DNA from: an uncultured Candidatus Micrarchaeota archaeon
GTDB taxonomy: Archaea; Micrarchaeota; Micrarchaeia; Norongarragalinales; CAINOH01
Assembly: GCA_903851445.1 (NCBI GenBank)
Contig: CAINOH010000009.1
Coordinates: 23,908-87,907 of the forward strand
Length of the DNA: 64,000 nucleotides
Direction of reading: 5' to 3'
The notes under the pieces were generated by a model that saw only the letters and a list, made by a program, of their open reading frames with translations, had not been told where the DNA came from and made no database searches. Every line of letters begins with the position of its first letter. The stretch's first letter is position 1. Both the position numbers and the translations under genes were made by a program. Below are positions 1-64,000 of this stretch, in pieces.

Positions 1-1126
1 CGGGCTTGCGGAGCTTGAGCGTTACGATGTTCTTCTTCTTGTCCGTGACAAAGCCGACGGTAGTGTTGGTGCCTACGCCAAGCACAAGCGGCTCGTCCTT
101 GCCAAGGCCGACTGGGAATATTTCCATCGTGCGGCCAAGCGGGGTAATCTTTATCTTTATCTCATCCATCAGAAGCGGGAGCTTTCCGGGAAGGCCTACT
201 GTGCAGCCCACAAGCGAGTCCGCTTTTGAGATTGCAGGGTCGACTTCAAGTCCCATTGCGATGAGCCCGCCGGGAATCGCTTCCTTAAGTTGCTCGGCGC
301 CGGCGTGGAGCGAGACTATCTTGGACTTTAGCCTGATGTAGCTGGTCTTTTCCTTCTTCTTTCGCGCAGGCCCGGGCAGGAGCTCAACCTGGTCGCCGAT
401 TTTGAATACGCCACGGATTACCGAGCCGCCAACTACGCCGCCATTCACTTCGGCAATCTTTGTGCCGGGCTTGTTCACGTCAAAACTACGCGCAACATAC
501 ATTATTGGCGAGTCTGACGGCTCGCGCTTCGGGGTCGGGATGTCCTTCTCAATCGCCTGTATTAGCGCGTCAAGGTTGATGCCCTGGTTCGCCACAACCG
601 GAATGATTTGCGAGCCCTCGTAAGACGAGCCCTTGAGGAACGCCTTGATTTCCTGGTAGTGCTCAAGGGCGCGTTCCTTGGTCACAAGGTCAATCTTGTT
701 CTGCACGATGACCACGTTCTTGATTCCTGCTGCCTCCAAAACGGCCAGGTGCTCAACGGTCTGGGGCATCGGGCACTTCTCCGTTGCAGCTATCAGGAAA
801 AGCGCGCCGTCGATGATTGAGCTTGCAGCGATGACCGTTGCCATCAATGTCTCGTGCCCCGGCGCGTCAACAAAAGAAATCTTCCTCATGCGCTCGGTCT
901 TTCGGTTGCACACCGGGCACTCCTGCTTCGTGGAAAAGCACTGGGGCGCGGAGCACTTGACACAGCGATAAAACGACGCGTCAGCGTAGCCGAGCTTTAT
1001 CGTGATTCCGCGCTTGAGCTCCTCGCTGTGCGTGTCCGTCCACTTTCCGGTAAGCGCCTGAACCAGGCTGGTCTTCCCGTGGTCGACGTGGCCTATGGTG
1101 CCTATGTTGATTTCAGCTTGAGCCAT
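1..1126 (-). CDS. eif2g: Translation initiation factor 2 gamma subunit (aIF2-gamma), partial; C-terminus runs off the window start
   Basis: Reverse-strand translation from the ATG at 1126..1124 gives MAQAEINIGTIGHVDHGKTSLVQALTG...DAPGHE...NKIDL (GTPase G1-G4 motifs) plus the zinc-ribbon CxxC...CxxC insert typical of e/aIF2-gamma. The frame is open to position 1. It is absent from the ORF track only because no stop lies inside the window. Confidence 0.9.
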   Translation of the reverse strand, partial: MAQAEINIGTIGHVDHGKTSLVQALTGKWTDTHSEELKRGITIKLGYADASFYRCVKCSAPQCFSTKQECPVCNRKTERMRKISFVDAPGHETLMATVIAASSIIDGALFLIAATEKCPMPQTVEHLAVLEAAGIKNVVIVQNKIDLVTKERALEHYQEIKAFLKGSSYEGSQIIPVVANQGINLDALIQAIEKDIPTPKREPSDSPIMYVARSFDVNKPGTKIAEVNGGVVGGSVIRGVFKIGDQVELLPGPARKKKEKTSYIRLKSKIVSLHAGAEQLKEAIPGGLIAMGLEVDPAISKADSLVGCTVGLPGKLPLLMDEIKIKITPLGRTMEIFPVGLGKDEPLVLGVGTNTTVGFVTDKKKNIVTLKLRKP

Positions 1127-1248
1127 TAGAAACAAATTATCGCTGTTTAAGGTTAAAATGGGAATGGGTGGTTTCCCGACGCATTTAACTTACCTTTCGT
1201 GCCAAAGCCATAATATGCAATCTGCCTATTTTACAGAGGTAATTTTCA

Positions 1249-2856
1249 ATGGCCGCGGATTATGATTCGGAAAAGAAAAGGAAGCTCGGCGAGCTTTGCA
1301 AAAAGGGAATCAACCCCTACCCGTACACTTTCGGTCGCACACACAAGGCAAGCCAGGTCAAGGACAACTACGATTCCCTTGAGGGCAAGGACGTCTCCGT
1401 TGCGGGACGCATAATGCAGATGCGCTCCTTTGGAAAGCTCGTGTTCGCAACCCTTGACGACGTCTCGGGCCGCATCCAGGTCTACGCAAGCGAAGCCGAC
1501 GTGGGCCCCGAAGTACTCAAGTCCTTTGAAACCGCGGACCTTGGTGACATCATTGGCGCAACCGGGAAGGTCACAAAGACAAAGAAAGGCGAGGTTTCGG
1601 TCGCAATAAAGAAGTGGGAGATGCTTGCAAAATCACTGCGCACGCTCCCTGAGAAGTTCCACGGCCTGGAGGACACCGAGATTCGCTACCGGAAGCGCTA
1701 CTTGGACCTTCTCATGAACCCCGAGTCGCGGAAGATTGCAATCACACGCTCGCGGATGGTCAGCGCGATGCGCGAGTATTTCGACAGGAACGAGTTCTTC
1801 GAGGTCGAGACGCCCGTCTTGCAGCCGCTTTACGGCGGCGCAGCGGCGCGTCCGTTCATCACGCACCACAATGCGCTTGACACGGACCTGTACCTGCGCA
1901 TCGCAAACGAGCTTTACCTCAAGAGGCTCATAGTCGGCGGGCTTGAGCGAGTCTACGAGTTCTCCAAGGACTTCCGCAACGAGGACATCGACTCGACCCA
2001 CAACCCGGAGTTCACGCAGGTGGAATTCTATTCCGCATACTGGGACTACAACAACTGTATGCGGTTTACCGAAGGCATACTTGGCCACGTGGTCCAGAAA
2101 ATCCATGGAACAAAAAAAATACAGTTCCGCGGGAAGGAAATCAGCTTCGAAGCGCCGTTCAAGGTAGTTTCGCTGGTTGGTGCAATTAAGGAAAAGTCCG
2201 GCGAGGACGTGCTTTCCTGGACTACTGATAAGCAGGCAGTTGATGCTGCAAAGAAGCACGGCCTGGAGTGCAAGATACCAAACAGGGCGCACGTGATTGA
2301 CGCGCTCTTTGACAAGTACGTCCAGCCCGAACTGGTACAGCCGACCTTCCTCATCGATTTCCCGGGCTTCATGTGCCCGCTTGCGAAGAAAAAGCGAGGC
2401 GACGAACGCCTCGCGGAGCGCTTCGAGCTGTTCATCGGCGGAGGTGAGTGCGGAAACTCCTACTCGGAAATCAACGACCCGGTCTTCCAGAGGCAGAAGC
2501 TCGAGGAACAAGCAAGGGAACTTGCGGGCGGGGACGAGGAGGCGATGCCCCTTGACGAGGACTTCCTCGAATCGATGGAGTACGGGATGCCGCCGACCGG
2601 CGGGATGGGAATCGGCATCGACCGGCTGGCAATAATCCTTACTGACTCAGCCTCAATCAAGGAGGTCATACTCTTCCCGAGCATGAGGCCGCTTGACTCT
2701 GAAAGGACGGCAAAGGAAAAAGCCACCCCAAAGGCTGTTGCGGAACAAAAACAAAGGGAAAAGGAAAAAACAAAGGCAACGGGTTCAAAAAAGCCCGAAA
2801 GAAAGTCAAAGACACCCAGGTTTGCCGAGGAGTTGGGTGAGATGCCGTCGATTTGA
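1249..2856 (+). CDS. lysS: Lysyl-tRNA synthetase, class II (LysRS-II), with a Lys-rich C-terminal tail
   Basis: Class II aaRS motifs and a near-identical block to bacterial LysS: FFEVETPVLQPLYGGAAARPFITHHNALDTDLYLRIANELYLKRLIVGGLERVYEFSKDFRNEDIDSTHNPEFTQVEFY. Motif 3 GGMGIGIDRL is present. N-terminal OB anticodon-binding region. Confidence 0.9.
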   Translation: MAADYDSEKKRKLGELCKKGINPYPYTFGRTHKASQVKDNYDSLEGKDVSVAGRIMQMRSFGKLVFATLDDVSGRIQVYASEADVGPEVLKSFETADLGDIIGATGKVTKTKKGEVSVAIKKWEMLAKSLRTLPEKFHGLEDTEIRYRKRYLDLLMNPESRKIAITRSRMVSAMREYFDRNEFFEVETPVLQPLYGGAAARPFITHHNALDTDLYLRIANELYLKRLIVGGLERVYEFSKDFRNEDIDSTHNPEFTQVEFYSAYWDYNNCMRFTEGILGHVVQKIHGTKKIQFRGKEISFEAPFKVVSLVGAIKEKSGEDVLSWTTDKQAVDAAKKHGLECKIPNRAHVIDALFDKYVQPELVQPTFLIDFPGFMCPLAKKKRGDERLAERFELFIGGGECGNSYSEINDPVFQRQKLEEQARELAGGDEEAMPLDEDFLESMEYGMPPTGGMGIGIDRLAIILTDSASIKEVILFPSMRPLDSERTAKEKATPKAVAEQKQREKEKTKATGSKKPERKSKTPRFAEELGEMPSI

Positions 2857-2867
2857 GCGGTAACTGA

Positions 2868-2880
2868 TTCTTTCTTTTTT
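2868..2880 (+). terminator. T-tract (ttctttctttttt) between convergent lysS and the downstream minus-strand gene; candidate archaeal oligo-T terminator
   Basis: T-rich run immediately 3' of the lysS stop. Archaeal termination commonly uses oligo-T tracts. Confidence 0.3.
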
Positions 2881-3418
2881 ACTTGGACTGCTTCGAAAGT
2901 TTGGAGTCCAAGTACCCCATCGCCTGGTATCCCGCATCAAACCCGACTACTGCAAAAGCGTATGCCGGTTCGGAAAGCAGGACGGATATTGCGATTGCGG
3001 TCACGTCCAGTATTACGCGGTAGGACAGGAATTTGCGCAGGGCCTTGTCCTTGATTTTTCTAATCTCGGCTCGGTCCGAGAGAAGTTCGTCCATATACGC
3101 TGCAAGTGCAAGCGCGAACAACGGAAGCGCGTAAGGCATCTTCGGCCCGATTGCAATTGATGCCAGGACGAATGCGAGCATCCCCGCATAGTGTATCGGG
3201 TGGTCCTCCTTTCCCGCAAGCACTACAGCGATTATCACCGCAAGAACTGCGGTTGCGAGCACCGGGCTTTGCGTGAAAAGAACCGCGCCGACAAGGCCGT
3301 AGCCAACGCCCGCGAGGTACCCGTAAACGCTGTGGCGCGAGAGCCGCTTGTCGTCGGCAATGTCGTCAGCGAGCTTGACCAGGCAGCCGCAAAGGATGCA
3401 AAGGAGGTATTCGAGCAC
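2879..3418 (-). CDS. Small polytopic membrane protein (179 aa), function unassigned
   Basis: Four to five hydrophobic helices with an N-terminal DDIADD acidic motif. A CarS/CDP-alcohol-transferase-like role is one possibility but cannot be confirmed from sequence. Confidence 0.45.
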   Translation of the reverse strand: MLEYLLCILCGCLVKLADDIADDKRLSRHSVYGYLAGVGYGLVGAVLFTQSPVLATAVLAVIIAVVLAGKEDHPIHYAGMLAFVLASIAIGPKMPYALPLFALALAAYMDELLSDRAEIRKIKDKALRKFLSYRVILDVTAIAISVLLSEPAYAFAVVGFDAGYQAMGYLDSKLSKQSK

Positions 3419-3432
3419 GTCGGGTCACCAAG

Positions 3433-4404
3433 TCAAAGGAACGGAGAAACAATTATCGGGAATAGCACGGTCGCGTCTCCCTCCACGTAAGCTGATTTCG
3501 CCTTGCCGCTGATTTTCCCCCACGACACGGCCTCGTTGGTGCGCGCGCCGGTCATCGAGCCGTCGTACTGCGTGCCGGTTGAGACGTACACCGCGTAGTC
3601 GAGCCCTCCGCGCATTATGTTGAGGCCGATGGTGTGGTGCTTTGCAAAGCCGCCGCCGAGTATGATTGCGCCTGTTTTCTTCGCAAATCCGACTTCGGTG
3701 CCTATGGCGCGCATGTCGCCTGCAGCGTCAACCACCAGGTCGTAGTCCTGGCGGAAGAACGCAAGGTGCATCCCCATTGCGCCGTCGGTTGGCGCGGGAA
3801 GGACGACCTTGATGTTGTTCCTGTAGGCCCAGTAGACCCACGAGCGTTCAAGCGCCTTCTGGCCCTTGAATTTCTCGGAGATGAACTTTCCGTAATCGTA
3901 AACCAGTTCGGACGGGGACACGACCGCGCGGTATTTCCCGTTCGGCCGCCTCTCCTTTTTACGCTCGAACAGCATCGAATAGAACTCCGTGTCCAGCTTT
4001 TCAAGCATCACGTAGCGGTCGTTGGGCACGAGCACGTTGCCGATGCGGTTGACGCCCTTGTTGTGCAACGCCTTGTCGTCCTCGTTGAACGTCCCAAGCA
4101 GGAAGGGCTTGCTTATTTTCATCACGTCCTCCTCAACCGAGCCCACTCCGGTTACCACGACGTCGCAGAACTTGCGGCGGCAGAGCTCGGCGAAGAGCTC
4201 GCGCAAACCGCCAGAGACCATGTTTGAGGTAAAGGCAAGGAAAGTGTATGCTTTGTCCTTCTTCATCGCCCTGACCACGTCAACGGCGCGGCCAAGCTCG
4301 GAAGCCTGGAAGCCGCCGGACTTGAGCATGCTTGCGTATTCCGAAAGCGTGGTCTTGGAAGTGACATCCAAACCCTCGACGTTTTTTGCTGCCATGAAAG
4401 TCAA
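3433..4404 (-). CDS. dys: Deoxyhypusine synthase
   Basis: 323 aa. C-terminal block ...AIILGGGFAKHHTIGLNIMRGGLDYAVYVSTGTQYDGSMTGARTNEAVSWGKI matches the conserved DHS NAD/spermidine-binding region (GGG.xKH). Confidence 0.9.
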   Translation of the reverse strand: MTFMAAKNVEGLDVTSKTTLSEYASMLKSGGFQASELGRAVDVVRAMKKDKAYTFLAFTSNMVSGGLRELFAELCRRKFCDVVVTGVGSVEEDVMKISKPFLLGTFNEDDKALHNKGVNRIGNVLVPNDRYVMLEKLDTEFYSMLFERKKERRPNGKYRAVVSPSELVYDYGKFISEKFKGQKALERSWVYWAYRNNIKVVLPAPTDGAMGMHLAFFRQDYDLVVDAAGDMRAIGTEVGFAKKTGAIILGGGFAKHHTIGLNIMRGGLDYAVYVSTGTQYDGSMTGARTNEAVSWGKISGKAKSAYVEGDATVLFPIIVSPFL

Positions 4405-4466
4405 CTCGCCTTAGTCAACAGATAATTGCCAGTATATTATTTTGCCCTGCCCGGGCTTTTATCACT

Positions 4467-5633
4467 TTACGGCTGGCTCCATTCTATCTCGTAGTACTCG
4501 AACTTGCTGCTAGGGAGCGCGATGCGCTTCACGAGGTAGTGCGTGATGGAAGTCTCGCGGTCGCAGATTGCAAGCATCAGGTCCAGGCCGTACTTCTTGG
4601 ATGTCTCGATTGCCTTTGCAAGCTCCTGGCCGCCGATTTCCTCTTCTTCGGAAAGCGCGAGCATCGCAAAGCGCGGCCCGGCGTTCTTGGGAGTCTCGAT
4701 GCCATCCTTTGCACGGTGGTATAAGATGTAGTCTATTTCCGATGGAACCTCGCGCTTGGTTCCCGGGATTGCAAGGATGAATGTCTTCTTCACCCCGTGG
4801 GCAACGCGGATTGCGCGGCTCCACTCCGAGATGAGCATCTTGCTCTCGCGGGGAAAGACGTGGATGACGTGCTTTGAGTGCATCCAGTCGTCGTTGGAAA
4901 GCGCAGGCGACGCGCCGGGAAGGTAGAGCCGGAAGTGCGTGCCGAACTTGAACCCAGTCTTGAGCACGCAGCCCCTAAGCCGCCAGTCCTCGTACACTTC
5001 GTAAAGCGCGAGGAAATCTGACCTGCGCTTGGTGGCCTCCTCAATGAGCCGCTTTTCGCCCACGTTGAGCAAAAACCCGCAGTGCCGCATCAGAAACAGG
5101 GTCTCGTAAGCATCAAGCTTGAGAAACCGGCCGTGCTTTCGCGCCTTGTAGGTGCCGAGCTGACCGAACCATCCATTGTCGTAAAGCTGGGCGCCGACAG
5201 CGTCGTCGTCTATCACAGTCATCAGGTCGTCGTAGAAGAACAGCCCCTTTGCCGCAATCCCAAACGGCTTGAATTCCCCTGAAGGGTACTTCTTGACCGG
5301 GTTGCGGCCGTAGTTCTTCTTGGCCTCGCCAAACTCGCGCGCTATGAGCCCTCGGTCGCGCCAGTCCTTGTAGCAGAAGTAGCGCGCGAGGAACTTTCTC
5401 GAGCGGTCGGCCTTTTTCGCAATGTCATTGAAGGACAGCAGCTTGCCTGAAGGCCCCTTGCACTCGGCGTTGCGCACGTCCAATAGGTAAAGCGCCTCCT
5501 CTGCCGAAAGCTCGAGCTCGAACTTTCCCTTCTCCTTTTTCTCAACGCCGTAGAAGCTGCGGTCCAAAGCCTGGACTGACACCAGGTCGCGGACAACTGC
5601 CGACTCGCCGTTGAATTCAAAAACGACTCCCAT
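4467..5633 (-). CDS. endA: tRNA-splicing endonuclease, homodimeric two-repeat type (EndA)
   Basis: Catalytic C-terminal repeat YEVYEDWRLRGCVLKTGFKFGTHFRLY...H...K (the Y.DLR.RG..V..G.KFG.DF..Y signature). A degenerate N-terminal repeat ARYFCYKDWRDRGLIAREFG is also present. Confidence 0.8.
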   Translation of the reverse strand: MGVVFEFNGESAVVRDLVSVQALDRSFYGVEKKEKGKFELELSAEEALYLLDVRNAECKGPSGKLLSFNDIAKKADRSRKFLARYFCYKDWRDRGLIAREFGEAKKNYGRNPVKKYPSGEFKPFGIAAKGLFFYDDLMTVIDDDAVGAQLYDNGWFGQLGTYKARKHGRFLKLDAYETLFLMRHCGFLLNVGEKRLIEEATKRRSDFLALYEVYEDWRLRGCVLKTGFKFGTHFRLYLPGASPALSNDDWMHSKHVIHVFPRESKMLISEWSRAIRVAHGVKKTFILAIPGTKREVPSEIDYILYHRAKDGIETPKNAGPRFAMLALSEEEEIGGQELAKAIETSKKYGLDLMLAICDRETSITHYLVKRIALPSSKFEYYEIEWSQP

Positions 5634-5700
5634 TGCAAACTACCCAAGCGCAGGTGGCTTGTGACACGTTTATATCCTTCAGGATTTTTCCTTAGTATGT

Positions 5701-6141
5701 ATGCACGCGCATAAATTAAACAGGTGCCGCGGCCAGGTCTCGCTCGAGTACGTGGTGGTAGTCGGCTTGGTCCTTGCCGCCTGCGTGCCGGTATGGCTCC
5801 TTGCGCAGGACCGGATTTCGTCCGCGCAGACCGAGCTTGACGCGGCAACTGCACAGGCTTCTGTTGACTCGCTGGTCAAGGCAGCAGACTGGGCGGCGCT
5901 TTCAGGCTATCCTGCGAGGCGCACTGTTGACATAGAACTTCCGCATTCTATCGAGGCCGCGCTTGTCGAAGGACGCGAGGTGCGGATTATTTTCCGCGGC
6001 TCTTCAGGACTGACTGAAGCCTACGGAGTTTCCGAGGCCAACCTCACGGGCGCCATCCCGACCGGCGGCTTGAAGGCAAAGCTCGTCGTGGCTGCAAGCG
6101 AGTCCCAACCGGGAAACGTCACCATTGGGCTGGTGGGCTGA
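5701..6141 (+). CDS. Class III signal peptide (archaeal type IV pilin-like) protein
   Basis: N-terminus ...RCRGQVSLEYVVVVGLVLAA: basic residue, G-Q, E at +5, then a hydrophobic helix. This is the prepilin-peptidase substrate pattern. A TATA-like gtttatat lies ~25 nt upstream. Confidence 0.6.
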   Translation: MHAHKLNRCRGQVSLEYVVVVGLVLAACVPVWLLAQDRISSAQTELDAATAQASVDSLVKAADWAALSGYPARRTVDIELPHSIEAALVEGREVRIIFRGSSGLTEAYGVSEANLTGAIPTGGLKAKLVVAASESQPGNVTIGLVG

Positions 6142-6143
6142 AG

Positions 6144-6539
6144 ATGCGGCGCGGCCAGGTAGCCTTGGAGTTTGTCGCGGCCTGCATGCTGCTCATACTA
6201 GTTTGGACGGCATTCTCGATGCTTTCGAGCGAGTGGAACCGCCGCACCTACGCGGTCGCGGCATCATCGGATGCGCAGGCCCTGCTTGAAAAAATCTATG
6301 GCGAGGCTGTTGACGCAAAGGCTGCCGGTGCGGGATACTCGCATTCGTTTGAAGTGCCTGCGGCGCTTGCAGGCAACGCCGACTATTCCATCGAGCTTTA
6401 CCCGCCATACTCGACGATACAAATCACGTTCAAGGACTCAAGCGCATCGGCAGTGCTCCCGTTCAGCTCGTTCGGGGGGAGCGTGGGCTGCTGCACAGTA
6501 AAAGTGACCAATGACAATGGAAACGTCGTGTTCTCATAG
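6144..6539 (+). CDS. Class III signal peptide pilin-like protein
   Basis: MRRGQVALEFVAACMLLILVW... Confidence 0.65.
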   Translation: MRRGQVALEFVAACMLLILVWTAFSMLSSEWNRRTYAVAASSDAQALLEKIYGEAVDAKAAGAGYSHSFEVPAALAGNADYSIELYPPYSTIQITFKDSSASAVLPFSSFGGSVGCCTVKVTNDNGNVVFS

Positions 6540-7086
6540 GCGCAGGGGCCAGGTGCTGAGCGCGGAAATCGTGCTCGCCACATTCGTGTTCGTGCTGGCT
6601 GTTGCCATCATCAACCACGCATACTCGCGCACGCTTGAGGGCGCGCTTTCTGCCACTCTCGGCCAGGGCGACGTGCGCGCCTATTCAATCCTGCTCCTGG
6701 ACAGCCAGGGTGCACAGCCCGACTGGGACTATGCAAGCCACGATGCCAGGCCCATTACTTTGTCTTCCAACGGCTCAATCAACATCACAAAAGCTGCGTA
6801 CCTTGTCGCGCTGCTTGCTGACAATGAGAGCGCCACGCTCTCGGCGCTCTCTGCCGGGCCGTACAAGATAGGCATAAAGGTGACCGGACAGGACGGAAAA
6901 CCAATAGTTGCGCCGTGCCCGGGGTGCAGCTGCGGCGGAAAGTGCACGGTCACGCTTGAACATTACCCTTCCACGGATTCAAACAACATATTCACAATAG
7001 ACGGCCCCTATAGGCTGGTTAACTCGGACGGCTCCGGCGCAGGCGTTGCAGAGGTCCGGCTGCTGTTCTACAGGACGTACGACTGA
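6511..7086 (+). CDS. Class III signal peptide pilin-like protein; start overlaps the previous gene
   Basis: ...HRRRGQVLSAEIVLATFVFVLAVAII; Cys pair in the C-terminal half. The start could also be the ATG at 6517. Confidence 0.55.
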   Translation: MTMETSCSHRRRGQVLSAEIVLATFVFVLAVAIINHAYSRTLEGALSATLGQGDVRAYSILLLDSQGAQPDWDYASHDARPITLSSNGSINITKAAYLVALLADNESATLSALSAGPYKIGIKVTGQDGKPIVAPCPGCSCGGKCTVTLEHYPSTDSNNIFTIDGPYRLVNSDGSGAGVAEVRLLFYRTYD

Positions 7087-7100
7087 AGGTTGATGATGCT

Positions 7101-7649
7101 TTGGAAAAAGGAAACGGGCGCCGCGGGATTGCTTTTGCAATAGACTCGCTGTTCGCAATTGCGGTCATAGCGGCATTTGCAATCTCCGTTGTGCCGGCGT
7201 ATTCGGCATTCGCTACAGCAGGCGACGCGGCTCCGGACGCGCTTTCAAGGCTGTCCTCTGCAACGCTCCGCTCGATGTGCCTGGCTACTGCAAGCGAGCT
7301 TTCGGCATCCTCTGCGCAAATCACCGGGTTATATTCAGACGGCAACCTCACTGCGAACGATTCGGAAATGACTGCGTGCCAGCTCATTGCACGGCAATCT
7401 GTTGGAAACAATGAATCAATCGCAAGGGCGCGCAACATAACAGCGGAAATCTACGGTCCCCTCATCCCGGCCGCCGTTGGGATGGCGGTCTATGCGAACG
7501 GCACGCTAGTCTACAACTCCACTTCCCAGCCGCAGTCTCCCCTGGCGCTGCACTCGTCCAAGGCGTTCGTCTACACTTACGGAAAGACGGGGGCCGCAAA
7601 AGAGCCCATCGGGCCTGTTGAAATCGAGGTGAGGGCGTGGTGGCCATGA
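7101..7649 (+). CDS. Pseudopilin/minor pilin-like protein
   Basis: MEKGNGRRGIAFAIDSLFAIAVIAAFAISVV: basic-G then a hydrophobic helix. Confidence 0.55.
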   Translation: MEKGNGRRGIAFAIDSLFAIAVIAAFAISVVPAYSAFATAGDAAPDALSRLSSATLRSMCLATASELSASSAQITGLYSDGNLTANDSEMTACQLIARQSVGNNESIARARNITAEIYGPLIPAAVGMAVYANGTLVYNSTSQPQSPLALHSSKAFVYTYGKTGAAKEPIGPVEIEVRAWWP

Positions 7650-8197
7650 GACGGGGTTTTGCCTACTCGCTTGCCGCGCTTGCCCTCGCGCTGGCTGTTG
7701 CGCAGGCTGCGATAATATTCTCGTCAGCATCAGCAGGCGCTGCTTACGGCCGCGTCTCGCAAAAGGATGCCGTGGAGTTCGCCGCGTTCTCCGAGGGCGT
7801 GGCCGGGATGCGGTCCGGCCTGCTCCTAAGCTGCAGCCTTGCTGCGGCTGCTGCCAAGGAATACGAGGAGTCCACCAACAAGTCATTTGTGAACAAGTCG
7901 TGCGTGCTCTCTTTCCTTGCAAGGAACGGCAACGTGACCAGCGGGAACTGCCCTGGCGAGTCGTTTGCGCTGCTTGAGACTTCGAACGGGCAGTATTCGC
8001 TCCTGGCCTGGTCCCTTGGCAACGGCCTAAGGAAGACGGGAACAATCGACGTTTCGGACGAGCTGCTGTCGGTCTACGCGACTGCCAATGAGACGCACAC
8101 TACTTGCTCCGCAACGGCATCGGTCACGGTTGCGACGATTGACAATCACACTTCGATTACGCGCACATGCGTTGCGGCAAGAACAGTCGCAAACTAA
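7637..8197 (+). CDS. Pseudopilin/minor pilin-like protein
   Basis: MVAMRRGFAYSLAALALALAVAQAAIIF... Overlaps the previous stop, so operon-coupled. Confidence 0.55.
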   Translation: MVAMRRGFAYSLAALALALAVAQAAIIFSSASAGAAYGRVSQKDAVEFAAFSEGVAGMRSGLLLSCSLAAAAAKEYEESTNKSFVNKSCVLSFLARNGNVTSGNCPGESFALLETSNGQYSLLAWSLGNGLRKTGTIDVSDELLSVYATANETHTTCSATASVTVATIDNHTSITRTCVAARTVAN

Positions 8198-8877
8198 TAG
8201 CCCGTTTGACAGGCGGGCTTTTATTTGGCGCGTCATTAATAGTGCCATGCGGCGTTGAAGGCAAAAGCCGCGCAAAACGCTTTGGGCAAGAGGGAAGAGG
8301 GATTTTGGCTGAATCTGTGACTGAGGACTCCTCCGAAAAGGCCATCGAGACAGTGGTGGACCGGCTCTACGACCTTGTCAAGGCAAGGAAGGCAATATCG
8401 GTCAGGGAAGTGTCCAAGGCGCTCTCACTCCCAGAACCCCAGACTGAGAAGCTTGCCAGGCTGCTTGAATCGTCAAAGCTCGTGCAGGTAAACTACAGCC
8501 TCTCCGACATAATCATCACAACAGTCGATGAAGCCAAGGCTGCCCCGGCAGCTTTCGCCGCAAGCAATTCCGACTCGGCCGAACGCGAAATACTGACCGC
8601 CTGCGAAGACGTTGCAAGGGCAAAAACCCTCCTTGAATTTTCCAAGCGCCAGACCGAACAGGTTTCAAGGAAGCTTGCACAGGCCGCATCACAGCAGGCG
8701 GCAAGCATCAAGGCAAAGGACGTGAGCCCGGCCTTGAGAAAGCGTCTTGAAAGCCTCGAGTCAGACGCCGCCGAGGCCAAAGGGTATGCAAACGCCGCAC
8801 TTGTGGCGGCAACGGTACTCGAGGAGGCCAGCCAGAAGCTTTCGCAGGCCGCAACACGCAAGGGTGCAAGGCAATGA
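8167..8877 (+). CDS. Hypothetical protein with a putative winged-helix segment and long coiled coil; translationally coupled to the pilus ATPase
   Basis: IETVVDRLYDLVKARKAISVREVSKALSLPEPQTEKLARLLESSKLV is wHTH-like, followed by an A/K/Q-rich coiled coil. The stop overlaps the ATPase start (ATGA). The true start is uncertain; a TTG near 8305 or GTG near 8317 is possible. Confidence 0.4.
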   Translation: MRCGKNSRKLIARLTGGLLFGASLIVPCGVEGKSRAKRFGQEGRGILAESVTEDSSEKAIETVVDRLYDLVKARKAISVREVSKALSLPEPQTEKLARLLESSKLVQVNYSLSDIIITTVDEAKAAPAAFAASNSDSAEREILTACEDVARAKTLLEFSKRQTEQVSRKLAQAASQQAASIKAKDVSPALRKRLESLESDAAEAKGYANAALVAATVLEEASQKLSQAATRKGARQ

Positions 8878-10370
8878 AAGTCATAGACTCCTACAACGTC
8901 GAAAGCGAGGGCATAACCGCCCAGGTCCAGATTGTGGACGACGAGACCTTCACCAACATGTACCTGCTCCATCGCACCAAGGTGCGAAAGTCAACCGCGG
9001 CCGTGATGGACTTCCTCAAGCAGCGCATCATCGACGCAGTCAACATCAGCGCGTCAGAAATAGCGAACTTCAGCGCGTGGGAGACCCTACGCGTGAACGT
9101 CAAGAAGAAGGCCCACGAGCTGGTGCGGACAGAGCTCGGCGGCCTGAACGCCAAGGAGGAGGACCTGCTTGTCGGAAAGCTCCTGCAGGAAATGCTCGGG
9201 ATAAGCGAACTTGAGTTCTTCCTGTGCGACGAACAGCTTGAGGAGGTCGTGGTGATTTCCTCAAAGGACCCCGTGTGGGTGTACCACCGGAAATACGGCT
9301 GGCTCCGGACCAACGTCGACATCCAAACCGAGGACCAAATCCGCAACTACGCCGCGATAATGGGAAGACGGGTTGGCAAGCAAATCACAAACCTCGACCC
9401 GCTCATGGACGCCTACCTGCTCTCGGGCCACCGCGTGAACGCGACCCTCGCGCCGGTCTCTGCAAAGGGCAACAGCATCACGATACGCAAGTTCCGCAAG
9501 GACCCGTTCACCGTGATAGACTTCATCAGCCCCAGCCTCAACACCACTTCTGCGGAGGCCCTTGCATTCATCTGGCTTGCGGTCCAGTACGAGATGAACC
9601 TCCTTGTGGGCGGGGGGACGGCAAGCGGAAAGACCTCCTTCCTCAACGCAATCCTCGCATTTACGCCGCCCAACCAGCGCATCATCAGCATCGAGGACAC
9701 GCGCGAGCTCATGCTCCCAAGCTACCTGCACTGGACGCCGATGGTCACGCGGCTGCCAAACCCCGAAGGCAAGGGCGGCGTGAGCATGCTTGACCTGGCA
9801 GTTAACTCGTTGCGCATGCGGCCCGACCGCATCGTGCTCGGCGAGGTGCGCAGGCAAAGCGAAGCCGAGGTGCTGTTCGAGGCAATGCACACCGGCCACG
9901 CGGTATACTCCACGGTGCATGCCGATGACGCCGCCCAGATGAAGAGCAGGCTCATAAGCCCGCCGATAAACCTGCCCGAACAGTTCCTTTCCGCAATGCA
10001 CCTTGCGGTTGTGCAGTACCGCCAGCGCAGGACCGGAATCCGCAGGACAACCGAGATTGCCGAGATAAACCCGGGCGAGAGGGGGACGAGCTTCAACGTG
10101 GTGTTCCAGTGGAACGCCCAGGACGACGCGCTTGAGAAGGTCGACGAGCACATCCGGGTGGACAACGAAATCAAGGCCCGCACCGGGATGAAGCAGAAGG
10201 AGATTACTGCAGACCTTGAGCAGAAGAGGGCAATCCTGCTTGCGATGTCGGCCGCGGGAATCAGCCACGTAGACGACGTGGGCGTGATTTTCGCAAAATA
10301 CTACAAGTCGCCAAAGCTGGTTGCCGAAAGCGCAGAGAAGGGCGCAAAGGAGATGCGAAAGCTCCTGTGA
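8874..10370 (+). CDS. Type IV pilus/archaellum assembly ATPase (FlaI/TadA/VirB11 superfamily)
   Basis: Walker A GGGTASGKTSFLNAIL, then SIEDTRELML, VLGEVRRQSEAEVLFEAMHTGH (Asp/His boxes); N-terminal FlaI-like domain. Confidence 0.9.
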   Translation: MKVIDSYNVESEGITAQVQIVDDETFTNMYLLHRTKVRKSTAAVMDFLKQRIIDAVNISASEIANFSAWETLRVNVKKKAHELVRTELGGLNAKEEDLLVGKLLQEMLGISELEFFLCDEQLEEVVVISSKDPVWVYHRKYGWLRTNVDIQTEDQIRNYAAIMGRRVGKQITNLDPLMDAYLLSGHRVNATLAPVSAKGNSITIRKFRKDPFTVIDFISPSLNTTSAEALAFIWLAVQYEMNLLVGGGTASGKTSFLNAILAFTPPNQRIISIEDTRELMLPSYLHWTPMVTRLPNPEGKGGVSMLDLAVNSLRMRPDRIVLGEVRRQSEAEVLFEAMHTGHAVYSTVHADDAAQMKSRLISPPINLPEQFLSAMHLAVVQYRQRRTGIRRTTEIAEINPGERGTSFNVVFQWNAQDDALEKVDEHIRVDNEIKARTGMKQKEITADLEQKRAILLAMSAAGISHVDDVGVIFAKYYKSPKLVAESAEKGAKEMRKLL

Positions 10371-11269
10371 CGGTGCAAACGACAGTGGAAAGCAAGGTCC
10401 CGATGCTGCCGTTCTCGCTCGTGCCACCCCAGTTTACCTTCGAGCTTGCAAGCAAGACCCGGCCCCTTGGCACCGCAGTGCAGGCCTGGGTGCCCATCCT
10501 TGGCGACGACCTCCTGGGCGCAGGCTATGCCGACATCGACGCCGACACCTACGCAACCGCGTGCGTTCTCAACGCATTCACGAACTTCTTTGCCGTGTTC
10601 ATACTCATCGACTTGCTAGGCGCGCTCACGCTCACGCCGATGCTCCTGGTTGCGGGGCTTGCGTCCGCAGGCGTGGGCATTGCAACATTGGTCTCGTGCC
10701 TCGTCTGGCCCCAGATCATCGCAACGCAAAGGCGGCGCGCCATTGACGCGAACATGATTGCCGCAACCCGCCAGCTGCTCATACAGATACGCTCGGGCGT
10801 CCCGCTCTTCAACGCGCTCCTTTCGGTAAGCTCCGGCCACAGCAAGGTCTCGGAGGAGTTCTACAAGATTGCGGCCAAGCTCAACGCGGGCGTTGACGAG
10901 ACCGACGCGCTTGCCGAGGCGTCAGCAACCTCGCCGTCCATACAATTTCGCAAGGTGGTGTGGCAGCTTTCCAACGCGCTCAAGGTCGGCACCGACGTGG
11001 GCCTGGCGCTCGAGGCCACTCTTGGCGAGCTCGAACTCGAGCAGACCGAGCAAATCAAGAAGTATTCGCAGGAGCTCTCGCCCCTCACGATGATTTACAT
11101 GATAAGCGCAATCATCGTGCCGAGCCTGGGCGTGACAATGCTCATAGTCGTGGGCTCCCTGATGTCGTTCCCGATTCCCAAGGCAACGCTTGTCGTGGTG
11201 TTCATCGTGATGATAGGGTTCCAGGCGTTCTTCCTCAACTTCGTCGCCTCGCGCAGGCCGGTGGTGTGA
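10367..11269 (+). CDS. Pilus assembly membrane platform protein, TadB/FlaJ-like (T2SS-F domain), first half of a split platform
   Basis: Polytopic. T2SSF-like block IAATRQLLIQIRSGVPLFNALLSVSS...TDVGLALEATLGELE. Start overlaps the ATPase stop. Confidence 0.75.
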   Translation: MTVQTTVESKVPMLPFSLVPPQFTFELASKTRPLGTAVQAWVPILGDDLLGAGYADIDADTYATACVLNAFTNFFAVFILIDLLGALTLTPMLLVAGLASAGVGIATLVSCLVWPQIIATQRRRAIDANMIAATRQLLIQIRSGVPLFNALLSVSSGHSKVSEEFYKIAAKLNAGVDETDALAEASATSPSIQFRKVVWQLSNALKVGTDVGLALEATLGELELEQTEQIKKYSQELSPLTMIYMISAIIVPSLGVTMLIVVGSLMSFPIPKATLVVVFIVMIGFQAFFLNFVASRRPVV

Positions 11270-11272
11270 AAG

Positions 11273-12298
11273 ATGAAGACCAGTCGCATAATCACAAGGG
11301 CGTCCTACGTCCTGCCGCGAAAGTGGGTCGACTCGATTGGAAGGCTGCTTGTCAAGGGCGGGTTCAATACCACCAAGCACAGGTACCTGATAGGCCTTGC
11401 CATGCTTGGCGCTCTCTGTTTGGGCGCCCTGTCCAGCTTCATCTGCCTCGCTGTGATGCGCGACTATAAGTTCGCGGCGTTCTCCGGGCTCCTTATAATC
11501 ATGGCGGAAGTCGGCGGCGCGTACTTCATCCTCAAGTCAACTGCATTCCAGCGCAGCAAGAGGATAGAGAGCGTGCTCCCTGACGCTTTGCGCATCATCT
11601 CGGCAAACATGCGGGCCGGGATGACAATAGAGAACGCGCTGTGGTCCGCCGCAAGGCCCGAATTCGGCCCATTTAAGGACGAGCTGAGCAGGGTGGCTGC
11701 TGACACGTTCGGTGGGATGCCGATAGAGGATGCGCTCCTTTGCATGCCAGAGCGCGTTGACTCGCGGCTCGTGGAGCGCTCAATCGACCTGATGGTAGGC
11801 GGCCTGCGCCTGGGCGGACGCATGACCGACCTGCTTGACCACATCGCAGCTGACATCTCTTCGCGCCAGAGCCTGCAGCGTCAAATCGAGACTTCGACAA
11901 CGACCTACGCCATATTCATCGTGTTCTCGGCGCTCGTAGCCGCACCGATGCTCTTTGCAGTCTCCACGTTCTACTCGGAAATCAACGAGAAGACGCTCTT
12001 GGGTTTCACCGAGGGGATGCAGGTGAATTCGGCCGCCCGCGCACGCATAGCCTCGTCCGGCATCCCTATGCTTTTGCCATCAGCGCAGGCTGACCAGATA
12101 GGGTTTGCTGACATCCGCCTCTTCTCGCTCGGCGTAATCATCATCACCGCGTTCTTCGCATCCATAATCATCGCCCAGATAAAGGAAGGCGAGGCACACA
12201 GGGGCCTTTCCTACGTCCCCATTTTCGTCGCAGTTGCAATGACCGTGTTCCTGCTTGGCCTCTACGGGCTTGAGACCGCGTTTGCGGGAATGATATAA
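11273..12298 (+). CDS. Pilus assembly membrane platform protein, TadC/FlaJ-like (T2SS-F domain), second half
   Basis: LRIISANMRAGMTIENALWSAARPEFGPFKDELSRVAADTFGGMPIEDAL, then TM helices. 4 nt after the previous gene. Confidence 0.75.
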   Translation: MKTSRIITRASYVLPRKWVDSIGRLLVKGGFNTTKHRYLIGLAMLGALCLGALSSFICLAVMRDYKFAAFSGLLIIMAEVGGAYFILKSTAFQRSKRIESVLPDALRIISANMRAGMTIENALWSAARPEFGPFKDELSRVAADTFGGMPIEDALLCMPERVDSRLVERSIDLMVGGLRLGGRMTDLLDHIAADISSRQSLQRQIETSTTTYAIFIVFSALVAAPMLFAVSTFYSEINEKTLLGFTEGMQVNSAARARIASSGIPMLLPSAQADQIGFADIRLFSLGVIIITAFFASIIIAQIKEGEAHRGLSYVPIFVAVAMTVFLLGLYGLETAFAGMI

Positions 12299-12378
12299 AG
12301 GCGCAAAGCCGGCCAACAGCACGCATTAAATAAGACAGGAAAGTAATTTTTCAGGACGTTCCAAACGGTGATTATGTT

Positions 12379-12843
12379 ATGTCAAAAGGGCAAACCGCAC
12401 TCGAATACCTTGTCACTTACGGCTGGGCAATACTCGGCATCATCATCATAGTCGGCGTGCTCATCTCGTTCGGGGTGTTCAACCCGACCAAGTGGGCGAC
12501 CGTGCGCCAGCAGGGCGGATTCTCATCAATCGCAGTGCTTGACCACAGCATCACAGCAGGAACCGGCGGCGTCATGAAGATAGCTTTCCAGAACACGCGC
12601 GGAAACTCGATTACCATAACGCAGGTTGTGTCGATGGCCGGCGGGTGCGGCTGGACCGGCTCGCAGCTTCTGACTGTTGACAACCCCGTCTCAATCACCA
12701 CCAGCGCGTGCAACCAGACCACAGTCACCGGCGCAACCGTAGGCTCGGCGTACGACTTTTCCGACGTGGCCGTGACATACACCGACTCAGTATCGAGCAT
12801 GTCGCACACCGAACGCGGGTTCATCAAGGGCCAGTTCCAGTAG
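12379..12843 (+). CDS. Class III signal peptide pilin (candidate pilin of the Tad-like operon)
   Basis: MSKGQTALEYLVTYGWAILGIIIIVGVLISFGVF..., beta-rich C-terminus with Cys pairs. Confidence 0.7.
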   Translation: MSKGQTALEYLVTYGWAILGIIIIVGVLISFGVFNPTKWATVRQQGGFSSIAVLDHSITAGTGGVMKIAFQNTRGNSITITQVVSMAGGCGWTGSQLLTVDNPVSITTSACNQTTVTGATVGSAYDFSDVAVTYTDSVSSMSHTERGFIKGQFQ

Positions 12844-12875
12844 GGAAAATAGCCAAAGCGCACGTTCTGTTCCCA

Positions 12876-13802
12876 ATGGCCAAAGAACGCTTTCCAAAAG
12901 AATACCTGGACAAGTACTCCTCAATCCTCGGAAGCGAGTTTGGCAGGTTCATCTCCTCATTTGAAAAAAAGGAAAAGAAGGCAATCTGGTGCAACTCGCT
13001 CAGGACCACACCGCAGGAACTGTGCTCCGAACTGACGGGCCGCGGCTTTTGCCTTGCGCCGCTCGAATTCTCGGAAAACGCCTTCCTTATTGAGTCGGGC
13101 CCCGAGCGGCCTGGCCGCGACGACGCGTTCATGCAGGGAAGGTTCAACCTGCAGGAGAAGGCCGCGATGCTTCCTGCAATCGCGCTTGAACCAAAACCTG
13201 GAGAGCGCATACTCGACGGCTTTGCAGCGCCGGGAAACAAGACGCTCCAGCTCTGCTGCCTGTGCAACAATGAAGCGGAAATCACCTGCCTCGAGAGGGA
13301 CCCTGTACGCATACGTACGCTGCAATTCAACGCGCGAAAGTTCGGAATGCAGATTGATGCGAAGAAACTTGACTTTTTGAAATTCAAGGACCGCGAGGGT
13401 TTTGACAGGATCCTGCTTGACGCGCCCTGCAGCTCCGAAGGCCTGGCAAGAAAACGGTTGGATGCCCTTGCGGAATGGAGCCAGAGGAAAGTTGAGAACA
13501 TGTCCAAGAGGCAGAAGAAAGCCGTTGTCCGCGGGTTCGACCTGCTCAAGAGCGGCGGCACGCTGGTATATTCCACCTGCTCGCTTTCTCCAGAGGAGGA
13601 CGAGGAAGTCATCGACCACCTCCTTGCAAGCAGGGATGGCGTGACGGTGGAAAGGGTAAAGCTTGCAGGCGTCAACGCATCCAAGGGAATCGTGCAATAC
13701 CAGGGAAAGGAATTCGACTCCCGCGTCGGGAACTGCGTACGGCTCTACCCGCACGAGTGGGACTGCCAGCCATTCTTCATCGCAAAGATTCAGAAAGGAT
13801 AA
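12876..13802 (+). CDS. NOL1/NOP2/Sun-family RNA cytosine-C5 methyltransferase
   Basis: SAM motif ILDGFAAPGNKT, catalytic DAPCSSEG and TCSLSPEE motifs. The ATG at 12876 is chosen because the longer ORF from 12708 overlaps the upstream pilin. Confidence 0.85.
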   Translation: MAKERFPKEYLDKYSSILGSEFGRFISSFEKKEKKAIWCNSLRTTPQELCSELTGRGFCLAPLEFSENAFLIESGPERPGRDDAFMQGRFNLQEKAAMLPAIALEPKPGERILDGFAAPGNKTLQLCCLCNNEAEITCLERDPVRIRTLQFNARKFGMQIDAKKLDFLKFKDREGFDRILLDAPCSSEGLARKRLDALAEWSQRKVENMSKRQKKAVVRGFDLLKSGGTLVYSTCSLSPEEDEEVIDHLLASRDGVTVERVKLAGVNASKGIVQYQGKEFDSRVGNCVRLYPHEWDCQPFFIAKIQKG

Positions 13803-13907
13803 TGGCCAGCCGCGGAGCAGGACAACTGCCGGCTGATGCGAAGCGCATATAATGATTGTTGCCCAAAGTCGTCTTACAAACTTTCAACAAGAAAAGGTCG
13901 GTTGCCT

Positions 13908-14639
13908 ATGACAATAGCAGTGCCCCAGACGTTCGATGCTGTCCTTTCGGAAAAGCGCGAGGAAGTCCCGGGCGTTGTCACGATGCGCCTTGCGCCCGTT
14001 GACGGCCGCAAGCTCTCCTTCTTGCCAGGCCAGTTTGCAATGCTGTGCTTTCCCGACGAGCCCGACCCGCAGCGGAAGTGCCGCGCATACTCAATCTCAT
14101 CATCCCCGCAGGTGACTGACTACATCGAAGTCACTATAAAGATAGTCAAGGAGTGGACGAGCCGCATGACATCCACTGCCGTTGGCACCAAGCTGCAGGT
14201 CAAGATGCCATTCGGCAGGTTCGTCCTCGACCCGACTTGCCGCGACCACGTGTTCATCGCGGGTGGTGTTGGGATCACGCCTTTCGCGGCAATGTCAAGC
14301 TTCCTTGCGGCAACCAAGCCCGAAGCCGTACGGGCAACATTGTTCTACAGCGCAAAGACGCCGGCAACGCTCATATTCCGCGAGCGGTTTGAGAAGACCG
14401 CACGAGAATGGCCGGAGCTCAACCTTGCGTTCACTATTACAGACAAGGAATATTCGGGCGCGGACTGGCCAGGCCACCGCGGCAGGCTTGACGCCGAATT
14501 CATCAAGGCAACGCTCGGGAATATTGCCGGAAAGAAGTTCTACCTATGCGGCTCCGGCCAGATGATGGCAGGCATAGAGGAGATACTCGAATCGATGGGC
14601 GTTGCAAAGGAGAACATCCACACCGAGAAATTCGGCTAG
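13908..14639 (+). CDS. FAD/NAD(P)-binding oxidoreductase (ferredoxin-NADP reductase-like, PyrK/hydrogenase-gamma family)
   Basis: FAD-binding barrel (RAYSISS, LCFPDEPDP), then NAD-binding GGVGITPF...LCGSGQMM. No Cys cluster. Confidence 0.65.
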   Translation: MTIAVPQTFDAVLSEKREEVPGVVTMRLAPVDGRKLSFLPGQFAMLCFPDEPDPQRKCRAYSISSSPQVTDYIEVTIKIVKEWTSRMTSTAVGTKLQVKMPFGRFVLDPTCRDHVFIAGGVGITPFAAMSSFLAATKPEAVRATLFYSAKTPATLIFRERFEKTAREWPELNLAFTITDKEYSGADWPGHRGRLDAEFIKATLGNIAGKKFYLCGSGQMMAGIEEILESMGVAKENIHTEKFG

Positions 14640-14641
14640 AA

Positions 14642-14929
14642 TCAGCGCCTAGCCTTCATCTTCTCGCCGACAAAGTTGATGAGGTCGCGGAGCTTCTTTT
14701 CCATGGTCGGGTAGTCAACGAGCTCATCCAGGCCGGTAAGCATCGACGCTACCTCGGGCTTGATTTTTAGGTACTCGCGCTCAAGCTGCTCCAGCCGCGA
14801 CGCGAGCTCGCCTATCTCATTCTGCGTACGCCTTCGGTAATCCAGGACGAAGTATATGGCAACCACGAGCACGACCATGGATGCTGCAAAGAGCCCGAAA
14901 GCGAGTGCCGACATACTGACAAGGGCCAT
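14642..14929 (-). CDS. Small membrane-anchored coiled-coil protein
   Basis: N-terminal TM helix, then a charged heptad-like segment (ELASRLEQLEREYLKIK). Confidence 0.4.
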   Translation of the reverse strand: MALVSMSALAFGLFAASMVVLVVAIYFVLDYRRRTQNEIGELASRLEQLEREYLKIKPEVASMLTGLDELVDYPTMEKKLRDLINFVGEKMKARR

Positions 14930-15240
14930 TACACTACGCCCCCCTCTATGACTGCTGACGTCAGGTCCCTAGCCTGCTTTGTGATGCTCTGCATCGCGTT
15001 GCGCGTAATCTTCCTCTCAAGCCCGGCTTTCGCATCCTGGATGCTTTGCGCCATCGCTGCAGACTCGGCGTGCGCCGCGTCAATCCTGGCCGAAAGCTCC
15101 GCCACCTTCGCAACCGCACCGTCGTGCGCCCTCTTTGCAAGGACGAACGCCACAAAAGCGCCCGCTAATGACACTAGGAAACAGAACCCCGCAACGTAGA
15201 CGTCTTCGACCATAGGAACATCAGGCAAAATCAACTGCAC
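14929..15240 (-). CDS. Small membrane-anchored coiled-coil protein
   Basis: TM helix then an Ala/Lys-rich helix. Overlaps the upstream pilin stop by 10 nt and the downstream gene by 1 nt. Confidence 0.4.
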   Translation of the reverse strand: MQLILPDVPMVEDVYVAGFCFLVSLAGAFVAFVLAKRAHDGAVAKVAELSARIDAAHAESAAMAQSIQDAKAGLERKITRNAMQSITKQARDLTSAVIEGGVV

Positions 15241-15710
15241 GTCCCGACGAGCGGCCTTGCGCCAGTCTGCCTCATGGAATAGTTCATGAAGTTGTACAGG
15301 ATGTTCACCTGCACCTCGAAGGCCTTGCCGGACGCGGTATAGACGCAGGGGTTTCCGCTTGTAAAGCTTGACACGTAAATGGCGTTCTCCTCGCCAGCTG
15401 AGAATACGTGGTAGCCCGTGCTCAGGTTATTGACGTTGCCCACGCTGTCTACGAACTGCATCTCGGTGACGTTGAGGCTGTCGGAGCCGCGGTTGGCAAG
15501 AACAAGCAGCGCGGTGCCGTTCATGACCTTGAATGCCGTGATTGAGAAGGGCGTGGCGGTCTTCCAGTAGGACTCCGACTCCCTTTCCCTGCCGGGCCCG
15601 CCCACTTGCGGGAACCAGCCCAAAAGCGCTATGACGACCATCGCCACTAGAAGCACCGCGCCCAAAATGACAAGATATTCCGTTGCGCCCTGCCCCTTTG
15701 AGCGGACCAT
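15231..15710 (-). CDS. Major-pilin-like protein (class III signal peptide), paralog 3
   Basis: MVRSKGQGATEYLVILGAVLLVAMVVIALLGWFP...; many NxS/T sequons; C-terminal ...LVGTCS. Confidence 0.75.
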   Translation of the reverse strand: MVRSKGQGATEYLVILGAVLLVAMVVIALLGWFPQVGGPGRERESESYWKTATPFSITAFKVMNGTALLVLANRGSDSLNVTEMQFVDSVGNVNNLSTGYHVFSAGEENAIYVSSFTSGNPCVYTASGKAFEVQVNILYNFMNYSMRQTGARPLVGTCS

Positions 15711-15870
15711 ACAATCACCTATATTGCAAATGAAATTGGCTTATGCAAAGGGAACGGAAAAGGGGAATAAAAAAGTAGGTTTTGGGAACAACTTGCCCCA
15801 TCGCCCGAAAGGGCACAAGGAGCAGAGGGAGAAAAAGAAAAACAAAAAAAAGAAAAAAGGGAATTGGTGC

Positions 15871-16380
15871 TTACGAGCACCTTCCAACCAGGGACTGCGC
15901 GCCCTGCTGTCGAATCCCGGTAATCGACCCCTGGGTGTAGCCGAACGCCACAATCTTGAGCTCGAACGGGTTGCCCGTCTTCGAAGTGACTCCGTTGCAC
16001 GGGTTGGTGGCGTTGACGCCTACTAAGAAAGTGAAAGGCACAGTAACCACTGCTTCCTCGCCTCCGTTGAAAGACTGGGCCGGACTCGCTACGACGTATG
16101 TAAACGTACTCGTTCCATTAGGAATTTCAATCGAAGTCAGGGTCAGTGCGTCAGAAAGCCTGTTTGAAAGCGAGAAGGTCATTGTCGTGTTGTCGACCTT
16201 GAACGAGTTTATCGCAAACGGGCTTGCACCGGACCAGTACGCCTTGGACTGCTGCTCCTTTGTAGAGCCGCCGAGCGCGGGGAACCAGCCAAGAAGGCTT
16301 ACTACTACAAGCGCGACAAGCAACACTGCGCCCAATATGACAAGATATTCCGTTGCGCCCTGACCTCTTGAGTAGACCAT
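15871..16380 (-). CDS. Major-pilin-like protein, paralog 2
   Basis: MVYSRGQGATEYLVILGAVLLVALVVVSLLGWFPALGGSTKEQQSKAYWSGASPFAINSFK...IRQQGAQSLVGRCS. Confidence 0.8.
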   Translation of the reverse strand: MVYSRGQGATEYLVILGAVLLVALVVVSLLGWFPALGGSTKEQQSKAYWSGASPFAINSFKVDNTTMTFSLSNRLSDALTLTSIEIPNGTSTFTYVVASPAQSFNGGEEAVVTVPFTFLVGVNATNPCNGVTSKTGNPFELKIVAFGYTQGSITGIRQQGAQSLVGRCS

Positions 16381-16542
16381 ATCATCACCTATACCTATAT
16401 TGCAAATGAAATTGACTTATGTAAAGGAACGGAAAGGGAGAATAAAAAAGTAGGTTTTGGGCCTTGTTCTTTTGGGCGATGGGAAAACTAAAGGAATGGT
16501 GAGAAAAAGAAAAACTAAAAAAAGAAAAAAGGGAATTGGTGC

Positions 16543-17040
16543 TTACGAGCACCTTCCAACCAGGGACTGCGCGCCCTGCTGGCGAATCCCGGTAATCGCC
16601 CCAGAGGTGTAGGTGAACGCCACAATCTTGATCTCAAACGGATTGCCCGTCTTGGACGCGCCCGATGAGTAGCACGGGTTGGTGGAATTTGCGACGGTCG
16701 TAGTAACCACCGCTTCCTCGCCCCCGTTGAAGGCCTTGGCCGGCCACGCTACCGTATATGTAAACGTGCCCGTTCCATTAGGTATGTCAATCCCAGTCAG
16801 GGTCAGCGAGTCAGAAAGCCTGTTTGAAAGCGAGAAGGTCATTGTGGTGCCGTCAAGTTTGAACGAGTTTATCGCAAACGGGCTGGCGCCGGACCAGTAC
16901 GCCTTGGACTGCTGCTCCTTTGTAGAGCCGCCAAGCGCGGGAAACCAGCCAAGAAGGCTTACCACGACAAGAGCGACAAGCAAGACTGCGCCCAATATGA
17001 CAAGATACTCGGTCGCACCCTGCCCTCTCCTAAACTGCAT
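16543..17040 (-). CDS. Major-pilin-like protein, paralog 1
   Basis: MQFRRGQGATEYLVILGAVLLVALVVVSLLGWFPALGGSTKEQQSKAYWSGASPFAINSFK..., ~85% identical to paralog 2. Confidence 0.8.
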   Translation of the reverse strand: MQFRRGQGATEYLVILGAVLLVALVVVSLLGWFPALGGSTKEQQSKAYWSGASPFAINSFKLDGTTMTFSLSNRLSDSLTLTGIDIPNGTGTFTYTVAWPAKAFNGGEEAVVTTTVANSTNPCYSSGASKTGNPFEIKIVAFTYTSGAITGIRQQGAQSLVGRCS

Positions 17041-17233
17041 TGTAAACCACCTTAAATGAAAATGGACTAAGAAATCAAGATGCCGAGTTTATTTAAATAG
17101 GTTGCTTAACTCCGGCGTTTTCGCGCAAACCCAACGCCCAACGCCATACTTTCTCCTCTAATAAAAGCGATGGCTTTTTAAAGAGCCGAACAGAAATGAC
17201 ATAAAATAATTGATACAAAAAGGTGAACTGCTG

Positions 17234-17620
17234 ATGTCTGAAACAAAGAGGGGCCAGGGCGCGTTCGAGTACATTCTGATGCTGTCGGGAGTGCTCCTGA
17301 TAGTGATACTCATAATATTCATACTCCAAGGGACGATAACGGGAACAAACAACACTATGGGAACACAGCAAAACACGCTCAACAGCACAGTAAACGTGGA
17401 CATAGTACCGCAATACACGCAATGTTTGATAGTCACAAGTGCAACTGGCAGCATCACCGGACCATCATACCCCTGCTGCGTCCTTAACGGAGCCGCAAAC
17501 CTTGCCGCATGCACAGCAGCAGGATGCGCCGGAGTACCTGGGATTGTTCAATGCACCCAAACCACACTTGCCAGCTGTCCGACAAGCCAGTTCAACAGGA
17601 AAATAGGAAGGTGCGCGTAA
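17234..17620 (+). CDS. Cysteine-rich mini-pilin (family member 1)
   Basis: MSETKRGQGAFEYILMLSGVLLIVILIIFILQGTITGTNNTM... then PCC...C...C...FNRKIGRCA. Confidence 0.7.
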   Translation: MSETKRGQGAFEYILMLSGVLLIVILIIFILQGTITGTNNTMGTQQNTLNSTVNVDIVPQYTQCLIVTSATGSITGPSYPCCVLNGAANLAACTAAGCAGVPGIVQCTQTTLASCPTSQFNRKIGRCA

Positions 17621-17662
17621 GCGCACACTTTCCCCATCTTTCTTAAGAGGTGAACAAGGAAT

Positions 17663-18001
17663 ATGAGACGCGGACAAGGCGCATTTGAATACATACTCAT
17701 GCTTTCGGGGGTACTGCTGATTGTGATAATCATCATATTCATACTCCAGGGGACAATCGGCGGGGCGAACAACACGATGACAGCACAGCAAAACACCTAC
17801 AACACGTCAGTGTCCGTGGATATCGTGCCCCAGTACACGGCAAACCTAATAGTGATGAGCCAGACTGGCGGACTTGGCGGCCCATACCCCTGCTGTGAAA
17901 ACTTCGCTACGCCAGGATGCACCGGAGTAATAATCAACTGCACCGGCACGCTCAACTGCTATTCAAGCAGGTTCGACAGGAAAGTAGGAAGGTGCGTATA
18001 A
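17663..18001 (+). CDS. Cysteine-rich mini-pilin (family member 2)
   Basis: MRRGQGAFEYILMLSGVLLIVIIIIFILQGTIGGANNTM...PCCENFATPGCTGVIINCTGTLNCYSSRFDRKVGRCV. Confidence 0.75.
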   Translation: MRRGQGAFEYILMLSGVLLIVIIIIFILQGTIGGANNTMTAQQNTYNTSVSVDIVPQYTANLIVMSQTGGLGGPYPCCENFATPGCTGVIINCTGTLNCYSSRFDRKVGRCV

Positions 18002-18042
18002 GCGCATTGCCTCTCTTTTTTTATTTTTAAATAATTGAAATA

Positions 18043-18420
18043 GTGATTGGGACTATGATGAGGCGCGGCCAGGGGGCATTTGAGTACATCCTGATGCTGT
18101 CCGGGGTGATTCTCGTGGTCATAATCATCCTGCTCATACTGCAGGGCAGCATCTCATCCACAAACAACACGCTTGCGGACAACGAGAACAAGTTTGGAAC
18201 CTATACGACGGTCGACTTTGACAACCACCGGACGCCCAACCTGTACGTGGCTGAGCAGACGGGTACTACCACAATAACAAACACGCCCTGCTGCTCGAAC
18301 GTGAACTCGTCTACAGTAAAATGCTACGGCCCGAACAGCGTATCGAGCACCACCATATGCAGCGCAAACATCACGTGCCCGTCGAAATACTTCAACAACG
18401 CAACTGGCACCTGCGGCTGA
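18043..18420 (+). CDS. Cysteine-rich mini-pilin (family member 3)
   Basis: ...MMRRGQGAFEYILMLSGVILVVIIILLILQGSISSTNNTL...PCCSNVNSSTVKCYG...CSANITCPSKYFNNATGTCG. Confidence 0.7.
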   Translation: MIGTMMRRGQGAFEYILMLSGVILVVIIILLILQGSISSTNNTLADNENKFGTYTTVDFDNHRTPNLYVAEQTGTTTITNTPCCSNVNSSTVKCYGPNSVSSTTICSANITCPSKYFNNATGTCG

Positions 18421-18482
18421 GAAAGAAATAATATAAAAAAAACATTAGCTATAGCAGGAACTTTACTACGAGGAGAATAAAA

Positions 18483-18830
18483 TTGCGGCGCGGGCAGAAC
18501 TATTACGGGATAATGCTCGTGTGCGTGCTCGCGCTCACCCTCGGCACCATCTTCCTGCTTTCACAGGCGCCGCCGGCAATCAACGCCTCGCTTTCAAGCT
18601 CGCAGGACAGGCTTGACAACGGCTCGATTTCGGGGGTTGCACCCCAAGGCGACGCGGACCTTCTTGTGCTAAGGCGCACGGGCAACGTCGCAGTCGACTC
18701 CGCCATTCCCTGCTGCGCGAACGCCAAAAGCGGATGTGGTGGAAACGCGGCCAACTGCACCTATTCAAATGGCAACAGCCTGTCGTGCTTTTCCCGGCTT
18801 TTCGACACTGACGCCGGCTCTTGCGCATAG
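18483..18830 (+). CDS. Cysteine-rich mini-pilin (divergent family member 4; TTG start)
   Basis: MRRGQNYYGIMLVCVLALTLGTIFLL...PCCANAKSGCGGNAANCTYSNGNSLSCFSRLFDTDAGSCA. An aggagaataaaa motif lies upstream. Confidence 0.55.
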   Translation: MRRGQNYYGIMLVCVLALTLGTIFLLSQAPPAINASLSSSQDRLDNGSISGVAPQGDADLLVLRRTGNVAVDSAIPCCANAKSGCGGNAANCTYSNGNSLSCFSRLFDTDAGSCA

Positions 18831-18892
18831 CAAGAATACGCCGCGGATGTTTTCTGCAAAGAATATTAAGCGCTGCAAGAGTAGCGAATAAT

Positions 18893-19078
18893 ATGAAGCG
18901 GAAAGGCCTTGGGCAGCGCGGGCAGACGTCGACGGAGTACATGCTGCTCATAGCCCTCGGCCTGACAATAGTGATTGTCTCGATCGCAATAGCAACCCAG
19001 ATCAAGGGGATGACCGACTCGCTTCTGGTGCGCGCGCAGGTTGAGCGCGAGTCCACAATCTCTATGATTGTGCGCTGA
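18893..19078 (+). CDS. Minor pilin-like protein (61 aa)
   Basis: MKRKGLGQRGQTSTEYMLLIALGLTIVIVSIAIATQIKG... Confidence 0.55.
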   Translation: MKRKGLGQRGQTSTEYMLLIALGLTIVIVSIAIATQIKGMTDSLLVRAQVERESTISMIVR

Positions 19079-19139
19079 TTGTTTCCCAGCAAGGGCGTTG
19101 CTTCAAAACCAATATTAGTACCCGCAGGCCACACTTTGC

Positions 19140-20183
19140 TTGACAACACTTATGACGGACTTCCTGCTTTTCGCCTTTGCAGCTGCCTATTGCGCAACCG
19201 CCTGCTACATTGACATCAGGCATAGGACAATACCGGACTGGCTCACTTACGGCGGCATCGCAGCCGGGCTTGCCCTTGGCGGCCTCAACTGCCTTGCCCT
19301 GGGAGGTGCCTTTGCTTTGCAATACACGCTGATGCTTGCAACCGCGCTTGCCCTGGGCTACCTCCTGTTCGCCCTTGGCGTGTGGGCCGGCGGCGACGCA
19401 AAATTATTCTGGGCGTTTGCCGCGCTGCTTGGCGCTGCAAGCCGTGCAGACGTGCTCCTTCCGGTTGTGCTGTTTGCGGCCTCGGCGCTGCTTTTCCTTG
19501 CCTGGACGTTCGTTTCGAACGCGGGAACCATACTGAAGAAAAGAAGGGAGTGCACGCGAATAGCTGTTGATTCGGCAGCAAAGGCAGTTGGCGCGGCGGC
19601 AGTTGCCTCGCTTTTTGCCAGCGGCCTTGGCGCGGATTACATCCTTGCGGCAATCGTTGCAGTTGCATTTCTTCTTGTGCAGCTGCCGAAATACGCCTGG
19701 CTGGCGATATTGCTTGTTGCGCTTGCCTTGAACGCCGACGCAACCACAGTCGCGTTCCCGCTCTCCTTTTTGCTTGCATCCGCAATAGGGACGGTGGCGG
19801 GAATAGGCTCGAAAGTCATTGCGCCCAGCCTCACCTACAAAGTGCGCAAGGCCGACCTTGAGGAAGGGATGCTGCCAGCGTACACGGTGATTGAAAATAA
19901 CGGCAAGGCGGTGCTGTTTCGGCCAATGTTCGACTTGGGCGGAATAATCAAGGCAGCACGAAAGGAAAGCGATGTGAAAAAAATCCTCCAAAAAGCGGGT
20001 GCGATTCCGCCTGCCGGCTCAAAAATAGTCGCGGATTCCGCAGACGCGGCCGGGCTTGAAGCTTCGCAATTGCAGAGGTTAAAAAAGCTGGGAAATGTTA
20101 GATGGTTGCAAGTGCGGAGGACAACGGCATTCGCGCCGGTCCTTTGCGTTTGCTTTCTTGCGGCGCTTGCCGGGTTGTTCTGA
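19140..20183 (+). CDS. Prepilin/preflagellin peptidase (A24 aspartic peptidase, PibD/FlaK-like) with a C-terminal extension
   Basis: Two catalytic Asp motifs at canonical spacing: CYIDIRHRTIPD (D~24) and GVWAGGDAKLFWAF (GGDxK, D~86). Eight or more TM helices. TTG start. Confidence 0.75.
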   Translation: MTTLMTDFLLFAFAAAYCATACYIDIRHRTIPDWLTYGGIAAGLALGGLNCLALGGAFALQYTLMLATALALGYLLFALGVWAGGDAKLFWAFAALLGAASRADVLLPVVLFAASALLFLAWTFVSNAGTILKKRRECTRIAVDSAAKAVGAAAVASLFASGLGADYILAAIVAVAFLLVQLPKYAWLAILLVALALNADATTVAFPLSFLLASAIGTVAGIGSKVIAPSLTYKVRKADLEEGMLPAYTVIENNGKAVLFRPMFDLGGIIKAARKESDVKKILQKAGAIPPAGSKIVADSADAAGLEASQLQRLKKLGNVRWLQVRRTTAFAPVLCVCFLAALAGLF

Positions 20184-20196
20184 AGGGTAGACGAAG

Positions 20197-20625
20197 ATGC
20201 GCGGACAGGTCGGGCTGGAATTCTTCCTAATACTGGGCTTCTGCCTTGCAATGCTCACAATACTGATTTCGGACTCGGAGCGGGAGATAACCGAGAACGA
20301 AAAGCTTGACACTGCCGTGCTTTCGCTTTCAGCGCTGAACTCGGTGTCCAACGCAATCAACATCGTTGCCTTGCAGGGCAACGGCGCACAGTTGGCAGTT
20401 AGCGCGTTCGTGCCGTCAAAAAGCAAGTGCTACCTGCCGGTTGCTTCAGAGCAGCGGCTTGCTTGCGACATCGGCGACGCGTACGGCCGGCGCGTGTACG
20501 GGATGAGGCTGATGGCGATGCCGGACACCATCAACGATGCGTGCTACACCACGTACGGCTGGATGGACGTTACCGTGAAGAAGGCGGCCGGAAAGATTGA
20601 AATCTACTGCTCGGGGCAGGCGTGA
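20197..20625 (+). CDS. Class III signal peptide pilin-like protein
   Basis: MRGQVGLEFFLILGFCLAMLTILI...; Cys pairs in the C-terminal part. Confidence 0.6.
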   Translation: MRGQVGLEFFLILGFCLAMLTILISDSEREITENEKLDTAVLSLSALNSVSNAINIVALQGNGAQLAVSAFVPSKSKCYLPVASEQRLACDIGDAYGRRVYGMRLMAMPDTINDACYTTYGWMDVTVKKAAGKIEIYCSGQA

Positions 20626-20632
20626 GCGGCTT

Positions 20633-21055
20633 ATGCTTTCTGGAAGGGACGGAAAACGCGCGCAGACCTCGGTAGAGTACATGATGGCGCTTGCGATGAC
20701 CCTCGTGATCGTTGCGGCCATCATGGTCGGCGGGTTCCGCGAGCTCGAGCTTGACCTTGCGCTTGGCGCTGCAAGGATGGGCGGCACCGACTTTACCGCC
20801 GGGAACCCGGGCTACACGCTTGGAAGGGTTGACTTTACCCTTAACGAGAGTGAAAACACCATTAATGTCACGCCGCACTTCTACCTTCGCGGCGCAAGCA
20901 CGATCCCGGACGAGGACAGGATTACGGCCGGGTCCCTATGCTTTTCCAAGATACGAAGCGTGTTCCAGCCAGGCAACTTAAGCCCGAGCGCGGACTATTG
21001 TTTTGACGCGACTTACCGGCGCTACTGCGTCACTCCGGTAATGGCGCCGGCATAG
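20633..21055 (+). CDS. Class III signal peptide pilin-like protein
   Basis: MLSGRDGKRAQTSVEYMMALAMTLVIVAAIMVGG... Confidence 0.55.
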   Translation: MLSGRDGKRAQTSVEYMMALAMTLVIVAAIMVGGFRELELDLALGAARMGGTDFTAGNPGYTLGRVDFTLNESENTINVTPHFYLRGASTIPDEDRITAGSLCFSKIRSVFQPGNLSPSADYCFDATYRRYCVTPVMAPA

Positions 21056-21063
21056 GTGAGACG

Positions 21064-21600
21064 ATGAGACTGCTTCCAACTGACGACGTTTCAAGGTTCC
21101 AGCTTTTCTCGCTGCTTTTCCTCGCGGCCATACTCGCGTCCACGTTCATAGGCACGTACGCGTTTGCGGCCACGCTCCTGCTGTTTGGAATCCTTTGCCT
21201 CTTCCTAGCGCAGCCGCTTGCGCAGGCGCAGAGGAAACAGGCGTACGCGCTGTTCTGTATATTCGGCCTCTTCGGCCTTGGCGCGCTCTTGGGAAGCCTG
21301 TTAGTAGCTTCACCCGCCCAGGCGCTCGGCTTTTTCCCGCTGTTGATTGTTGGTTTTCTTGCCCTGTACGCAGTAGTCAAGCTCTACGTGGTAAGCGGTG
21401 ATGCGGAGTGCAAAGTCATCGGCTACTCCGAAGGCTACGCGATAGTCGATGTCGCACCGTCGGTGCTGGCGGCAATCCCGCCGGGAATCCACGCGGTAAA
21501 AAGCAGGCCTGTTGCGAAGGGAAGGAAGGCGCGGCTTGTCTTTGAGCGCAAGCTTTTCGGCTCCGCGTCAAAGCCAACCGGCCTTGAGACGCACTCCTGA
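21064..21600 (+). CDS. Polytopic membrane protein of unknown function inside the pilin island
   Basis: Four to five TM helices then a ~60 aa soluble tail. No class III motif. Confidence 0.4.
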   Translation: MRLLPTDDVSRFQLFSLLFLAAILASTFIGTYAFAATLLLFGILCLFLAQPLAQAQRKQAYALFCIFGLFGLGALLGSLLVASPAQALGFFPLLIVGFLALYAVVKLYVVSGDAECKVIGYSEGYAIVDVAPSVLAAIPPGIHAVKSRPVAKGRKARLVFERKLFGSASKPTGLETHS

Positions 21601-21694
21601 TTTTTGCCTAATGTTAAACGTGGGAAAAGTTGGGCCGCCACCAGCGTTGCCCTTTCGGCAGTTTTTTATCGTGCAGCATAATACTTCCTTTGCG

Positions 21695-22168
21695 ATGAGG
21701 GGACAGATGGCGTTGGAGTTCTTTTTTGCAATGGCGCTAGTCTACCTTTCGGTCTCCTGGCTGGTCAACTACCTTAATGCGGGCTACGACTCCGGCAGGT
21801 TCCTCGCATTGCGAGAGGAAAAACTTGTTGCTGCTGAAATCGCCGGCCTTGCAAACAGCGCCTGCGTGTCAAACTTGAGCGCGACAATCAACGCGCCGTG
21901 CATGACGTACATTGGAAAACCAACCGGCTACTGGCTTTACACCGACGGCAACAGGCTCATAGTCAATACCTCACTCGCGCCAGAGGCTGCGAGGGCAGTG
22001 GCGGTCTGTGATGTTTACGCCAACCTGACGGAATACAACGCGACTTTTGGCGTGTTCGAGCAGCAGCAAATGGCCTGTGATGCCAACACTTTCGAAGGCA
22101 CAGAGATATGCGTCCGGCCGGACGGCACGGGAAAGGTCGGCCTCTCAATGGGGCGGTGCACGTCATGA
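21695..22168 (+). CDS. Class III signal peptide pilin-like protein
   Basis: MRGQMALEFFFAMALVYLSVSWLV...; several Cys. The internal ATG is chosen over the long ORF from 21512. Confidence 0.55.
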   Translation: MRGQMALEFFFAMALVYLSVSWLVNYLNAGYDSGRFLALREEKLVAAEIAGLANSACVSNLSATINAPCMTYIGKPTGYWLYTDGNRLIVNTSLAPEAARAVAVCDVYANLTEYNATFGVFEQQQMACDANTFEGTEICVRPDGTGKVGLSMGRCTS

Positions 22169-22569
22169 GCCACTACCGCCGCAAGGCCAGGCGTGCGCAG
22201 TTCTTCTCGGCAGACTTTGTAGTTGCAACGGTAACGCTGTGCTTTGCGCTCGGGTTCCTCCTGCACTCCGGCCAGCTTTCGCTTGACAGTTTCTCAAAAT
22301 ACGGCCAGCACGACAACAACATAGCCGAGACAGTTGCCGCAAGCCTTACAACGCCCGGCGCGCTGCCGGTTGCTCCGGCAAAAATGCCGCATACTTGCTG
22401 GGAATACGACAACGGGACGAATTCGACACCGGACTGCGCGTCGGTAATTGACGGCACCGGCGGGTGCGCTGGCCGCAAGATGGACACATATTCCGCAAGC
22501 AGGCTTGTCGCGTGCGGAAACTCGGCGTGCCTTTTGACTGTAAGAAGCTGCGATGTGGTTGTGCAATGA
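22165..22569 (+). CDS. Pilin-like / signal-anchored secreted protein
   Basis: MSHYRRKARRAQFFSADFVVATVTLCFALGFLL...; Cys-rich; start overlaps the previous stop. Confidence 0.5.
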   Translation: MSHYRRKARRAQFFSADFVVATVTLCFALGFLLHSGQLSLDSFSKYGQHDNNIAETVAASLTTPGALPVAPAKMPHTCWEYDNGTNSTPDCASVIDGTGGCAGRKMDTYSASRLVACGNSACLLTVRSCDVVVQ

Positions 22570-22994
22570 GACGGGCGTTCATCTTCACTGCTGACGCGAT
22601 TTTTGCGCTGATGATGCTGGGCGCGGTGGCGCTCATGTTTACAGTGTACGCGACGCAGCCGGAGTATTCTGCCAAGACGACCCTCTTGCAGGCCATTGCC
22701 TATGACTATGCAACGCTTTCACTGCCGCCGGTGAACCTTGACGAGAGCACGTTCAAGGCAAAGACGGGCTTTGACGTTTACGTCTCGGAGGGCGCGGTGC
22801 CAAACGCAAGGCAAATCGTGGTGCGGGCGACAAAGTACGCGTACAACAACTCGTGCAACAGCAAGGACTGCAGCAAAAACTGCAGCATTACCAAGGCCGA
22901 TGCGACCGGGTCGGGCGGGTACGGCTGCCTTACAAACCAGGCGCTTGACCGGTTCGGCATAATCAGCACAAAAGCGTGGGTGGCTACCCCATGA
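22566..22994 (+). CDS. Pilin-like / signal-anchored secreted protein
   Basis: MRRAFIFTADAIFALMMLGAVALMFTVY...; ATGA overlap with the neighbour. Confidence 0.5.
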   Translation: MRRAFIFTADAIFALMMLGAVALMFTVYATQPEYSAKTTLLQAIAYDYATLSLPPVNLDESTFKAKTGFDVYVSEGAVPNARQIVVRATKYAYNNSCNSKDCSKNCSITKADATGSGGYGCLTNQALDRFGIISTKAWVATP

Positions 22995-23614
22995 AGGGAA
23001 TGTTCTCTTTCGCAGTGGCAATGTTCGCCTCACTGGTTCTCTTCTACTTCGTGGCCAGTGTGGTTTCCATCTCGGAATACCAGGCCATCGGCCAGAAGCG
23101 GCTGCAGGTGCAGGTGCTCTCGCAGGCCTACGGCGACGCGACTGGAGTTTATGACGATGCAGTAATGGATGCGATACTCGATTCGGCTTACTCGTCAGAT
23201 GATGCCAACGCCTGCAATGGCGCTACGGGCGCGCTTTCAAGCAAGCTTGCCACTAAGGTGCAGTCGTATGTTGACCACACCACCACCAACCTTTCAGCAG
23301 CGTTCGATGGCACCGCAACCGCCGCCACGTCCTGGCCCGCATCGGGCCTCTACGTTGACATTTCCCCTGGCCAGCAGACGCTGGCCCCGTCGTGCAAGGC
23401 AGCAGCGGACGCGAGCCTCGTCCTGAATCGCGTGAATGCAACCGTGGCTTTCCCGCTCAACGTCACTTCAGCCGACGGGTCAACAGGCGCGGTGTCAAAG
23501 CAGTTCAATCGCTCCTACGAAATACTGACCAACTACTCCGCCGCGAGCAATTCGTTCACAATTCTGGTCCGGCGCAACGGCGTTGACATGCGCTGCGTCA
23601 ACGTCGCCTGCTGA
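22991..23614 (+). CDS. Signal-anchored secreted protein (pilus-associated?)
   Basis: MKGMFSFAVAMFASLVLFYFVASVVSI...; ATGA overlap with the previous gene. Confidence 0.45.
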   Translation: MKGMFSFAVAMFASLVLFYFVASVVSISEYQAIGQKRLQVQVLSQAYGDATGVYDDAVMDAILDSAYSSDDANACNGATGALSSKLATKVQSYVDHTTTNLSAAFDGTATAATSWPASGLYVDISPGQQTLAPSCKAAADASLVLNRVNATVAFPLNVTSADGSTGAVSKQFNRSYEILTNYSAASNSFTILVRRNGVDMRCVNVAC

Positions 23615-23692
23615 ACTCGTTTCCTTCCCTCACCAAAACGGTTAAATCGGCTTGCAGGCACTAAGAGTCAATAGGGGAAAAGGGGGATTGTC

Positions 23693-24337
23693 GTGGACCG
23701 CCGGTCGGTCACTTTCGCAATACTGGTCGTTGTAGTGCTGATAGCCGTTGCCATGCTCACTACACCGCCCCGGAACACCGCATTCACATCAAAGGACGCG
23801 GTTGACGCGAGCTTGAAGGATGCCCAGCAGTTCGCGGCAGTCGGTTATCCTGGCGCGGAGACTTACATCGAAGTGACGTCGGCATCCAACGCATCGGGAA
23901 AGTGGAAGGTCGAGATGCGCCTTTCAATTGCACCGCACTCGCGGTGCCCTGCGATGCAGAAGCTGTACTACGAGATGTTTCCGGTTACTTTGCGCAACGA
24001 GACGGTTGTTGCGGCCAACGACTGCCACGCTAGGCCAATCAGCGTTGCGCCGGACGCGATAGTTGACTCTTATGCTGACTCGGCAGGCGCAAGGCAGGCA
24101 CAATCAATAGGGTATGCCGCTTGCGCTTTCCAAATCCCGCTTTCGGATGTTGCCGCTGCGACAAACTATTGCCCTGCTGTTGACAATGCGTCCATTGCGG
24201 ATTTTGCATCAAGTAATGCGCTCAAGGACGGCTCGTGGGTGGTGCAGTGGTACAGGAAGGCCTCTGACAGCTACCTGGTGGCGCTGGACTCCTCCGGGAG
24301 CCTGCTTGCCGAGGGCAACTACGCACCCAGGACGTAA
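23693..24337 (+). CDS. Signal-anchored secreted protein
   Basis: GTG start; MDRRSVTFAILVVVVLIAVAMLTTP... then a Cys-containing ectodomain. Confidence 0.45.
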   Translation: MDRRSVTFAILVVVVLIAVAMLTTPPRNTAFTSKDAVDASLKDAQQFAAVGYPGAETYIEVTSASNASGKWKVEMRLSIAPHSRCPAMQKLYYEMFPVTLRNETVVAANDCHARPISVAPDAIVDSYADSAGARQAQSIGYAACAFQIPLSDVAAATNYCPAVDNASIADFASSNALKDGSWVVQWYRKASDSYLVALDSSGSLLAEGNYAPRT

Positions 24338-24386
24338 GCGCGGGCTGCCAAACCCGTTTTTATTTTCAGCCAGTGTAAACCAGTAG

Positions 24387-24539
24387 ATGAAAAAATCGTG
24401 CCGCGGCCAGACCGCCACCGAGATGCTGCTGATAATCGCGTTCGTGGTGTTTATCGCCGCCATTGCAATAGTAATGTCCACCCAAGTGGTCGCAGGCATG
24501 GCCAACTCGGTGAGCAACGTCACGATCATACCAAAATAG
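24387..24539 (+). CDS. 50-aa mini-pilin with class III signal peptide (below the ORF-track cutoff)
   Basis: Own translation: MKKSCRGQTATEMLLIIAFVVFIAAIAIVMSTQVVAGMANSVSNVTIIPK*. R-G-Q, E at +5, hydrophobic helix; followed by a T-run at 24551-24557. Confidence 0.55.
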   Translation: MKKSCRGQTATEMLLIIAFVVFIAAIAIVMSTQVVAGMANSVSNVTIIPK

Positions 24540-24563
24540 GCGCTTGGCGGTTTTTTGCCGTGA

Positions 24564-26336
24564 TTACTCGTAGTAGTACTCGCCGGACTTCTTCTGCTCC
24601 GCGTCCTTCTGGCTTCCTTCCTTGTTTGCGCGCGGCCGGCCTGTTGACTCGTCGCGGCGGAAAGTGATTTCGAACGACTTGAGGAAGGAGTTCATCCCGC
24701 TGCGCATTGCAACAGGTGCGCCCGCAAGACCCTCTGCTGACGGGGTCCCGGAGAACACTATGAGCCTGTCCGAGACCGAGTCCACCAGCACGAGGTCATG
24801 GTCTATCACGAACGCGTTCTTTCCGCTGTCCGCAATCATCCTGCGCAGTATCTCCGCAACGCGGAGCCGCTGCTCGACGTCAAGGAAGGCCGACGGCTCG
24901 TCAAGCAGGTAGATGTCCGCCTTGCGCGAGAGGCACAGCGCGACATTGACGCGCTGGAGCTCGCCGCCTGAAAGCGCCCTGACCTTTTTTTCCTCAAGCT
25001 CGTCCATAGACAGCGCGGTCCGAAGCTCGGATGAGTAGACTGCTGCGTCGAATGCGGGGTCGGACTCGAAAAATTCCCGGACGTTGCCGTCGAAGTCCTG
25101 AGTAAGGTACTGCGGCTTGTAGGAAATGACCTTCTTGCCAAGGCCCACCTTGCCTCCATCGGATTCAAGCTCTCCTGCGAGCATCCGGATGAACGTGGTC
25201 TTGCCAACTGCGTTGGGCCCCAGGATGCCGATTATTTCCGACTCGTAGACTTTGCCCGCCTCCGCGGACATTCGGAAGCCCTTGAATGTCTTTTCGCACG
25301 CGGGGTACTCGAATGCAAGCAGGCCCTTGTTCGTGTTGAGGTGGGTTGCTGTTGAGAACTTGATCTGGTGGTCGCGAAAACGCACGTTCTCCTCCGGAAG
25401 GTACCCTGCCAGGAAGTCGTTGATGCCGTTGCGCGAGCCCTTAAGCTGCGACACTACCCCATAGGCCCCGCGAAAACCATAGAGGACGTGCACGTAATCG
25501 GAAAGGTAGTCAAGGAGCGCCAGGTCGTGCTCGACTACGACCATCGGCCGATCCCCGGATTTTGCCTTTATTGCCTTTGCCGCCTTGAGCCGCTCGCTCA
25601 CGTCCAAGTATGACGAGGGCTCGTCAAGGCAGTACACTTGTGCGTCCCGTCCTAGGCAGCACGCTATTGCAAGCCGCTGCAGCTCGCCGCCTGAAAGCTG
25701 GGAGGTCTTGCGGTCGAGGATTGCAAAAAGGTTGAACTGGATGCAAATTGCGTCGAAGTCCTTCTTCTTGGGAACTGTTGCAGACAGGAGCTCGCGCGCA
25801 GTGGTCTTGCCTGACGCGAGCCTGTTCACGTCCTGCAGCTTGTGCGAGAATGAGATTTTGCCTTCCTTGAGCCTCTGCAGGTACCCCTGGATTTCCTGGC
25901 CGCGGACAGCGAGCTTGATTTGCTCGAATGACGGCGGGTTTGCATAGTTGCCCATGTTGGGGGAAAGGCTACCGCGCATGAGGTTCACAGCAGTGCTTTT
26001 GCCTATGCCGTTTACACCGATGATTCCAACCACTGAATTTTCCTTCGGGAGCAAGAACCCGTAGAGGCGGAAGGTGTTGGGGCCGTACTGGTAGCTTGGC
26101 GTGTCAAGCTCGCCCACCAGGTTCACTATCTTGATTGCGCCGGGCTGCGCCCGCTTTACGCACAGCCCGCAGCCGGTGCACAGCGACTCATCTATGACTG
26201 GCAGGCCCTCCGGGTCGAGGCTGATTGCGTTTCGGCCCATCCGCACCTCCGGGCACGCCTTGACGCACTCGTAGGCAAGCTGGGGCGAGTCGAACTTCTG
26301 CCGGTCAATCACTGCGATGCGGTGCTTCTGTGCCAT
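24564..26336 (-). CDS. abce1: ABCE1/RLI ribosome-recycling ATPase
   Basis: N-terminal 2x[4Fe-4S] domain (CVKACPEV...CTGCGLCVKRAQPGAI) followed by two ABC cassettes (GPNAVGKTT, LSGGELQR, twice). Confidence 0.92.
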   Translation of the reverse strand: MAQKHRIAVIDRQKFDSPQLAYECVKACPEVRMGRNAISLDPEGLPVIDESLCTGCGLCVKRAQPGAIKIVNLVGELDTPSYQYGPNTFRLYGFLLPKENSVVGIIGVNGIGKSTAVNLMRGSLSPNMGNYANPPSFEQIKLAVRGQEIQGYLQRLKEGKISFSHKLQDVNRLASGKTTARELLSATVPKKKDFDAICIQFNLFAILDRKTSQLSGGELQRLAIACCLGRDAQVYCLDEPSSYLDVSERLKAAKAIKAKSGDRPMVVVEHDLALLDYLSDYVHVLYGFRGAYGVVSQLKGSRNGINDFLAGYLPEENVRFRDHQIKFSTATHLNTNKGLLAFEYPACEKTFKGFRMSAEAGKVYESEIIGILGPNAVGKTTFIRMLAGELESDGGKVGLGKKVISYKPQYLTQDFDGNVREFFESDPAFDAAVYSSELRTALSMDELEEKKVRALSGGELQRVNVALCLSRKADIYLLDEPSAFLDVEQRLRVAEILRRMIADSGKNAFVIDHDLVLVDSVSDRLIVFSGTPSAEGLAGAPVAMRSGMNSFLKSFEITFRRDESTGRPRANKEGSQKDAEQKKSGEYYYE

Positions 26337-26424
26337 TGTGCTATCAACACTAACTCCTATATTTGAACAGGATAATACTTCTTCAAGCCAAATAAATTAA
26401 CTGTTCGCACGAAGGAAGAAAGCC

Positions 26425-27477
26425 ATGAGGGTAATGCATTTCGACGAGGCCGAGGGTTCGCTCAAGGCAGAGGCCCGGAACCTTGAGGACCTGTGGTACC
26501 TCTCGATGATAATCACGCCGGGCGCAAAGGTAGCCGGCCGCTCTTTCCGCAGGTTCGCAACAGCGGCCGAGGGCGAGCGCGCAAAGTCAGGGGAGAAGAA
26601 GCCCATCCACGCGGTGATTTCAGCCGAGCAGGTCGAGTTCTCGGAGTCGGCAAACCGGCTGCGCGTCACCGGGAAGATAATCAGTGGCGAGCCTGCGGAG
26701 TTCGTGCAGGCAGGCGCATACCACACGCTGGACGTCGAAGTTGGGAGCGTAATCACGGTTTCCAAGCAAATGACCGCATTTGACCGCGAGATGGTCGACG
26801 AGGCTCGAAAGAGCGCCAAGGCAATCAAGGCGGCAATCCTTGCGCTTGACGACCGCAAGGCCACGTTCAGCGTAATCACCAACTCGGGAATAAAGCACAA
26901 GATGGAGATAGAGAGCGGCGCAAGCAAGCGCGACCTCAAGGGCTTCGACGAGGCAAAGAAGGGCTTCTTTTTCGAGCTTTACACGCTCCTCTCGCAGTCG
27001 GAGTGCGAGGCGCTGATTGTGGCTGGGCCGGGCTTTGCAAAGGATGACTTCGCAAAATACGTCAAGGAAAGGGACGGCAAGCTGTTCTCGAAAATCCGCA
27101 TCGAGCACGCGAGCACCGCGGAGCGCAACGCAGCATCCGAGCTCCTCAAGCGAGGCGCGATAAGCAGGATAATGGAGTCGCAAAAAATGCAGGAAGAGTT
27201 CGACGTGCTGGAGGCGCTCAAGAAGTCCGTTGCAAGGGACGACGGCTACTCGGTTTATGGGCCAAAGGAAGTTGAAAAGGCCGTTGAATCCGGAGCAGTC
27301 TCGGAATTGCTCGTGCTCGACGAAGTTGCGCGAAAGGACGCAAAGGCCCAGAAGATGATACGCACGGTGCGCAGCTCGGGCGGGAAGATAGTCATATTCA
27401 ACTCGCAGGACGATGCTGGAGCCGAGTTTCGGAATTTCGGGATTGCGGCGAGGCTGCGCTACAAGACCAACTACTGA
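26425..27477 (+). CDS. pelA: Pelota (Dom34 homolog), mRNA surveillance/ribosome rescue factor
   Basis: N-terminus MRVMHFDEAEGSLKAEARNLEDLWYLSMIITPGAKVAG matches the Pelota N-domain; eRF1-like domains 2 and 3 follow. Confidence 0.88.
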   Translation: MRVMHFDEAEGSLKAEARNLEDLWYLSMIITPGAKVAGRSFRRFATAAEGERAKSGEKKPIHAVISAEQVEFSESANRLRVTGKIISGEPAEFVQAGAYHTLDVEVGSVITVSKQMTAFDREMVDEARKSAKAIKAAILALDDRKATFSVITNSGIKHKMEIESGASKRDLKGFDEAKKGFFFELYTLLSQSECEALIVAGPGFAKDDFAKYVKERDGKLFSKIRIEHASTAERNAASELLKRGAISRIMESQKMQEEFDVLEALKKSVARDDGYSVYGPKEVEKAVESGAVSELLVLDEVARKDAKAQKMIRTVRSSGGKIVIFNSQDDAGAEFRNFGIAARLRYKTNY

Positions 27478-27513
27478 TGGCTGCCGGACGCTTTTCCTTG
27501 CCCTCTGCTTCCA

Positions 27514-29580
27514 CTAATTTTTCTGCCTGAAAAAGTCAAGGTACGGGTCAACAAACTGCGACCATAATTGCGCGGGGTTCTTCACCGGAACTGGCTCCTT
27601 GTCAAGCGCGAACAGCTCGGGACAATACCCGATTGCAGACTCCGAGAATTCCTGCTCAAGCGACGACGCAAGAAGCTGCTCCGCAAGGTCGGCCCGGTCG
27701 CACAACAGTAGGAATTTGTACAGGTAGGGGTTGTCGCGCGGCCAGCACACGTGGCCGTGGTACTGCGCATCACCCTCAAACTCATCCTCAAAGCCGGCTC
27801 CTGCGCGCACGGGGATGCCGAACGCCTTGCCGTTGCGGTACACCAGGTTCTGCTGCACCCGCTCGAACGCCCGTGAAAAGTCGGCTTTCCGGAAAAGGTG
27901 GGAAACGAGCGAGTACGCGACAACCGAAGCGCTCGAGAACGAGGAGTCGCGGAGCGAAAACGGGTCCTCGCAGTTTGCGGTGTGCGCAAGGAAGCCGTCG
28001 TGGAAGAATACCTCGTGGAAGTTGCGCTGCGAGACCTTGTAAAGCCAGTCGAGCTCGTTCCTCCTCGGGAGCGAAAGCCGCGACGCGTGGCGAAGAAGGG
28101 AAATCCAGAGCGCGTTGATTTCAACAAGAAAGTATCTTGCTGCTGCGGCCTTGGCTTGTTCAGCAGGCGTAGTGCCTAACCATTCCTGCGGGATGCGACG
28201 CGGGATTAGGATCTCCTCGCCGCCGACATCAATTTTTTTGCACGAGTCCATCCAGGAATAGTTTGCGGGGCAGGACAGCAGGCCATAGTCAAGCACAACC
28301 GCGTGCTTTTTGCTTGCGGCCTGCGAAAGGAATTTCTTGAGCGCGTGCGAAACCGCCTTTGCAACCTCCGCGTCTGCAGAGAACTCGTAATACTTGCACC
28401 CGCAGAGCATGCACAACAGTGTGGAGTCAAGGCCGTTGCTTGCCCTGTCGCCGTTCACGCCGACCCGCGTCGGGATAAGCCCCGCGTCGTCCTGCATTGA
28501 AAGCCCGGAGAGGATCAGGCTGCGGGCCTTGCCTGGCTCGCAGCGGAAGAAGAAGTCAAAATTCGAGTACAATGCCTCGAAGCAGTCGCGCAGCCAGAGC
28601 TGGCGGAACCACATCGAACCCGCGTCAAACCCGGCCACGCCCGAGGATTCAAAGTCGAAGTTGTGGGCAATCCCGTAGAGCCGCCATTCAAGCCTGTTGG
28701 CCTCCTTTTCCCCCCACAATTTCCTTGCAGCCAGGAGCTCCGAGGAAAACTTTGTTGCGATTGCGTCAAGATAGGCGGGGTTTGCCGATGCCGCAACCGT
28801 CGGCTGGCTTGCTGGCTTGTCGCCAAAAAAGGCGGTTGCGATAAGAATTGCGTTTCGCTCCTTCGTTGCCACCTCGATTTCGCCGGCTATCCTTGATGTC
28901 GCCCTTGCGGGCCTGGGAACCGTGCCGGAGGCATCTTTTCTTCGCTCGCCAAAGCCGAGCTTGCAGTCCCACTGCTGGAGGATATCAAGCGGGGTGGCGC
29001 GGACTGCGGTATCGGAACAAACCTCGACTGATGCTCCGGCCGAAGTGCACAGCAGGGATTTTTTTTCTGTTGCGACTGCGGAGATGTCCTTGGCGCAATC
29101 AGGAGAGGGGAACGGCGAAAGGCTGATTAGCGGCCGCACGATTATGCGGGTGCTGTCAGCGACAGCACCGCTCGCATCAATGGAAAAATGCGTGACCAGG
29201 GCTGGTTGCGGGCCGTGTGAAAGCGAATAAGTGACGATGAGTACGCCGGAACTGGATTGCGAAGAGAAGGCATAGGAGTATTTTGCGCTCCAGGGGGTTA
29301 TGGAGACTCCTTTTGGCGAAAGCTCAATGGGGTTTCCGGCAGCGTCCGAAACGCCGATTGCGTAGGCGTCAAGAATCTTGTACTGGCGCTCGGAAAGGAA
29401 CACGCTGAAGCCTTCGCACAAGAAGTCGCGGTTGGGGCAGTAAAGGTTCCCAAGCTTTGCTGAAAATGCGGACCAGCAGGCTTCCGAGGACTTGTTCCGT
29501 ATGAGGGTGCGGGCAGTGCGAAAGGGGTTTTCACTGTCCTCGCCGCAGGAAAGTTCCTCTACAAGATGCTCGTGGCGCAA
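27514..29580 (-). CDS. Six-hairpin glycoside hydrolase, amylo-alpha-1,6-glucosidase (GDE_C)-like; candidate glycogen debranching enzyme
   Basis: 688 aa. Central ...GFDAGSMWFRQLWLRDCFEAL... resembles the GDE_C/GH133 entry motif. Operon context with GH57 and glycogen synthase. The family call is tentative. Confidence 0.5.
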   Translation of the reverse strand: MRHEHLVEELSCGEDSENPFRTARTLIRNKSSEACWSAFSAKLGNLYCPNRDFLCEGFSVFLSERQYKILDAYAIGVSDAAGNPIELSPKGVSITPWSAKYSYAFSSQSSSGVLIVTYSLSHGPQPALVTHFSIDASGAVADSTRIIVRPLISLSPFPSPDCAKDISAVATEKKSLLCTSAGASVEVCSDTAVRATPLDILQQWDCKLGFGERRKDASGTVPRPARATSRIAGEIEVATKERNAILIATAFFGDKPASQPTVAASANPAYLDAIATKFSSELLAARKLWGEKEANRLEWRLYGIAHNFDFESSGVAGFDAGSMWFRQLWLRDCFEALYSNFDFFFRCEPGKARSLILSGLSMQDDAGLIPTRVGVNGDRASNGLDSTLLCMLCGCKYYEFSADAEVAKAVSHALKKFLSQAASKKHAVVLDYGLLSCPANYSWMDSCKKIDVGGEEILIPRRIPQEWLGTTPAEQAKAAAARYFLVEINALWISLLRHASRLSLPRRNELDWLYKVSQRNFHEVFFHDGFLAHTANCEDPFSLRDSSFSSASVVAYSLVSHLFRKADFSRAFERVQQNLVYRNGKAFGIPVRAGAGFEDEFEGDAQYHGHVCWPRDNPYLYKFLLLCDRADLAEQLLASSLEQEFSESAIGYCPELFALDKEPVPVKNPAQLWSQFVDPYLDFFRQKN

Positions 29581-29586
29581 CTTGCA

Positions 29587-29802
29587 TCATCCGGTTATCT
29601 TGAATCGGAAGAAAAGCGGCCGGTCGCCGAGAATCTCTATCTTGTTCTCCCTCGCAAGCCAGCCCAGCGCCGCGTAAAGCTCGGAATCCGAAAGCTTGGT
29701 GGTGCGCTTGAGCTGCGCAATGTTCTGCGGACCTTGCTTGGATAACACGACCCACACTACGCCGGCCTTGCAGCCGAAATACTCCTCTACTTTCACAGTC
29801 AT
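29587..29802 (-). CDS. Small (72 aa) winged-helix-like protein embedded in the glycogen operon
   Basis: MTVKVEEYFGCKAGVVWVVLSKQGPQNIAQLKRTTKLSDSELYAALGWLARENKIEILGDRPLFFRFKITG has a helix-turn-helix-wing pattern. The internal ATG is chosen over the track ORF from 29880. Confidence 0.35.
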   Translation of the reverse strand: MTVKVEEYFGCKAGVVWVVLSKQGPQNIAQLKRTTKLSDSELYAALGWLARENKIEILGDRPLFFRFKITG

Positions 29803-29813
29803 TTTATCCCCCT

Positions 29814-31394
29814 CTACCCCTTTCTGTAAATTTCGGCGTGCCGCGAATAGTTGCGGCCTGCACGCCTGTAGCACTCGCAAATCCGGAGCACGGTATAGTG
29901 CCAGTCAAAATACGGCGACTGCACGCGCTCTGCCGCGCCTTTTGAAATCCTTGCTCGGAGCGCGCCGTCAGAGCACGCCATGGATATGATTCTTGCAAGG
30001 TGGTCCGGCCGAAGCTCGAACTGCGCAGCCATCGGCGCCTTGAACCCGTTCACGCCGTTGCGGATGACCTCGTTCATGCCGCCGTTCGCACCCACTATCG
30101 CAACTGGGCCGGCGGTGCCGTTCTCCTCGCATGCAAGGTCAGCTGCAAGCGCTTCCAACGTGACGAGGCCGAACGGCTCGTAAAGCGAAGGCAGCGCGAC
30201 CACGTCAGCTGCGCATAGCAGCGAGCGCTTTGCGGAGTCTGAAAGCCAGCCGTTGTGCACTGCCACGCTTGATTCAAGACGCAAGCTACGGATGCGGGTC
30301 ATCAATGCATCGTAATCCCCGCCAGACATGTTGCTTGATATCACAAGGCCTATGTCCTTGCCTCGGAGCTGCGCCATTGCGGCTAGGAGCTCATCAATTC
30401 CCTTCCTGCGCTCGGGCCGGCCCAGGAACAGCACGTAGCCCTTCTTTTGGAATATGCCGCGGAGCATCTCGCGGCCCTTGAAGATGTCAGCTATGTGGAC
30501 GTTGCGCCACGGTTCGAGGATGATTCCATTCGGTATTCCCGCGCAATACTCGCTGACCATTTCCAGGCTGTCAGACTCCAAGAGGAGGAACTCCTCGAAC
30601 TTTTCGTCGCGCTCCTCCTGCAAGGCAAGCCAGCCCAGAGGCATCCTCGGCGCGAGTTCCGAGCAGATTTGCCGCTTGCGTGCTGCGAGGTTGTAAAGCT
30701 CGAACTTCGTCTCCGAAATCGAGACGCCCTGTATGAAGTCCGCTGTTGCAAGCGCGGAGGCCTCGATGTCAAGCGGCGCGGAAACCGCGTCAGGTTTGCC
30801 CATCGCGCGGCCGTATTCGCCCGAGTGGAACCGGCATAACAGCGGCCGTGCAAGCTTCTCGCGGCACAAGAACCCTGCTGGGAATGCGAGCCAGTCCTGG
30901 CTGTCAATCACGCCGATGTTTGCGTTGAGCTTTCGCTGCATGAAGTCGGCGACTGTTGGCGCGTATTTCCAGAAGGCGCTTAGCGTGCGGTAGTAGGCGT
31001 CCCTAGATGCGCGCTCGGAGCGTATGCGGAATTTTTCGTAAAGCTCGCCGTGGAAGGAATTGCACTCCTCAACAGGCATCCGGGCGTCTAGGAAATAGCA
31101 CGTGACCCCGCCGCGCTCGGCCTTGTAGATTGAAAGCTGTGGGTAAGCGGTGGTCAGCTCGGAGAACTTCTGCGCAGGCACGAGGTCGGAAAGTGGCGCG
31201 GCTGGGTCGTGCATCGCAAGCACTATGGGCTCGTACTCGGTCTTTCCCTGTTCGTGCGCCTCTTTCCAGGATGCCAATAGCTCGGTCGCAAAGCGCGACA
31301 GCCCGCCAACAGGCCGCTCAAGCTCGGTAATCAAGAAGAGAGCCGCCTTGCTTTCGCGCTCCGGCCTTGCCTTTTGGCTTTTGTGTTCGGTCAT
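29814..31394 (-). CDS. Glycosyltransferase (GT4/GT5-like, glycogen-synthase-related) with an extended N-terminal domain
   Basis: N-terminal ELERPVGGLSRFATEL (GGL motif); C-terminal Rossmann half with LYEPFGLVTLEALA (E-x7-E-like). Confidence 0.65.
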   Translation of the reverse strand: MTEHKSQKARPERESKAALFLITELERPVGGLSRFATELLASWKEAHEQGKTEYEPIVLAMHDPAAPLSDLVPAQKFSELTTAYPQLSIYKAERGGVTCYFLDARMPVEECNSFHGELYEKFRIRSERASRDAYYRTLSAFWKYAPTVADFMQRKLNANIGVIDSQDWLAFPAGFLCREKLARPLLCRFHSGEYGRAMGKPDAVSAPLDIEASALATADFIQGVSISETKFELYNLAARKRQICSELAPRMPLGWLALQEERDEKFEEFLLLESDSLEMVSEYCAGIPNGIILEPWRNVHIADIFKGREMLRGIFQKKGYVLFLGRPERRKGIDELLAAMAQLRGKDIGLVISSNMSGGDYDALMTRIRSLRLESSVAVHNGWLSDSAKRSLLCAADVVALPSLYEPFGLVTLEALAADLACEENGTAGPVAIVGANGGMNEVIRNGVNGFKAPMAAQFELRPDHLARIISMACSDGALRARISKGAAERVQSPYFDWHYTVLRICECYRRAGRNYSRHAEIYRKG

Positions 31395-32662
31395 GCCAAC
31401 AACTTCTCCTTTTCAATAGGGGCTGACTCGCTGTCAGCAACTTTTTCGACTTTTGCGATTTTGCCATCCACTTGCTCTTTGAAGTCCGTGATTATGTTCA
31501 TGAAGCTGATGAAATTGTCATAGGGCCCCGAGTCCTTGTATGGCGAGAAGTAGTCGTGCACCTCCCGGTCGGACATTCCCTTGGTGGAAAGGTACATGAG
31601 GTGGTCGGAAGTCTGCAGCTGCCTGTAGGTTTCCCACAATTGCACGTCGTTTGCCTTCCGAAGTTTGGGAAGGAGCGCCTCCAGTTCCGAGAAGCAGGCG
31701 CGCTGTATGCGGTTGCCAAGCCAGGCGCTCGTGTTGCGCTCCGCGTCCGCCCACGATATTTCGCTTGGGACGCTGATTGCGTCGCAGGGCTCGAAACTTT
31801 CCGCCGCCTCGGTTACTGTTGAGAAGGACAGGCCGGGATGGCGGTGCACCTCTGCAGGCAGGTGCGAAAGGAAATCTAGTATTCCTGTATCCTTCCAGTG
31901 GTGCTCGCCGAAAGTCTCGTAGTCCATGAACAGGTTGATTACCTGGCCGGGGGTTGCGGAAAGCCAGGTTGCGTACTTGTCAGCTGTGAGCGGCCACTCC
32001 TTCCACGATTTTGCCGAGAAGCGGAATCCGACGTCATCCGAGAGCTTGTAATTGCGCATGAGCAGCTTGAGCCTTGAACAGCCTTGCGGCCTGTAGACGT
32101 AGTTCGGCGACCTCCAGCCCAGGATGCGTTCGACACCCTCGGTGATGATTGCCTTGTACCCGAGGCCCTCGACAACTTGCGCAATGCGGTCGGAATAAAT
32201 CGCCTCGGTATTGCGGAAACTCTTTGGCGCAACTCCCAACAGGTCGCGGACGAGCTGGTTGTGTATCTGCACCTGTTCTTTGAACTCGGACAGATCCGAG
32301 TACAGCGAAGAGAGTGAATGGTAATACGTCTCGTCAAGGACGTCGACCCTTCCGGTTGCGCAAAGGTTGCGGAACGACTCAACTACTTCTGGCCGGTACT
32401 TCCTTGCCTGCATCAGGAGCGTTCCTGTGATGCTGAGCGAGAACCTGAACTTCCCGCGGTTGTCATCAAGCAATTGCTGCAGAATCCTGTTTGCGGGAAG
32501 GTAGCACTGGTCAGCAGCCTTGTTGAAGTAGTGCTCGTTCATCCTGTTGTCAAAGTAGCGCGACTCAAGGCTCGCGCCGTCGCCGCTCCCAATCCCGAAG
32601 TAGGAGAACCGTGAAAGCCGGACGGGCTGGTGCACGTGGAAGCACAGGCAGACTTTGGGCAT
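31391..32662 (-). CDS. Glycoside hydrolase family 57 (alpha-amylase/4-alpha-glucanotransferase/branching-enzyme family)
   Basis: N-terminal CLCFHVHQPVRL (GH57 HxHQP motif); 423 aa. ATGA overlap with the downstream GT. Confidence 0.8.
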   Translation of the reverse strand: MPKVCLCFHVHQPVRLSRFSYFGIGSGDGASLESRYFDNRMNEHYFNKAADQCYLPANRILQQLLDDNRGKFRFSLSITGTLLMQARKYRPEVVESFRNLCATGRVDVLDETYYHSLSSLYSDLSEFKEQVQIHNQLVRDLLGVAPKSFRNTEAIYSDRIAQVVEGLGYKAIITEGVERILGWRSPNYVYRPQGCSRLKLLMRNYKLSDDVGFRFSAKSWKEWPLTADKYATWLSATPGQVINLFMDYETFGEHHWKDTGILDFLSHLPAEVHRHPGLSFSTVTEAAESFEPCDAISVPSEISWADAERNTSAWLGNRIQRACFSELEALLPKLRKANDVQLWETYRQLQTSDHLMYLSTKGMSDREVHDYFSPYKDSGPYDNFISFMNIITDFKEQVDGKIAKVEKVADSESAPIEKEKLLA

Positions 32663-33943
32663 CTAAATCATCGTTATTGCGGCCTTGGCCGCAAGCCTTG
32701 TTCTGATTGCCTTGTCGTAAACTCCGATTGTTTGTCTCGCCACCTCGTCCCAGGTTATGGACTCGGTTTCGGCAATAGAATTTTCGCGCAACTCCTCGTA
32801 AAGCGGGCGATAGGAAAGGACTGCGAGGATTTTCGAGGCCATCTCGTCGGTGTCCCAAAAATCTACTGTCAGGCAGTTCTTGACCCGTTCGCTTACCCCG
32901 GAGGTCTTGGACACTATGGTTGGAGTGCCGCTTGCCATCGACTCCAGAGCAACTATCCCGAAGGGCTCGGATATGCTTGGGAACACGAGGACGTCGCTCG
33001 TGCAGAGGATGCGCTTGAGCTGGTCGTCGGACACGTAACCGAGGAACATTACGTTCTGGCTTATCCCAAGGTCAAACGCCATCTCAACAAGCCTTGGGAG
33101 CATATCGCCCTTTCCGCTCACCAGGAACTTTACGTTGCGGTCCCTGGAGAGCACCTTCTGCGCAGCACGCAGGAAATATTCCACGCCCTTCTGCACCGAA
33201 AGCCTGCCGTGGTAGAGCACCACCTTGGTTCGTTTTCCAGAGGCGTCCTGCATGGCCTCCTTGTACTTTGGGAACTTTGAGGAATCTATTGCGTTGTAGA
33301 TTACACTGACATTGCGTTCGGCCGCGCCGAACTTGTCGAGCAGCAGCTGGGCGCTCCTTTTGCTTACCGTGATTATCTGGTCGGACTGCTGCATCATTTC
33401 CCTTTCAACTTCCAGAATCCATTCAAAGGGCCACAAGTCCGCTGTGCGGTCGTATTCGGTGCTGTGGACTGTTGACACGAGCGGGAGGCCGGTGCTGTGC
33501 CTTAGGGCAATGCCCGCTTTTGCTGAAAGCCAGTCGTGCACGTGCACCACGTCATAATGCCGTTCAGCGTGCTTTTTTTGCACGAGGAGCCGGGCAAGGT
33601 GATTGTAGGCGGCCACTGCCTCGAAGAACCCGAGGTCGTCGGCCTTGGACTGACCGGGCATTTGCAAAAGCCCGGCAATCCCGCTTGCGTGGAATCGGGC
33701 TTGGGTCGGGGAGCTGCCGTAGCAGCCATAGGTTGTTGGCGCCAGGCCAAGTTGCAGTTCGTGCGGGTCGAGCAAAACCCAATCCGTCTGGTAAATGTTG
33801 AGCCAATGCTCGTGGATATCGTAACTTGTCTTTGGCATGAAAAAGTCAATTTCGACCCCGCGGTTGGCAAGTGCCCGCGTCAGTTCGTAGCAGTGCGTGC
33901 CAAGGCCGCCGCTGATAAAAGGCGGGAATTCCCAGCCAAGCAT
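32663..33943 (-). CDS. Glycogen synthase-like glycosyltransferase
   Basis: MLGWEFPPFISGGLGTHCYELTRALANRGVEIDFFMP matches the archaeal GlgA N-terminus. C-terminal ISEPFGIVALESMASG. An alternative start at 34033 would add 30 aa. Confidence 0.7.
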   Translation of the reverse strand: MLGWEFPPFISGGLGTHCYELTRALANRGVEIDFFMPKTSYDIHEHWLNIYQTDWVLLDPHELQLGLAPTTYGCYGSSPTQARFHASGIAGLLQMPGQSKADDLGFFEAVAAYNHLARLLVQKKHAERHYDVVHVHDWLSAKAGIALRHSTGLPLVSTVHSTEYDRTADLWPFEWILEVEREMMQQSDQIITVSKRSAQLLLDKFGAAERNVSVIYNAIDSSKFPKYKEAMQDASGKRTKVVLYHGRLSVQKGVEYFLRAAQKVLSRDRNVKFLVSGKGDMLPRLVEMAFDLGISQNVMFLGYVSDDQLKRILCTSDVLVFPSISEPFGIVALESMASGTPTIVSKTSGVSERVKNCLTVDFWDTDEMASKILAVLSYRPLYEELRENSIAETESITWDEVARQTIGVYDKAIRTRLAAKAAITMI

Positions 33944-34343
33944 TGCAACACGAAGACTTCTCGTCACGCGACCACGATTGGGAAAATTGCGTATGAAGCC
34001 GGCTATGGGCCAAAACAAACCCGCGCCAACCACTTACCCAAAACGCCAACAAGCGGCGGGTAACTCCCCAAGCAGATGGGTGCTTTTGGGACTTAAAAAG
34101 GTGATGAAAACAACAAAAAACAGGGAGTGATTTCTTTGGAAAAAAGCGTCTTGTGTGAAAAAAAAGGCATACTAAAGCCTATTTTCTAAAAAGGAGGATA
34201 ATTAGACGTCTATTTTGTAAAAATAGGCAGGAAATAAGAAAACAAAAAAATACTGGAAGTGTGGTTTGCAAGGAGCATAATGCGCCGGATTGACAAATAG
34301 ACGAAAAATAATGCTTTTCTAGGCAAAACGAGTAAGAAAAACA

Positions 34344-35345
34344 CTATTTCTTTCCAATCAAGGACATTTGAGCCAGTAATGCTTCAAGTTGGATGGTTTC
34401 GTCTGCGCCCATGACCATGCGGAAGTCGTATTCGCCAATCTTGTCAACCAGCGCGACCTTCTGCTCGTCAGGGATTGACAGGCCGGTGACTTCACGGTAA
34501 ATGGAAATCAGGACGTCCTCTCCTGCCAGGCCGTACTTGCCCATTATTTCCCAAAGCATCTTTCGCGCTGAAGAAAAGTCGCCCTTGACTGCGGTTGTGA
34601 CCATAATGGCGACTTCCTTTGGGGTTGCGCGCGAAGCGACCTTGAAAATTGACTGCGCGGTGACTTTTGCGGAAAGAGAGCAAGCGCCTTGGAGGACGTT
34701 GGCTGCCTTCCGGGCGTCGCCTTCGGAAACTGCTACAACGGCATCCCTGACGTCCTTTTCCAGGTGCAGGTTCTCGTGCTTTGCGATGTTGTCGACAATC
34801 TTGCCTATGTGCTCGTCGGACAGCGCAAGGAAGCGGAATACCGCGCACCTGCTCTGGATTGGCTCGATTACCCTGCTTGAATAGTTGCAGCTTAGGATGA
34901 AGCGCGTGTTCTCCGAATAGCGCTCCATTGTGCGGCGCAGCGCCTGCTGGGCCTCTGCAGTAAGGGCATCTGCCTCGTCCAGGAAGATTATCTTGAACGG
35001 CACCGAGGCAAGGGGAATGGAACGGGCGAAGTCCTTGATTTTTCCGCGCACGATGTCGATTCCCCGCTCGTCGCTTGCATTAAGCTCAAGGAAACACTCG
35101 CGATACGCCTCGCCGTAAAGCTCGTGGGCAAGCGCAAGCACGCAGGTGGTCTTTCCTATGCCTGCTCGGCCTGCAAAGAGCATATGCGGCATCTCCTTTG
35201 CCGCAACGTACGCCTCGAGCCTGCTTACTATGTGTTCTTGGCCTACGACTTCGGAGAGCTTTTTCGGCCGGTACTTCTCAATCCACGGCTCGTAATCCGC
35301 CTTGGACCTTTCCTTCCTGGCCGGTTCGGCTTCCTTGAGGGTCAT
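34344..35345 (-). CDS. rfcS: Replication factor C small subunit
   Basis: Walker A GRAGIGKTTCVLALAHELYG, RFC box ELNASDERGIDIVR, DEAD-like FLDEADALT, SRC motif ILSCNYSSRVIEPIQSRCAVFRF. Confidence 0.9.
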   Translation of the reverse strand: MTLKEAEPARKERSKADYEPWIEKYRPKKLSEVVGQEHIVSRLEAYVAAKEMPHMLFAGRAGIGKTTCVLALAHELYGEAYRECFLELNASDERGIDIVRGKIKDFARSIPLASVPFKIIFLDEADALTAEAQQALRRTMERYSENTRFILSCNYSSRVIEPIQSRCAVFRFLALSDEHIGKIVDNIAKHENLHLEKDVRDAVVAVSEGDARKAANVLQGACSLSAKVTAQSIFKVASRATPKEVAIMVTTAVKGDFSSARKMLWEIMGKYGLAGEDVLISIYREVTGLSIPDEQKVALVDKIGEYDFRMVMGADETIQLEALLAQMSLIGKK

Positions 35346-35379
35346 ATTCCTTGCACCGCAATAAACGTAAAATCAGATA

Positions 35380-36780
35380 GAAATGGAGTGAAACTCCTTT
35401 TTCGAACAATCAGTTAAGCAAATACAATCTTTAATAGCCGTTGCTCGAACTTGACTGTGACATGCAACCGAGATATGGTTTTTGCTCGGAAAGGTGAATC
35501 ACCCCGACTTGGTGTAAACCGAAGTCGCGGCTTCTTCCTTCAATGACGAGCCTGTTGGTTCATCTCCGGAAGCGTTTCTTCCCGCCATTCCAGCGGTAGC
35601 TCTTGTGAGTATATTTATAGCAGCGTTCACATCCCTATCCAAGACTAGGCCGCAGTGCGGACAATCGTGCGTCCGCACAGTCAAGTCTTTCTTGACTACC
35701 TCGTGACAACTGCTACATTCTTGTGTAGTATTCTTCGCATCAACGAACACGACCTTGCAACCAGCACCCGCCGCCTTGTATGCTATCATGTTCGAGAACG
35801 TTCCCCAACCAACATCATTGATTTGCTTGCCGTAATTCTGTTCAGCCATCCGCCGAACCGCAAGCCGTTCTAGGCCAATTAAGGAATACGAATTTACGAG
35901 CGACGTGGTTGTCTTGTGCAGGAAGTCACTACGAGCGTTGGCTATCTTCTCGTGCACCAAAGCTACCTTGCGCTTAGTTTTAAGTCTGTTCCTGCTGCCA
36001 TTCTTCGCTCGCGATAATCTCCGCTCGCACTTCGCCAACTTGTCTCGATGTTTGTCAAAGTGGCGCGGATTTTTAATCTTCAAACCGTTCGACAACGTGG
36101 CGAACGTAGTCAAACCCAAATCAATCCCGACTTTTCCGCCGTTGTTCATCAACGGTTCTACGTCATCCTGTCCGGCAGTGAAAATCGCGAACCACTTGCC
36201 CGAAGCTTCTTTCTTCAGAGTCAGGGTTTTTACTTCGCCTTTGATTGGACGGTGTTGCCTGATACCCAACTCGCCAAAAGGCGTGACCCGCAACTTTTTG
36301 TCCGATAAAATTTTGAAACCAGACTGAGGGTAATGCAAACTCTTCATTCTATCAAAGGATTTGAATCTTGGAAAGCCTCCGTTTAAACCTGCTTTTTTAC
36401 GTCTAATCTTGACTCTCAATGCATTAGTAAGACGAATGAAAACATCCTGCGCTACCTGCGAGTGCAACCCAGAACCCTTGCTTATTTCCTGCAAAGTCTT
36501 TCGCGTTGGAAACTTTCCAAAATCATCATACAACTGTTTCGCCAACGCCAAGCCATAGTTCCACAAGTTCTTAGAAGCCCACAAGTGAGTCCGCAACAAC
36601 TCGTCCTGCTGCTTGGATGGATACAAACGAAACTTCCAAGATATCATAAGCTATACGCCTATAATACTGCAAAACCTTTTTGGTTTATACGCTATTCCAC
36701 ACTGCATTTCCGTTGATTCGTTTCCATCCCCACCAATGGTTCAGACGTGGACGTCTCAACGACCAGATTTATAATCCGAG
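35380..36780 (-). mobile_element. Solo-tnpB IS200/IS605-like element (no tnpA); approximate boundaries
   Basis: tnpB without an adjacent Y1 transposase. AT-richer flanks relative to the ~60% GC surroundings. Ends not mapped. Confidence 0.45.
35499..36647 (-). CDS. tnpB: IS200/IS605-family TnpB (OrfB) RNA-guided endonuclease-like protein
   Basis: N-terminus MISWKFRLYPSKQQDELLRTHLWASKNLWNYG is the classic OrfB_IS605 start. RuvC-like core. C-terminal zinc finger CSSCHEVVKKDLTVRTHDCPHCGLVLDRDVNAAINIL. Confidence 0.85.
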   Translation of the reverse strand: MISWKFRLYPSKQQDELLRTHLWASKNLWNYGLALAKQLYDDFGKFPTRKTLQEISKGSGLHSQVAQDVFIRLTNALRVKIRRKKAGLNGGFPRFKSFDRMKSLHYPQSGFKILSDKKLRVTPFGELGIRQHRPIKGEVKTLTLKKEASGKWFAIFTAGQDDVEPLMNNGGKVGIDLGLTTFATLSNGLKIKNPRHFDKHRDKLAKCERRLSRAKNGSRNRLKTKRKVALVHEKIANARSDFLHKTTTSLVNSYSLIGLERLAVRRMAEQNYGKQINDVGWGTFSNMIAYKAAGAGCKVVFVDAKNTTQECSSCHEVVKKDLTVRTHDCPHCGLVLDRDVNAAINILTRATAGMAGRNASGDEPTGSSLKEEAATSVYTKSG

Positions 36781-36835
36781 CGTGACAAATGCAATCGGAA
36801 GCCGAACGCCGCTTTCAGAGAAAAGGTGATTGCTT

Positions 36836-37186
36836 ATGCAGGCTACTGACCCGGACGTGCTCATCTCAACTACTTGCGAAGTCCCTGGCTTCAAGACCAA
36901 GAAATACGTAGGCGTGGTATGGGCATCAAGCGCGCGCACCCTTGACACTGCAAGCGAAATCGGCGCGATGATCCGCAGCATCGGAGGCGGCGACCTTCCC
37001 GCTTTCCGCAAGATGCTCAACGAAGCCAGGCATTCGGTTCTGCACGAGCTTGCCGCAACAGCCAAGGCCCGGGGCGCGAACGCGGTCGTAGGAATGAAGC
37101 TTGAAAGCTCAAGCATAGTCGGCGGAACGCTCGACGTCTATGCCTATGGGACTGCCGTAGTGGTGGAGAAGGAGACTAAGAAGTAG
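36836..37186 (+). CDS. YbjQ/UPF0145 (DUF74) family protein
   Basis: Alignable to E. coli YbjQ: ...GVVWASSARTLDTASEIGAMIRSIGGGDLPAFRKMLNEARHSVLHELAATAKARGANAVVGMKLESSSIVGGTLDVYAYGTAVVVE. Confidence 0.75.
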   Translation: MQATDPDVLISTTCEVPGFKTKKYVGVVWASSARTLDTASEIGAMIRSIGGGDLPAFRKMLNEARHSVLHELAATAKARGANAVVGMKLESSSIVGGTLDVYAYGTAVVVEKETKK

Positions 37187-37229
37187 ACTATTGGAAAAAT
37201 ACAGAAAAAGATTGAGAAAAAAGGAACTA

Positions 37230-37433
37230 CGCTGCCTTGAAGGCAGTCCTCTTTGCCGGGGTTCCCCAGCAGGTCTTGCAGATTATGTGGCGCTCGCCCT
37301 TTACGCGCCTGCGGGAGAGTTTGCTTGACTTTTCGCAGGCGTGGCAGACCTTGCGCTTGCACTGGCCGCACTGCTCGAGAAGGTGCGCCTCGCGGCCGCA
37401 CTTTTCGCACTTTTTGGAAGAAACTGGCTTGAC
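37230..37433 (-). CDS. Candidate small zinc-ribbon protein (4 CxxC pairs) with no canonical start codon
   Basis: Own minus-strand translation: (V)KPVSSKKCEKCGREAHLLEQCGQCKRKVCHACEKSSKLSRRRVKGERHIICKTCWGTPAKRTAFKAA*. Eight Cys in four CxxC pairs. No in-frame ATG/GTG/TTG after the upstream TGA. Confidence 0.3.
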
Positions 37434-37574
37434 TATACAAATACACCCTTGTAAGATACAATATTCATTGACGGCTTGAAGCCTTCAAAATGAGTATATT
37501 GTCTTTTGCGAAGAAAATTAATAAAGTTGCTTAAGAGTGAAGGATTGCCCCGAAAAGGCGGTTGTTTGCTCAAA

Positions 37575-38939
37575 ATGACAAAAAAGGCAGATGAAGGCAT
37601 TATGAAGGCAAAGCCCATTGCGGCCAAAAAGGCGAAAGAACCCGTTTCCGCCGCCCAAAAGGTCTTCTTTCTCACCTACGGATGCACGTTCAACGCCGCG
37701 GATACCGATGCTTTGAAGGAAGCGGCAAAAAAGGAATTCGGACTGGCAGGAAAGGAATCGGATGCCGACGTAATAGTGATGAACACCTGCTCGGTCAAGG
37801 ACTCGACGCAGGAAAAGATATTGTTCAAGGCAAGAAGGCTCGGCTCGCAGGGAAAGAAGCTGGTGATTACGGGCTGCCTTGCGCAAGTGTCGCCCGAAAT
37901 AATTGAAAATGCAGTGCCAAGGGCGAGCATTGTCGGCGTTTGGTCGAATGCCAAAATAGTTGATGCGATTGAAATTGCGTTGGCAGGAAAGAAAATAATC
38001 CAGACCAGAAAAACCTTGGTCCTTCCATTCAACGTCGCAGTTGACAGAATCTTTGCGCGCGCGCAGATAAGCCGCGGGTGCCTCGGCAACTGCACATACT
38101 GCTCGACAAAACTCGCCCGCGGCCGCCTTGAGAGCTTCCAGCAGGACGAAATCGTGGCTGCTGTAGGGTCGGCAGTTGCACGCGGCGCGAAGGAAATCCA
38201 GCTTACCAGCCAGGACACGGCCTGCTATGGGTTTGACTTCGAAGGCAACGGGAACGGCCAGCGCGAAAATCTCGCCACGCTTGTTGAAAGAATCTGCGCC
38301 ATTCCCGGGCGCTTCCGGGTGCGAATCGGGATGGGAAAACCCGAGCATTTCTGGAAGATACGGAAGGAGCTTGCAAGAGTGATTTGCTCAACGGACAAGG
38401 TTTACCGCTTCCTGCACATACCCGTGCAAAGCGGGAGTGACGCAGTCCTTATGGCGATGGGCCGCAGGTATGCTGCAAAGGACTATGCGGAGCTTGTGCA
38501 GTTTTTCCACGAAGAAATCCCGGACCTTACAGTTGAAACGGACGTCATCGTGGGCTTTCCTACTGAGACGCAGAAGGACTTCGAGGCCACGCTCGACCTG
38601 GTTGAAAGGACAAGGCCGCAGATTACCAACATATCGAAATACAGCGCAAGGCCGAAGACCGTTGCCGCGGGAATGAAGCAGGTTGACAGGAAGACAATCA
38701 ACGCACGCAGCACGAAGATGAACGCGCTGTGCAGGAAAATCGCGCTGGAAGAGAATGGGAAGATGGCTGGAAAAAAATACGATGTTCTGGTCACCGAAAA
38801 GGCGAAGGGCTTCTTTTCAGCGAGGACGCCGAACTACAAGACGGTGCTCCTGCAAGGCGGCGCCATTGGCTCATTTATTACGGCAAGGACTACCGGTTAC
38901 GGCCAATGCTACCTGAAAGGAAGGGTTGCGGAAAAATGA
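37575..38939 (+). CDS. mtaB: Radical-SAM methylthiotransferase (MiaB/MtaB family, archaeal e-MtaB-like)
   Basis: N-terminal MTTase domain (FFLTYGCTFNAADTDAL), radical-SAM CLGNCTYCSTKLARG (CxxxCxxC), C-terminal TRAM-like region. Start could be 37506, 37575 or 37599. Confidence 0.8.
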   Translation: MTKKADEGIMKAKPIAAKKAKEPVSAAQKVFFLTYGCTFNAADTDALKEAAKKEFGLAGKESDADVIVMNTCSVKDSTQEKILFKARRLGSQGKKLVITGCLAQVSPEIIENAVPRASIVGVWSNAKIVDAIEIALAGKKIIQTRKTLVLPFNVAVDRIFARAQISRGCLGNCTYCSTKLARGRLESFQQDEIVAAVGSAVARGAKEIQLTSQDTACYGFDFEGNGNGQRENLATLVERICAIPGRFRVRIGMGKPEHFWKIRKELARVICSTDKVYRFLHIPVQSGSDAVLMAMGRRYAAKDYAELVQFFHEEIPDLTVETDVIVGFPTETQKDFEATLDLVERTRPQITNISKYSARPKTVAAGMKQVDRKTINARSTKMNALCRKIALEENGKMAGKKYDVLVTEKAKGFFSARTPNYKTVLLQGGAIGSFITARTTGYGQCYLKGRVAEK

Positions 38940-39025
38940 GCGGGCGGGGCAGGCAGGCGGAAACGCCAAAACCCATTGGTTTTAAATCCGCAAAGCAAGA
39001 AGACTTTATCTAAATTCAAGGGCGA

Positions 39026-39775
39026 ATGGGAATGAAGAGGATTGGGGATATTTTCAACAAGACGTTCGAGGCCTACGGCAAGAACATAAAGACGATTTCA
39101 TTCTTCTCGATACCCTTCCTGATATCCTTCCCGGTCGCTCTTTTCATCTCAAACTACGCCTCGCTCGGCTCCATTTTCCTGCGCTTGGACAGCATCAAGT
39201 GGGACATGACGCCCCTTGACATGGGAATAATCATCATCCTTCCGATAATCTCAATGCTCCTATTTTCCTTTGCGCTTGTAGTAATCAACATGATTATCAC
39301 AAGCCAGCGCTCGATGAACAAGATTGCGTTCTACGAGATGGAGAAGGTTGAGCAGAGGACGTACCACCTGTTCGAGATTTTCCTAGCGGCGTTCGCGATA
39401 ACGTTCATAGCAGAAGTGCTCCTCTACCAGTACGGCCTGCACCCGACCATCGGCGCGCTTGTTGCTGCGCTTGTGGCGCTCGCCATACTCTTCGTCCCGC
39501 AGTCAATAGTCATCGACGGCTTCAGCGGCTGGACCGCAGTCAAAAAGAGCATTTCGACTGTGACTCACAGGTTTTCCTACGTGCTCCTGTTCCTCGTGTT
39601 GTCGGCTGTTCTCATCCTTGTCAATGACCTCATATTCCTCAACATCTCGCAGGACCCGGCAATATTCGCATACGGCCGCTACGCCGCGATAGTCATAAAC
39701 GCGCTTGTCATCCTGCCTTTCCTTGAGGTGTTCAAGGTGCAAGTCTACCTCAGCAAGTACACGATACTCGACTGA
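39026..39775 (+). CDS. Polytopic membrane protein, unknown function
   Basis: Six to seven hydrophobic helices; no recognisable motif. Confidence 0.4.
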   Translation: MGMKRIGDIFNKTFEAYGKNIKTISFFSIPFLISFPVALFISNYASLGSIFLRLDSIKWDMTPLDMGIIIILPIISMLLFSFALVVINMIITSQRSMNKIAFYEMEKVEQRTYHLFEIFLAAFAITFIAEVLLYQYGLHPTIGALVAALVALAILFVPQSIVIDGFSGWTAVKKSISTVTHRFSYVLLFLVLSAVLILVNDLIFLNISQDPAIFAYGRYAAIVINALVILPFLEVFKVQVYLSKYTILD

Positions 39776-39895
39776 GCCTCGCTTGCCTTTTCGCCCTTGT
39801 TATGCCCAGGCTTAGCTTTGCGAAAGCAATAAAACCCGCCAACCCAATTAGGATTAGCCCGCCAAAAGCAAGAAATGCAGTTTGGAAGCCTTACT

Positions 39896-42163
39896 ATGGA
39901 AACTGTAATGATTATCACCGAAAAGCCGCGCGTAGCTGAAAAGATGGCAGCTGCGCTTGCGGAAGGCCCGGTCAAGCAATCGGCAGGCGCGGGCGTCAGG
40001 TCGTACGAGCTTGCCCGCGGCGGAAAGAGGATACTCATCGCACCAGCTGTTGGCCATGTATACTCGCTCAAACAGAAGGAGGCCGGCGGACGCTACCCGG
40101 TTTTTGACATCGAGTGGGTCCCAGCCTACGAATCAAACGAGTCAGCGGCGTTCACAAAAAAATACCTAGAATCGATCAAGAAGCTTGCAAAGAACGCGGA
40201 CACGGTTGTGAACGCGTGCGACTGGGACATCGAGGGAAGCCTCATCGGAGGCAATATCATCCGCTATGCGGTGAAGAAGCCGGCAAAACGGATGCTCTTT
40301 TCAACGCTTACAAAGGAGGACCTGGTTGACGCGTACTCGGACCTGAAGCCTCTTGACACACCCCAAATAGACGCGGGCGAGGCGCGACACTACCTTGACT
40401 GGTACTGGGGCATCAACACGTCGCGCGCGCTCATGTCGGCCATAAAGAAGGCTGGGATTTTCCGCATCATGAGCATAGGACGGGTCCAGGGTCCGGCGCT
40501 TGCAATACTCTCACAGCGCGAGCTTGAGATACAAAAGTTCGTGCCAGAACCATACTGGACAATCGCAGCAGTGCTCAAGGGCGTGGAGTTTTCCTGCGAC
40601 GAAGGCAACATTTTCGACGAGAAGAAAGCAAAGGAGATTGCCGACAAGGTCACAAGGGCGGCAAAGGACAAGGCGCTTGTCGAAAATGTCGAGGAGAAAG
40701 AGTTTGCCCAGAACCCGCCGTTCCCATTTGACCTGACCTCGATGGAAATCGAGGCTTACCGCACGTTCGGCTTCAAGCCGTCGATGACGCTTTCGCTTGC
40801 GCAGGACCTGTACGAGGCGGCTCTCATCAGCTACCCGCGCACGTCCTCGCAAAAGTTGCCTGCAAAGCTGAACCTGAAGAAAATCATTTCAGACATCGGA
40901 AAGAACCCCGCTTACTCCGGATTGTCCGGCAAGCTCCTTGGAAAGAACAAGATCGTCCCCCGCGAGGGCGAAAAGGAGGACGCTGCGCACCCGGCAATCC
41001 ACCCGACCGGAATGATCCCGAGCGGCCTGAACCCGCACCAGGCAAAGCTTTACGACCTTATAGTGCACAGGTTCCTTTCGTGTTTTGCAGACCCTGCAAA
41101 GAGGGCACGCATGAACGTTGCAGCAAAAATCGGCGACGTCGGCTTCTCCGCAGGCGGCTCGCGGACAGTCGAAAAGGGCTGGTTCGAGTTCTATGAAAAA
41201 TACGTTGACCTGGAGGAAGAGGTCCTTCCCAAGTTCGAGGTCGGCGAGCGCGTTCCTGTTGACAGGCACGAGCTTCTAAAGAAGATGACCAAGCCTCCAA
41301 AGCGATACACCGAGGCGTCGCTTGTAAAGAAGCTCGAGGACGAGGACCTTGGGACGAAGGCAACCCGCTCGGAAATAATTGAGACGCTTTTCCGGCGGGG
41401 TTACGTTTCAGGAAAGAGCATCGAGGTTTCCGCGCTCGGGCTTTCGGTGTACGAGGCGCTTATGCACCACGTTGACGAGATTTTGAGCGAGCAGCTCACC
41501 CGCGACTTCGAGAAGGAGATGGAGGACATCCAGTCCGGCAAAATCACCAAGGAAAAGGTGATTGCCGAGGGAAAGGCCGCGCTTGAGAAAATCCTTGAAA
41601 AGTTCCGCACCAAGGAAGAGAGCATCGGAAAGGAACTGGTTGACGCTTTGAAGCAGACGCAGAGGGAAGAGAGCGTGCTCGGGCCGTGCCCTGTTTGCGC
41701 AAAGGAAGGAAGACAAGGCCAGCTCCAAATCAGGAAATCCCGCTTCGGCCTCTTTGTCGGCTGCGGCGCGTACCCTGTCTGCAGGAACCTGTACCCCCTT
41801 CCGAAGATGGCGCTCATCAAGAACACGCAGAAGATTTGCCCCGAGTGCGGCACGCCAATAGTCACAGTTATCCGCAAGGGCAAGCGGCCGTTCAGCATGT
41901 GCATCGACACCAAGTGCAAGACCAAGGAATCTTGGGAAAAGAAGAGCTACAACGTCAACAACTCGGACGGCACGGTTACGGAAGCGAAGAACAAAATCGT
42001 TGCACAGCCGGATGCGACTACCGGCGCGCAGGAAGCTTCAGGGAAAAAGCCAGAAGCGGTTGCGAAAGAAACACCGACAACGAAAAGTATGCAACCAAAG
42101 GCAACAAAGAGGCCCGCAGCCAAGAAACCCACTGCAAAAACACCAAAGCCGAAAGCGAAATAG
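39896..42163 (+). CDS. topA: DNA topoisomerase IA (TopA/Topo III-like) with C-terminal zinc ribbons and a Lys-rich tail
   Basis: TOPRIM N-terminus MIITEKPRVAEKMAAAL...RILIAPAVGHVYSL; the topo IA catalytic-tyrosine region is not located in the sequence. Two C4 zinc ribbons (CPVCAKEG...CGAYPVC, CPECGTP...CIDTKC). Tail ...KRPAAKKPTAKTPKPKAK. The ORF could start at 39875. Confidence 0.88.
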   Translation: METVMIITEKPRVAEKMAAALAEGPVKQSAGAGVRSYELARGGKRILIAPAVGHVYSLKQKEAGGRYPVFDIEWVPAYESNESAAFTKKYLESIKKLAKNADTVVNACDWDIEGSLIGGNIIRYAVKKPAKRMLFSTLTKEDLVDAYSDLKPLDTPQIDAGEARHYLDWYWGINTSRALMSAIKKAGIFRIMSIGRVQGPALAILSQRELEIQKFVPEPYWTIAAVLKGVEFSCDEGNIFDEKKAKEIADKVTRAAKDKALVENVEEKEFAQNPPFPFDLTSMEIEAYRTFGFKPSMTLSLAQDLYEAALISYPRTSSQKLPAKLNLKKIISDIGKNPAYSGLSGKLLGKNKIVPREGEKEDAAHPAIHPTGMIPSGLNPHQAKLYDLIVHRFLSCFADPAKRARMNVAAKIGDVGFSAGGSRTVEKGWFEFYEKYVDLEEEVLPKFEVGERVPVDRHELLKKMTKPPKRYTEASLVKKLEDEDLGTKATRSEIIETLFRRGYVSGKSIEVSALGLSVYEALMHHVDEILSEQLTRDFEKEMEDIQSGKITKEKVIAEGKAALEKILEKFRTKEESIGKELVDALKQTQREESVLGPCPVCAKEGRQGQLQIRKSRFGLFVGCGAYPVCRNLYPLPKMALIKNTQKICPECGTPIVTVIRKGKRPFSMCIDTKCKTKESWEKKSYNVNNSDGTVTEAKNKIVAQPDATTGAQEASGKKPEAVAKETPTTKSMQPKATKRPAAKKPTAKTPKPKAK

Positions 42164-42196
42164 GCGCACAGCCAAATCGAGGAGGCAAGCAGGACA

Positions 42197-42845
42197 GATG
42201 CCGAAGACAACCATTTACCTTATCCGGCACGCCGAGACCGTTGGCAACGCCGAGGGAATCATACAGGGCCAGACTATGGGCGGCAAGCTCTCAAAGCACG
42301 GCATCCGCCAAGCAGAGGCGTTGGGAAAGTGGGCCGGGCAAAACAAAATCGACGCAGTATACGCAAGCCCGCTCTCTCGCGCCATCGAGACTGCAAAAAT
42401 CGCGTTCCCGGATGCCGAGCCAAAGCAGGTGGACGGGCTGATGGAGCAGGATGCAGGCGAGCTGTCGGCAAAGACAGCAGGCGAGGCATTCAAGATATTC
42501 CACAAGATGAACCTGTCCAAGGCGCGCGAGCCCGAACGCACAATCGACTACTACCTCCTGCGCTACGGCCACGAGATTGGCGGCGAGCGCGACGTAGAGG
42601 AGCGCGGGATGAAAGCCCTTGAAAAGATTGCAAAGGAGAACGCAGGAACGCCGGTCGCGGTTGTCTCGCACGGCAACCTCATCAAGTGCGTGCTGTGCGG
42701 AATCCTCGGGACGCCCCCAACGTACGAAAACTTCCGCAACATGGTGCAGGAAAACTGCTGCATAAACACCATCGAGTTCAATACCGAAGGCCCAAGCATA
42801 GTGGCTATAAACGATACCAGCCACCTTGATTCTGTTGCAAAATGA
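42197..42845 (+). CDS. Histidine phosphatase superfamily (phosphoglycerate-mutase-like) protein
   Basis: MPKTTIYLIRHAETVGN... (RHG/E catalytic motif) and downstream His. The stop overlaps the next start. Confidence 0.75.
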
Positions 42846-43669
42846 AAATCGCACTTGACGCCTCAAAGACCGCCCAGCAGAACGCCGCAGAATACTACTC
42901 GAAGGCAAGCAAGCTGCGCGCAAAGGCCGATGGCGCGAAGAAGGCGCTTGAGGATACGCGCAGGCTCATCGCAAGGGAGGAAAAGCGCGAGCAGTACAGG
43001 AAGCCCGAAGACGATGCGGCAACTTCCAAGAAAAAGTTCAGGCTCAAGCGCGAGCTCGAGTGGTACGAGAAATACCGCTGGTTCTACACAAGCTCCGGCC
43101 TCCTTGTTGTTGCAGGACGCGACGCGGGCCAGAACGAGCACGTGTTCACAAGGCACGCGGAAAAGGGCGACCTGTACTTTCACGCCGACGTGCACGGCGC
43201 GCCAACCACCATACTCAAGGAAGGAAACACCGACAAGGCGACCGGGCAGGACAAGCTGGAAGCCGCGCAGTTTGCAGTCAGCTATTCCTCGTCGTGGAAG
43301 AACGGCTTTGGCAGCGCGGACGCGTATTGCGCGCCAGTTGAGAACGTCTCTCGCCACGCAAAAGCCGGGGAGTACGTGGCAAAGGGAGGGTTCATCATAA
43401 CGGGAAAACGCGAGTATTACCGCGGGACAGCGCTTGGCCTGCGTATCGGCCTTGACGAGAAGGAGCGGGTCGCGGCCGTTCCCGCAGTATCGACGCGGGT
43501 TCTCAAGAACGCCGTTTCCATCCTCCCTGCCGGCACAAAGGAAAAGGGCGCGGTTGCAAAGGAAATAATGGCGCGGCTTGGCACCGAAAACCTTGACGAC
43601 CTGCTTTTGGTGATTCCTGCTGGCAAGTCGGAAGTCGAGCGCGCCGCAAGGCCTGTTGGAAAGGCGTAA
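42842..43669 (+). CDS. NFACT-R (DUF814) domain protein: short Rqc2/NEMF/FbpA-like C-terminal module lacking the NFACT-N domain
   Basis: Coiled-coil N-terminal part, then RWFYTSSGLLVVAGRDAGQNEHVFTRHAEKGDLYFHADVHGAPTTIL, which matches the DUF814/NFACT-R core. Only 275 aa, against ~600+ for full archaeal NEMF homologs. Confidence 0.6.
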   Translation: MKIALDASKTAQQNAAEYYSKASKLRAKADGAKKALEDTRRLIAREEKREQYRKPEDDAATSKKKFRLKRELEWYEKYRWFYTSSGLLVVAGRDAGQNEHVFTRHAEKGDLYFHADVHGAPTTILKEGNTDKATGQDKLEAAQFAVSYSSSWKNGFGSADAYCAPVENVSRHAKAGEYVAKGGFIITGKREYYRGTALGLRIGLDEKERVAAVPAVSTRVLKNAVSILPAGTKEKGAVAKEIMARLGTENLDDLLLVIPAGKSEVERAARPVGKA

Positions 43670-43771
43670 AGGCCATTGGAGCTTTTGGGCGAACCGATTA
43701 TTCAATTATTTAAACAGAATCTACACTACATACTCTCAAGGCAAAAACCGATTTCCCTAATTACCAGATGA

Positions 43772-45916
<2,145 letters not shown>

Positions 45917-45951
45917 ATTCTTGCACAAAACCAAAAGGGAAGTGACTAAGG

Positions 45952-46407
45952 ATGAACATCAAGTTATTTGCACAGTGCACGTTGGCGCTACTTACGGCGT
46001 CGTTCCTAGGCTACGCGTTCAGCTACATCGGCGTTGCGGGAACGGTAATCGACTCGTTCTGGAAGCTGGTCGCGTTCGACCTGGGTGCGTCAATGATTTT
46101 TGCTTTTGCCTGGCCGCACGTGCGCGGAGTGAGAAAGGGCGACGCCCTTGCAACGGACTTGTCAATGGGCAACCTGCGCATGCCGGGGTTGAACGTGATG
46201 GTCGGGACTTTCGGCATCGGAAACGCATTCGCAGCTGCAAACGGCAGGATTGGCCAGAAGATACGCATACACTTGGCGGACGGCAGGCGCGGAGAGGCTA
46301 AGATAGTGGAATACGCCGGGACTTTCTCGCCTGCGCGCGTGCAAATCCTTGAGATGGAAAAGCCTGCGCCCCAGCACATCGTCGAGAACGGCGAGCGGCT
46401 GCTCTGA
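45952..46407 (+). CDS. Membrane-anchored protein, unknown function
   Basis: Two N-terminal TM helices then a ~80 aa beta-rich tail (possible OB/NfeD-like). Weak. Confidence 0.4.
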   Translation: MNIKLFAQCTLALLTASFLGYAFSYIGVAGTVIDSFWKLVAFDLGASMIFAFAWPHVRGVRKGDALATDLSMGNLRMPGLNVMVGTFGIGNAFAAANGRIGQKIRIHLADGRRGEAKIVEYAGTFSPARVQILEMEKPAPQHIVENGERLL

Positions 46408-46558
46408 TTCTCTGCACGCACAGCACCAAAGGCCCGACAGAACCGGCCAGGGCAATCTCTGGTTTTTTTTCTTCAAATATCCCCCATTGCGAGTTGCTTA
46501 AAAAAGCCGGTTGTTTAACCAATAGGAACCACGCCGCAAGGCCGGTTTCAGTGTTATT

Positions 46559-48382
46559 ATGTCTCGTCGCGGCCAGGGCGCATTTGAGTACCTTCTGATG
46601 CTTGGAGGAACAGTACTAATCGCAGTAGTAGTCATCATAATGGTACAAGGTTCCGCCCAGAACGCGAACAGCACGCTCAACGAGTCAACAAACGACTATT
46701 TGGCATACATAAATAGTGGAATCAACAATGCGATTGCAACCACTCCAACGCCTATTGTAACTGTTTTGCCTTCGTCAACCCCAACCACCAGCCCAACGCC
46801 ATCCTCAACTCCCACGGTAACTCCAATGCCTACCACTACCCCGACTGCAACGCCAACGGCTACTCCTACGCCCACATCAATGCCTACTACTACGCCAACT
46901 GCAACAGCTACCGCAACGCCAACTGCTACGCCCACACCCACTACGAGTCCGACGCCAATTCCTACTGCAACGTCCACGCCAACACCTACTGCTAACCCAA
47001 CAGCAACGCCAACCGCAACGTCCACGCCAACACCTACTGCTAACCCAACCGCAACGTCCACGCCAACACCTACTGCTAACCCAACAGCAACGCCAACTGC
47101 TACGCCCACTCCCACCGCAACCCCCGTGACAACTGGAAGCGCCATCATAACGACGAGCCCAGGAGGGGCGCAGGTAATGGTCGATGGCCAGCAGAAGGGG
47201 GTGTCAAGTCCTAGTCTCACAGTTTCTTCCCTGGCGCCGGGAACACACGTCGTGAGGGTTTCAATGCAGGGCTATTTTGACGCGTCGCTTAACGCTGTCG
47301 TACAACTCGGACAGGCCACGCCGGTGACGATTAGCCTCATCTCGCTCTCCGTCCCCACGCCAACACCGGTGCAGGTACCAGCAAGCCCGAAACTGACGTG
47401 CGATTACTCCTTTGCGGCTATCCCGCCGGTGACGAAGACTATCGCGCGGTCGGGAAGCGCCGCGGGAGTGCGCATCGGGTTCTCCGAGGATTTCGGCGCA
47501 ATCGCCACGAGCTTCGAACTCGTAAATCCCGCGAACGGCGCCTCAGTCAACGTGCTAGAGTCACGCAGCGGAGCGGGTTCGGCGTGGCAGTACACTGGCC
47601 AGGCTACCGCTTACGACGGTGGCGGTGCCCTCATCAACCAGGCAGCCGGCAACTCCCTCGGCTCCCAGTGGGGGTACCAGAGCGTGCTCAATGTGAACAC
47701 TTCGGCGACGGGAGTAACGGCATCGGCAGCGAACTGGGTCCCAAATCCTTCAGACACGCTCAACGGTGACGGAACGTCTCCCTGTGCGTCCCAGTATCCC
47801 CCGGCAGTCTTTGACCTCGGCAAGCCCTCGATGAGCGTCAGCGACATTGCGACGTCGCTGGGGACCGCACTCAACATCACGAGCACATATACGCTTCAGT
47901 CGACCATCGACCAATATTGGAAAATGTACGTTCCCGGCGAAGCAATCTACATGAACAGGCAGGTAGCCCGCGACGCCAACCTGCGCATGTACATCCTAGG
48001 ACCAGGCTGGACGGAAGGTCCCATTCGGCCGTACTACGACAATTTCACCATAGCCCACGCCACGTACGTGCGCCCTGTTCCACAGTGGGGGGTATGGATG
48101 ATTACCGCAGATGTCCAGTACACTGCGTTCGTGTGGAACGTGGGTGGAAAGGACGTCGGCGTCGTGCTTCCGGGCGCGAAGGGCTCCCAGCGGCTGGTGA
48201 ACAATACCTACTGCTCCAACGAGGCGGATTACAGCTGCGGCAGCATGGACTATGGTTTTTGGGAACAACTCGATCAGAGTTCCTCATATCCTAACGGGGC
48301 AATCCGCAGCTACTCCTTCGGCTACCTTGTCGGCTCGGTGCCCCAGCTTGAAGCCATCATAGGCAGGTCCATCACGGGTTAA
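46559..48382 (+). CDS. Large pilin-adhesin: class III signal peptide + Pro/Thr linker + PEGA domain + globular C-terminal domain
   Basis: MSRRGQGAFEYLLMLGGTVLIAVVVIIMVQG...; ~135 aa TPTATP-type linker; SPGGAQVMVDGQQKGVSSPSLTVSSLAPGTHVVRVSMQGYFDASLNAVVQ matches the PEGA motif; ~370 aa C-terminal domain. Confidence 0.7.
   Translation: MSRRGQGAFEYLLMLGGTVLIAVVVIIMVQGSAQNANSTLNESTNDYLAYINSGINNAIATTPTPIVTVLPSSTPTTSPTPSSTPTVTPMPTTTPTATPTATPTPTSMPTTTPTATATATPTATPTPTTSPTPIPTATSTPTPTANPTATPTATSTPTPTANPTATSTPTPTANPTATPTATPTPTATPVTTGSAIITTSPGGAQVMVDGQQKGVSSPSLTVSSLAPGTHVVRVSMQGYFDASLNAVVQLGQATPVTISLISLSVPTPTPVQVPASPKLTCDYSFAAIPPVTKTIARSGSAAGVRIGFSEDFGAIATSFELVNPANGASVNVLESRSGAGSAWQYTGQATAYDGGGALINQAAGNSLGSQWGYQSVLNVNTSATGVTASAANWVPNPSDTLNGDGTSPCASQYPPAVFDLGKPSMSVSDIATSLGTALNITSTYTLQSTIDQYWKMYVPGEAIYMNRQVARDANLRMYILGPGWTEGPIRPYYDNFTIAHATYVRPVPQWGVWMITADVQYTAFVWNVGGKDVGVVLPGAKGSQRLVNNTYCSNEADYSCGSMDYGFWEQLDQSSSYPNGAIRSYSFGYLVGSVPQLEAIIGRSITG
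46740..47147 (+). repeat. Imperfect tandem DNA repeats (36/48-bp units, acgtccacgccaacacctactgctaacccaac...) encoding the Pro/Thr linker
   Basis: Units begin at 46970, 47018 and 47054. These produce the antisense [12 protein letters not shown] at 46696..47220. Confidence 0.7.
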
Positions 48383-48439
48383 GGCTGTTCGTTGCGTACG
48401 GAGCGAGTGGGATGCATACGGGCAGCGACAAAGTTTGAG

Positions 48440-49510
48440 TCAGCGGAACGGCCGTTCGTTACGCCGCAGCCTGCGAAGCGACACCGCATCGGGCCCGACT
48501 TTTGCGCACAGCCGCGCGTACGCCACTTCGAGCTCCTTCGGGTCCATCGCAGCTCGCAAGTCCGCCTCAATCAGGATTGCAGGGTATGCATAGCGCGAGT
48601 TGCCCTTGCACAGGCCGCAGATTATCTTGCTTGCAGCTTCCGCTTTCGTGTAGTCGGAAAACTCTAGCCGGAGCGGCCGGTCGTATTTTACGGCCTTGAG
48701 GTATGTTGCTGCGGGGGTGGTGCGGCACAGGTCACGGCCCAAGTCCTGGCGTTCAATCCGCACAAGGCCACTGCGCTCATTCTCCTCCAACGCCATTGAA
48801 AGGAATGCCGAGTCGTTTGTCGATGACAGGGATTTTGCGTGCTCGGAATAGAAATCTGAAAGACTTTCGGATTTTCGCAAGGCATCTAGGTAGTTGCGGC
48901 TCTTGGTGTCCTTCACAACCCCAACAAGAGTTACGTCTGCTTCGCTGCACTCGGAGTACAAAAAGCGGTATTCCGCAAGCAGCCGTTCGAACCCGTCGAA
49001 CGCGGCCGAGTCCTTCGGCGGCCGGTCCTGCGGGTTTGGGAAGATGCTGCCGTCAAGGAAGACCATCGAAGGCAAGAAGAGCTTGACCGACTCCCTTGCG
49101 CGGCCGATTTCCGAGCGCAATCGGATTATCGAGTCGCGCTGCACCGTGTCGGACTCGTCAAACGAGTCAAGGAGCGCGGTCTCGAAGCCATCAAGCCCCG
49201 AAGGGTGGCAGGCCTTGCGGCACACCAGGCCGTTCTCGTAGCCGAATGCCGTGCACACGGCGCGGAAGAGCACGAGCTCACAGGACTGGTAGGTTTCGGA
49301 AACTATGCCGCCATCTATTGCCGCGATGGTGCCGGAAAAACTTGCGTTCGGCTCGCAGGGAACGATTGCGGGCTCGCCAAGCAACGCGGCCTCCGGGGCG
49401 GTTGCCTGAGATTTTCGCAAGGCGCTTGCCGCAGCGGATAGGCCGGACTCTAGCGTGCGTATCCTTGCTATCACCTCTGAGGTGTTGTCCTTCAACATTG
49501 CCGAGAGCAC
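48440..49510 (-). CDS. NurA-like nuclease domain protein (tentative), orphan
   Basis: IAAIDGGIVSETYQSCELVLFRAV resembles the NurA N-terminal catalytic Asp motif ((I/V)AA(I/V)DGS). No herA/mre11/rad50 adjacent. Confidence 0.4.
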   Translation of the reverse strand: MLSAMLKDNTSEVIARIRTLESGLSAAASALRKSQATAPEAALLGEPAIVPCEPNASFSGTIAAIDGGIVSETYQSCELVLFRAVCTAFGYENGLVCRKACHPSGLDGFETALLDSFDESDTVQRDSIIRLRSEIGRARESVKLFLPSMVFLDGSIFPNPQDRPPKDSAAFDGFERLLAEYRFLYSECSEADVTLVGVVKDTKSRNYLDALRKSESLSDFYSEHAKSLSSTNDSAFLSMALEENERSGLVRIERQDLGRDLCRTTPAATYLKAVKYDRPLRLEFSDYTKAEAASKIICGLCKGNSRYAYPAILIEADLRAAMDPKELEVAYARLCAKVGPDAVSLRRLRRNERPFR

Positions 49511-49643
49511 CCGGGCGCGTTTTTACAAGCCGGACCTAGATGACTTGACGGGATTGTAATTTATTACGGACTGCCAGGGGCGGTTTCCAGTGATTATACC
49601 CCCCTGCACATCGTTTATATCCCCGCGGCGAATGTTGATATTT

Positions 49644-50096
49644 ATGCCCAACCACGGCCAAGGCGCCTTCGAATATCTCCTGATGCTTGGCGGCGTCGTG
49701 CTCGTCGCAGTAATCGTCATAATCATTATGCAGGGTTCGGCTTCCGGGGCAAACAACGCGCTGAACACATCCGCTTCGAGTTACGGCTCGTTTATCACGA
49801 CCGGCGTAGAGAACGTGCTTACGACGGGGTCGGTGAATGGGGCGTCACTCGTTAAATTGACCTGCACCGCAGGCACGGACACCAGCGATATGATTAGCAA
49901 CAATGTAAACTGCAACTCGGCGTGCCAGGCCGCAGGGTATTCAAGCGGGACGACGGTATGCGCCGTCCCTGGCTGCAGCGCGTCATGCAAAAACTGCAGG
50001 CAGATTTCCTGCTATGGCACAGCCTGGAACATAATCACCGACGACTGCTCCAAACCGGGTTCTTGCAAAATTGACAATTGCTACTGCTCCCCCTGA
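49644..50096 (+). CDS. Cysteine-rich pilin (class III signal peptide)
   Basis: MPNHGQGAFEYLLMLGGVVLVAVIVIIIMQGSASGANNALN...; 16 Cys in the C-terminal 90 aa. Confidence 0.65.
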   Translation: MPNHGQGAFEYLLMLGGVVLVAVIVIIIMQGSASGANNALNTSASSYGSFITTGVENVLTTGSVNGASLVKLTCTAGTDTSDMISNNVNCNSACQAAGYSSGTTVCAVPGCSASCKNCRQISCYGTAWNIITDDCSKPGSCKIDNCYCSP

Positions 50097-50168
50097 TTCA
50101 GCAAAGATGCCGGCTTTTTGATGCGCCTGCGGCGATTCCTTTTTATTGCCCGCGACAATGGTCTTTCT

Positions 50169-51728
50169 ATGAAGCTGCGCGGCCAGACTGCCCTTGAATA
50201 CCTGCTGATTCTTGCCGGAAGCATAATGATAGTCATCGTCACCTCAAGCGTGCTCAACGGCGTGATGGCACCCGGGATGGAAATCGTGGGCAACAACAGC
50301 ACGCCCCTGCTGTGGCCCCCGTCAGGTGAGTGCGGCCTTGCCGCAACCGTTTACGGTTCCTCTGCAACGGGATACTCCGGGGCCTTCTGCGCTGTTGGAA
50401 CGCCAAACCCAACCCCTGTTTTTCCACCTCAAGGCAGCTCGGTAACGTGGTTCTGTAATGTAACAGATGGCGGGTACAACGCGTCATGTTCAGCGTCAAG
50501 GGCAGCAACATCCACCCCGACGCCTACTCCGACACCATTACCAGTTAATGGTGCTTGCGGAATCAGCAGCGCATACGCACTCACGGCAACAACCAGCGGG
50601 CTCTGCTCAAGCGGAACGGTCTACTCATTCGCCGGCACGGGGCCGTGGACTTGGTTCTGCAATGGCACAAACGGCGGTACGGACGCGAGCTGCACAGCAA
50701 CAGTAATAGTGGACGGCACCTGTGGAACTTCAAACGGGGCAAACCTTACCGCAGCGCCAACAACAAACCTGTGCTCCAATGGGACTAATTCCAGCGTCTC
50801 CGGCACAGGACCGTGGACGTGGTTCTGCAATGGCACGAACGGCGGCACGAACGCCAGTTGCTGGGCAAACGTCATCATCAACAACGGCGGTGCCTGCGGA
50901 ACAGCTGCAAAGAGGTATGCGTACAATGTCACATCATATGGCACTGACACCATCTGCAATGCCGGAATCGCTTCTCCCTCCAGCCCGGCATTCCCAACCC
51001 AAGGAGCGTCAGTTTCTTGGAGGTGCATAGAAGTTAACCTGCCTGAAATTACGATTAATGTTTGCACAGCTTCAAGAGCAGCAGCCCCTGTTAATGGTGC
51101 TTGCGGCACTGCCTCAAAGACATATGTGTACACTGCCACCAGCTATGGAACGGACACGTTCTGCGCCAATGGCACCGCCAGCCCAGCAAGCCCGGCATTC
51201 CCGGCCCAAGGACAAACAATTCCTTGGACTTGCGTGGGAACAAACAACGGAACCAACGCATCCTGTTCCGCCACCAGGCCGGCCAAGATTAATGGTGAGT
51301 GTATAACTTCTGCCTACTTTTCAAACCTTAATGTTTTCAGCTGCGGATATTCCGAAATGCACGATAAAATCGGCAGCCCCGTACTCAGTTGGTGCGTGGC
51401 TGGAAGTATGACTAGTTACACTGGCGGATATACTGGACCTTGGACATGGAAATGCCTCGGAGCATACGGCGGAACCAATGCGTCCTGCTCTGCCTCTCAT
51501 ACAAGTGAATATCATCCGAGTTTTACTTGCGGTTACTCTGGACGCACAACTGCCGCTTGCGTAGCCGCCGGAGGGTACGTTGACTGGTCCGTGTGTGACG
51601 GTTGCGGGTTCTGCAAAAGTTACAGTGCAGCACGTGGTTCGGGCTACTGTGATTTCCTGACAATTGCTAATGTTCCTGCTATTCCTTATGGTTATTTTGA
51701 TAATGGCGTATATTGGGGTTGCATATAG
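50169..51728 (+). CDS. Large pilin-adhesin with six tandem Cys4 repeat modules
   Basis: MKLRGQTALEYLLILAGSIMIVIVTSSVLNG...; modules of ~55-65 aa, e.g. NGACGISSAYALTATTSGLCSSGTVYSFAGTGPWTWFCNGTNGGTDASCTA, repeated six times. Confidence 0.65.
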   Translation: MKLRGQTALEYLLILAGSIMIVIVTSSVLNGVMAPGMEIVGNNSTPLLWPPSGECGLAATVYGSSATGYSGAFCAVGTPNPTPVFPPQGSSVTWFCNVTDGGYNASCSASRAATSTPTPTPTPLPVNGACGISSAYALTATTSGLCSSGTVYSFAGTGPWTWFCNGTNGGTDASCTATVIVDGTCGTSNGANLTAAPTTNLCSNGTNSSVSGTGPWTWFCNGTNGGTNASCWANVIINNGGACGTAAKRYAYNVTSYGTDTICNAGIASPSSPAFPTQGASVSWRCIEVNLPEITINVCTASRAAAPVNGACGTASKTYVYTATSYGTDTFCANGTASPASPAFPAQGQTIPWTCVGTNNGTNASCSATRPAKINGECITSAYFSNLNVFSCGYSEMHDKIGSPVLSWCVAGSMTSYTGGYTGPWTWKCLGAYGGTNASCSASHTSEYHPSFTCGYSGRTTAACVAAGGYVDWSVCDGCGFCKSYSAARGSGYCDFLTIANVPAIPYGYFDNGVYWGCI

Positions 51729-51889
51729 AGTTCCGTTCTTTTTGGCTGAGATTTTACCTCGGGCTTTTGCCTTATTGTAGTGTGAGGGTCTCAATCTCCT
51801 AAGCACTGGCTCGTGTGCAAATAAATCGGCTACATCTCAAACCGCGCAACCTGCGCGGCATTTTTATTGCACGACTGCGTCTAGTGCAT

Positions 51890-52246
51890 ATGGTCGAATA
51901 CAAGCAAGCGATAATCCTCCGCTCGGACCTTGGCATGGGCAAGGGAAAGCTCGTTGCACAGGGCTGCCACGCAAGCATTGACGCGTTCGAGAAGGCGCGG
52001 TCCTCAAAGTCAGATTGGGTTGAGGAGTGGAAGGAAGGCGGCTGCAGGAAGATTGTGGTTAAGGTACAATCCGAGCGCGAGCTTGTCGAGGTTTTTATGC
52101 GTGCAAAGAAGGCAACGCTGCCCTGTTCGCTTATTTCCGATGCCGGCCACACGCAGGTCGAGCCCGGAAGCAAGACTGCTGTTGCAATCGGCCCGGCGCC
52201 AGAAGAAGAGATTGACAAGATTACCGATAAGCTCAAGCTCCTTTGA
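51890..52246 (+). CDS. pth2: Peptidyl-tRNA hydrolase, archaeal/eukaryotic type (Pth2)
   Basis: MVEYKQAIILRSDLGMGKGKLVAQGCHASIDAFEKA...AIGPAPEEEIDKITDKLKLL matches PTH2. The internal ATG is chosen over the GTG at 51815. Confidence 0.85.
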   Translation: MVEYKQAIILRSDLGMGKGKLVAQGCHASIDAFEKARSSKSDWVEEWKEGGCRKIVVKVQSERELVEVFMRAKKATLPCSLISDAGHTQVEPGSKTAVAIGPAPEEEIDKITDKLKLL

Positions 52247-52279
52247 ATTTTAGCTGCGGCCGACAACAAGCACAATTCA

Positions 52280-52552
52280 CTACTTATCACCGTCTTCCTG
52301 CTGCCAGAGCGCGCGCTTTTTGTTGATTAGCTCCTTGGAAAGCTGGCCAAGCAGGGAACTTACGCGCAAAGCCTCATCCGGAGAAAGCCGGAAGCCAACG
52401 GTTCCAACTGTGTTTGCGATTCGGAGCGTAATCGTGCCGTCGCGCGGGTAGCCGTTGGCGGAAGTCGGCTCGGCGGTCTCGAGCTTGAGCGCGCTCTTGT
52501 GCGACACGCCGTCGTCGTCCTTGTACCAGTGCACCAGCTCGTCCTCAATCAT
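52280..52552 (-). CDS. Hypothetical small protein (90 aa)
   Basis: ORF only; acidic N-terminus, no motif recognised. Confidence 0.3.
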   Translation of the reverse strand: MIEDELVHWYKDDDGVSHKSALKLETAEPTSANGYPRDGTITLRIANTVGTVGFRLSPDEALRVSSLLGQLSKELINKKRALWQQEDGDK

Positions 52553-52671
52553 TGCAATGAATTCACTTTTTTGGGTGGGTTACAATGAGCACCGAAAAAG
52601 CGAATATAAACAAGGCGGGGGCGCGTTTCCGGTGAAAACGCCTTGGATTTTTGGCTTCCGCGCGCCCAAAA

Positions 52672-53229
52672 TCACTTTCGGTATCCTGCAATCTTGGCCT
52701 TCTCGCTTGGCTTTGTCACTCGCTTTCCAACATAGTAGTTTACCGTGCGCTCGCCGAAGGCCTGCGCGCGGACAAAGTCGACCTCGTCAAGCCGGCCCTT
52801 TCCCAAAAAGGACAGGTTGCCCTTGACGTTGAGCGTGAGCGTGTTGCGGACTACTGCGCCGCGCTTTTCAAACTCTGCCGCAACCTGCTTGAAGGCCCCG
52901 CGAGACGGCTTCGAGTTCGAGCAAAGTGCGAATGGCGCGACGTTCCTTCCCTGCCAGCCAAAGCCCTTGGTTTGGGCAAAAAGGTCGTGCTTGGAGAACA
53001 TGTGCGCAAGGTCGGCCCCGACAAAAAACAGGTCGTAGAACCCGTCGGCAGGCAGGTAGCCCGAGGCGGCCCACTGAGAATAGGACATGAGCGCGGCTTC
53101 TGCACCCGCGATGGTTGCGCCCGCGTGAACCGCCCGGGCTACTGGAAGGAGCCGGGCATCAGCCTCGAAATAAAGCACCAGGGCGCGCACGGCCATAGTC
53201 AGCACGAACCTCCGCTCAAACATCAACAC
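52672..53229 (-). CDS. Hypothetical protein (185 aa)
   Basis: Consistent codon usage; no family recognised. Confidence 0.35.
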   Translation of the reverse strand: MLMFERRFVLTMAVRALVLYFEADARLLPVARAVHAGATIAGAEAALMSYSQWAASGYLPADGFYDLFFVGADLAHMFSKHDLFAQTKGFGWQGRNVAPFALCSNSKPSRGAFKQVAAEFEKRGAVVRNTLTLNVKGNLSFLGKGRLDEVDFVRAQAFGERTVNYYVGKRVTKPSEKAKIAGYRK

Positions 53230-53255
53230 CTGTTTTTTCCCTAAAGCCCTAAAGA

Positions 53256-53975
53256 TTATGCCGTGCTGGCTGCAGCCGGCCGCACTAGCGAGTAGGCGCG
53301 CTCGACTTTGAGCTCGGAAAAGTCCGCGCGCTCCGACGCCCAGTCAAGGAGCGTGGTAAAGGCCACGTAGGACACGGCAATCCCGGCTGCGAACAACAGC
53401 CGCTCGTACGCCGTGACGGGCATGAGTGCGGCCCACTGCGCCGCGGTGTACGGGAGGGAGTAGGCGAAGATGACCGAGCCTATTGCGTGCGCCGTGAAGG
53501 TGGCGCCCAGGCTGCGTGCAACAAGGTTTTTGCTCCAGCCGGCAACGCGGACAACTACAGGAATGAGCCAGTAGAGCGAGTAATACCACGCCTGCGCGCC
53601 TGCCGGGGTCATCATAAATAGCGCCATGCAGGCAAGGGGCACGCCGATCCCAACCGCGTCAAACCTCTTGGTGTCTATGCGGGCAAAATAGTATGCCGCA
53701 AAGAGCATTGTTGAAAGCCGCAGTACGTTCACAAGGGTAATCGCCTTTCCAAGGAGCACGAAATTCACCACCTGCGAAGCCAGAAGCGCAGCGAGGCCCA
53801 GGCCCAGGCCTAGGAACGCCGCGACTATGGGGCCGAAGAACTGGAAGAGCGTAAAGTAAGCCGCATTCGAGCCTATGACTGGCGCGAAGTTGATCTGCTC
53901 GGCAATCGCCGCGAACACCGCAAAGAGGCACAAGAACAGGAGCTTGCGCTTCGTAAGGCCCATTGGCAAATCCAT
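53256..53975 (-). CDS. Polytopic membrane protein; possible small-molecule (vitamin/ECF S-component-like) transporter
   Basis: Six to seven TM helices, 239 aa, 73 nt downstream of folC on the same strand. The functional guess is contextual only. Confidence 0.4.
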   Translation of the reverse strand: MDLPMGLTKRKLLFLCLFAVFAAIAEQINFAPVIGSNAAYFTLFQFFGPIVAAFLGLGLGLAALLASQVVNFVLLGKAITLVNVLRLSTMLFAAYYFARIDTKRFDAVGIGVPLACMALFMMTPAGAQAWYYSLYWLIPVVVRVAGWSKNLVARSLGATFTAHAIGSVIFAYSLPYTAAQWAALMPVTAYERLLFAAGIAVSYVAFTTLLDWASERADFSELKVERAYSLVRPAAASTA

Positions 53976-54048
53976 AGTTACAAAACCCCCCTAAAACTGG
54001 CTGAAAAGAAAGCAAGTATTGTATAGGGAGAAACGGCAAATATTAACC

Positions 54049-55410
54049 CTATTGTTTATTTTTCTGGAAAGCCGGCGCGGGCAAAAGTGCCGCCTTTACT
54101 TCGCCCACCAGGTAAAGCGAGCCTGCCACCAGCACCATCCCGTTTTCCTTTTTTGCAGCAGCCACAGCAGCATCCAGCGCGGCCTTTGCAGATGGAAATT
54201 CGGCCACGCCCCCCGCGCCGGCCGCTCTTGCTGCGTCCGCCACCCTCTTTGCCGTCGCGGTCCGGTGGTAGGCAACAGGAGCCGCATAGAACGCTGCTGC
54301 TAGCGGCGCCAAAATCGCCACCGCAGCCTCGACATCCTTGTCATCCATCATGCCGCAGACTTGGAATATCTTCCTGTCGGGGAAAAGCGCGGGAATGGAT
54401 TCCGCAAGCGCGCTTGCGCCATCCACGTTGTGCGCGCCGTCAAGGACAAGAAGCGGCGGCCCTCCCGACACGACTTCAAGCCTGCCGGGCCATGCCGCAT
54501 TTTTGAAACCCGCGACCATCGCCTCCTGGGAAATCTTCAGCGTGCCCTGCCCGTCAAGCTTTGATAGCGCAGCATCCGCAACAGCCATGTTGAAGCACTG
54601 GTATTTTCCCAGAAGCCGGGAGGAAAGCAGCGTAGTGCCTAACTTTGATGAGACCTCAACTTGGGTTCCTGAAAGGGAAACGCTCCTTTCGATAAATGAA
54701 AAATCGGTCTTGTTGGCTGCGCCGCTTGCACCTACGACAACAACCTCGCTTTTCTTTTCGCCTGCAACCCTCCGGATTACCTCAAGCGCAGCCCCTTCGC
54801 AGCCGGTGATTACCGGCCTGCCGGGACGGATGATTCCCGCTTTCTCCGAAGCGATTTTTTCAACCGTGTTGCCAAGAGCCTCAGTGTGCTCAAGAGAGAC
54901 GCGCGTGATTACCGAGAGCGCCGGCTCTGTCACGTTGGTCGAATCGAGCCTGCCGCCCATCCCAATCTCAATGACCGCAAAATCGGCCTTCGAGTCAAGG
55001 AAGAGCTTCAGCGCAACAGCGGTGTTGACCTCGAACTGGCTGAGCTTTTCAGCGTGAGTGCGGTTGTATTCCTCAACAGCGGATTTTGCATCCAGGATTA
55101 TCCGCGCAAAATCCGGCCGCAAAATATCCGAGCCGTTGATGCTTATGCGCTCGGTGTAGTCGACAAGGTGCGGCGAGATATAGCGGCCGGTCCTGTACCC
55201 GGCGGCTCGTATTGCGGACTCGCAGAATGCCGAGACCGAGCCCTTGCCGTTGGTGCCGGTCACAAGAATGCATGGAACTGTCTTGGGGTCAAAGCCAAGG
55301 ATGCCGCACAACTCGTGCATAGGCGTTAGCGTCCACTCGCTCTTTGCAGGCAGCGACTCAAGAAAGGCTATTGCTGCCGAGTAGTCGTCAGGTTGGAAGC
55401 CCATTGGCAA
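54049..55410 (-). CDS. folC: Folylpolyglutamate synthase/dihydrofolate synthase (Mur-ligase family, FolC)
   Basis: P-loop ILVTGTNGKGSVSAF, RYISPHLVDYTERI, Mur-ligase central and C-terminal domains (LLVLDGAHN). Confidence 0.8.
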   Translation of the reverse strand: MPMGFQPDDYSAAIAFLESLPAKSEWTLTPMHELCGILGFDPKTVPCILVTGTNGKGSVSAFCESAIRAAGYRTGRYISPHLVDYTERISINGSDILRPDFARIILDAKSAVEEYNRTHAEKLSQFEVNTAVALKLFLDSKADFAVIEIGMGGRLDSTNVTEPALSVITRVSLEHTEALGNTVEKIASEKAGIIRPGRPVITGCEGAALEVIRRVAGEKKSEVVVVGASGAANKTDFSFIERSVSLSGTQVEVSSKLGTTLLSSRLLGKYQCFNMAVADAALSKLDGQGTLKISQEAMVAGFKNAAWPGRLEVVSGGPPLLVLDGAHNVDGASALAESIPALFPDRKIFQVCGMMDDKDVEAAVAILAPLAAAFYAAPVAYHRTATAKRVADAARAAGAGGVAEFPSAKAALDAAVAAAKKENGMVLVAGSLYLVGEVKAALLPAPAFQKNKQ

Positions 55411-55443
55411 AACCGATAACTGGTCTTTGCACAGGCGGATTAA

Positions 55444-57186
55444 TCAGGCCTTCTTTGCGTGCTCCAAACAGGCCTTCACAAAGCCCAGGAAAAGCGGGTT
55501 TGGAGTGAACGGCCGGCTTGAAAGCTCGGGATGGAACTGGGTGCCGACAAAGAACGGGTGACTTGGGATTTCCACGACCTGCATGATGGGCTGGTTTGGC
55601 GCCTTTCCCGAGAAAACCATACCCGCTTTCTGGATGCGTTCGATGTACTCCGGGTTCACCTCATAGCGGTGGCGGAACCTCTCGCGTATCTTGAGCTTTC
55701 CGTAAAGCTCCGCCGCAACCGAACCTTTGGCAAGTTCGATATCCTTTCCGCCCAGGCGCATGTTGCCTCCAAGGCCCTCGATTTTCTTCTGCTCCGGAAG
55801 GATGTCAATTACCATATCCGGTGTATCGGGGTCGATTTCAGTGGAATTTGCCTTTGAAAGCCCGAGCACGTTCCTGCAGAACTCGACTACTGCCATCTGC
55901 ATGCCATAGCACAGGCCTAGGTAGGGCATCCTGTTCTTTCGCGCAAACTCTATGCACTTGATCTTGCCCTCTGTCCCGCGCGAGCCGAACCCGCCTGGCA
56001 CGATTATGCCGTTGACCCCGTCAAGGATTTTTGCAACCTCGGCGTCAGTTGACTTCTGGCCAAGCTTGCTTGTCTCAATCCAGACCAGTTCGACCTTGCA
56101 CCCGGCTTTTGCGCGCGAGTGTTCTATGGCCTGCATTATGCTTGCATAGGAGTCCTTCACTTCGGTGTATTTTCCGGTTATTCCAATCTTGACGGACTTT
56201 GTGGGCTTTGCCAGCGCCTCGCAGAAGTCCTCCCAGCGCCGCATAGCGGCCTCGGTGCGGACTGCGGGCGCCCTCTTTATCCCAAGAAGGTCGAGGACTG
56301 CCTTGTCCAGGCCCTTCTCGTGGAGCATGATTGGCACTTCGTAGATTGAGGACGCGTCGGGAAGGCTTACCACTCGCTCGATTGGCACGTTGGAGTAGAT
56401 GCTGATTTTCTCGCGCACCTTCTCGCCGACCTCGCCTGATGCGCGCACCACGACTATCTCCGGCTGGACGCCAAGCGACATCAGGGTGCGGATTCCGCTC
56501 TGTGCGGGCTTGCTCTTGTACTCGCCAAGCGAGGATGGGTTGAACGCGTAGGTTACGTTCGCGAATATGACGTTCTGCCTGCCTTCCTCGTACTGCAGCT
56601 GGCGCATGGCTTCCATGAAGTATCCGTTCTCCAAGTCACCAACAGTACCGCCGACTTCGATGAGCACCACATCGGACTTGGTGTTGTTTGCGCACTCGCG
56701 CACGAAGGCCTTGATTTCGCCTGTGACGTGGGGGATGAACTGCACGTCGCGGCCAAGGTACTCGCCCTTGCGCTCCTTGGAAAGCACGGTATTGAATATT
56801 TTCCCGCCGGTCAGGTAGTTCTGCTTTGAGAGGTTCTTGTCAAGGAAGCGCTCGTAGGTCCCGAGGTCCATGTCGGTCTCCGCGCCGTCGTCAAGCACAA
56901 AGACCTCGCCGTGGCGGTAGGGATTGAGTGTTCCCGCGTCCTGGTTTAGGTAACCGTCGAACTTGATTGGCTCGACCTTGAGCCCCGCTGCTTCCAAGAG
57001 CGCGCCCATGCTCGAGGTAAAGATTCCCTTGCCCACGCCTGAGATTACGCTTCCGGTGATTACCAAGTACTTGGTGCGGCCGGCCTCGTAGCCCTTGGGC
57101 ACCGGCGTGTAGAACTCGTGGTCGCTGCTCTTGTTCGAAAGCGACGACAATATGCCACAAGAGTCCTCAGCTGCCATTTCCCCCAC
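55444..57186 (-). CDS. pyrG: CTP synthase, with a ~35-aa N-terminal extension
   Basis: KYLVITGSVISGVGKGIFTSSMGALL...; GATase domain with GLCYGMQ (catalytic Cys) and QFHPE. Confidence 0.92.
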   Translation of the reverse strand: MGEMAAEDSCGILSSLSNKSSDHEFYTPVPKGYEAGRTKYLVITGSVISGVGKGIFTSSMGALLEAAGLKVEPIKFDGYLNQDAGTLNPYRHGEVFVLDDGAETDMDLGTYERFLDKNLSKQNYLTGGKIFNTVLSKERKGEYLGRDVQFIPHVTGEIKAFVRECANNTKSDVVLIEVGGTVGDLENGYFMEAMRQLQYEEGRQNVIFANVTYAFNPSSLGEYKSKPAQSGIRTLMSLGVQPEIVVVRASGEVGEKVREKISIYSNVPIERVVSLPDASSIYEVPIMLHEKGLDKAVLDLLGIKRAPAVRTEAAMRRWEDFCEALAKPTKSVKIGITGKYTEVKDSYASIMQAIEHSRAKAGCKVELVWIETSKLGQKSTDAEVAKILDGVNGIIVPGGFGSRGTEGKIKCIEFARKNRMPYLGLCYGMQMAVVEFCRNVLGLSKANSTEIDPDTPDMVIDILPEQKKIEGLGGNMRLGGKDIELAKGSVAAELYGKLKIRERFRHRYEVNPEYIERIQKAGMVFSGKAPNQPIMQVVEIPSHPFFVGTQFHPELSSRPFTPNPLFLGFVKACLEHAKKA

Positions 57187-57374
57187 ACCCCATAAAAAAA
57201 GAACTAATGATACACGAAATGCAATAAAAAGAAGTGGTTATGTTTGGGCTGTTAAAAACATATTGTTGGGCTTAGGCAGTCCTTTCTAATACTCCCTATT
57301 AGGTGTGGCATATGCCAATCGTGGCCGGGGGTATCTTGTTAGCTTTGTTTAATAGAAAAACTAGCGACCGACCT

Positions 57375-58979
57375 TCACGACCCCGTGTATCCGCCGTCGG
57401 TTATCGTCCAACCGTTGTTTGCAATTAGCGTGGTGTTCCTTGCCGTGACCGAGGCGGAAGAGTAACGGGATTTGCCGCCATCAAAAGTAACTCCCGACTG
57501 AACCGAATGGCTTGCCCAGCCGTTGAGGAGAGCGTCGTAATTGGTGGTTGACAGCGTCACGCCGGAGAACATCCCGCGCATATCAGTTACACTTTTTGTG
57601 TTCCATTTGCCTATCGGCTGGTTGAAAGCAGACGCGTTGGCAAACATATACTTCATTGTCCAGACTTTCCCCATATCCCAGCCGCCAATAGGCTGGTTGA
57701 ATGAATGCGCGTTGGCAAACATCCAGTCAATGGAACTGACGCTGCTCGTATTCCAGCCCGAGACGTTGCCATTGAACGCCGACGCGCCGGAAAACACGCC
57801 AGACATGAATATGGCATTGCGCGTATCCCATCCGCTTAAGTTCTGGTTGAATGCAGGCGCGCCCGCAAACATTCCATTCATCATTACTACGCTTCTGGTG
57901 TTCCAGTTGCCTATCGGCTGGTTGAACGAAGACGCATACCCAAACGTGCTGTACATATCTACTACGCGGCTGGTGTTCCAATTGCCTATCGGTTGGTTGA
58001 ACGAAGACGCCCAACCAAACATGTTATTCATGGTTATGACGCTGCTGGTATCCCAGCCGGTAATGTTGCCGTTGAAGGAGGTCGCATTGTAGAACATGAA
58101 GTCGAGCGAGGTCAGGCCGGTAAGGTTGAGGCTGTCCGAACCTATGAAGTTCATGTTTGAGCAGCCGTAGAAGGTGCCGCAGGAGCTTGCGGTGTACCTG
58201 AAAACGCCATAGCAGCCGCCGCATTCGGCGTCTGGGGGGGAGCCCGGAGGGCAGATGTCGCTCGAACAGCCCAAGGTGCCCGAGTAGGCGCGGATGTAGG
58301 GATTGTAATTTCCGATGTTCAAGTCGCCCCAGTGGGTGATGTTGATTATCTTCAGCTTGTCCCCGCCATTGTTGAACGAAAAGCTCGTTTCGTTCGTGTT
58401 GGTGACGTTAATCGTGTAAACTCCCGGCGAGACATACACGTGCGTGGTGATGTTAGAGTCTGACCTGCCGTCGCCCCAGTTTACCGAGAAATAACCTGTT
58501 ATCGGGAGCACGATTGTCGTGGAGTTGCTGCCGGTGCCACCGATCTTGCGCGTGTCCCAAACCGCGCTGAATGGCGAAGGCTTTGGAGTCGGGCTGGGCG
58601 TGGGGCTTGGAGTGGGCGTTGCGGTAGGTGTTGCAGTAGGCGTCGCAGTCGGCGTGGGACTGGCCGTTGGTGTTGCAGTAGCAGTGGGTGTAGGAGTTGC
58701 AGTAGGAGCGGGTGTCGGACTCGGCGTAGGTGTGGGCGTAGCAGTTGGCGTTGCGGTAGTTGTTGCTGTCGGAGTAGCAGTAGGCGTTGGAGTTACTGTG
58801 GATGGGGTTATGCCGTAGTTCTGTACTAACTCCCAATAGGTGCTTGACTGATTAGTAACGGAATTGTTTGCCTGGCCTTGCGAGGCCTGCACGACCATCA
58901 GGGTGATGGCTGCAATGAGCACGCTGCCGCCTATCATCAACAGGTATTCGAATGCGGCCTGGCCGCGGGAAACTGACAT
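57375..58979 (-). CDS. Pilin-adhesin fusion: class III signal peptide + Pro/Thr linker + DUF285-type tandem repeats
   Basis: [33 protein letters not shown]...; ~80 aa TPTATP linker; repeated ~26-aa units F(G/A)[24 protein letters not shown] characteristic of DUF285 repeats. Confidence 0.7.
58572..58808 (-). repeat. Low-complexity tandem DNA repeats encoding the Pro/Thr linker of the DUF285 pilin-adhesin
   Basis: Produces the antisense [13 protein letters not shown] (58519..58818). Confidence 0.65.
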
Positions 58980-59007
58980 TTGAACCCGAAAAAACTACTG
59001 TCCTGCG

Positions 59008-59016
59008 CTATAAATA
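59008..59016 (-). promoter_or_regulatory. Candidate TATA box (tttatata on the minus strand) ~30 nt upstream of the DUF285 pilin gene; suggests a leaderless or short-leader mRNA
   Basis: AT-rich octamer in a GC-rich background at the expected distance from the ATG at 58979. Confidence 0.3.
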
Positions 59017-59021
59017 AGAGA

Positions 59022-59057
59022 CCCCCTCCCGATGCGGGAGGGGGCTTCACCTTTTTT
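59022..59057 (-). terminator. Perfect 10-bp stem hairpin (ccccctcccg-atg-cgggaggggg) flanked by T-runs; candidate terminator of the upstream five-gene membrane-protein operon
   Basis: Arms 59022..59031 and 59035..59044 are exact reverse complements; tttttt at 59052-59057. Confidence 0.4.
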
Positions 59058-59136
59058 CCAAGGGGGGCTTGGAGGATTTGATGAAGGATAAATGCCGCCA
59101 AAAGGGCGGCGAAAGGAAAGCGCGCAATGGCCTTGC

Positions 59137-59520
59137 TTACTGTCCCCACATGACCTTACGTTTGGATGTCAGACGCTCCTTGCGGAACTCTCCCTGCATG
59201 TGGTAGTATGAAGCGCCGAAGAGCGCAGCTACCCCGACAATGGGAACGTACATGAGGGTGACGACCCCGATAATGGCGAGCACCAGCGAGTACGAACGGA
59301 AACGCAAAGCCTCCTTCCACAAAGGAAGGTAGCTCTGGGTGTAGGCGTAACGGTTGGTGAGCTTCATCATCGGCTCCTTTCCGTCTGCCGGGACGCTCGT
59401 CATCTGGATGTCCCAGGTCTTTTCCGACGGAGCCTGGCCAGTGGGAGCGACTGCGTCGCCCGAGACGATTTCGTCCGTGTTTTTGGGATTCAGCTTTGAA
59501 AGCATGTCCTGTATTGCCAT
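59137..59520 (-). CDS. Small membrane protein, paralog family member (P5)
   Basis: Soluble N-terminus with ...PMMKLTNRYAYTQSYLPLWKEALRF, then two TM helices. Confidence 0.45.
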   Translation of the reverse strand: MAIQDMLSKLNPKNTDEIVSGDAVAPTGQAPSEKTWDIQMTSVPADGKEPMMKLTNRYAYTQSYLPLWKEALRFRSYSLVLAIIGVVTLMYVPIVGVAALFGASYYHMQGEFRKERLTSKRKVMWGQ

Positions 59521-59533
59521 ATTGCATCCCCCT

Positions 59534-60148
59534 CTACTGCGCTACTATTACCGAGCGCCCCTTCTCCCAGGTGACTTCGGTCCCGAACCCGTTCAGGTGG
59601 TGGCCCCAGTAGTGGCCCCAAAGGTAGGCGAACACAACTGAAATCAGCGGGCTTATGAAAAACGTGACTATCATTAGGATGAAGCACGCCATGGACCAGA
59701 AGAAGCTGTTGTACACTCCTGACCAGCTGTCGTAGCTTTCAATCCCGTTGAACTCGAACCCTAGACGCTTTCCGAGGAAGTGGCCACGCGTGTCGATGTT
59801 GAACATGTGCATTGGCCGCATTCCGGCGGTCATCGGGTCCTTCGGGCCCATGATGTTGCCCGAACCGTCGGGCATCTCCTCGCCTTCCTTGTTAGTGGGC
59901 ACGAACATGGGAATGTCGTAGTTCTCGTTGCCTGCGGGCTGCCCTGCCTGCGCGGGAACAGCAGCGGGCTTTGCCGATGCGGAAACTGCGCTGACCTTTT
60001 CGGAGTAGACTACCTTGTTGTTTCCGACCTTGCCCGCAGTGACCGGGATGGGCCACGACGCCGGGCCGTTGTAGATGTATTTTATCTCCGCCGGAGTGCC
60101 AGCAGCGTTCTTTGCCTGTGAAAGGTTGAGCAATGCCATTTGTCTCAC
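59534..60148 (-). CDS. Small membrane protein, paralog family member (P4)
   Basis: ...YDIPMFVPTNKEGEEM...MRPMHMFNIDTRGHFLGKRLGFEFNGIESYDSW..., then TM helices. Start overlaps the P3 stop. Confidence 0.5.
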   Translation of the reverse strand: MRQMALLNLSQAKNAAGTPAEIKYIYNGPASWPIPVTAGKVGNNKVVYSEKVSAVSASAKPAAVPAQAGQPAGNENYDIPMFVPTNKEGEEMPDGSGNIMGPKDPMTAGMRPMHMFNIDTRGHFLGKRLGFEFNGIESYDSWSGVYNSFFWSMACFILMIVTFFISPLISVVFAYLWGHYWGHHLNGFGTEVTWEKGRSVIVAQ

Positions 60149-60393
60149 AACAGAAACTGCGCCATAAGCGCGTAAATCAGGCAGCCGAAGGCCACCACGT
60201 AAATTGCGGAGTCCGAAAGGCCGAACGGCCGTCCGAGCGAGTGGTCGCTGTAAATCTCGGCCATCGTGGGCGTGTCGGTCGTGTCAAGGACGTGGACCAA
60301 CCCCGCGTCCTCCAGCCACATCACGGCCTGCACAGTAAGGGGCGCGTAGTGGAACGGCGCCTTGTTCTTGTACGGGTTCTTGCTTTCTGCCAT
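60145..60393 (-). CDS. Small membrane-anchored protein (P3, 82 aa)
   Basis: C-terminal TM helix; same operon. Confidence 0.35.
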   Translation of the reverse strand: MAESKNPYKNKAPFHYAPLTVQAVMWLEDAGLVHVLDTTDTPTMAEIYSDHSLGRPFGLSDSAIYVVAFGCLIYALMAQFLL

Positions 60394-60409
60394 AATGCCC
60401 TTTCGCCTT

Positions 60410-60883
60410 TTAGTCTACTGTCATGATTGTACGCTGTACTCCGAACACCCAGGCTCCGAAGCGCAGTGAAGCGCCCATTGCGCGAAAACGCGCTGCAAGG
60501 GCGAACATCAAAAGCGACCCTGCCGGGAAAACCGTGAAAGTGTAGATTCCTGCAACCATCCAGAACGTGAAAATCGACCAGGCGATTTTTTCCTTGCGCC
60601 ACATGTCGATGTATTCCATTACGAAGCCGTGGCGCGTGTTCATGCGCATGACCGGGAAGTCCTTCGGGTTGACTTCGCATCCTGCGGTTGTCACGGTTGT
60701 GCGCGGCTCGGGCACTCCGCCCTTTTGCCTTGCGACCGGCGAGGCTGTGGTCTCGTTCTTCTGCTTTTGGTAAGCGCCGTGATACGCGCTCTCCTGGATG
60801 CCGGGCGCTATGGGCGCCTTGCCGTATCCCGCAGGGTCGCCGAAGCCGGAATGTTCCTGTACTGGAGTGTGCACTGAGATCAT
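60410..60883 (-). CDS. Small membrane protein, paralog family member (P2)
   Basis: ...FPVMRMNTRHGFVMEYIDMWRKEKIAWSIFTFW..., then TM helices. Confidence 0.45.
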   Translation of the reverse strand: MISVHTPVQEHSGFGDPAGYGKAPIAPGIQESAYHGAYQKQKNETTASPVARQKGGVPEPRTTVTTAGCEVNPKDFPVMRMNTRHGFVMEYIDMWRKEKIAWSIFTFWMVAGIYTFTVFPAGSLLMFALAARFRAMGASLRFGAWVFGVQRTIMTVD

Positions 60884-60893
60884 CTAAATCAAC

Positions 60894-61277
60894 TTATGTT
60901 GCCTCGTAGAGCATACGAACTTTCCAGTTGTTGCTTACGTAGAAGTCCTGCCACACGAAGCGGCCGTATGCGAAGCCCGATGCAAGGCCGAATGCGCCTG
61001 CCACGAATATGTTACGCGAGATAAGAACGACTGCCATTATCGCAAGGAAGATTGCAGCTGCCTTGGCTACCTGCCATTCCTTGTAGATTCCGATTGACTC
61101 GTTGAGGTAGTCCTGCCTGCGCTTGATGTGCATGACTGAGTTCCCGTGGGTATCAGTAGGCACGAACATAGGTATGTGGTTGTAGCCGCGCTTCGGGACG
61201 GTCTCGTCCTGCGTGTGGGCCTGCCCATTAGTGAGCATTTCCCTGCGGGCCTTTGAAAGCGAATAGTCTTTTTCCAT
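60894..61277 (-). CDS. Small membrane protein, paralog family member (P1)
   Basis: MEKDYSLSKARREMLTNGQAHTQDETVPKRGYNHIPMFVPTDTHGNSVMHIKRRQDYLNESIGIYKEWQVAK..., then TM helices. The internal ATG is chosen. The extended track ORF to 61403 is AT-rich and contains a TATA-like aaatatataaa at 61323-61333. Confidence 0.5.
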   Translation of the reverse strand: MEKDYSLSKARREMLTNGQAHTQDETVPKRGYNHIPMFVPTDTHGNSVMHIKRRQDYLNESIGIYKEWQVAKAAAIFLAIMAVVLISRNIFVAGAFGLASGFAYGRFVWQDFYVSNNWKVRMLYEAT

Positions 61278-61520
61278 GTCGAACAAATCCCCCTCGATTT
61301 GCGTAACAGATTTAGGAAACCCCAAATATATAAACTGTTCGGTAGTAACAAACATTAATATTTGGTAGACAATTGACGTAGTTTGGAAACTGCCTAAAAA
61401 CAATATTCGTCAAAAGACGTATTTTGGAGGTTTGCGCCTCTGGAAAGGGGAAGGCAAGCAAGGTGGCGTTTAGGCTGCCGGAGCTACTGATTATATTTTC
61501 CAAGCCCCAGTAACACTATC

Positions 61521-62390
61521 ATGGCACCAAGCCCGGCAACAAAGGCAAGGCTCCTGGAAGGAAAGCCCATAGCCGACACGATGCTTTCGGCTGTTGCGGC
61601 CAAGGTCGCAACGCTTGCACAAAAGCCGACCCTGGCAGTGGTCATTGCAGAAGGCAACCCTGCTTCCGAGCTATATGTCGCCAAAAAGCAGGCTGCGTGC
61701 AAGAAAGTGGGCATAAACTCGCTGCGCTTTGACATTGCCCGCACCGAGACAACTGCCAAACTCCTCTTTCTCATCCGCAAGCTCAATGCCGACCCAAAGG
61801 TGGATGGCATCCTGGTCCAGCTCCCGCTCCCAAAGCAGATTGACGAGGACGCGGTAATCGAGGCGATTGACCCGCAAAAGGACGTTGACGGCTTCCACCC
61901 GATAAACGTGGGCCGGCTCTCGCGCGGAGACGAGGATGCCGCGCTGGTCTCGGCAACACCAAAGGGAATAATCAAGCTCCTGGAATCCGCCGGAGTGGAC
62001 GTTTCTGGAAAAATATGCACAGTCGTGGGCACCAGCAACATCGTAGGAAAGCCTGTTGCCTACCTGTTGACGAACCGCAAGGCAACAGTGATTACCGCAA
62101 ACAGCAAGACCAAGGACCTGAAAGCGGTGACTCGCCAGGCCGACGTCCTCGTGGTTGGCGTTGGAAAGCCCGGGCTCGTCCGCGGCGACATGGTAAAGCC
62201 GGGTGCAATCGTGATTGACGTTGGCACAAGCAAGCTTGCGAATGGAAAGCTTGCCGGGGATGTGGACTTTGAGGCCGTCTCCCAAGTGGCGTCCATAATA
62301 ACGCCCGTGCCCGGCGGTGTCGGGCCGATGACGATTGCAAGCCTTCTTGACAACACGCTCATTGCATACGAACGCAGAAGGAAAAAGTAA
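61521..62390 (+). CDS. folD: Bifunctional methylenetetrahydrofolate dehydrogenase/methenyl-THF cyclohydrolase
   Basis: DGILVQLPLPKQIDEDAVIEAIDPQKDVDGFHPINVGRL; NAD(P) site GKICTVVGTSNIVGKPVAYLL; C-terminal PVPGGVGPMTIA. Confidence 0.9.
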   Translation: MAPSPATKARLLEGKPIADTMLSAVAAKVATLAQKPTLAVVIAEGNPASELYVAKKQAACKKVGINSLRFDIARTETTAKLLFLIRKLNADPKVDGILVQLPLPKQIDEDAVIEAIDPQKDVDGFHPINVGRLSRGDEDAALVSATPKGIIKLLESAGVDVSGKICTVVGTSNIVGKPVAYLLTNRKATVITANSKTKDLKAVTRQADVLVVGVGKPGLVRGDMVKPGAIVIDVGTSKLANGKLAGDVDFEAVSQVASIITPVPGGVGPMTIASLLDNTLIAYERRRKK

Positions 62391-62418
62391 TTTTACTGTT
62401 GCGGGCGCGTATCCCATC

Positions 62419-63012
62419 ATGCCTATTTCCTGCCAAGACAAGAGCCAGTTGCGCAACCTGATGAAAAAGATGCGAAAGGAGCACCACCCGCTGGAGCGGA
62501 AGAAAAAGAGCGAAACCATTTGCGGAAAGCTCGTTGAAAGCACGGGATTCGGACAGGCAAAAACCATACTCTTCTACTATCCGAAATCCGACGAGGTCGA
62601 CACGCTGGCCGCAATCGCGGCTTCACTTGAGCAGAAAAAGACGGTTTGCCTCCCCTGCACGGACAGGAAAACGGGAGTGATTACGGCCTGCGAAATTTCG
62701 GGCCTGGACGGCCACAACCTTGAGAAAGCCGCCTTCGGGATACCCGAACCGAAACCCGGCGAAAACACTGCGGTCCCCGCACAAAAAATCGACCTTGTAA
62801 TAGTGCCGGGCGTTGCCTTTGACTTGCACGGCGACCGAGTGGGCCACGGCCTGGGCTACTACGACAGGTTCCTTACCAGTGCAAGGAAAGCGAAAAAAAT
62901 CGCGCTTGCCTTTGACTTCCAGGTTGTCAATGAAAAAATCGTGTGCGAGTCCCACGACGTGACAGTTGATGAGATAATAACCGAGAAAAGGCACATTGTT
63001 GTAAGAAAATAA
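62419..63012 (+). CDS. 5-formyltetrahydrofolate cyclo-ligase (MTHFS)
   Basis: KEHHPLERKKKSETI...ILFYYP; ...DLVIVPGVAFDLHGDRVGHGLGYYDRFL matches the MTHFS C-terminal signature. Confidence 0.8.
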   Translation: MPISCQDKSQLRNLMKKMRKEHHPLERKKKSETICGKLVESTGFGQAKTILFYYPKSDEVDTLAAIAASLEQKKTVCLPCTDRKTGVITACEISGLDGHNLEKAAFGIPEPKPGENTAVPAQKIDLVIVPGVAFDLHGDRVGHGLGYYDRFLTSARKAKKIALAFDFQVVNEKIVCESHDVTVDEIITEKRHIVVRK

Positions 63013-63051
63013 GGAAAAACGAAGCGAATGCAGAAAAAGTGAGACATCAAA

Positions 63052-63681
63052 ATGAAAAAAATCCGCGTAGTAGTCCTCGCCTCAGGAAGGGGTAGCGACT
63101 TCGAGTCAATAGCGCAAGCTGCAAAGAAGGGCGAAATCAGCGCGGAAATGGCGTGCATGATTACCGACAACCCGTATGCTGGCGCGATTGCAAAGGCTGC
63201 CGCGCTCGGGGTGCAGTCCAAAGTGGTTGACTATGAGGCTTTCCCGAACCGCGCGGAGTACGAAAAGGAACTGCTGAAGGCGATAAGCTCAACCGGGCCC
63301 GACCTCGTTGTGCTTGCGGGGTATATGCGCATAATTCGTTCGGAGGAACTTCTCGCAAAGTACGCAGGAAAAATAATCAACGTCCACCCCTCGCTCCTGC
63401 CGAAGTACCCCGGGGCGCAAGGCCAGAAGGACGCCTTTGATGCGGGGGAAAGGGAATCTGGCTACACCATCCACTTTGTTGACGCGAGCCTGGACGGCGG
63501 GCCGATAATATTGCAGGAAAAGGTGGACATTACAGGCTGCAACGACGCTGACGGGGTCTCGGCAAGAATCCTGGTGCGCGAGCACCTCGGCCTTCCGAAA
63601 GTCGTCGGCATGTTTGCAACTGGAACGTTTGAAATAAGCGGCAAAAAAGTCACATATAAATCCAATTTGGGTAATCCTTGA
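63052..63681 (+). CDS. purN: Phosphoribosylglycinamide formyltransferase
   Basis: MKKIRVVVLASGRGSDFESI...; NVHPSLLPKYPGAQ (formyl-transferase motif); ...GYTIHFVDASLDGGPII. Confidence 0.88.
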   Translation: MKKIRVVVLASGRGSDFESIAQAAKKGEISAEMACMITDNPYAGAIAKAAALGVQSKVVDYEAFPNRAEYEKELLKAISSTGPDLVVLAGYMRIIRSEELLAKYAGKIINVHPSLLPKYPGAQGQKDAFDAGERESGYTIHFVDASLDGGPIILQEKVDITGCNDADGVSARILVREHLGLPKVVGMFATGTFEISGKKVTYKSNLGNP

Positions 63682-64000
63682 TGCCCTCCAACAGCAACCT
63701 TGATTTTTCAGAGTCCGTGCAAATAATAGTCTCCGCGCTCGGCATCTCCTACGCGTTCTCCTACGTCTGGCCCGACCAGCCGTTCCTTTCAATCCTGCTC
63801 ACTGTCGGCGCCGCGTTCGTGCTGCACGAGCTGGGGCACAGGTATGTGGCAACCCGGTACGGTGCGCACGCGCGCTACCAGATGTGGACCATCGGCCTTG
63901 TTGCCGCGATAGTGCTTGCTGTTGCGCTTGGCTTTGTGTTCGCGGCACCCGGCGCAGTTTACATTTACGGGAAGGAACTTACCCGCAGCCAGAGCGGCAA
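63681..64000 (+). CDS. Site-2 protease-like (M50 family) membrane metalloprotease, partial (N-terminal ~106 aa in window)
   Basis: TM helix followed by HELGHRYVATRYG (HExxH zinc motif in a membrane helix). TGATG overlap with the purN stop. Confidence 0.6.
   Translation, partial: MPSNSNLDFSESVQIIVSALGISYAFSYVWPDQPFLSILLTVGAAFVLHELGHRYVATRYGAHARYQMWTIGLVAAIVLAVALGFVFAAPGAVYIYGKELTRSQSG

Follow-up and report, generated by a model that had tools for sequence, protein, structure and literature searches.

Five small membrane proteins (P1–P5), encoded on the minus strand at 59137–61277 of a 64-kb stretch of Micrarchaeota DNA (the window), form what appears to be a vertically inherited five-gene operon that probably encodes one multi-subunit membrane complex. 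The evidence for co-assembly consists of operon structure, co-conservation and paralogy. The complex is most likely previously undescribed, faces the cytoplasm and contains several different subunits; a novel membrane complex or small-subunit assembly, as proposed in the original prediction, is still the best reading of the locus.

All five minus-strand ORFs proved to be real genes. P1 (60894–61277; 127 residues) and P4 (59534–60139; 201 residues) are hairpin subunits of A and A' type, P2 (60410–60883; 157 residues) and P5 (59137–59520; 127 residues) are hairpin subunits of B and B' type, and P3 (60145–60393; 82 residues) is a fifth subunit, unrelated to the other four. The intergenic gaps from P1 to P5 are 10, 16, 5 and 13 nt, which bears out the expectation of a tight operon of five small membrane proteins. 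The ATG start of P1 is backed by its orthologs and by a Shine-Dalgarno-like site read from the sequence, GAGGGGGAT (61287..61295, minus strand), located 9 nt before the start and kept in close relatives; nine bases identical to this site also precede P5, at 59535–59527. The ATG at 60139 was taken as the start of P4 because its orthologs begin with MALLNL. An alternative GTG at 60148, which would give a 4-nt overlap with P3, is not the start in the orthologs.

Conservation of the ORFs in relatives had been named as a check on the original prediction. They are present, and the order of the five genes is preserved in 11 distinct genomic contexts, with protein identities as low as 25–30% and GC contents from 37 to 57%. 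All five genes are found in order in close loci (L002–L018), intermediate loci (L019–L023) and distant loci (L025, L027, L028 and L030), and L029 represents a six-gene variant of the cluster. P1 is 86–91% identical to its close orthologs, and dN/dS values of 0.07–0.25 in unsaturated comparisons (∼0.15 for P1, ∼0.2 for P2 and 0.07–0.09 for P5) indicate purifying selection. The P5-type family comprises 47 clusters at 50% identity among 1.84 billion representatives, its proteins are all 68–128 residues long, and none is fused to another domain. No other hairpin-family gene was detected in the rest of the window, nor in the flanking DNA of eight scanned loci. As far as is documented, with source names for few members, the cluster is so far essentially restricted to Micrarchaeota: three source records are Micrarchaeia/Micrarchaeota, and the distant L030 has an NCBI twin labelled Marsarchaeota. 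A scan of GTDB species genomes, using peptide patterns specific to the close clade, gave two loci only.

The neighbours of the cluster are housekeeping genes (folD, purN, pyrG, folC and radA), with pyrG adjoining it in 8 of the 11 contexts. The folate/pyrG context pointed out for this region holds as regional synteny and fails as a single transcription unit. Viral and defence islands typically encode small membrane proteins that lack annotation, and in L020 the cluster adjoins a PIN toxin-antitoxin pair and an nSTAND/AAA ATPase, as might be expected if it were the cargo of a mobile element, provirus, defence or toxin-antitoxin system. However, its place among housekeeping genes is stable over deep divergence and purifying selection is strong. 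The GC content is unremarkable compared with the flanks, and no integrase, repeats or tRNA occurs nearby (the window contains no tRNA at all). Searches of PHROGs, of PADLOC (zero matches at E≤0.1) and, with P1-type proteins, of viral contigs revealed no relatives. Such an origin as cargo is extremely improbable and close to refuted.

The operon has one strong predicted promoter. Its TATA box, TTTATATA (61327..61334, minus strand), lies ∼50 nt upstream of the P1 ATG; no other TTTATA[TA]A occurs in the window on either strand, and the position of this box is conserved in all orthologous loci. A DNA motif, TTTGTTACYACCG, stands directly upstream of the consensus TATA box wherever upstream DNA is available. 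The copy in the window, TTTGTTACTACCG (consensus TTTGTTACYACCR; 61340..61352, minus strand), is located 5–6 nt upstream of the TATA box. The motif precedes P1 in the window and in L002–L009, L011, L013–L016, L018–L021, L025, L029 and L030; it occurs as a tandem pair in L028 and in degenerate form in L027. Its 10-mer core is unique in the 64-kb window, and matches with one mismatch are at chance level. An origin-recognition box was considered, because an Orc/AAA-like gene adjoins the cluster in L020, and was dropped, since this gene is not a conserved neighbour; to our knowledge, the motif is unlike ORB elements. A dedicated DNA-binding factor may recognize TTTGTTACYACCG beside the TATA box and control the operon. 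The motif is a rare archaeal cis-regulatory element conserved over genomes of 37% to 57% GC, and its regulator should therefore be experimentally findable.

Profile-profile comparisons identify P1, P2, P4 and P5 as true paralogs, five of the six pairs scoring probabilities of 94–98%, as anticipated by the original prediction of four paralogs in which a soluble motif precedes a membrane segment. The window proteins alone show weak mutual similarity (blastp E∼0.006–0.09 in a five-sequence database). Comparison of close orthologs with hhalign gave P = 2e-5 for P1-P4 and P2-P5, and the signal is clear after addition of divergent orthologs to the profiles: 98.1% for P1-P5 (P = 1e-13, 92 columns), 98.2% for P2-P5 (P = 4e-14), 97.9% for P1-P4 (P = 3.5e-13), and 94.3% for both P1-P2 and P4-P5 (P = 1e-7). 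The direct comparison of P2 with P4 is not significant (3%). The 56 P5-type proteins also score 13–49 bits on the P1 and P2 models, and 52 of these 56 were absent from the building of any subfamily model. P3 shows no relationship to the other four proteins (hhalign probability <1%). The paralogs fall into two subtypes, A (P1 and P4) and B (P2 and P5), and the gene order A-B-X-A'-B' looks as though an A-B pair had been duplicated long ago, with one copy on either side of the unrelated P3.

The four paralogs have a common layout: a disordered N-terminus with an 'MFVP'-type motif, probably in the cytoplasm; a membrane-adjacent helix, 'TRxxYL...WKE'; a helical hairpin whose ∼33 uncharged residues are interrupted halfway by Pro, Asn or Gly; and a basic C-terminus whose last residues are R-x-hydrophobic-hydrophobic-x-x-x, with the arginine at −7 from the C-terminus common to all four. 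The motifs recognized earlier are real, since the alignments contain IPMFVPT in P1 and P4 and an R...Y/F...W-K/R-E core in all four proteins. P1 is characterized by IPMFVPTDTHG, KRRQDYLN..YKEW, a small-residue zipper in the hairpin (AGAFGLASGFAYG), a (P/S)RN hairpin turn and a C-terminal RMLYEAT. P2 has a long low-complexity N-terminus, the core PVMRMNTRHGFVMEYIDMWRKEK, an FPAGSL turn and a C-terminal RTIMTVD. P4 starts with an N-terminal helix (MALLNLSQAK); next come the motif YDIPMFVPTNKEG, a variable insert and the core RPMHMFNIDTRGHFLG...W, the hairpin turn is (I/V)SP, and the C-terminal end is RSVIVAQ. P5 contains WDIQMTSVPADGKEP and the core MMKLTNRYAYTQSYLPLWKEALRFR, has Pro93 at the centre of its hairpin and ends with RKVMWGQ. 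The N-terminal part of P3 is soluble and contains an invariant LE[DE]xG motif (E28 and G31 are invariant in an alignment of 11 orthologs); according to hydropathy, the protein has a single C-terminal transmembrane segment, as in tail-anchored proteins.

The membrane part of the paralogs, previously described as one or two transmembrane helices, is indeed present and has the shape of one tight helical hairpin. An uncharged span of 27–40 residues (mean ∼33–35) is found in all four paralog groups. Its flanks are mostly net positive, most clearly in P5 and in the C-terminal flanks of P1 and P2, with P4 neutral. The AF2 model of P5, based on a 56-sequence alignment, has helices at residues 57–88 and 93–117, with a mean pLDDT of 77.4 and block means of 89–95 across residues 61–110. 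The P1 model, based on a shallow alignment, has helices at residues 47–85, 90–116 and 118–126, and was too poor for a fold search owing to its mean pLDDT of 60.7. P1–P5 lack a signal peptide; by hydropathy, their N-termini are hydrophilic and their sole hydrophobic segments are C-terminal. Given the absence of a signal peptide, the long hydrophilic N-termini and the predominantly positive flanks, both termini of the hairpin subunits are expected on the cytoplasmic side; almost nothing of these proteins would then be exposed outside the cell. The Arg-Asn at the tip of the P1 hairpin is conserved in the close clade, which favors a fully membrane-spanning hairpin over a half-inserted one.

A 33-residue hairpin could pass twice through a thin membrane and thereby build a channel. 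Assembly of two-helix subunits, with both ends inside, into a channel, pore or holin-like complex (cf. MscL, CorA, MCU and class II holins) would agree with the two-helix hairpin, the probable cytoplasmic ends, the basic C-termini, the presence of several paralogs encoded together, and the small-residue packing motifs, which are typical of helix bundles. However, the hairpin columns of the paralog alignments contain no conserved polar or charged residue able to line a pore, and the hydrophobic helices are only ∼13–17 residues each. Moreover, no similarity to channel or holin families was seen in Pfam, PHROGs or the PDB, no lysis or phage context is apparent, and P1-type proteins are absent from viral contigs. 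We therefore consider a pore-forming function unlikely.

No match for the cluster proteins was found in Pfam, NCBIfam, PHROGs, PADLOC, PDB sequences, Foldseek-PDB or, for P1-type proteins, viral contigs, in agreement with the initial impression that no family is recognizable. The Foldseek check suggested at the time, carried out with the P5 model against the PDB, matched no characterized structure at E≤0.001; the top matches (Vtc1, PorLM, AhlB and ferritin) are generic helical hairpins. No description of the cluster is present in PMC9258230, PMC8204110 or bioRxiv 10.64898/2026.07.16.738847. The sole library match near threshold, between Pfam DUF7454 (PF24253) and residues 63–89 of P2, covers 27 residues only (E = 0.014; 15.7 bits compared with a 27-bit cut-off). 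It is treated as chance, and none of the seven P2 sequences scanned, including the window copy, matches DUF7454 at E≤0.01. Matches to Pfam DUF2415 and DUF3433 fall short of the threshold and are not repeated among the orthologs, NCBIfam CydB PRK15028 scores 14.5 bits against a cut-off of 681, and PHROG matches (E = 0.03–0.25) are chance noise. PDB profile matches to Piezo1 (E = 0.11), ribonucleotide reductase beta, BRIL-fusion GPCRs and PsbW are non-significant and reflect membrane-segment composition.

Proteins of DPANN archaea evolve rapidly, and many of the core functions seem to be 'missing' from these organisms. The proteins could accordingly be extremely diverged small subunits of a known membrane machine, such as a translocon/insertase, an ATP synthase proteolipid or a respiratory anchor, a role that the housekeeping neighbours and the strong promoter would suit. 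Yet there is zero profile or fold signal, the membrane-embedded carboxylate needed by a proteolipid is not conserved, and a catalytic or large partner subunit is never encoded alongside. This explanation is improbable, and we know of no archaeal complex whose subunit pattern combines four paralogs with one tail-anchored protein.

The 3' end of the operon has conserved features of its own. A terminator-like hairpin, GCCGCC-CTTTT-GGCGGC followed by ATTTAT (59094..59110, minus strand), is located 27 nt past the P5 stop codon; in the alignment of orthologous loci, inspected by eye, its stem letters vary and the pairing is kept. The adjacent element, CTTCATCAAATCCTCCAAGCCCCCCTTGGAAAAAAGGTGAAG (59045..59086, minus strand), may form nested hairpins and accompanies the 3' end of the operon across loci. 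It is unique in the window and near-invariant in the window, L004, L005, L007, L010, L012 and L014–L017 (with several differences in L016); its core, CCTCCAAGCCCCCCTTGGA, is also found in L019 and, with one C fewer, in L020. RNAalifold predicts an outer and an inner stem of 6 bp each for this element, with two compensatory changes in L019. No match to the element was found in Rfam, where the P5-to-DUF285 spacer gave only noise. A C/D-box small RNA was considered and dropped, as no proper D box was seen by eye on either strand. A second terminator-like hairpin (59021..59045, minus strand), with an 11-bp stem (GCCCCCTCCCG/CGGGAGGGGGT) followed by CTCTTATTTA, is located immediately ahead of the DUF285 promoter region; at the corresponding position, L019 and L020 have other hairpins with T-runs behind them.

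The proposed link of the operon to the DUF285 pilin-adhesin, or to surface filaments, is not supported. The DUF285 gene follows P5 in the window only; elsewhere, this slot is occupied by a radical SAM protein, an [FeFe]-hydrogenase, a PIN toxin-antitoxin pair, a 299-residue protein of unknown function, an S-adenosylmethionine synthetase and others. P5 is separated from the pilin gene by both terminator-like hairpins and by a TATA-like box distinct from that of the operon. Proteins with a class III signal peptide are frequent here (at least four in the 64 kb, at 46559, 49590, 50118 and 57375), and adjacency of a pilin to the cluster is thus expected by chance. The DUF285 neighbour is most likely incidental.

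The same comparison bears on whether the cluster is an accessory or assembly module of a type IV pilus-like filament, serving as platform or anchor for class III signal-peptide proteins. The window cluster lies directly upstream of a DUF285 protein with such a signal; in L030, the cluster is followed by a 142-residue protein, a prepilin peptidase (Peptidase_A24/Arc_PepC) and five pilin-like N-termini, recognized by eye and with no Pfam match; and L002–L004 have a class III signal protein ∼5 kb away. However, linkage to pilus-type genes (pilin, prepilin peptidase, T2SSE-type ATPase or T2SSF-type platform) is seen in only two of the 11 contexts, the window and L030, and nine have no pilin-related neighbour. 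Besides the unrelated genes in the slot after P5, the intervening terminator-like hairpins and TATA-like box, and the chance expectation noted above, the pilus ATPase and platform genes of the window are 47 kb away (8874–12298). P1–P5 themselves have no extracellular domain and no class III signal (none of the five matches PF04021, whereas the neighbouring DUF285 protein does). A pilus-related role is quite improbable.

In the multi-subunit membrane complex that we favor, the hairpins would pack side by side via their small-residue motifs, and the cytoplasmic peptides ('MFVP', 'TRxxYL..WKE' and the C-terminal R-x-hydrophobic-hydrophobic-x-x-x) may join subunits or dock a soluble partner. The complex would be separate from the system of the neighbouring pilin gene. 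It may serve constitutively as a scaffold or wedge in the membrane, comparable to hairpins of the reticulon or Mic10 type, and would then organize the membrane of these very small cells, give it shape, or fix a cytoplasmic factor to it. This role is a best guess, drawn from a single structural resemblance in the length of the hydrophobic span.

The genomes of DPANN archaea, Micrarchaeota included, are tiny, and these organisms rely on their hosts for lipids; the genes that all of them have retained are therefore likely to be important. Here, a complete five-gene module with its own promoter element is kept across the lineage while its neighbours change. If it is a scaffold or docking platform, it would represent a new kind of archaeal membrane-organizing machine and offer a handle on how the envelope of ultra-small symbionts is built and maintained. 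Two new protein families are defined by this work, the hairpin family with its four subfamilies and the P3 family, whose diagnostic motifs can be used for annotation models.

A bolder and rather doubtful version is a Micrarchaeota-specific, abundant complex for membrane architecture, in which the two hairpin types would form a ring or lattice held by the cytoplasmic terminal motifs, with the tail-anchored P3 as a cap. Such a complex might shape or stabilize the highly curved, lipid-scavenging membrane of ultra-small symbiotic cells or, alternatively, tether a cytoplasmic machine, for example CTP synthase, encoded by the adjoining pyrG. It would be switched by a dedicated transcription factor reading a phylum-wide TTTGTTACYACCG operator. 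If this were true, the complex would be an independently invented archaeal counterpart of reticulon- or MICOS-type membrane shapers.

The hairpin subunits can be compared with several known systems. They resemble subunits c/K of ATP synthases in having a tight two-helix hairpin with a short polar turn (P-R-N in P1) and Gly/Ala-rich packing. The turn of the bacterial ATP synthase c subunit is R-Q/N-P. However, no Asp or Glu is conserved in the hairpin alignment columns of the cluster proteins, which do not match Pfam ATP-synt_C; their termini are long, motif-bearing and probably cytoplasmic, and no ATP synthase genes lie alongside. Class II holins and Hig1/Rcf1 are similar in size (∼90–130 residues), with two membrane helices, ends inside and a charged C-terminus. 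In contrast to both, the genes studied here form a conserved five-gene cellular operon under strong purifying selection; a relationship to the holins is further opposed by the lack of PHROG or Pfam matches, of a lysis cassette or phage context, and of P1-type matches in viral contigs.

The reticulon/REEP proteins (DP1/Yop1) and Mic10 of MICOS have a hydrophobic hairpin of ∼30–35 residues with a central break, both ends on the same side of the membrane, and Gly/Ala-driven oligomerization. The cluster proteins likewise have one centrally broken hydrophobic span of ∼30–35 residues, probably with same-side ends, and P1 has the zipper AGAFGLASGFAYG. However, sequence and profile similarity is absent (no match to Pfam Reticulon, TB2_DP1_HVA22 or Mic10 among the 5 + 56 + 29 sequences scanned), and those families are eukaryotic or mitochondrial, whereas the present locus combines four paralogs with a tail-anchored protein, each of them bearing conserved peptide motifs on the probable cytoplasmic side.

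Five small membrane proteins are encoded on the minus strand at 59137–61277 and are transcribed in the order P1 (60894–61277, 127 aa), P2 (60410–60883, 157 aa), P3 (60145–60393, 82 aa), P4 (59534–60139, 201 aa) and P5 (59137–59520, 127 aa). The originally predicted five-gene cluster is thus present, with intergenic gaps of 10, 16, 5 and 13 nt. Gaps of 10–16 nt or overlapping stop and start codons had been expected, which describes the P1–P2, P2–P3 and P4–P5 junctions, but P3 and P4 are 5 nt apart without overlap. A GTG start of P4 at 60148, which would overlap P3, was rejected; all orthologs begin with MALLNL or MSLLNL, which places the start at the ATG at 60139. The sequence GAGGGGGAT is located at Shine-Dalgarno distance ahead of both P1 and P5. 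Purifying selection acts on each of the five (dN/dS 0.07–0.25 for orthologs with unsaturated dS), with the strongest constraint on P5 and P1.

For each protein, homolog searches yielded only 11–13 clusters (90% identity), of which two are named Candidatus Micrarchaeia archaeon. The genome of the window itself belongs to Micrarchaeia, and its P1 and P4 are identical to database proteins P0012 and P0001. The same five genes occur in the same order in close relatives (contigs L002–L018; identity to the window 83–92% for P1 and P5, 65–81% for P2–P4) and at intermediate distance (L019–L023 and the contig of the homolog P0011; 60–70% for P1 and P5, ~41–49% for P2 and P4). The order is also kept in three distant contigs linked by profile searches only (L025, L028 and L027, the last recorded as Candidatus Micrarchaeota archaeon) and in L030 (37% GC), which carries the most divergent cluster. 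Examination of synteny in relatives therefore finds the open reading frames conserved at close, intermediate and distant loci. When 1.84 billion representatives were searched in full by HMMER with the profile of P5, 47 proteins were returned at E≤0.001; all are 68–128 aa long and share one layout, without fusion to another domain in any of them. Scans of the rest of the 64-kb window and of the flanks of eight loci revealed no further family members. The family is provisionally restricted to Micrarchaeota, since an identical NCBI copy of a gene on the L030 contig is labelled Candidatus Marsarchaeota.

Four of the five proteins had been proposed to be paralogs, and profile comparisons bear this out. 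Matches by blastp among the window proteins are marginal (E 0.006–0.09, five-sequence database). Comparison of profiles built from close orthologs yields P = 2e-5 for P1–P4, resting on a 14-column PMFVPT motif, and P = 2e-5 for P2–P5. A clear result needed orthologs from distant genomes, with alignments of ~80–93 columns that begin at the first motif and run through to the C-terminus. Five of the six pairs then reach profile-profile probabilities of 94.3–98.2%: P2–P5 (98.2%, P = 4e-14), P1–P5 (98.1%, P = 1e-13), P1–P4 (97.9%, P = 3.5e-13), and both P1–P2 and P4–P5 (94.3%, P = 1e-7); P2 and P4 are connected solely via the other subfamilies. In addition, 56 P5-type proteins reach 13–49 bits against the models of P1 and P2, a largely independent check because 52 of them are absent from the training set of every subfamily model. 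P3 is unrelated to the hairpin paralogs (probability <1%). P1 and P4 (A-type) have in common an extra N-terminal L-x2-L-x-Q/K-x-K helix, and P2 and P5 (B-type) are each other's closest subfamily, so that the gene order reads A-B-X-A'-B', with P3 as X. A six-gene variant, A-B-X-B''-A'-B', is found in contig L029 (6857–9094), where a second P5-type copy of 94 aa (8001–8285) lies between P3 and P4. This cluster is followed by a 223-aa membrane protein whose sequence, judged by eye, is cysteine-rich and thioredoxin-like.

The predicted architecture of a soluble motif followed by a membrane segment is evident in the joint alignment of the paralogs (29 sequences, four subfamilies, seven genomes). 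A variable, disordered N-terminus precedes a short hydrophobic motif, which reads MFVP(T) in P1 and P4 and (T/S)SVPAD in P5 and is degenerate in P2 of the window. The core that follows, P-x-hydrophobic-x4-(T/R)-R-x2-(Y/F)-(L/I)-x3-(I/L)-x2-W-(K/R)-(E), contains a nearly invariant arginine. It leads into a hydrophobic hairpin and a basic tail ending in R/K-x-hydrophobic-hydrophobic-x-x-x; all four window paralogs have an arginine seven residues from the C-terminal end. In P3, which is tail-anchored, the alignment of orthologs shows an invariant LE[DE]xG motif.

The AF2 model of P5 (56-sequence alignment, mean pLDDT 77.4) consists of two helices, residues 57–88 and 93–117, joined by a turn of four residues at Pro93, which is nearly invariant; block means are 89–95 over residues 61–110, and residues 1–55 are unordered in the monomer. 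P1, modeled from a shallow alignment, shows the same hairpin at lower confidence. Each subfamily has an uncharged stretch of 27–40 residues (mean ~33–35). The hairpin flanks are mostly net positive, most clearly in P5 and on the C-terminal side in P1 and P2, and neutral in P4; the N-termini are long and hydrophilic and lack a signal peptide. From these features, we infer that both ends of the paralogs would be cytoplasmic, with practically nothing exposed outside. Each hairpin helix contains ~13–17 hydrophobic residues, which is short for two full membrane crossings, and the hairpin may either span the membrane completely or be re-entrant. Conserved polar tips (P-R-N, Q-N, N-Q-P in P1) suggest that the tip nevertheless extends to the outer interface.

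Conserved non-coding elements were encountered on both sides of the cluster while the operon boundaries were being checked. Every locus with upstream DNA (the window, L002–L009, L011, L013–L016, L018–L021, L025 and L027–L030) carries TTTGTTAC(T/C)ACC(G/A), then 4–5 nt and AGT(T)TATA(T/A)A upstream of P1. The motif lies 36–63 nt ahead of the P1 start codon; it is duplicated in tandem in L028 and degenerate in L027. In the window, the motif TTTGTTACYACCR (61340–61352, minus strand) precedes a consensus TATA box, TTTATA[TA]A (61327–61334, minus strand), by 4–5 nt. A single copy of the 10-mer GTTACTACCG is present in the window, with one-mismatch matches at chance level. TTTATA[TA]A is the textbook archaeal TATA box; across the two strands of the window (128 kb in all) it is found only at the P1 promoter, and other promoters of this genome must therefore use weaker or different boxes. 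Retention of the motif across genomes of 37–57% GC, in which the proteins are at 25–30% identity, is strong evidence for a dedicated, ancient control element and also marks P1 as the first gene of the transcription unit; the motif is probably the binding site of a dedicated regulator.

Downstream of P5, a hairpin (59094–59110) whose stem varies in sequence but retains pairing between loci is followed by a nearly invariant non-coding element of ~42 nt (59045–59086, minus strand), CTTCATCAAATCCTCCAAGCCCCCCTTGGAAAAA.AG.TGAAG, with nested stems, and by a hairpin with a T-run (59021–59045). The 42-nt element occurs once in the window and is present in L004, L005, L007, L010, L012 and L014–L017; its core, CCTCCAAGCCCCCCTTGGA, recurs in L019 and, shortened by one C, in L020. 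The element has no match in Rfam; candidate roles are a structure in the 3'-UTR, a processed small RNA and a site of protein binding.

Of the proposed folate/pyrG context, proximity to pyrG is retained: this gene lies downstream within ~0.1–2 kb in 8 of 11 contexts. However, it is always a separate unit, and folD is upstream in closer clades only; radA is upstream in three contexts. The surroundings represent regional synteny among housekeeping genes and no extended operon. Housekeeping genes of the window without a link to the operon include those for a Cdc48-type AAA ATPase (43778–45916), NurA (48440–49510), a type IA topoisomerase (39875–42163) and a short NFACT-R protein split from its N-domain (42842–43669). 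The short P5–pyrG interval behaves like a variable insertion slot, with different occupants in each lineage: a DUF285 pilin gene in the window (57375–58979), a radical SAM/SPASM gene in L004 (7144–8256), an [FeFe]-hydrogenase in L019 (10308–11399), a PIN toxin-antitoxin pair in L020 (5199–5821), a 299-aa protein of unknown kind in L022 (1626–2525) and an 88-aa tail-anchored protein in L024 (605–871).

The DUF285 protein (minus strand) carries a class III signal peptide, and a surface-filament association had been suggested from its position. Membership of P1–P5 in a type IV pilus-like filament system is nevertheless very unlikely. This neighbor adjoins P5 only in the window, and the spacer contains two terminator-like hairpins (59110–59094 and 59045–59021) and a separate TATA-like box, TTATTTATAG. 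Proteins with class III signal peptides are also frequent here, with at least four in 64 kb (46559–48382, 49590–50096 and 50118–51728, plus strand; 57375–58979, minus strand), and the pilus ATPase and platform genes are away at 8874–12298. Only L030 is suggestive: at 6656–12324, genes for a 142-aa soluble protein, a prepilin peptidase (Peptidase_A24/Arc_PepC) and six small proteins come after the cluster, and five of these six begin with a pilin-like N-terminus. Of the class III signal proteins, with which this genome is densely supplied, one contains a PEGA domain; another combines DUF285 repeats and a Thr/Pro-rich linker with a PKD-like match that is weak and below threshold. The type IV pilus-like locus of the window (6511–12298, plus strand) comprises four consecutive ORFs without a Pfam match (191, 182, 186 and 236 aa), a T2SSE-type ATPase (8874–10370) and T2SSF-type platform proteins (10367–11269 and 11273–12298).

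The best-supported model is that of the original prediction, a novel membrane complex: hairpin subunits, two of A-type and two of B-type, would form a cytoplasm-facing assembly together with the tail-anchored subunit. The operon would be expressed from one strong, specifically regulated promoter retained throughout Micrarchaeota, and the complex may serve as a scaffold or wedge, or as a platform for docking. DPANN genomes commonly encode orphan small membrane proteins; what sets this cluster above them is that the module as a whole and its promoter motif are deeply conserved.

The cluster is outside every known family tested, as predicted. Nothing significant was found in Pfam-A (five window proteins, 56 P5-type proteins, 29 superfamily members and 11 P3 orthologs), NCBIfam, PHROGs, PADLOC, PDB sequences (four profiles), the PDB searched by Foldseek with the P5 model, or IMG/VR viral contigs scanned for the P1 type, and a literature search found no description of the five-gene cluster. 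Identity with reticulon/REEP and Mic10, with the c/K subunits of ATP synthase, or with class II holins and Hig1 fails a defining test in each case: the proteins belong to none of these families, have no membrane carboxylate and lie in no phage context. What the four paralogs have in common with all of these proteins, their closest counterparts by layout, is the membrane hairpin.
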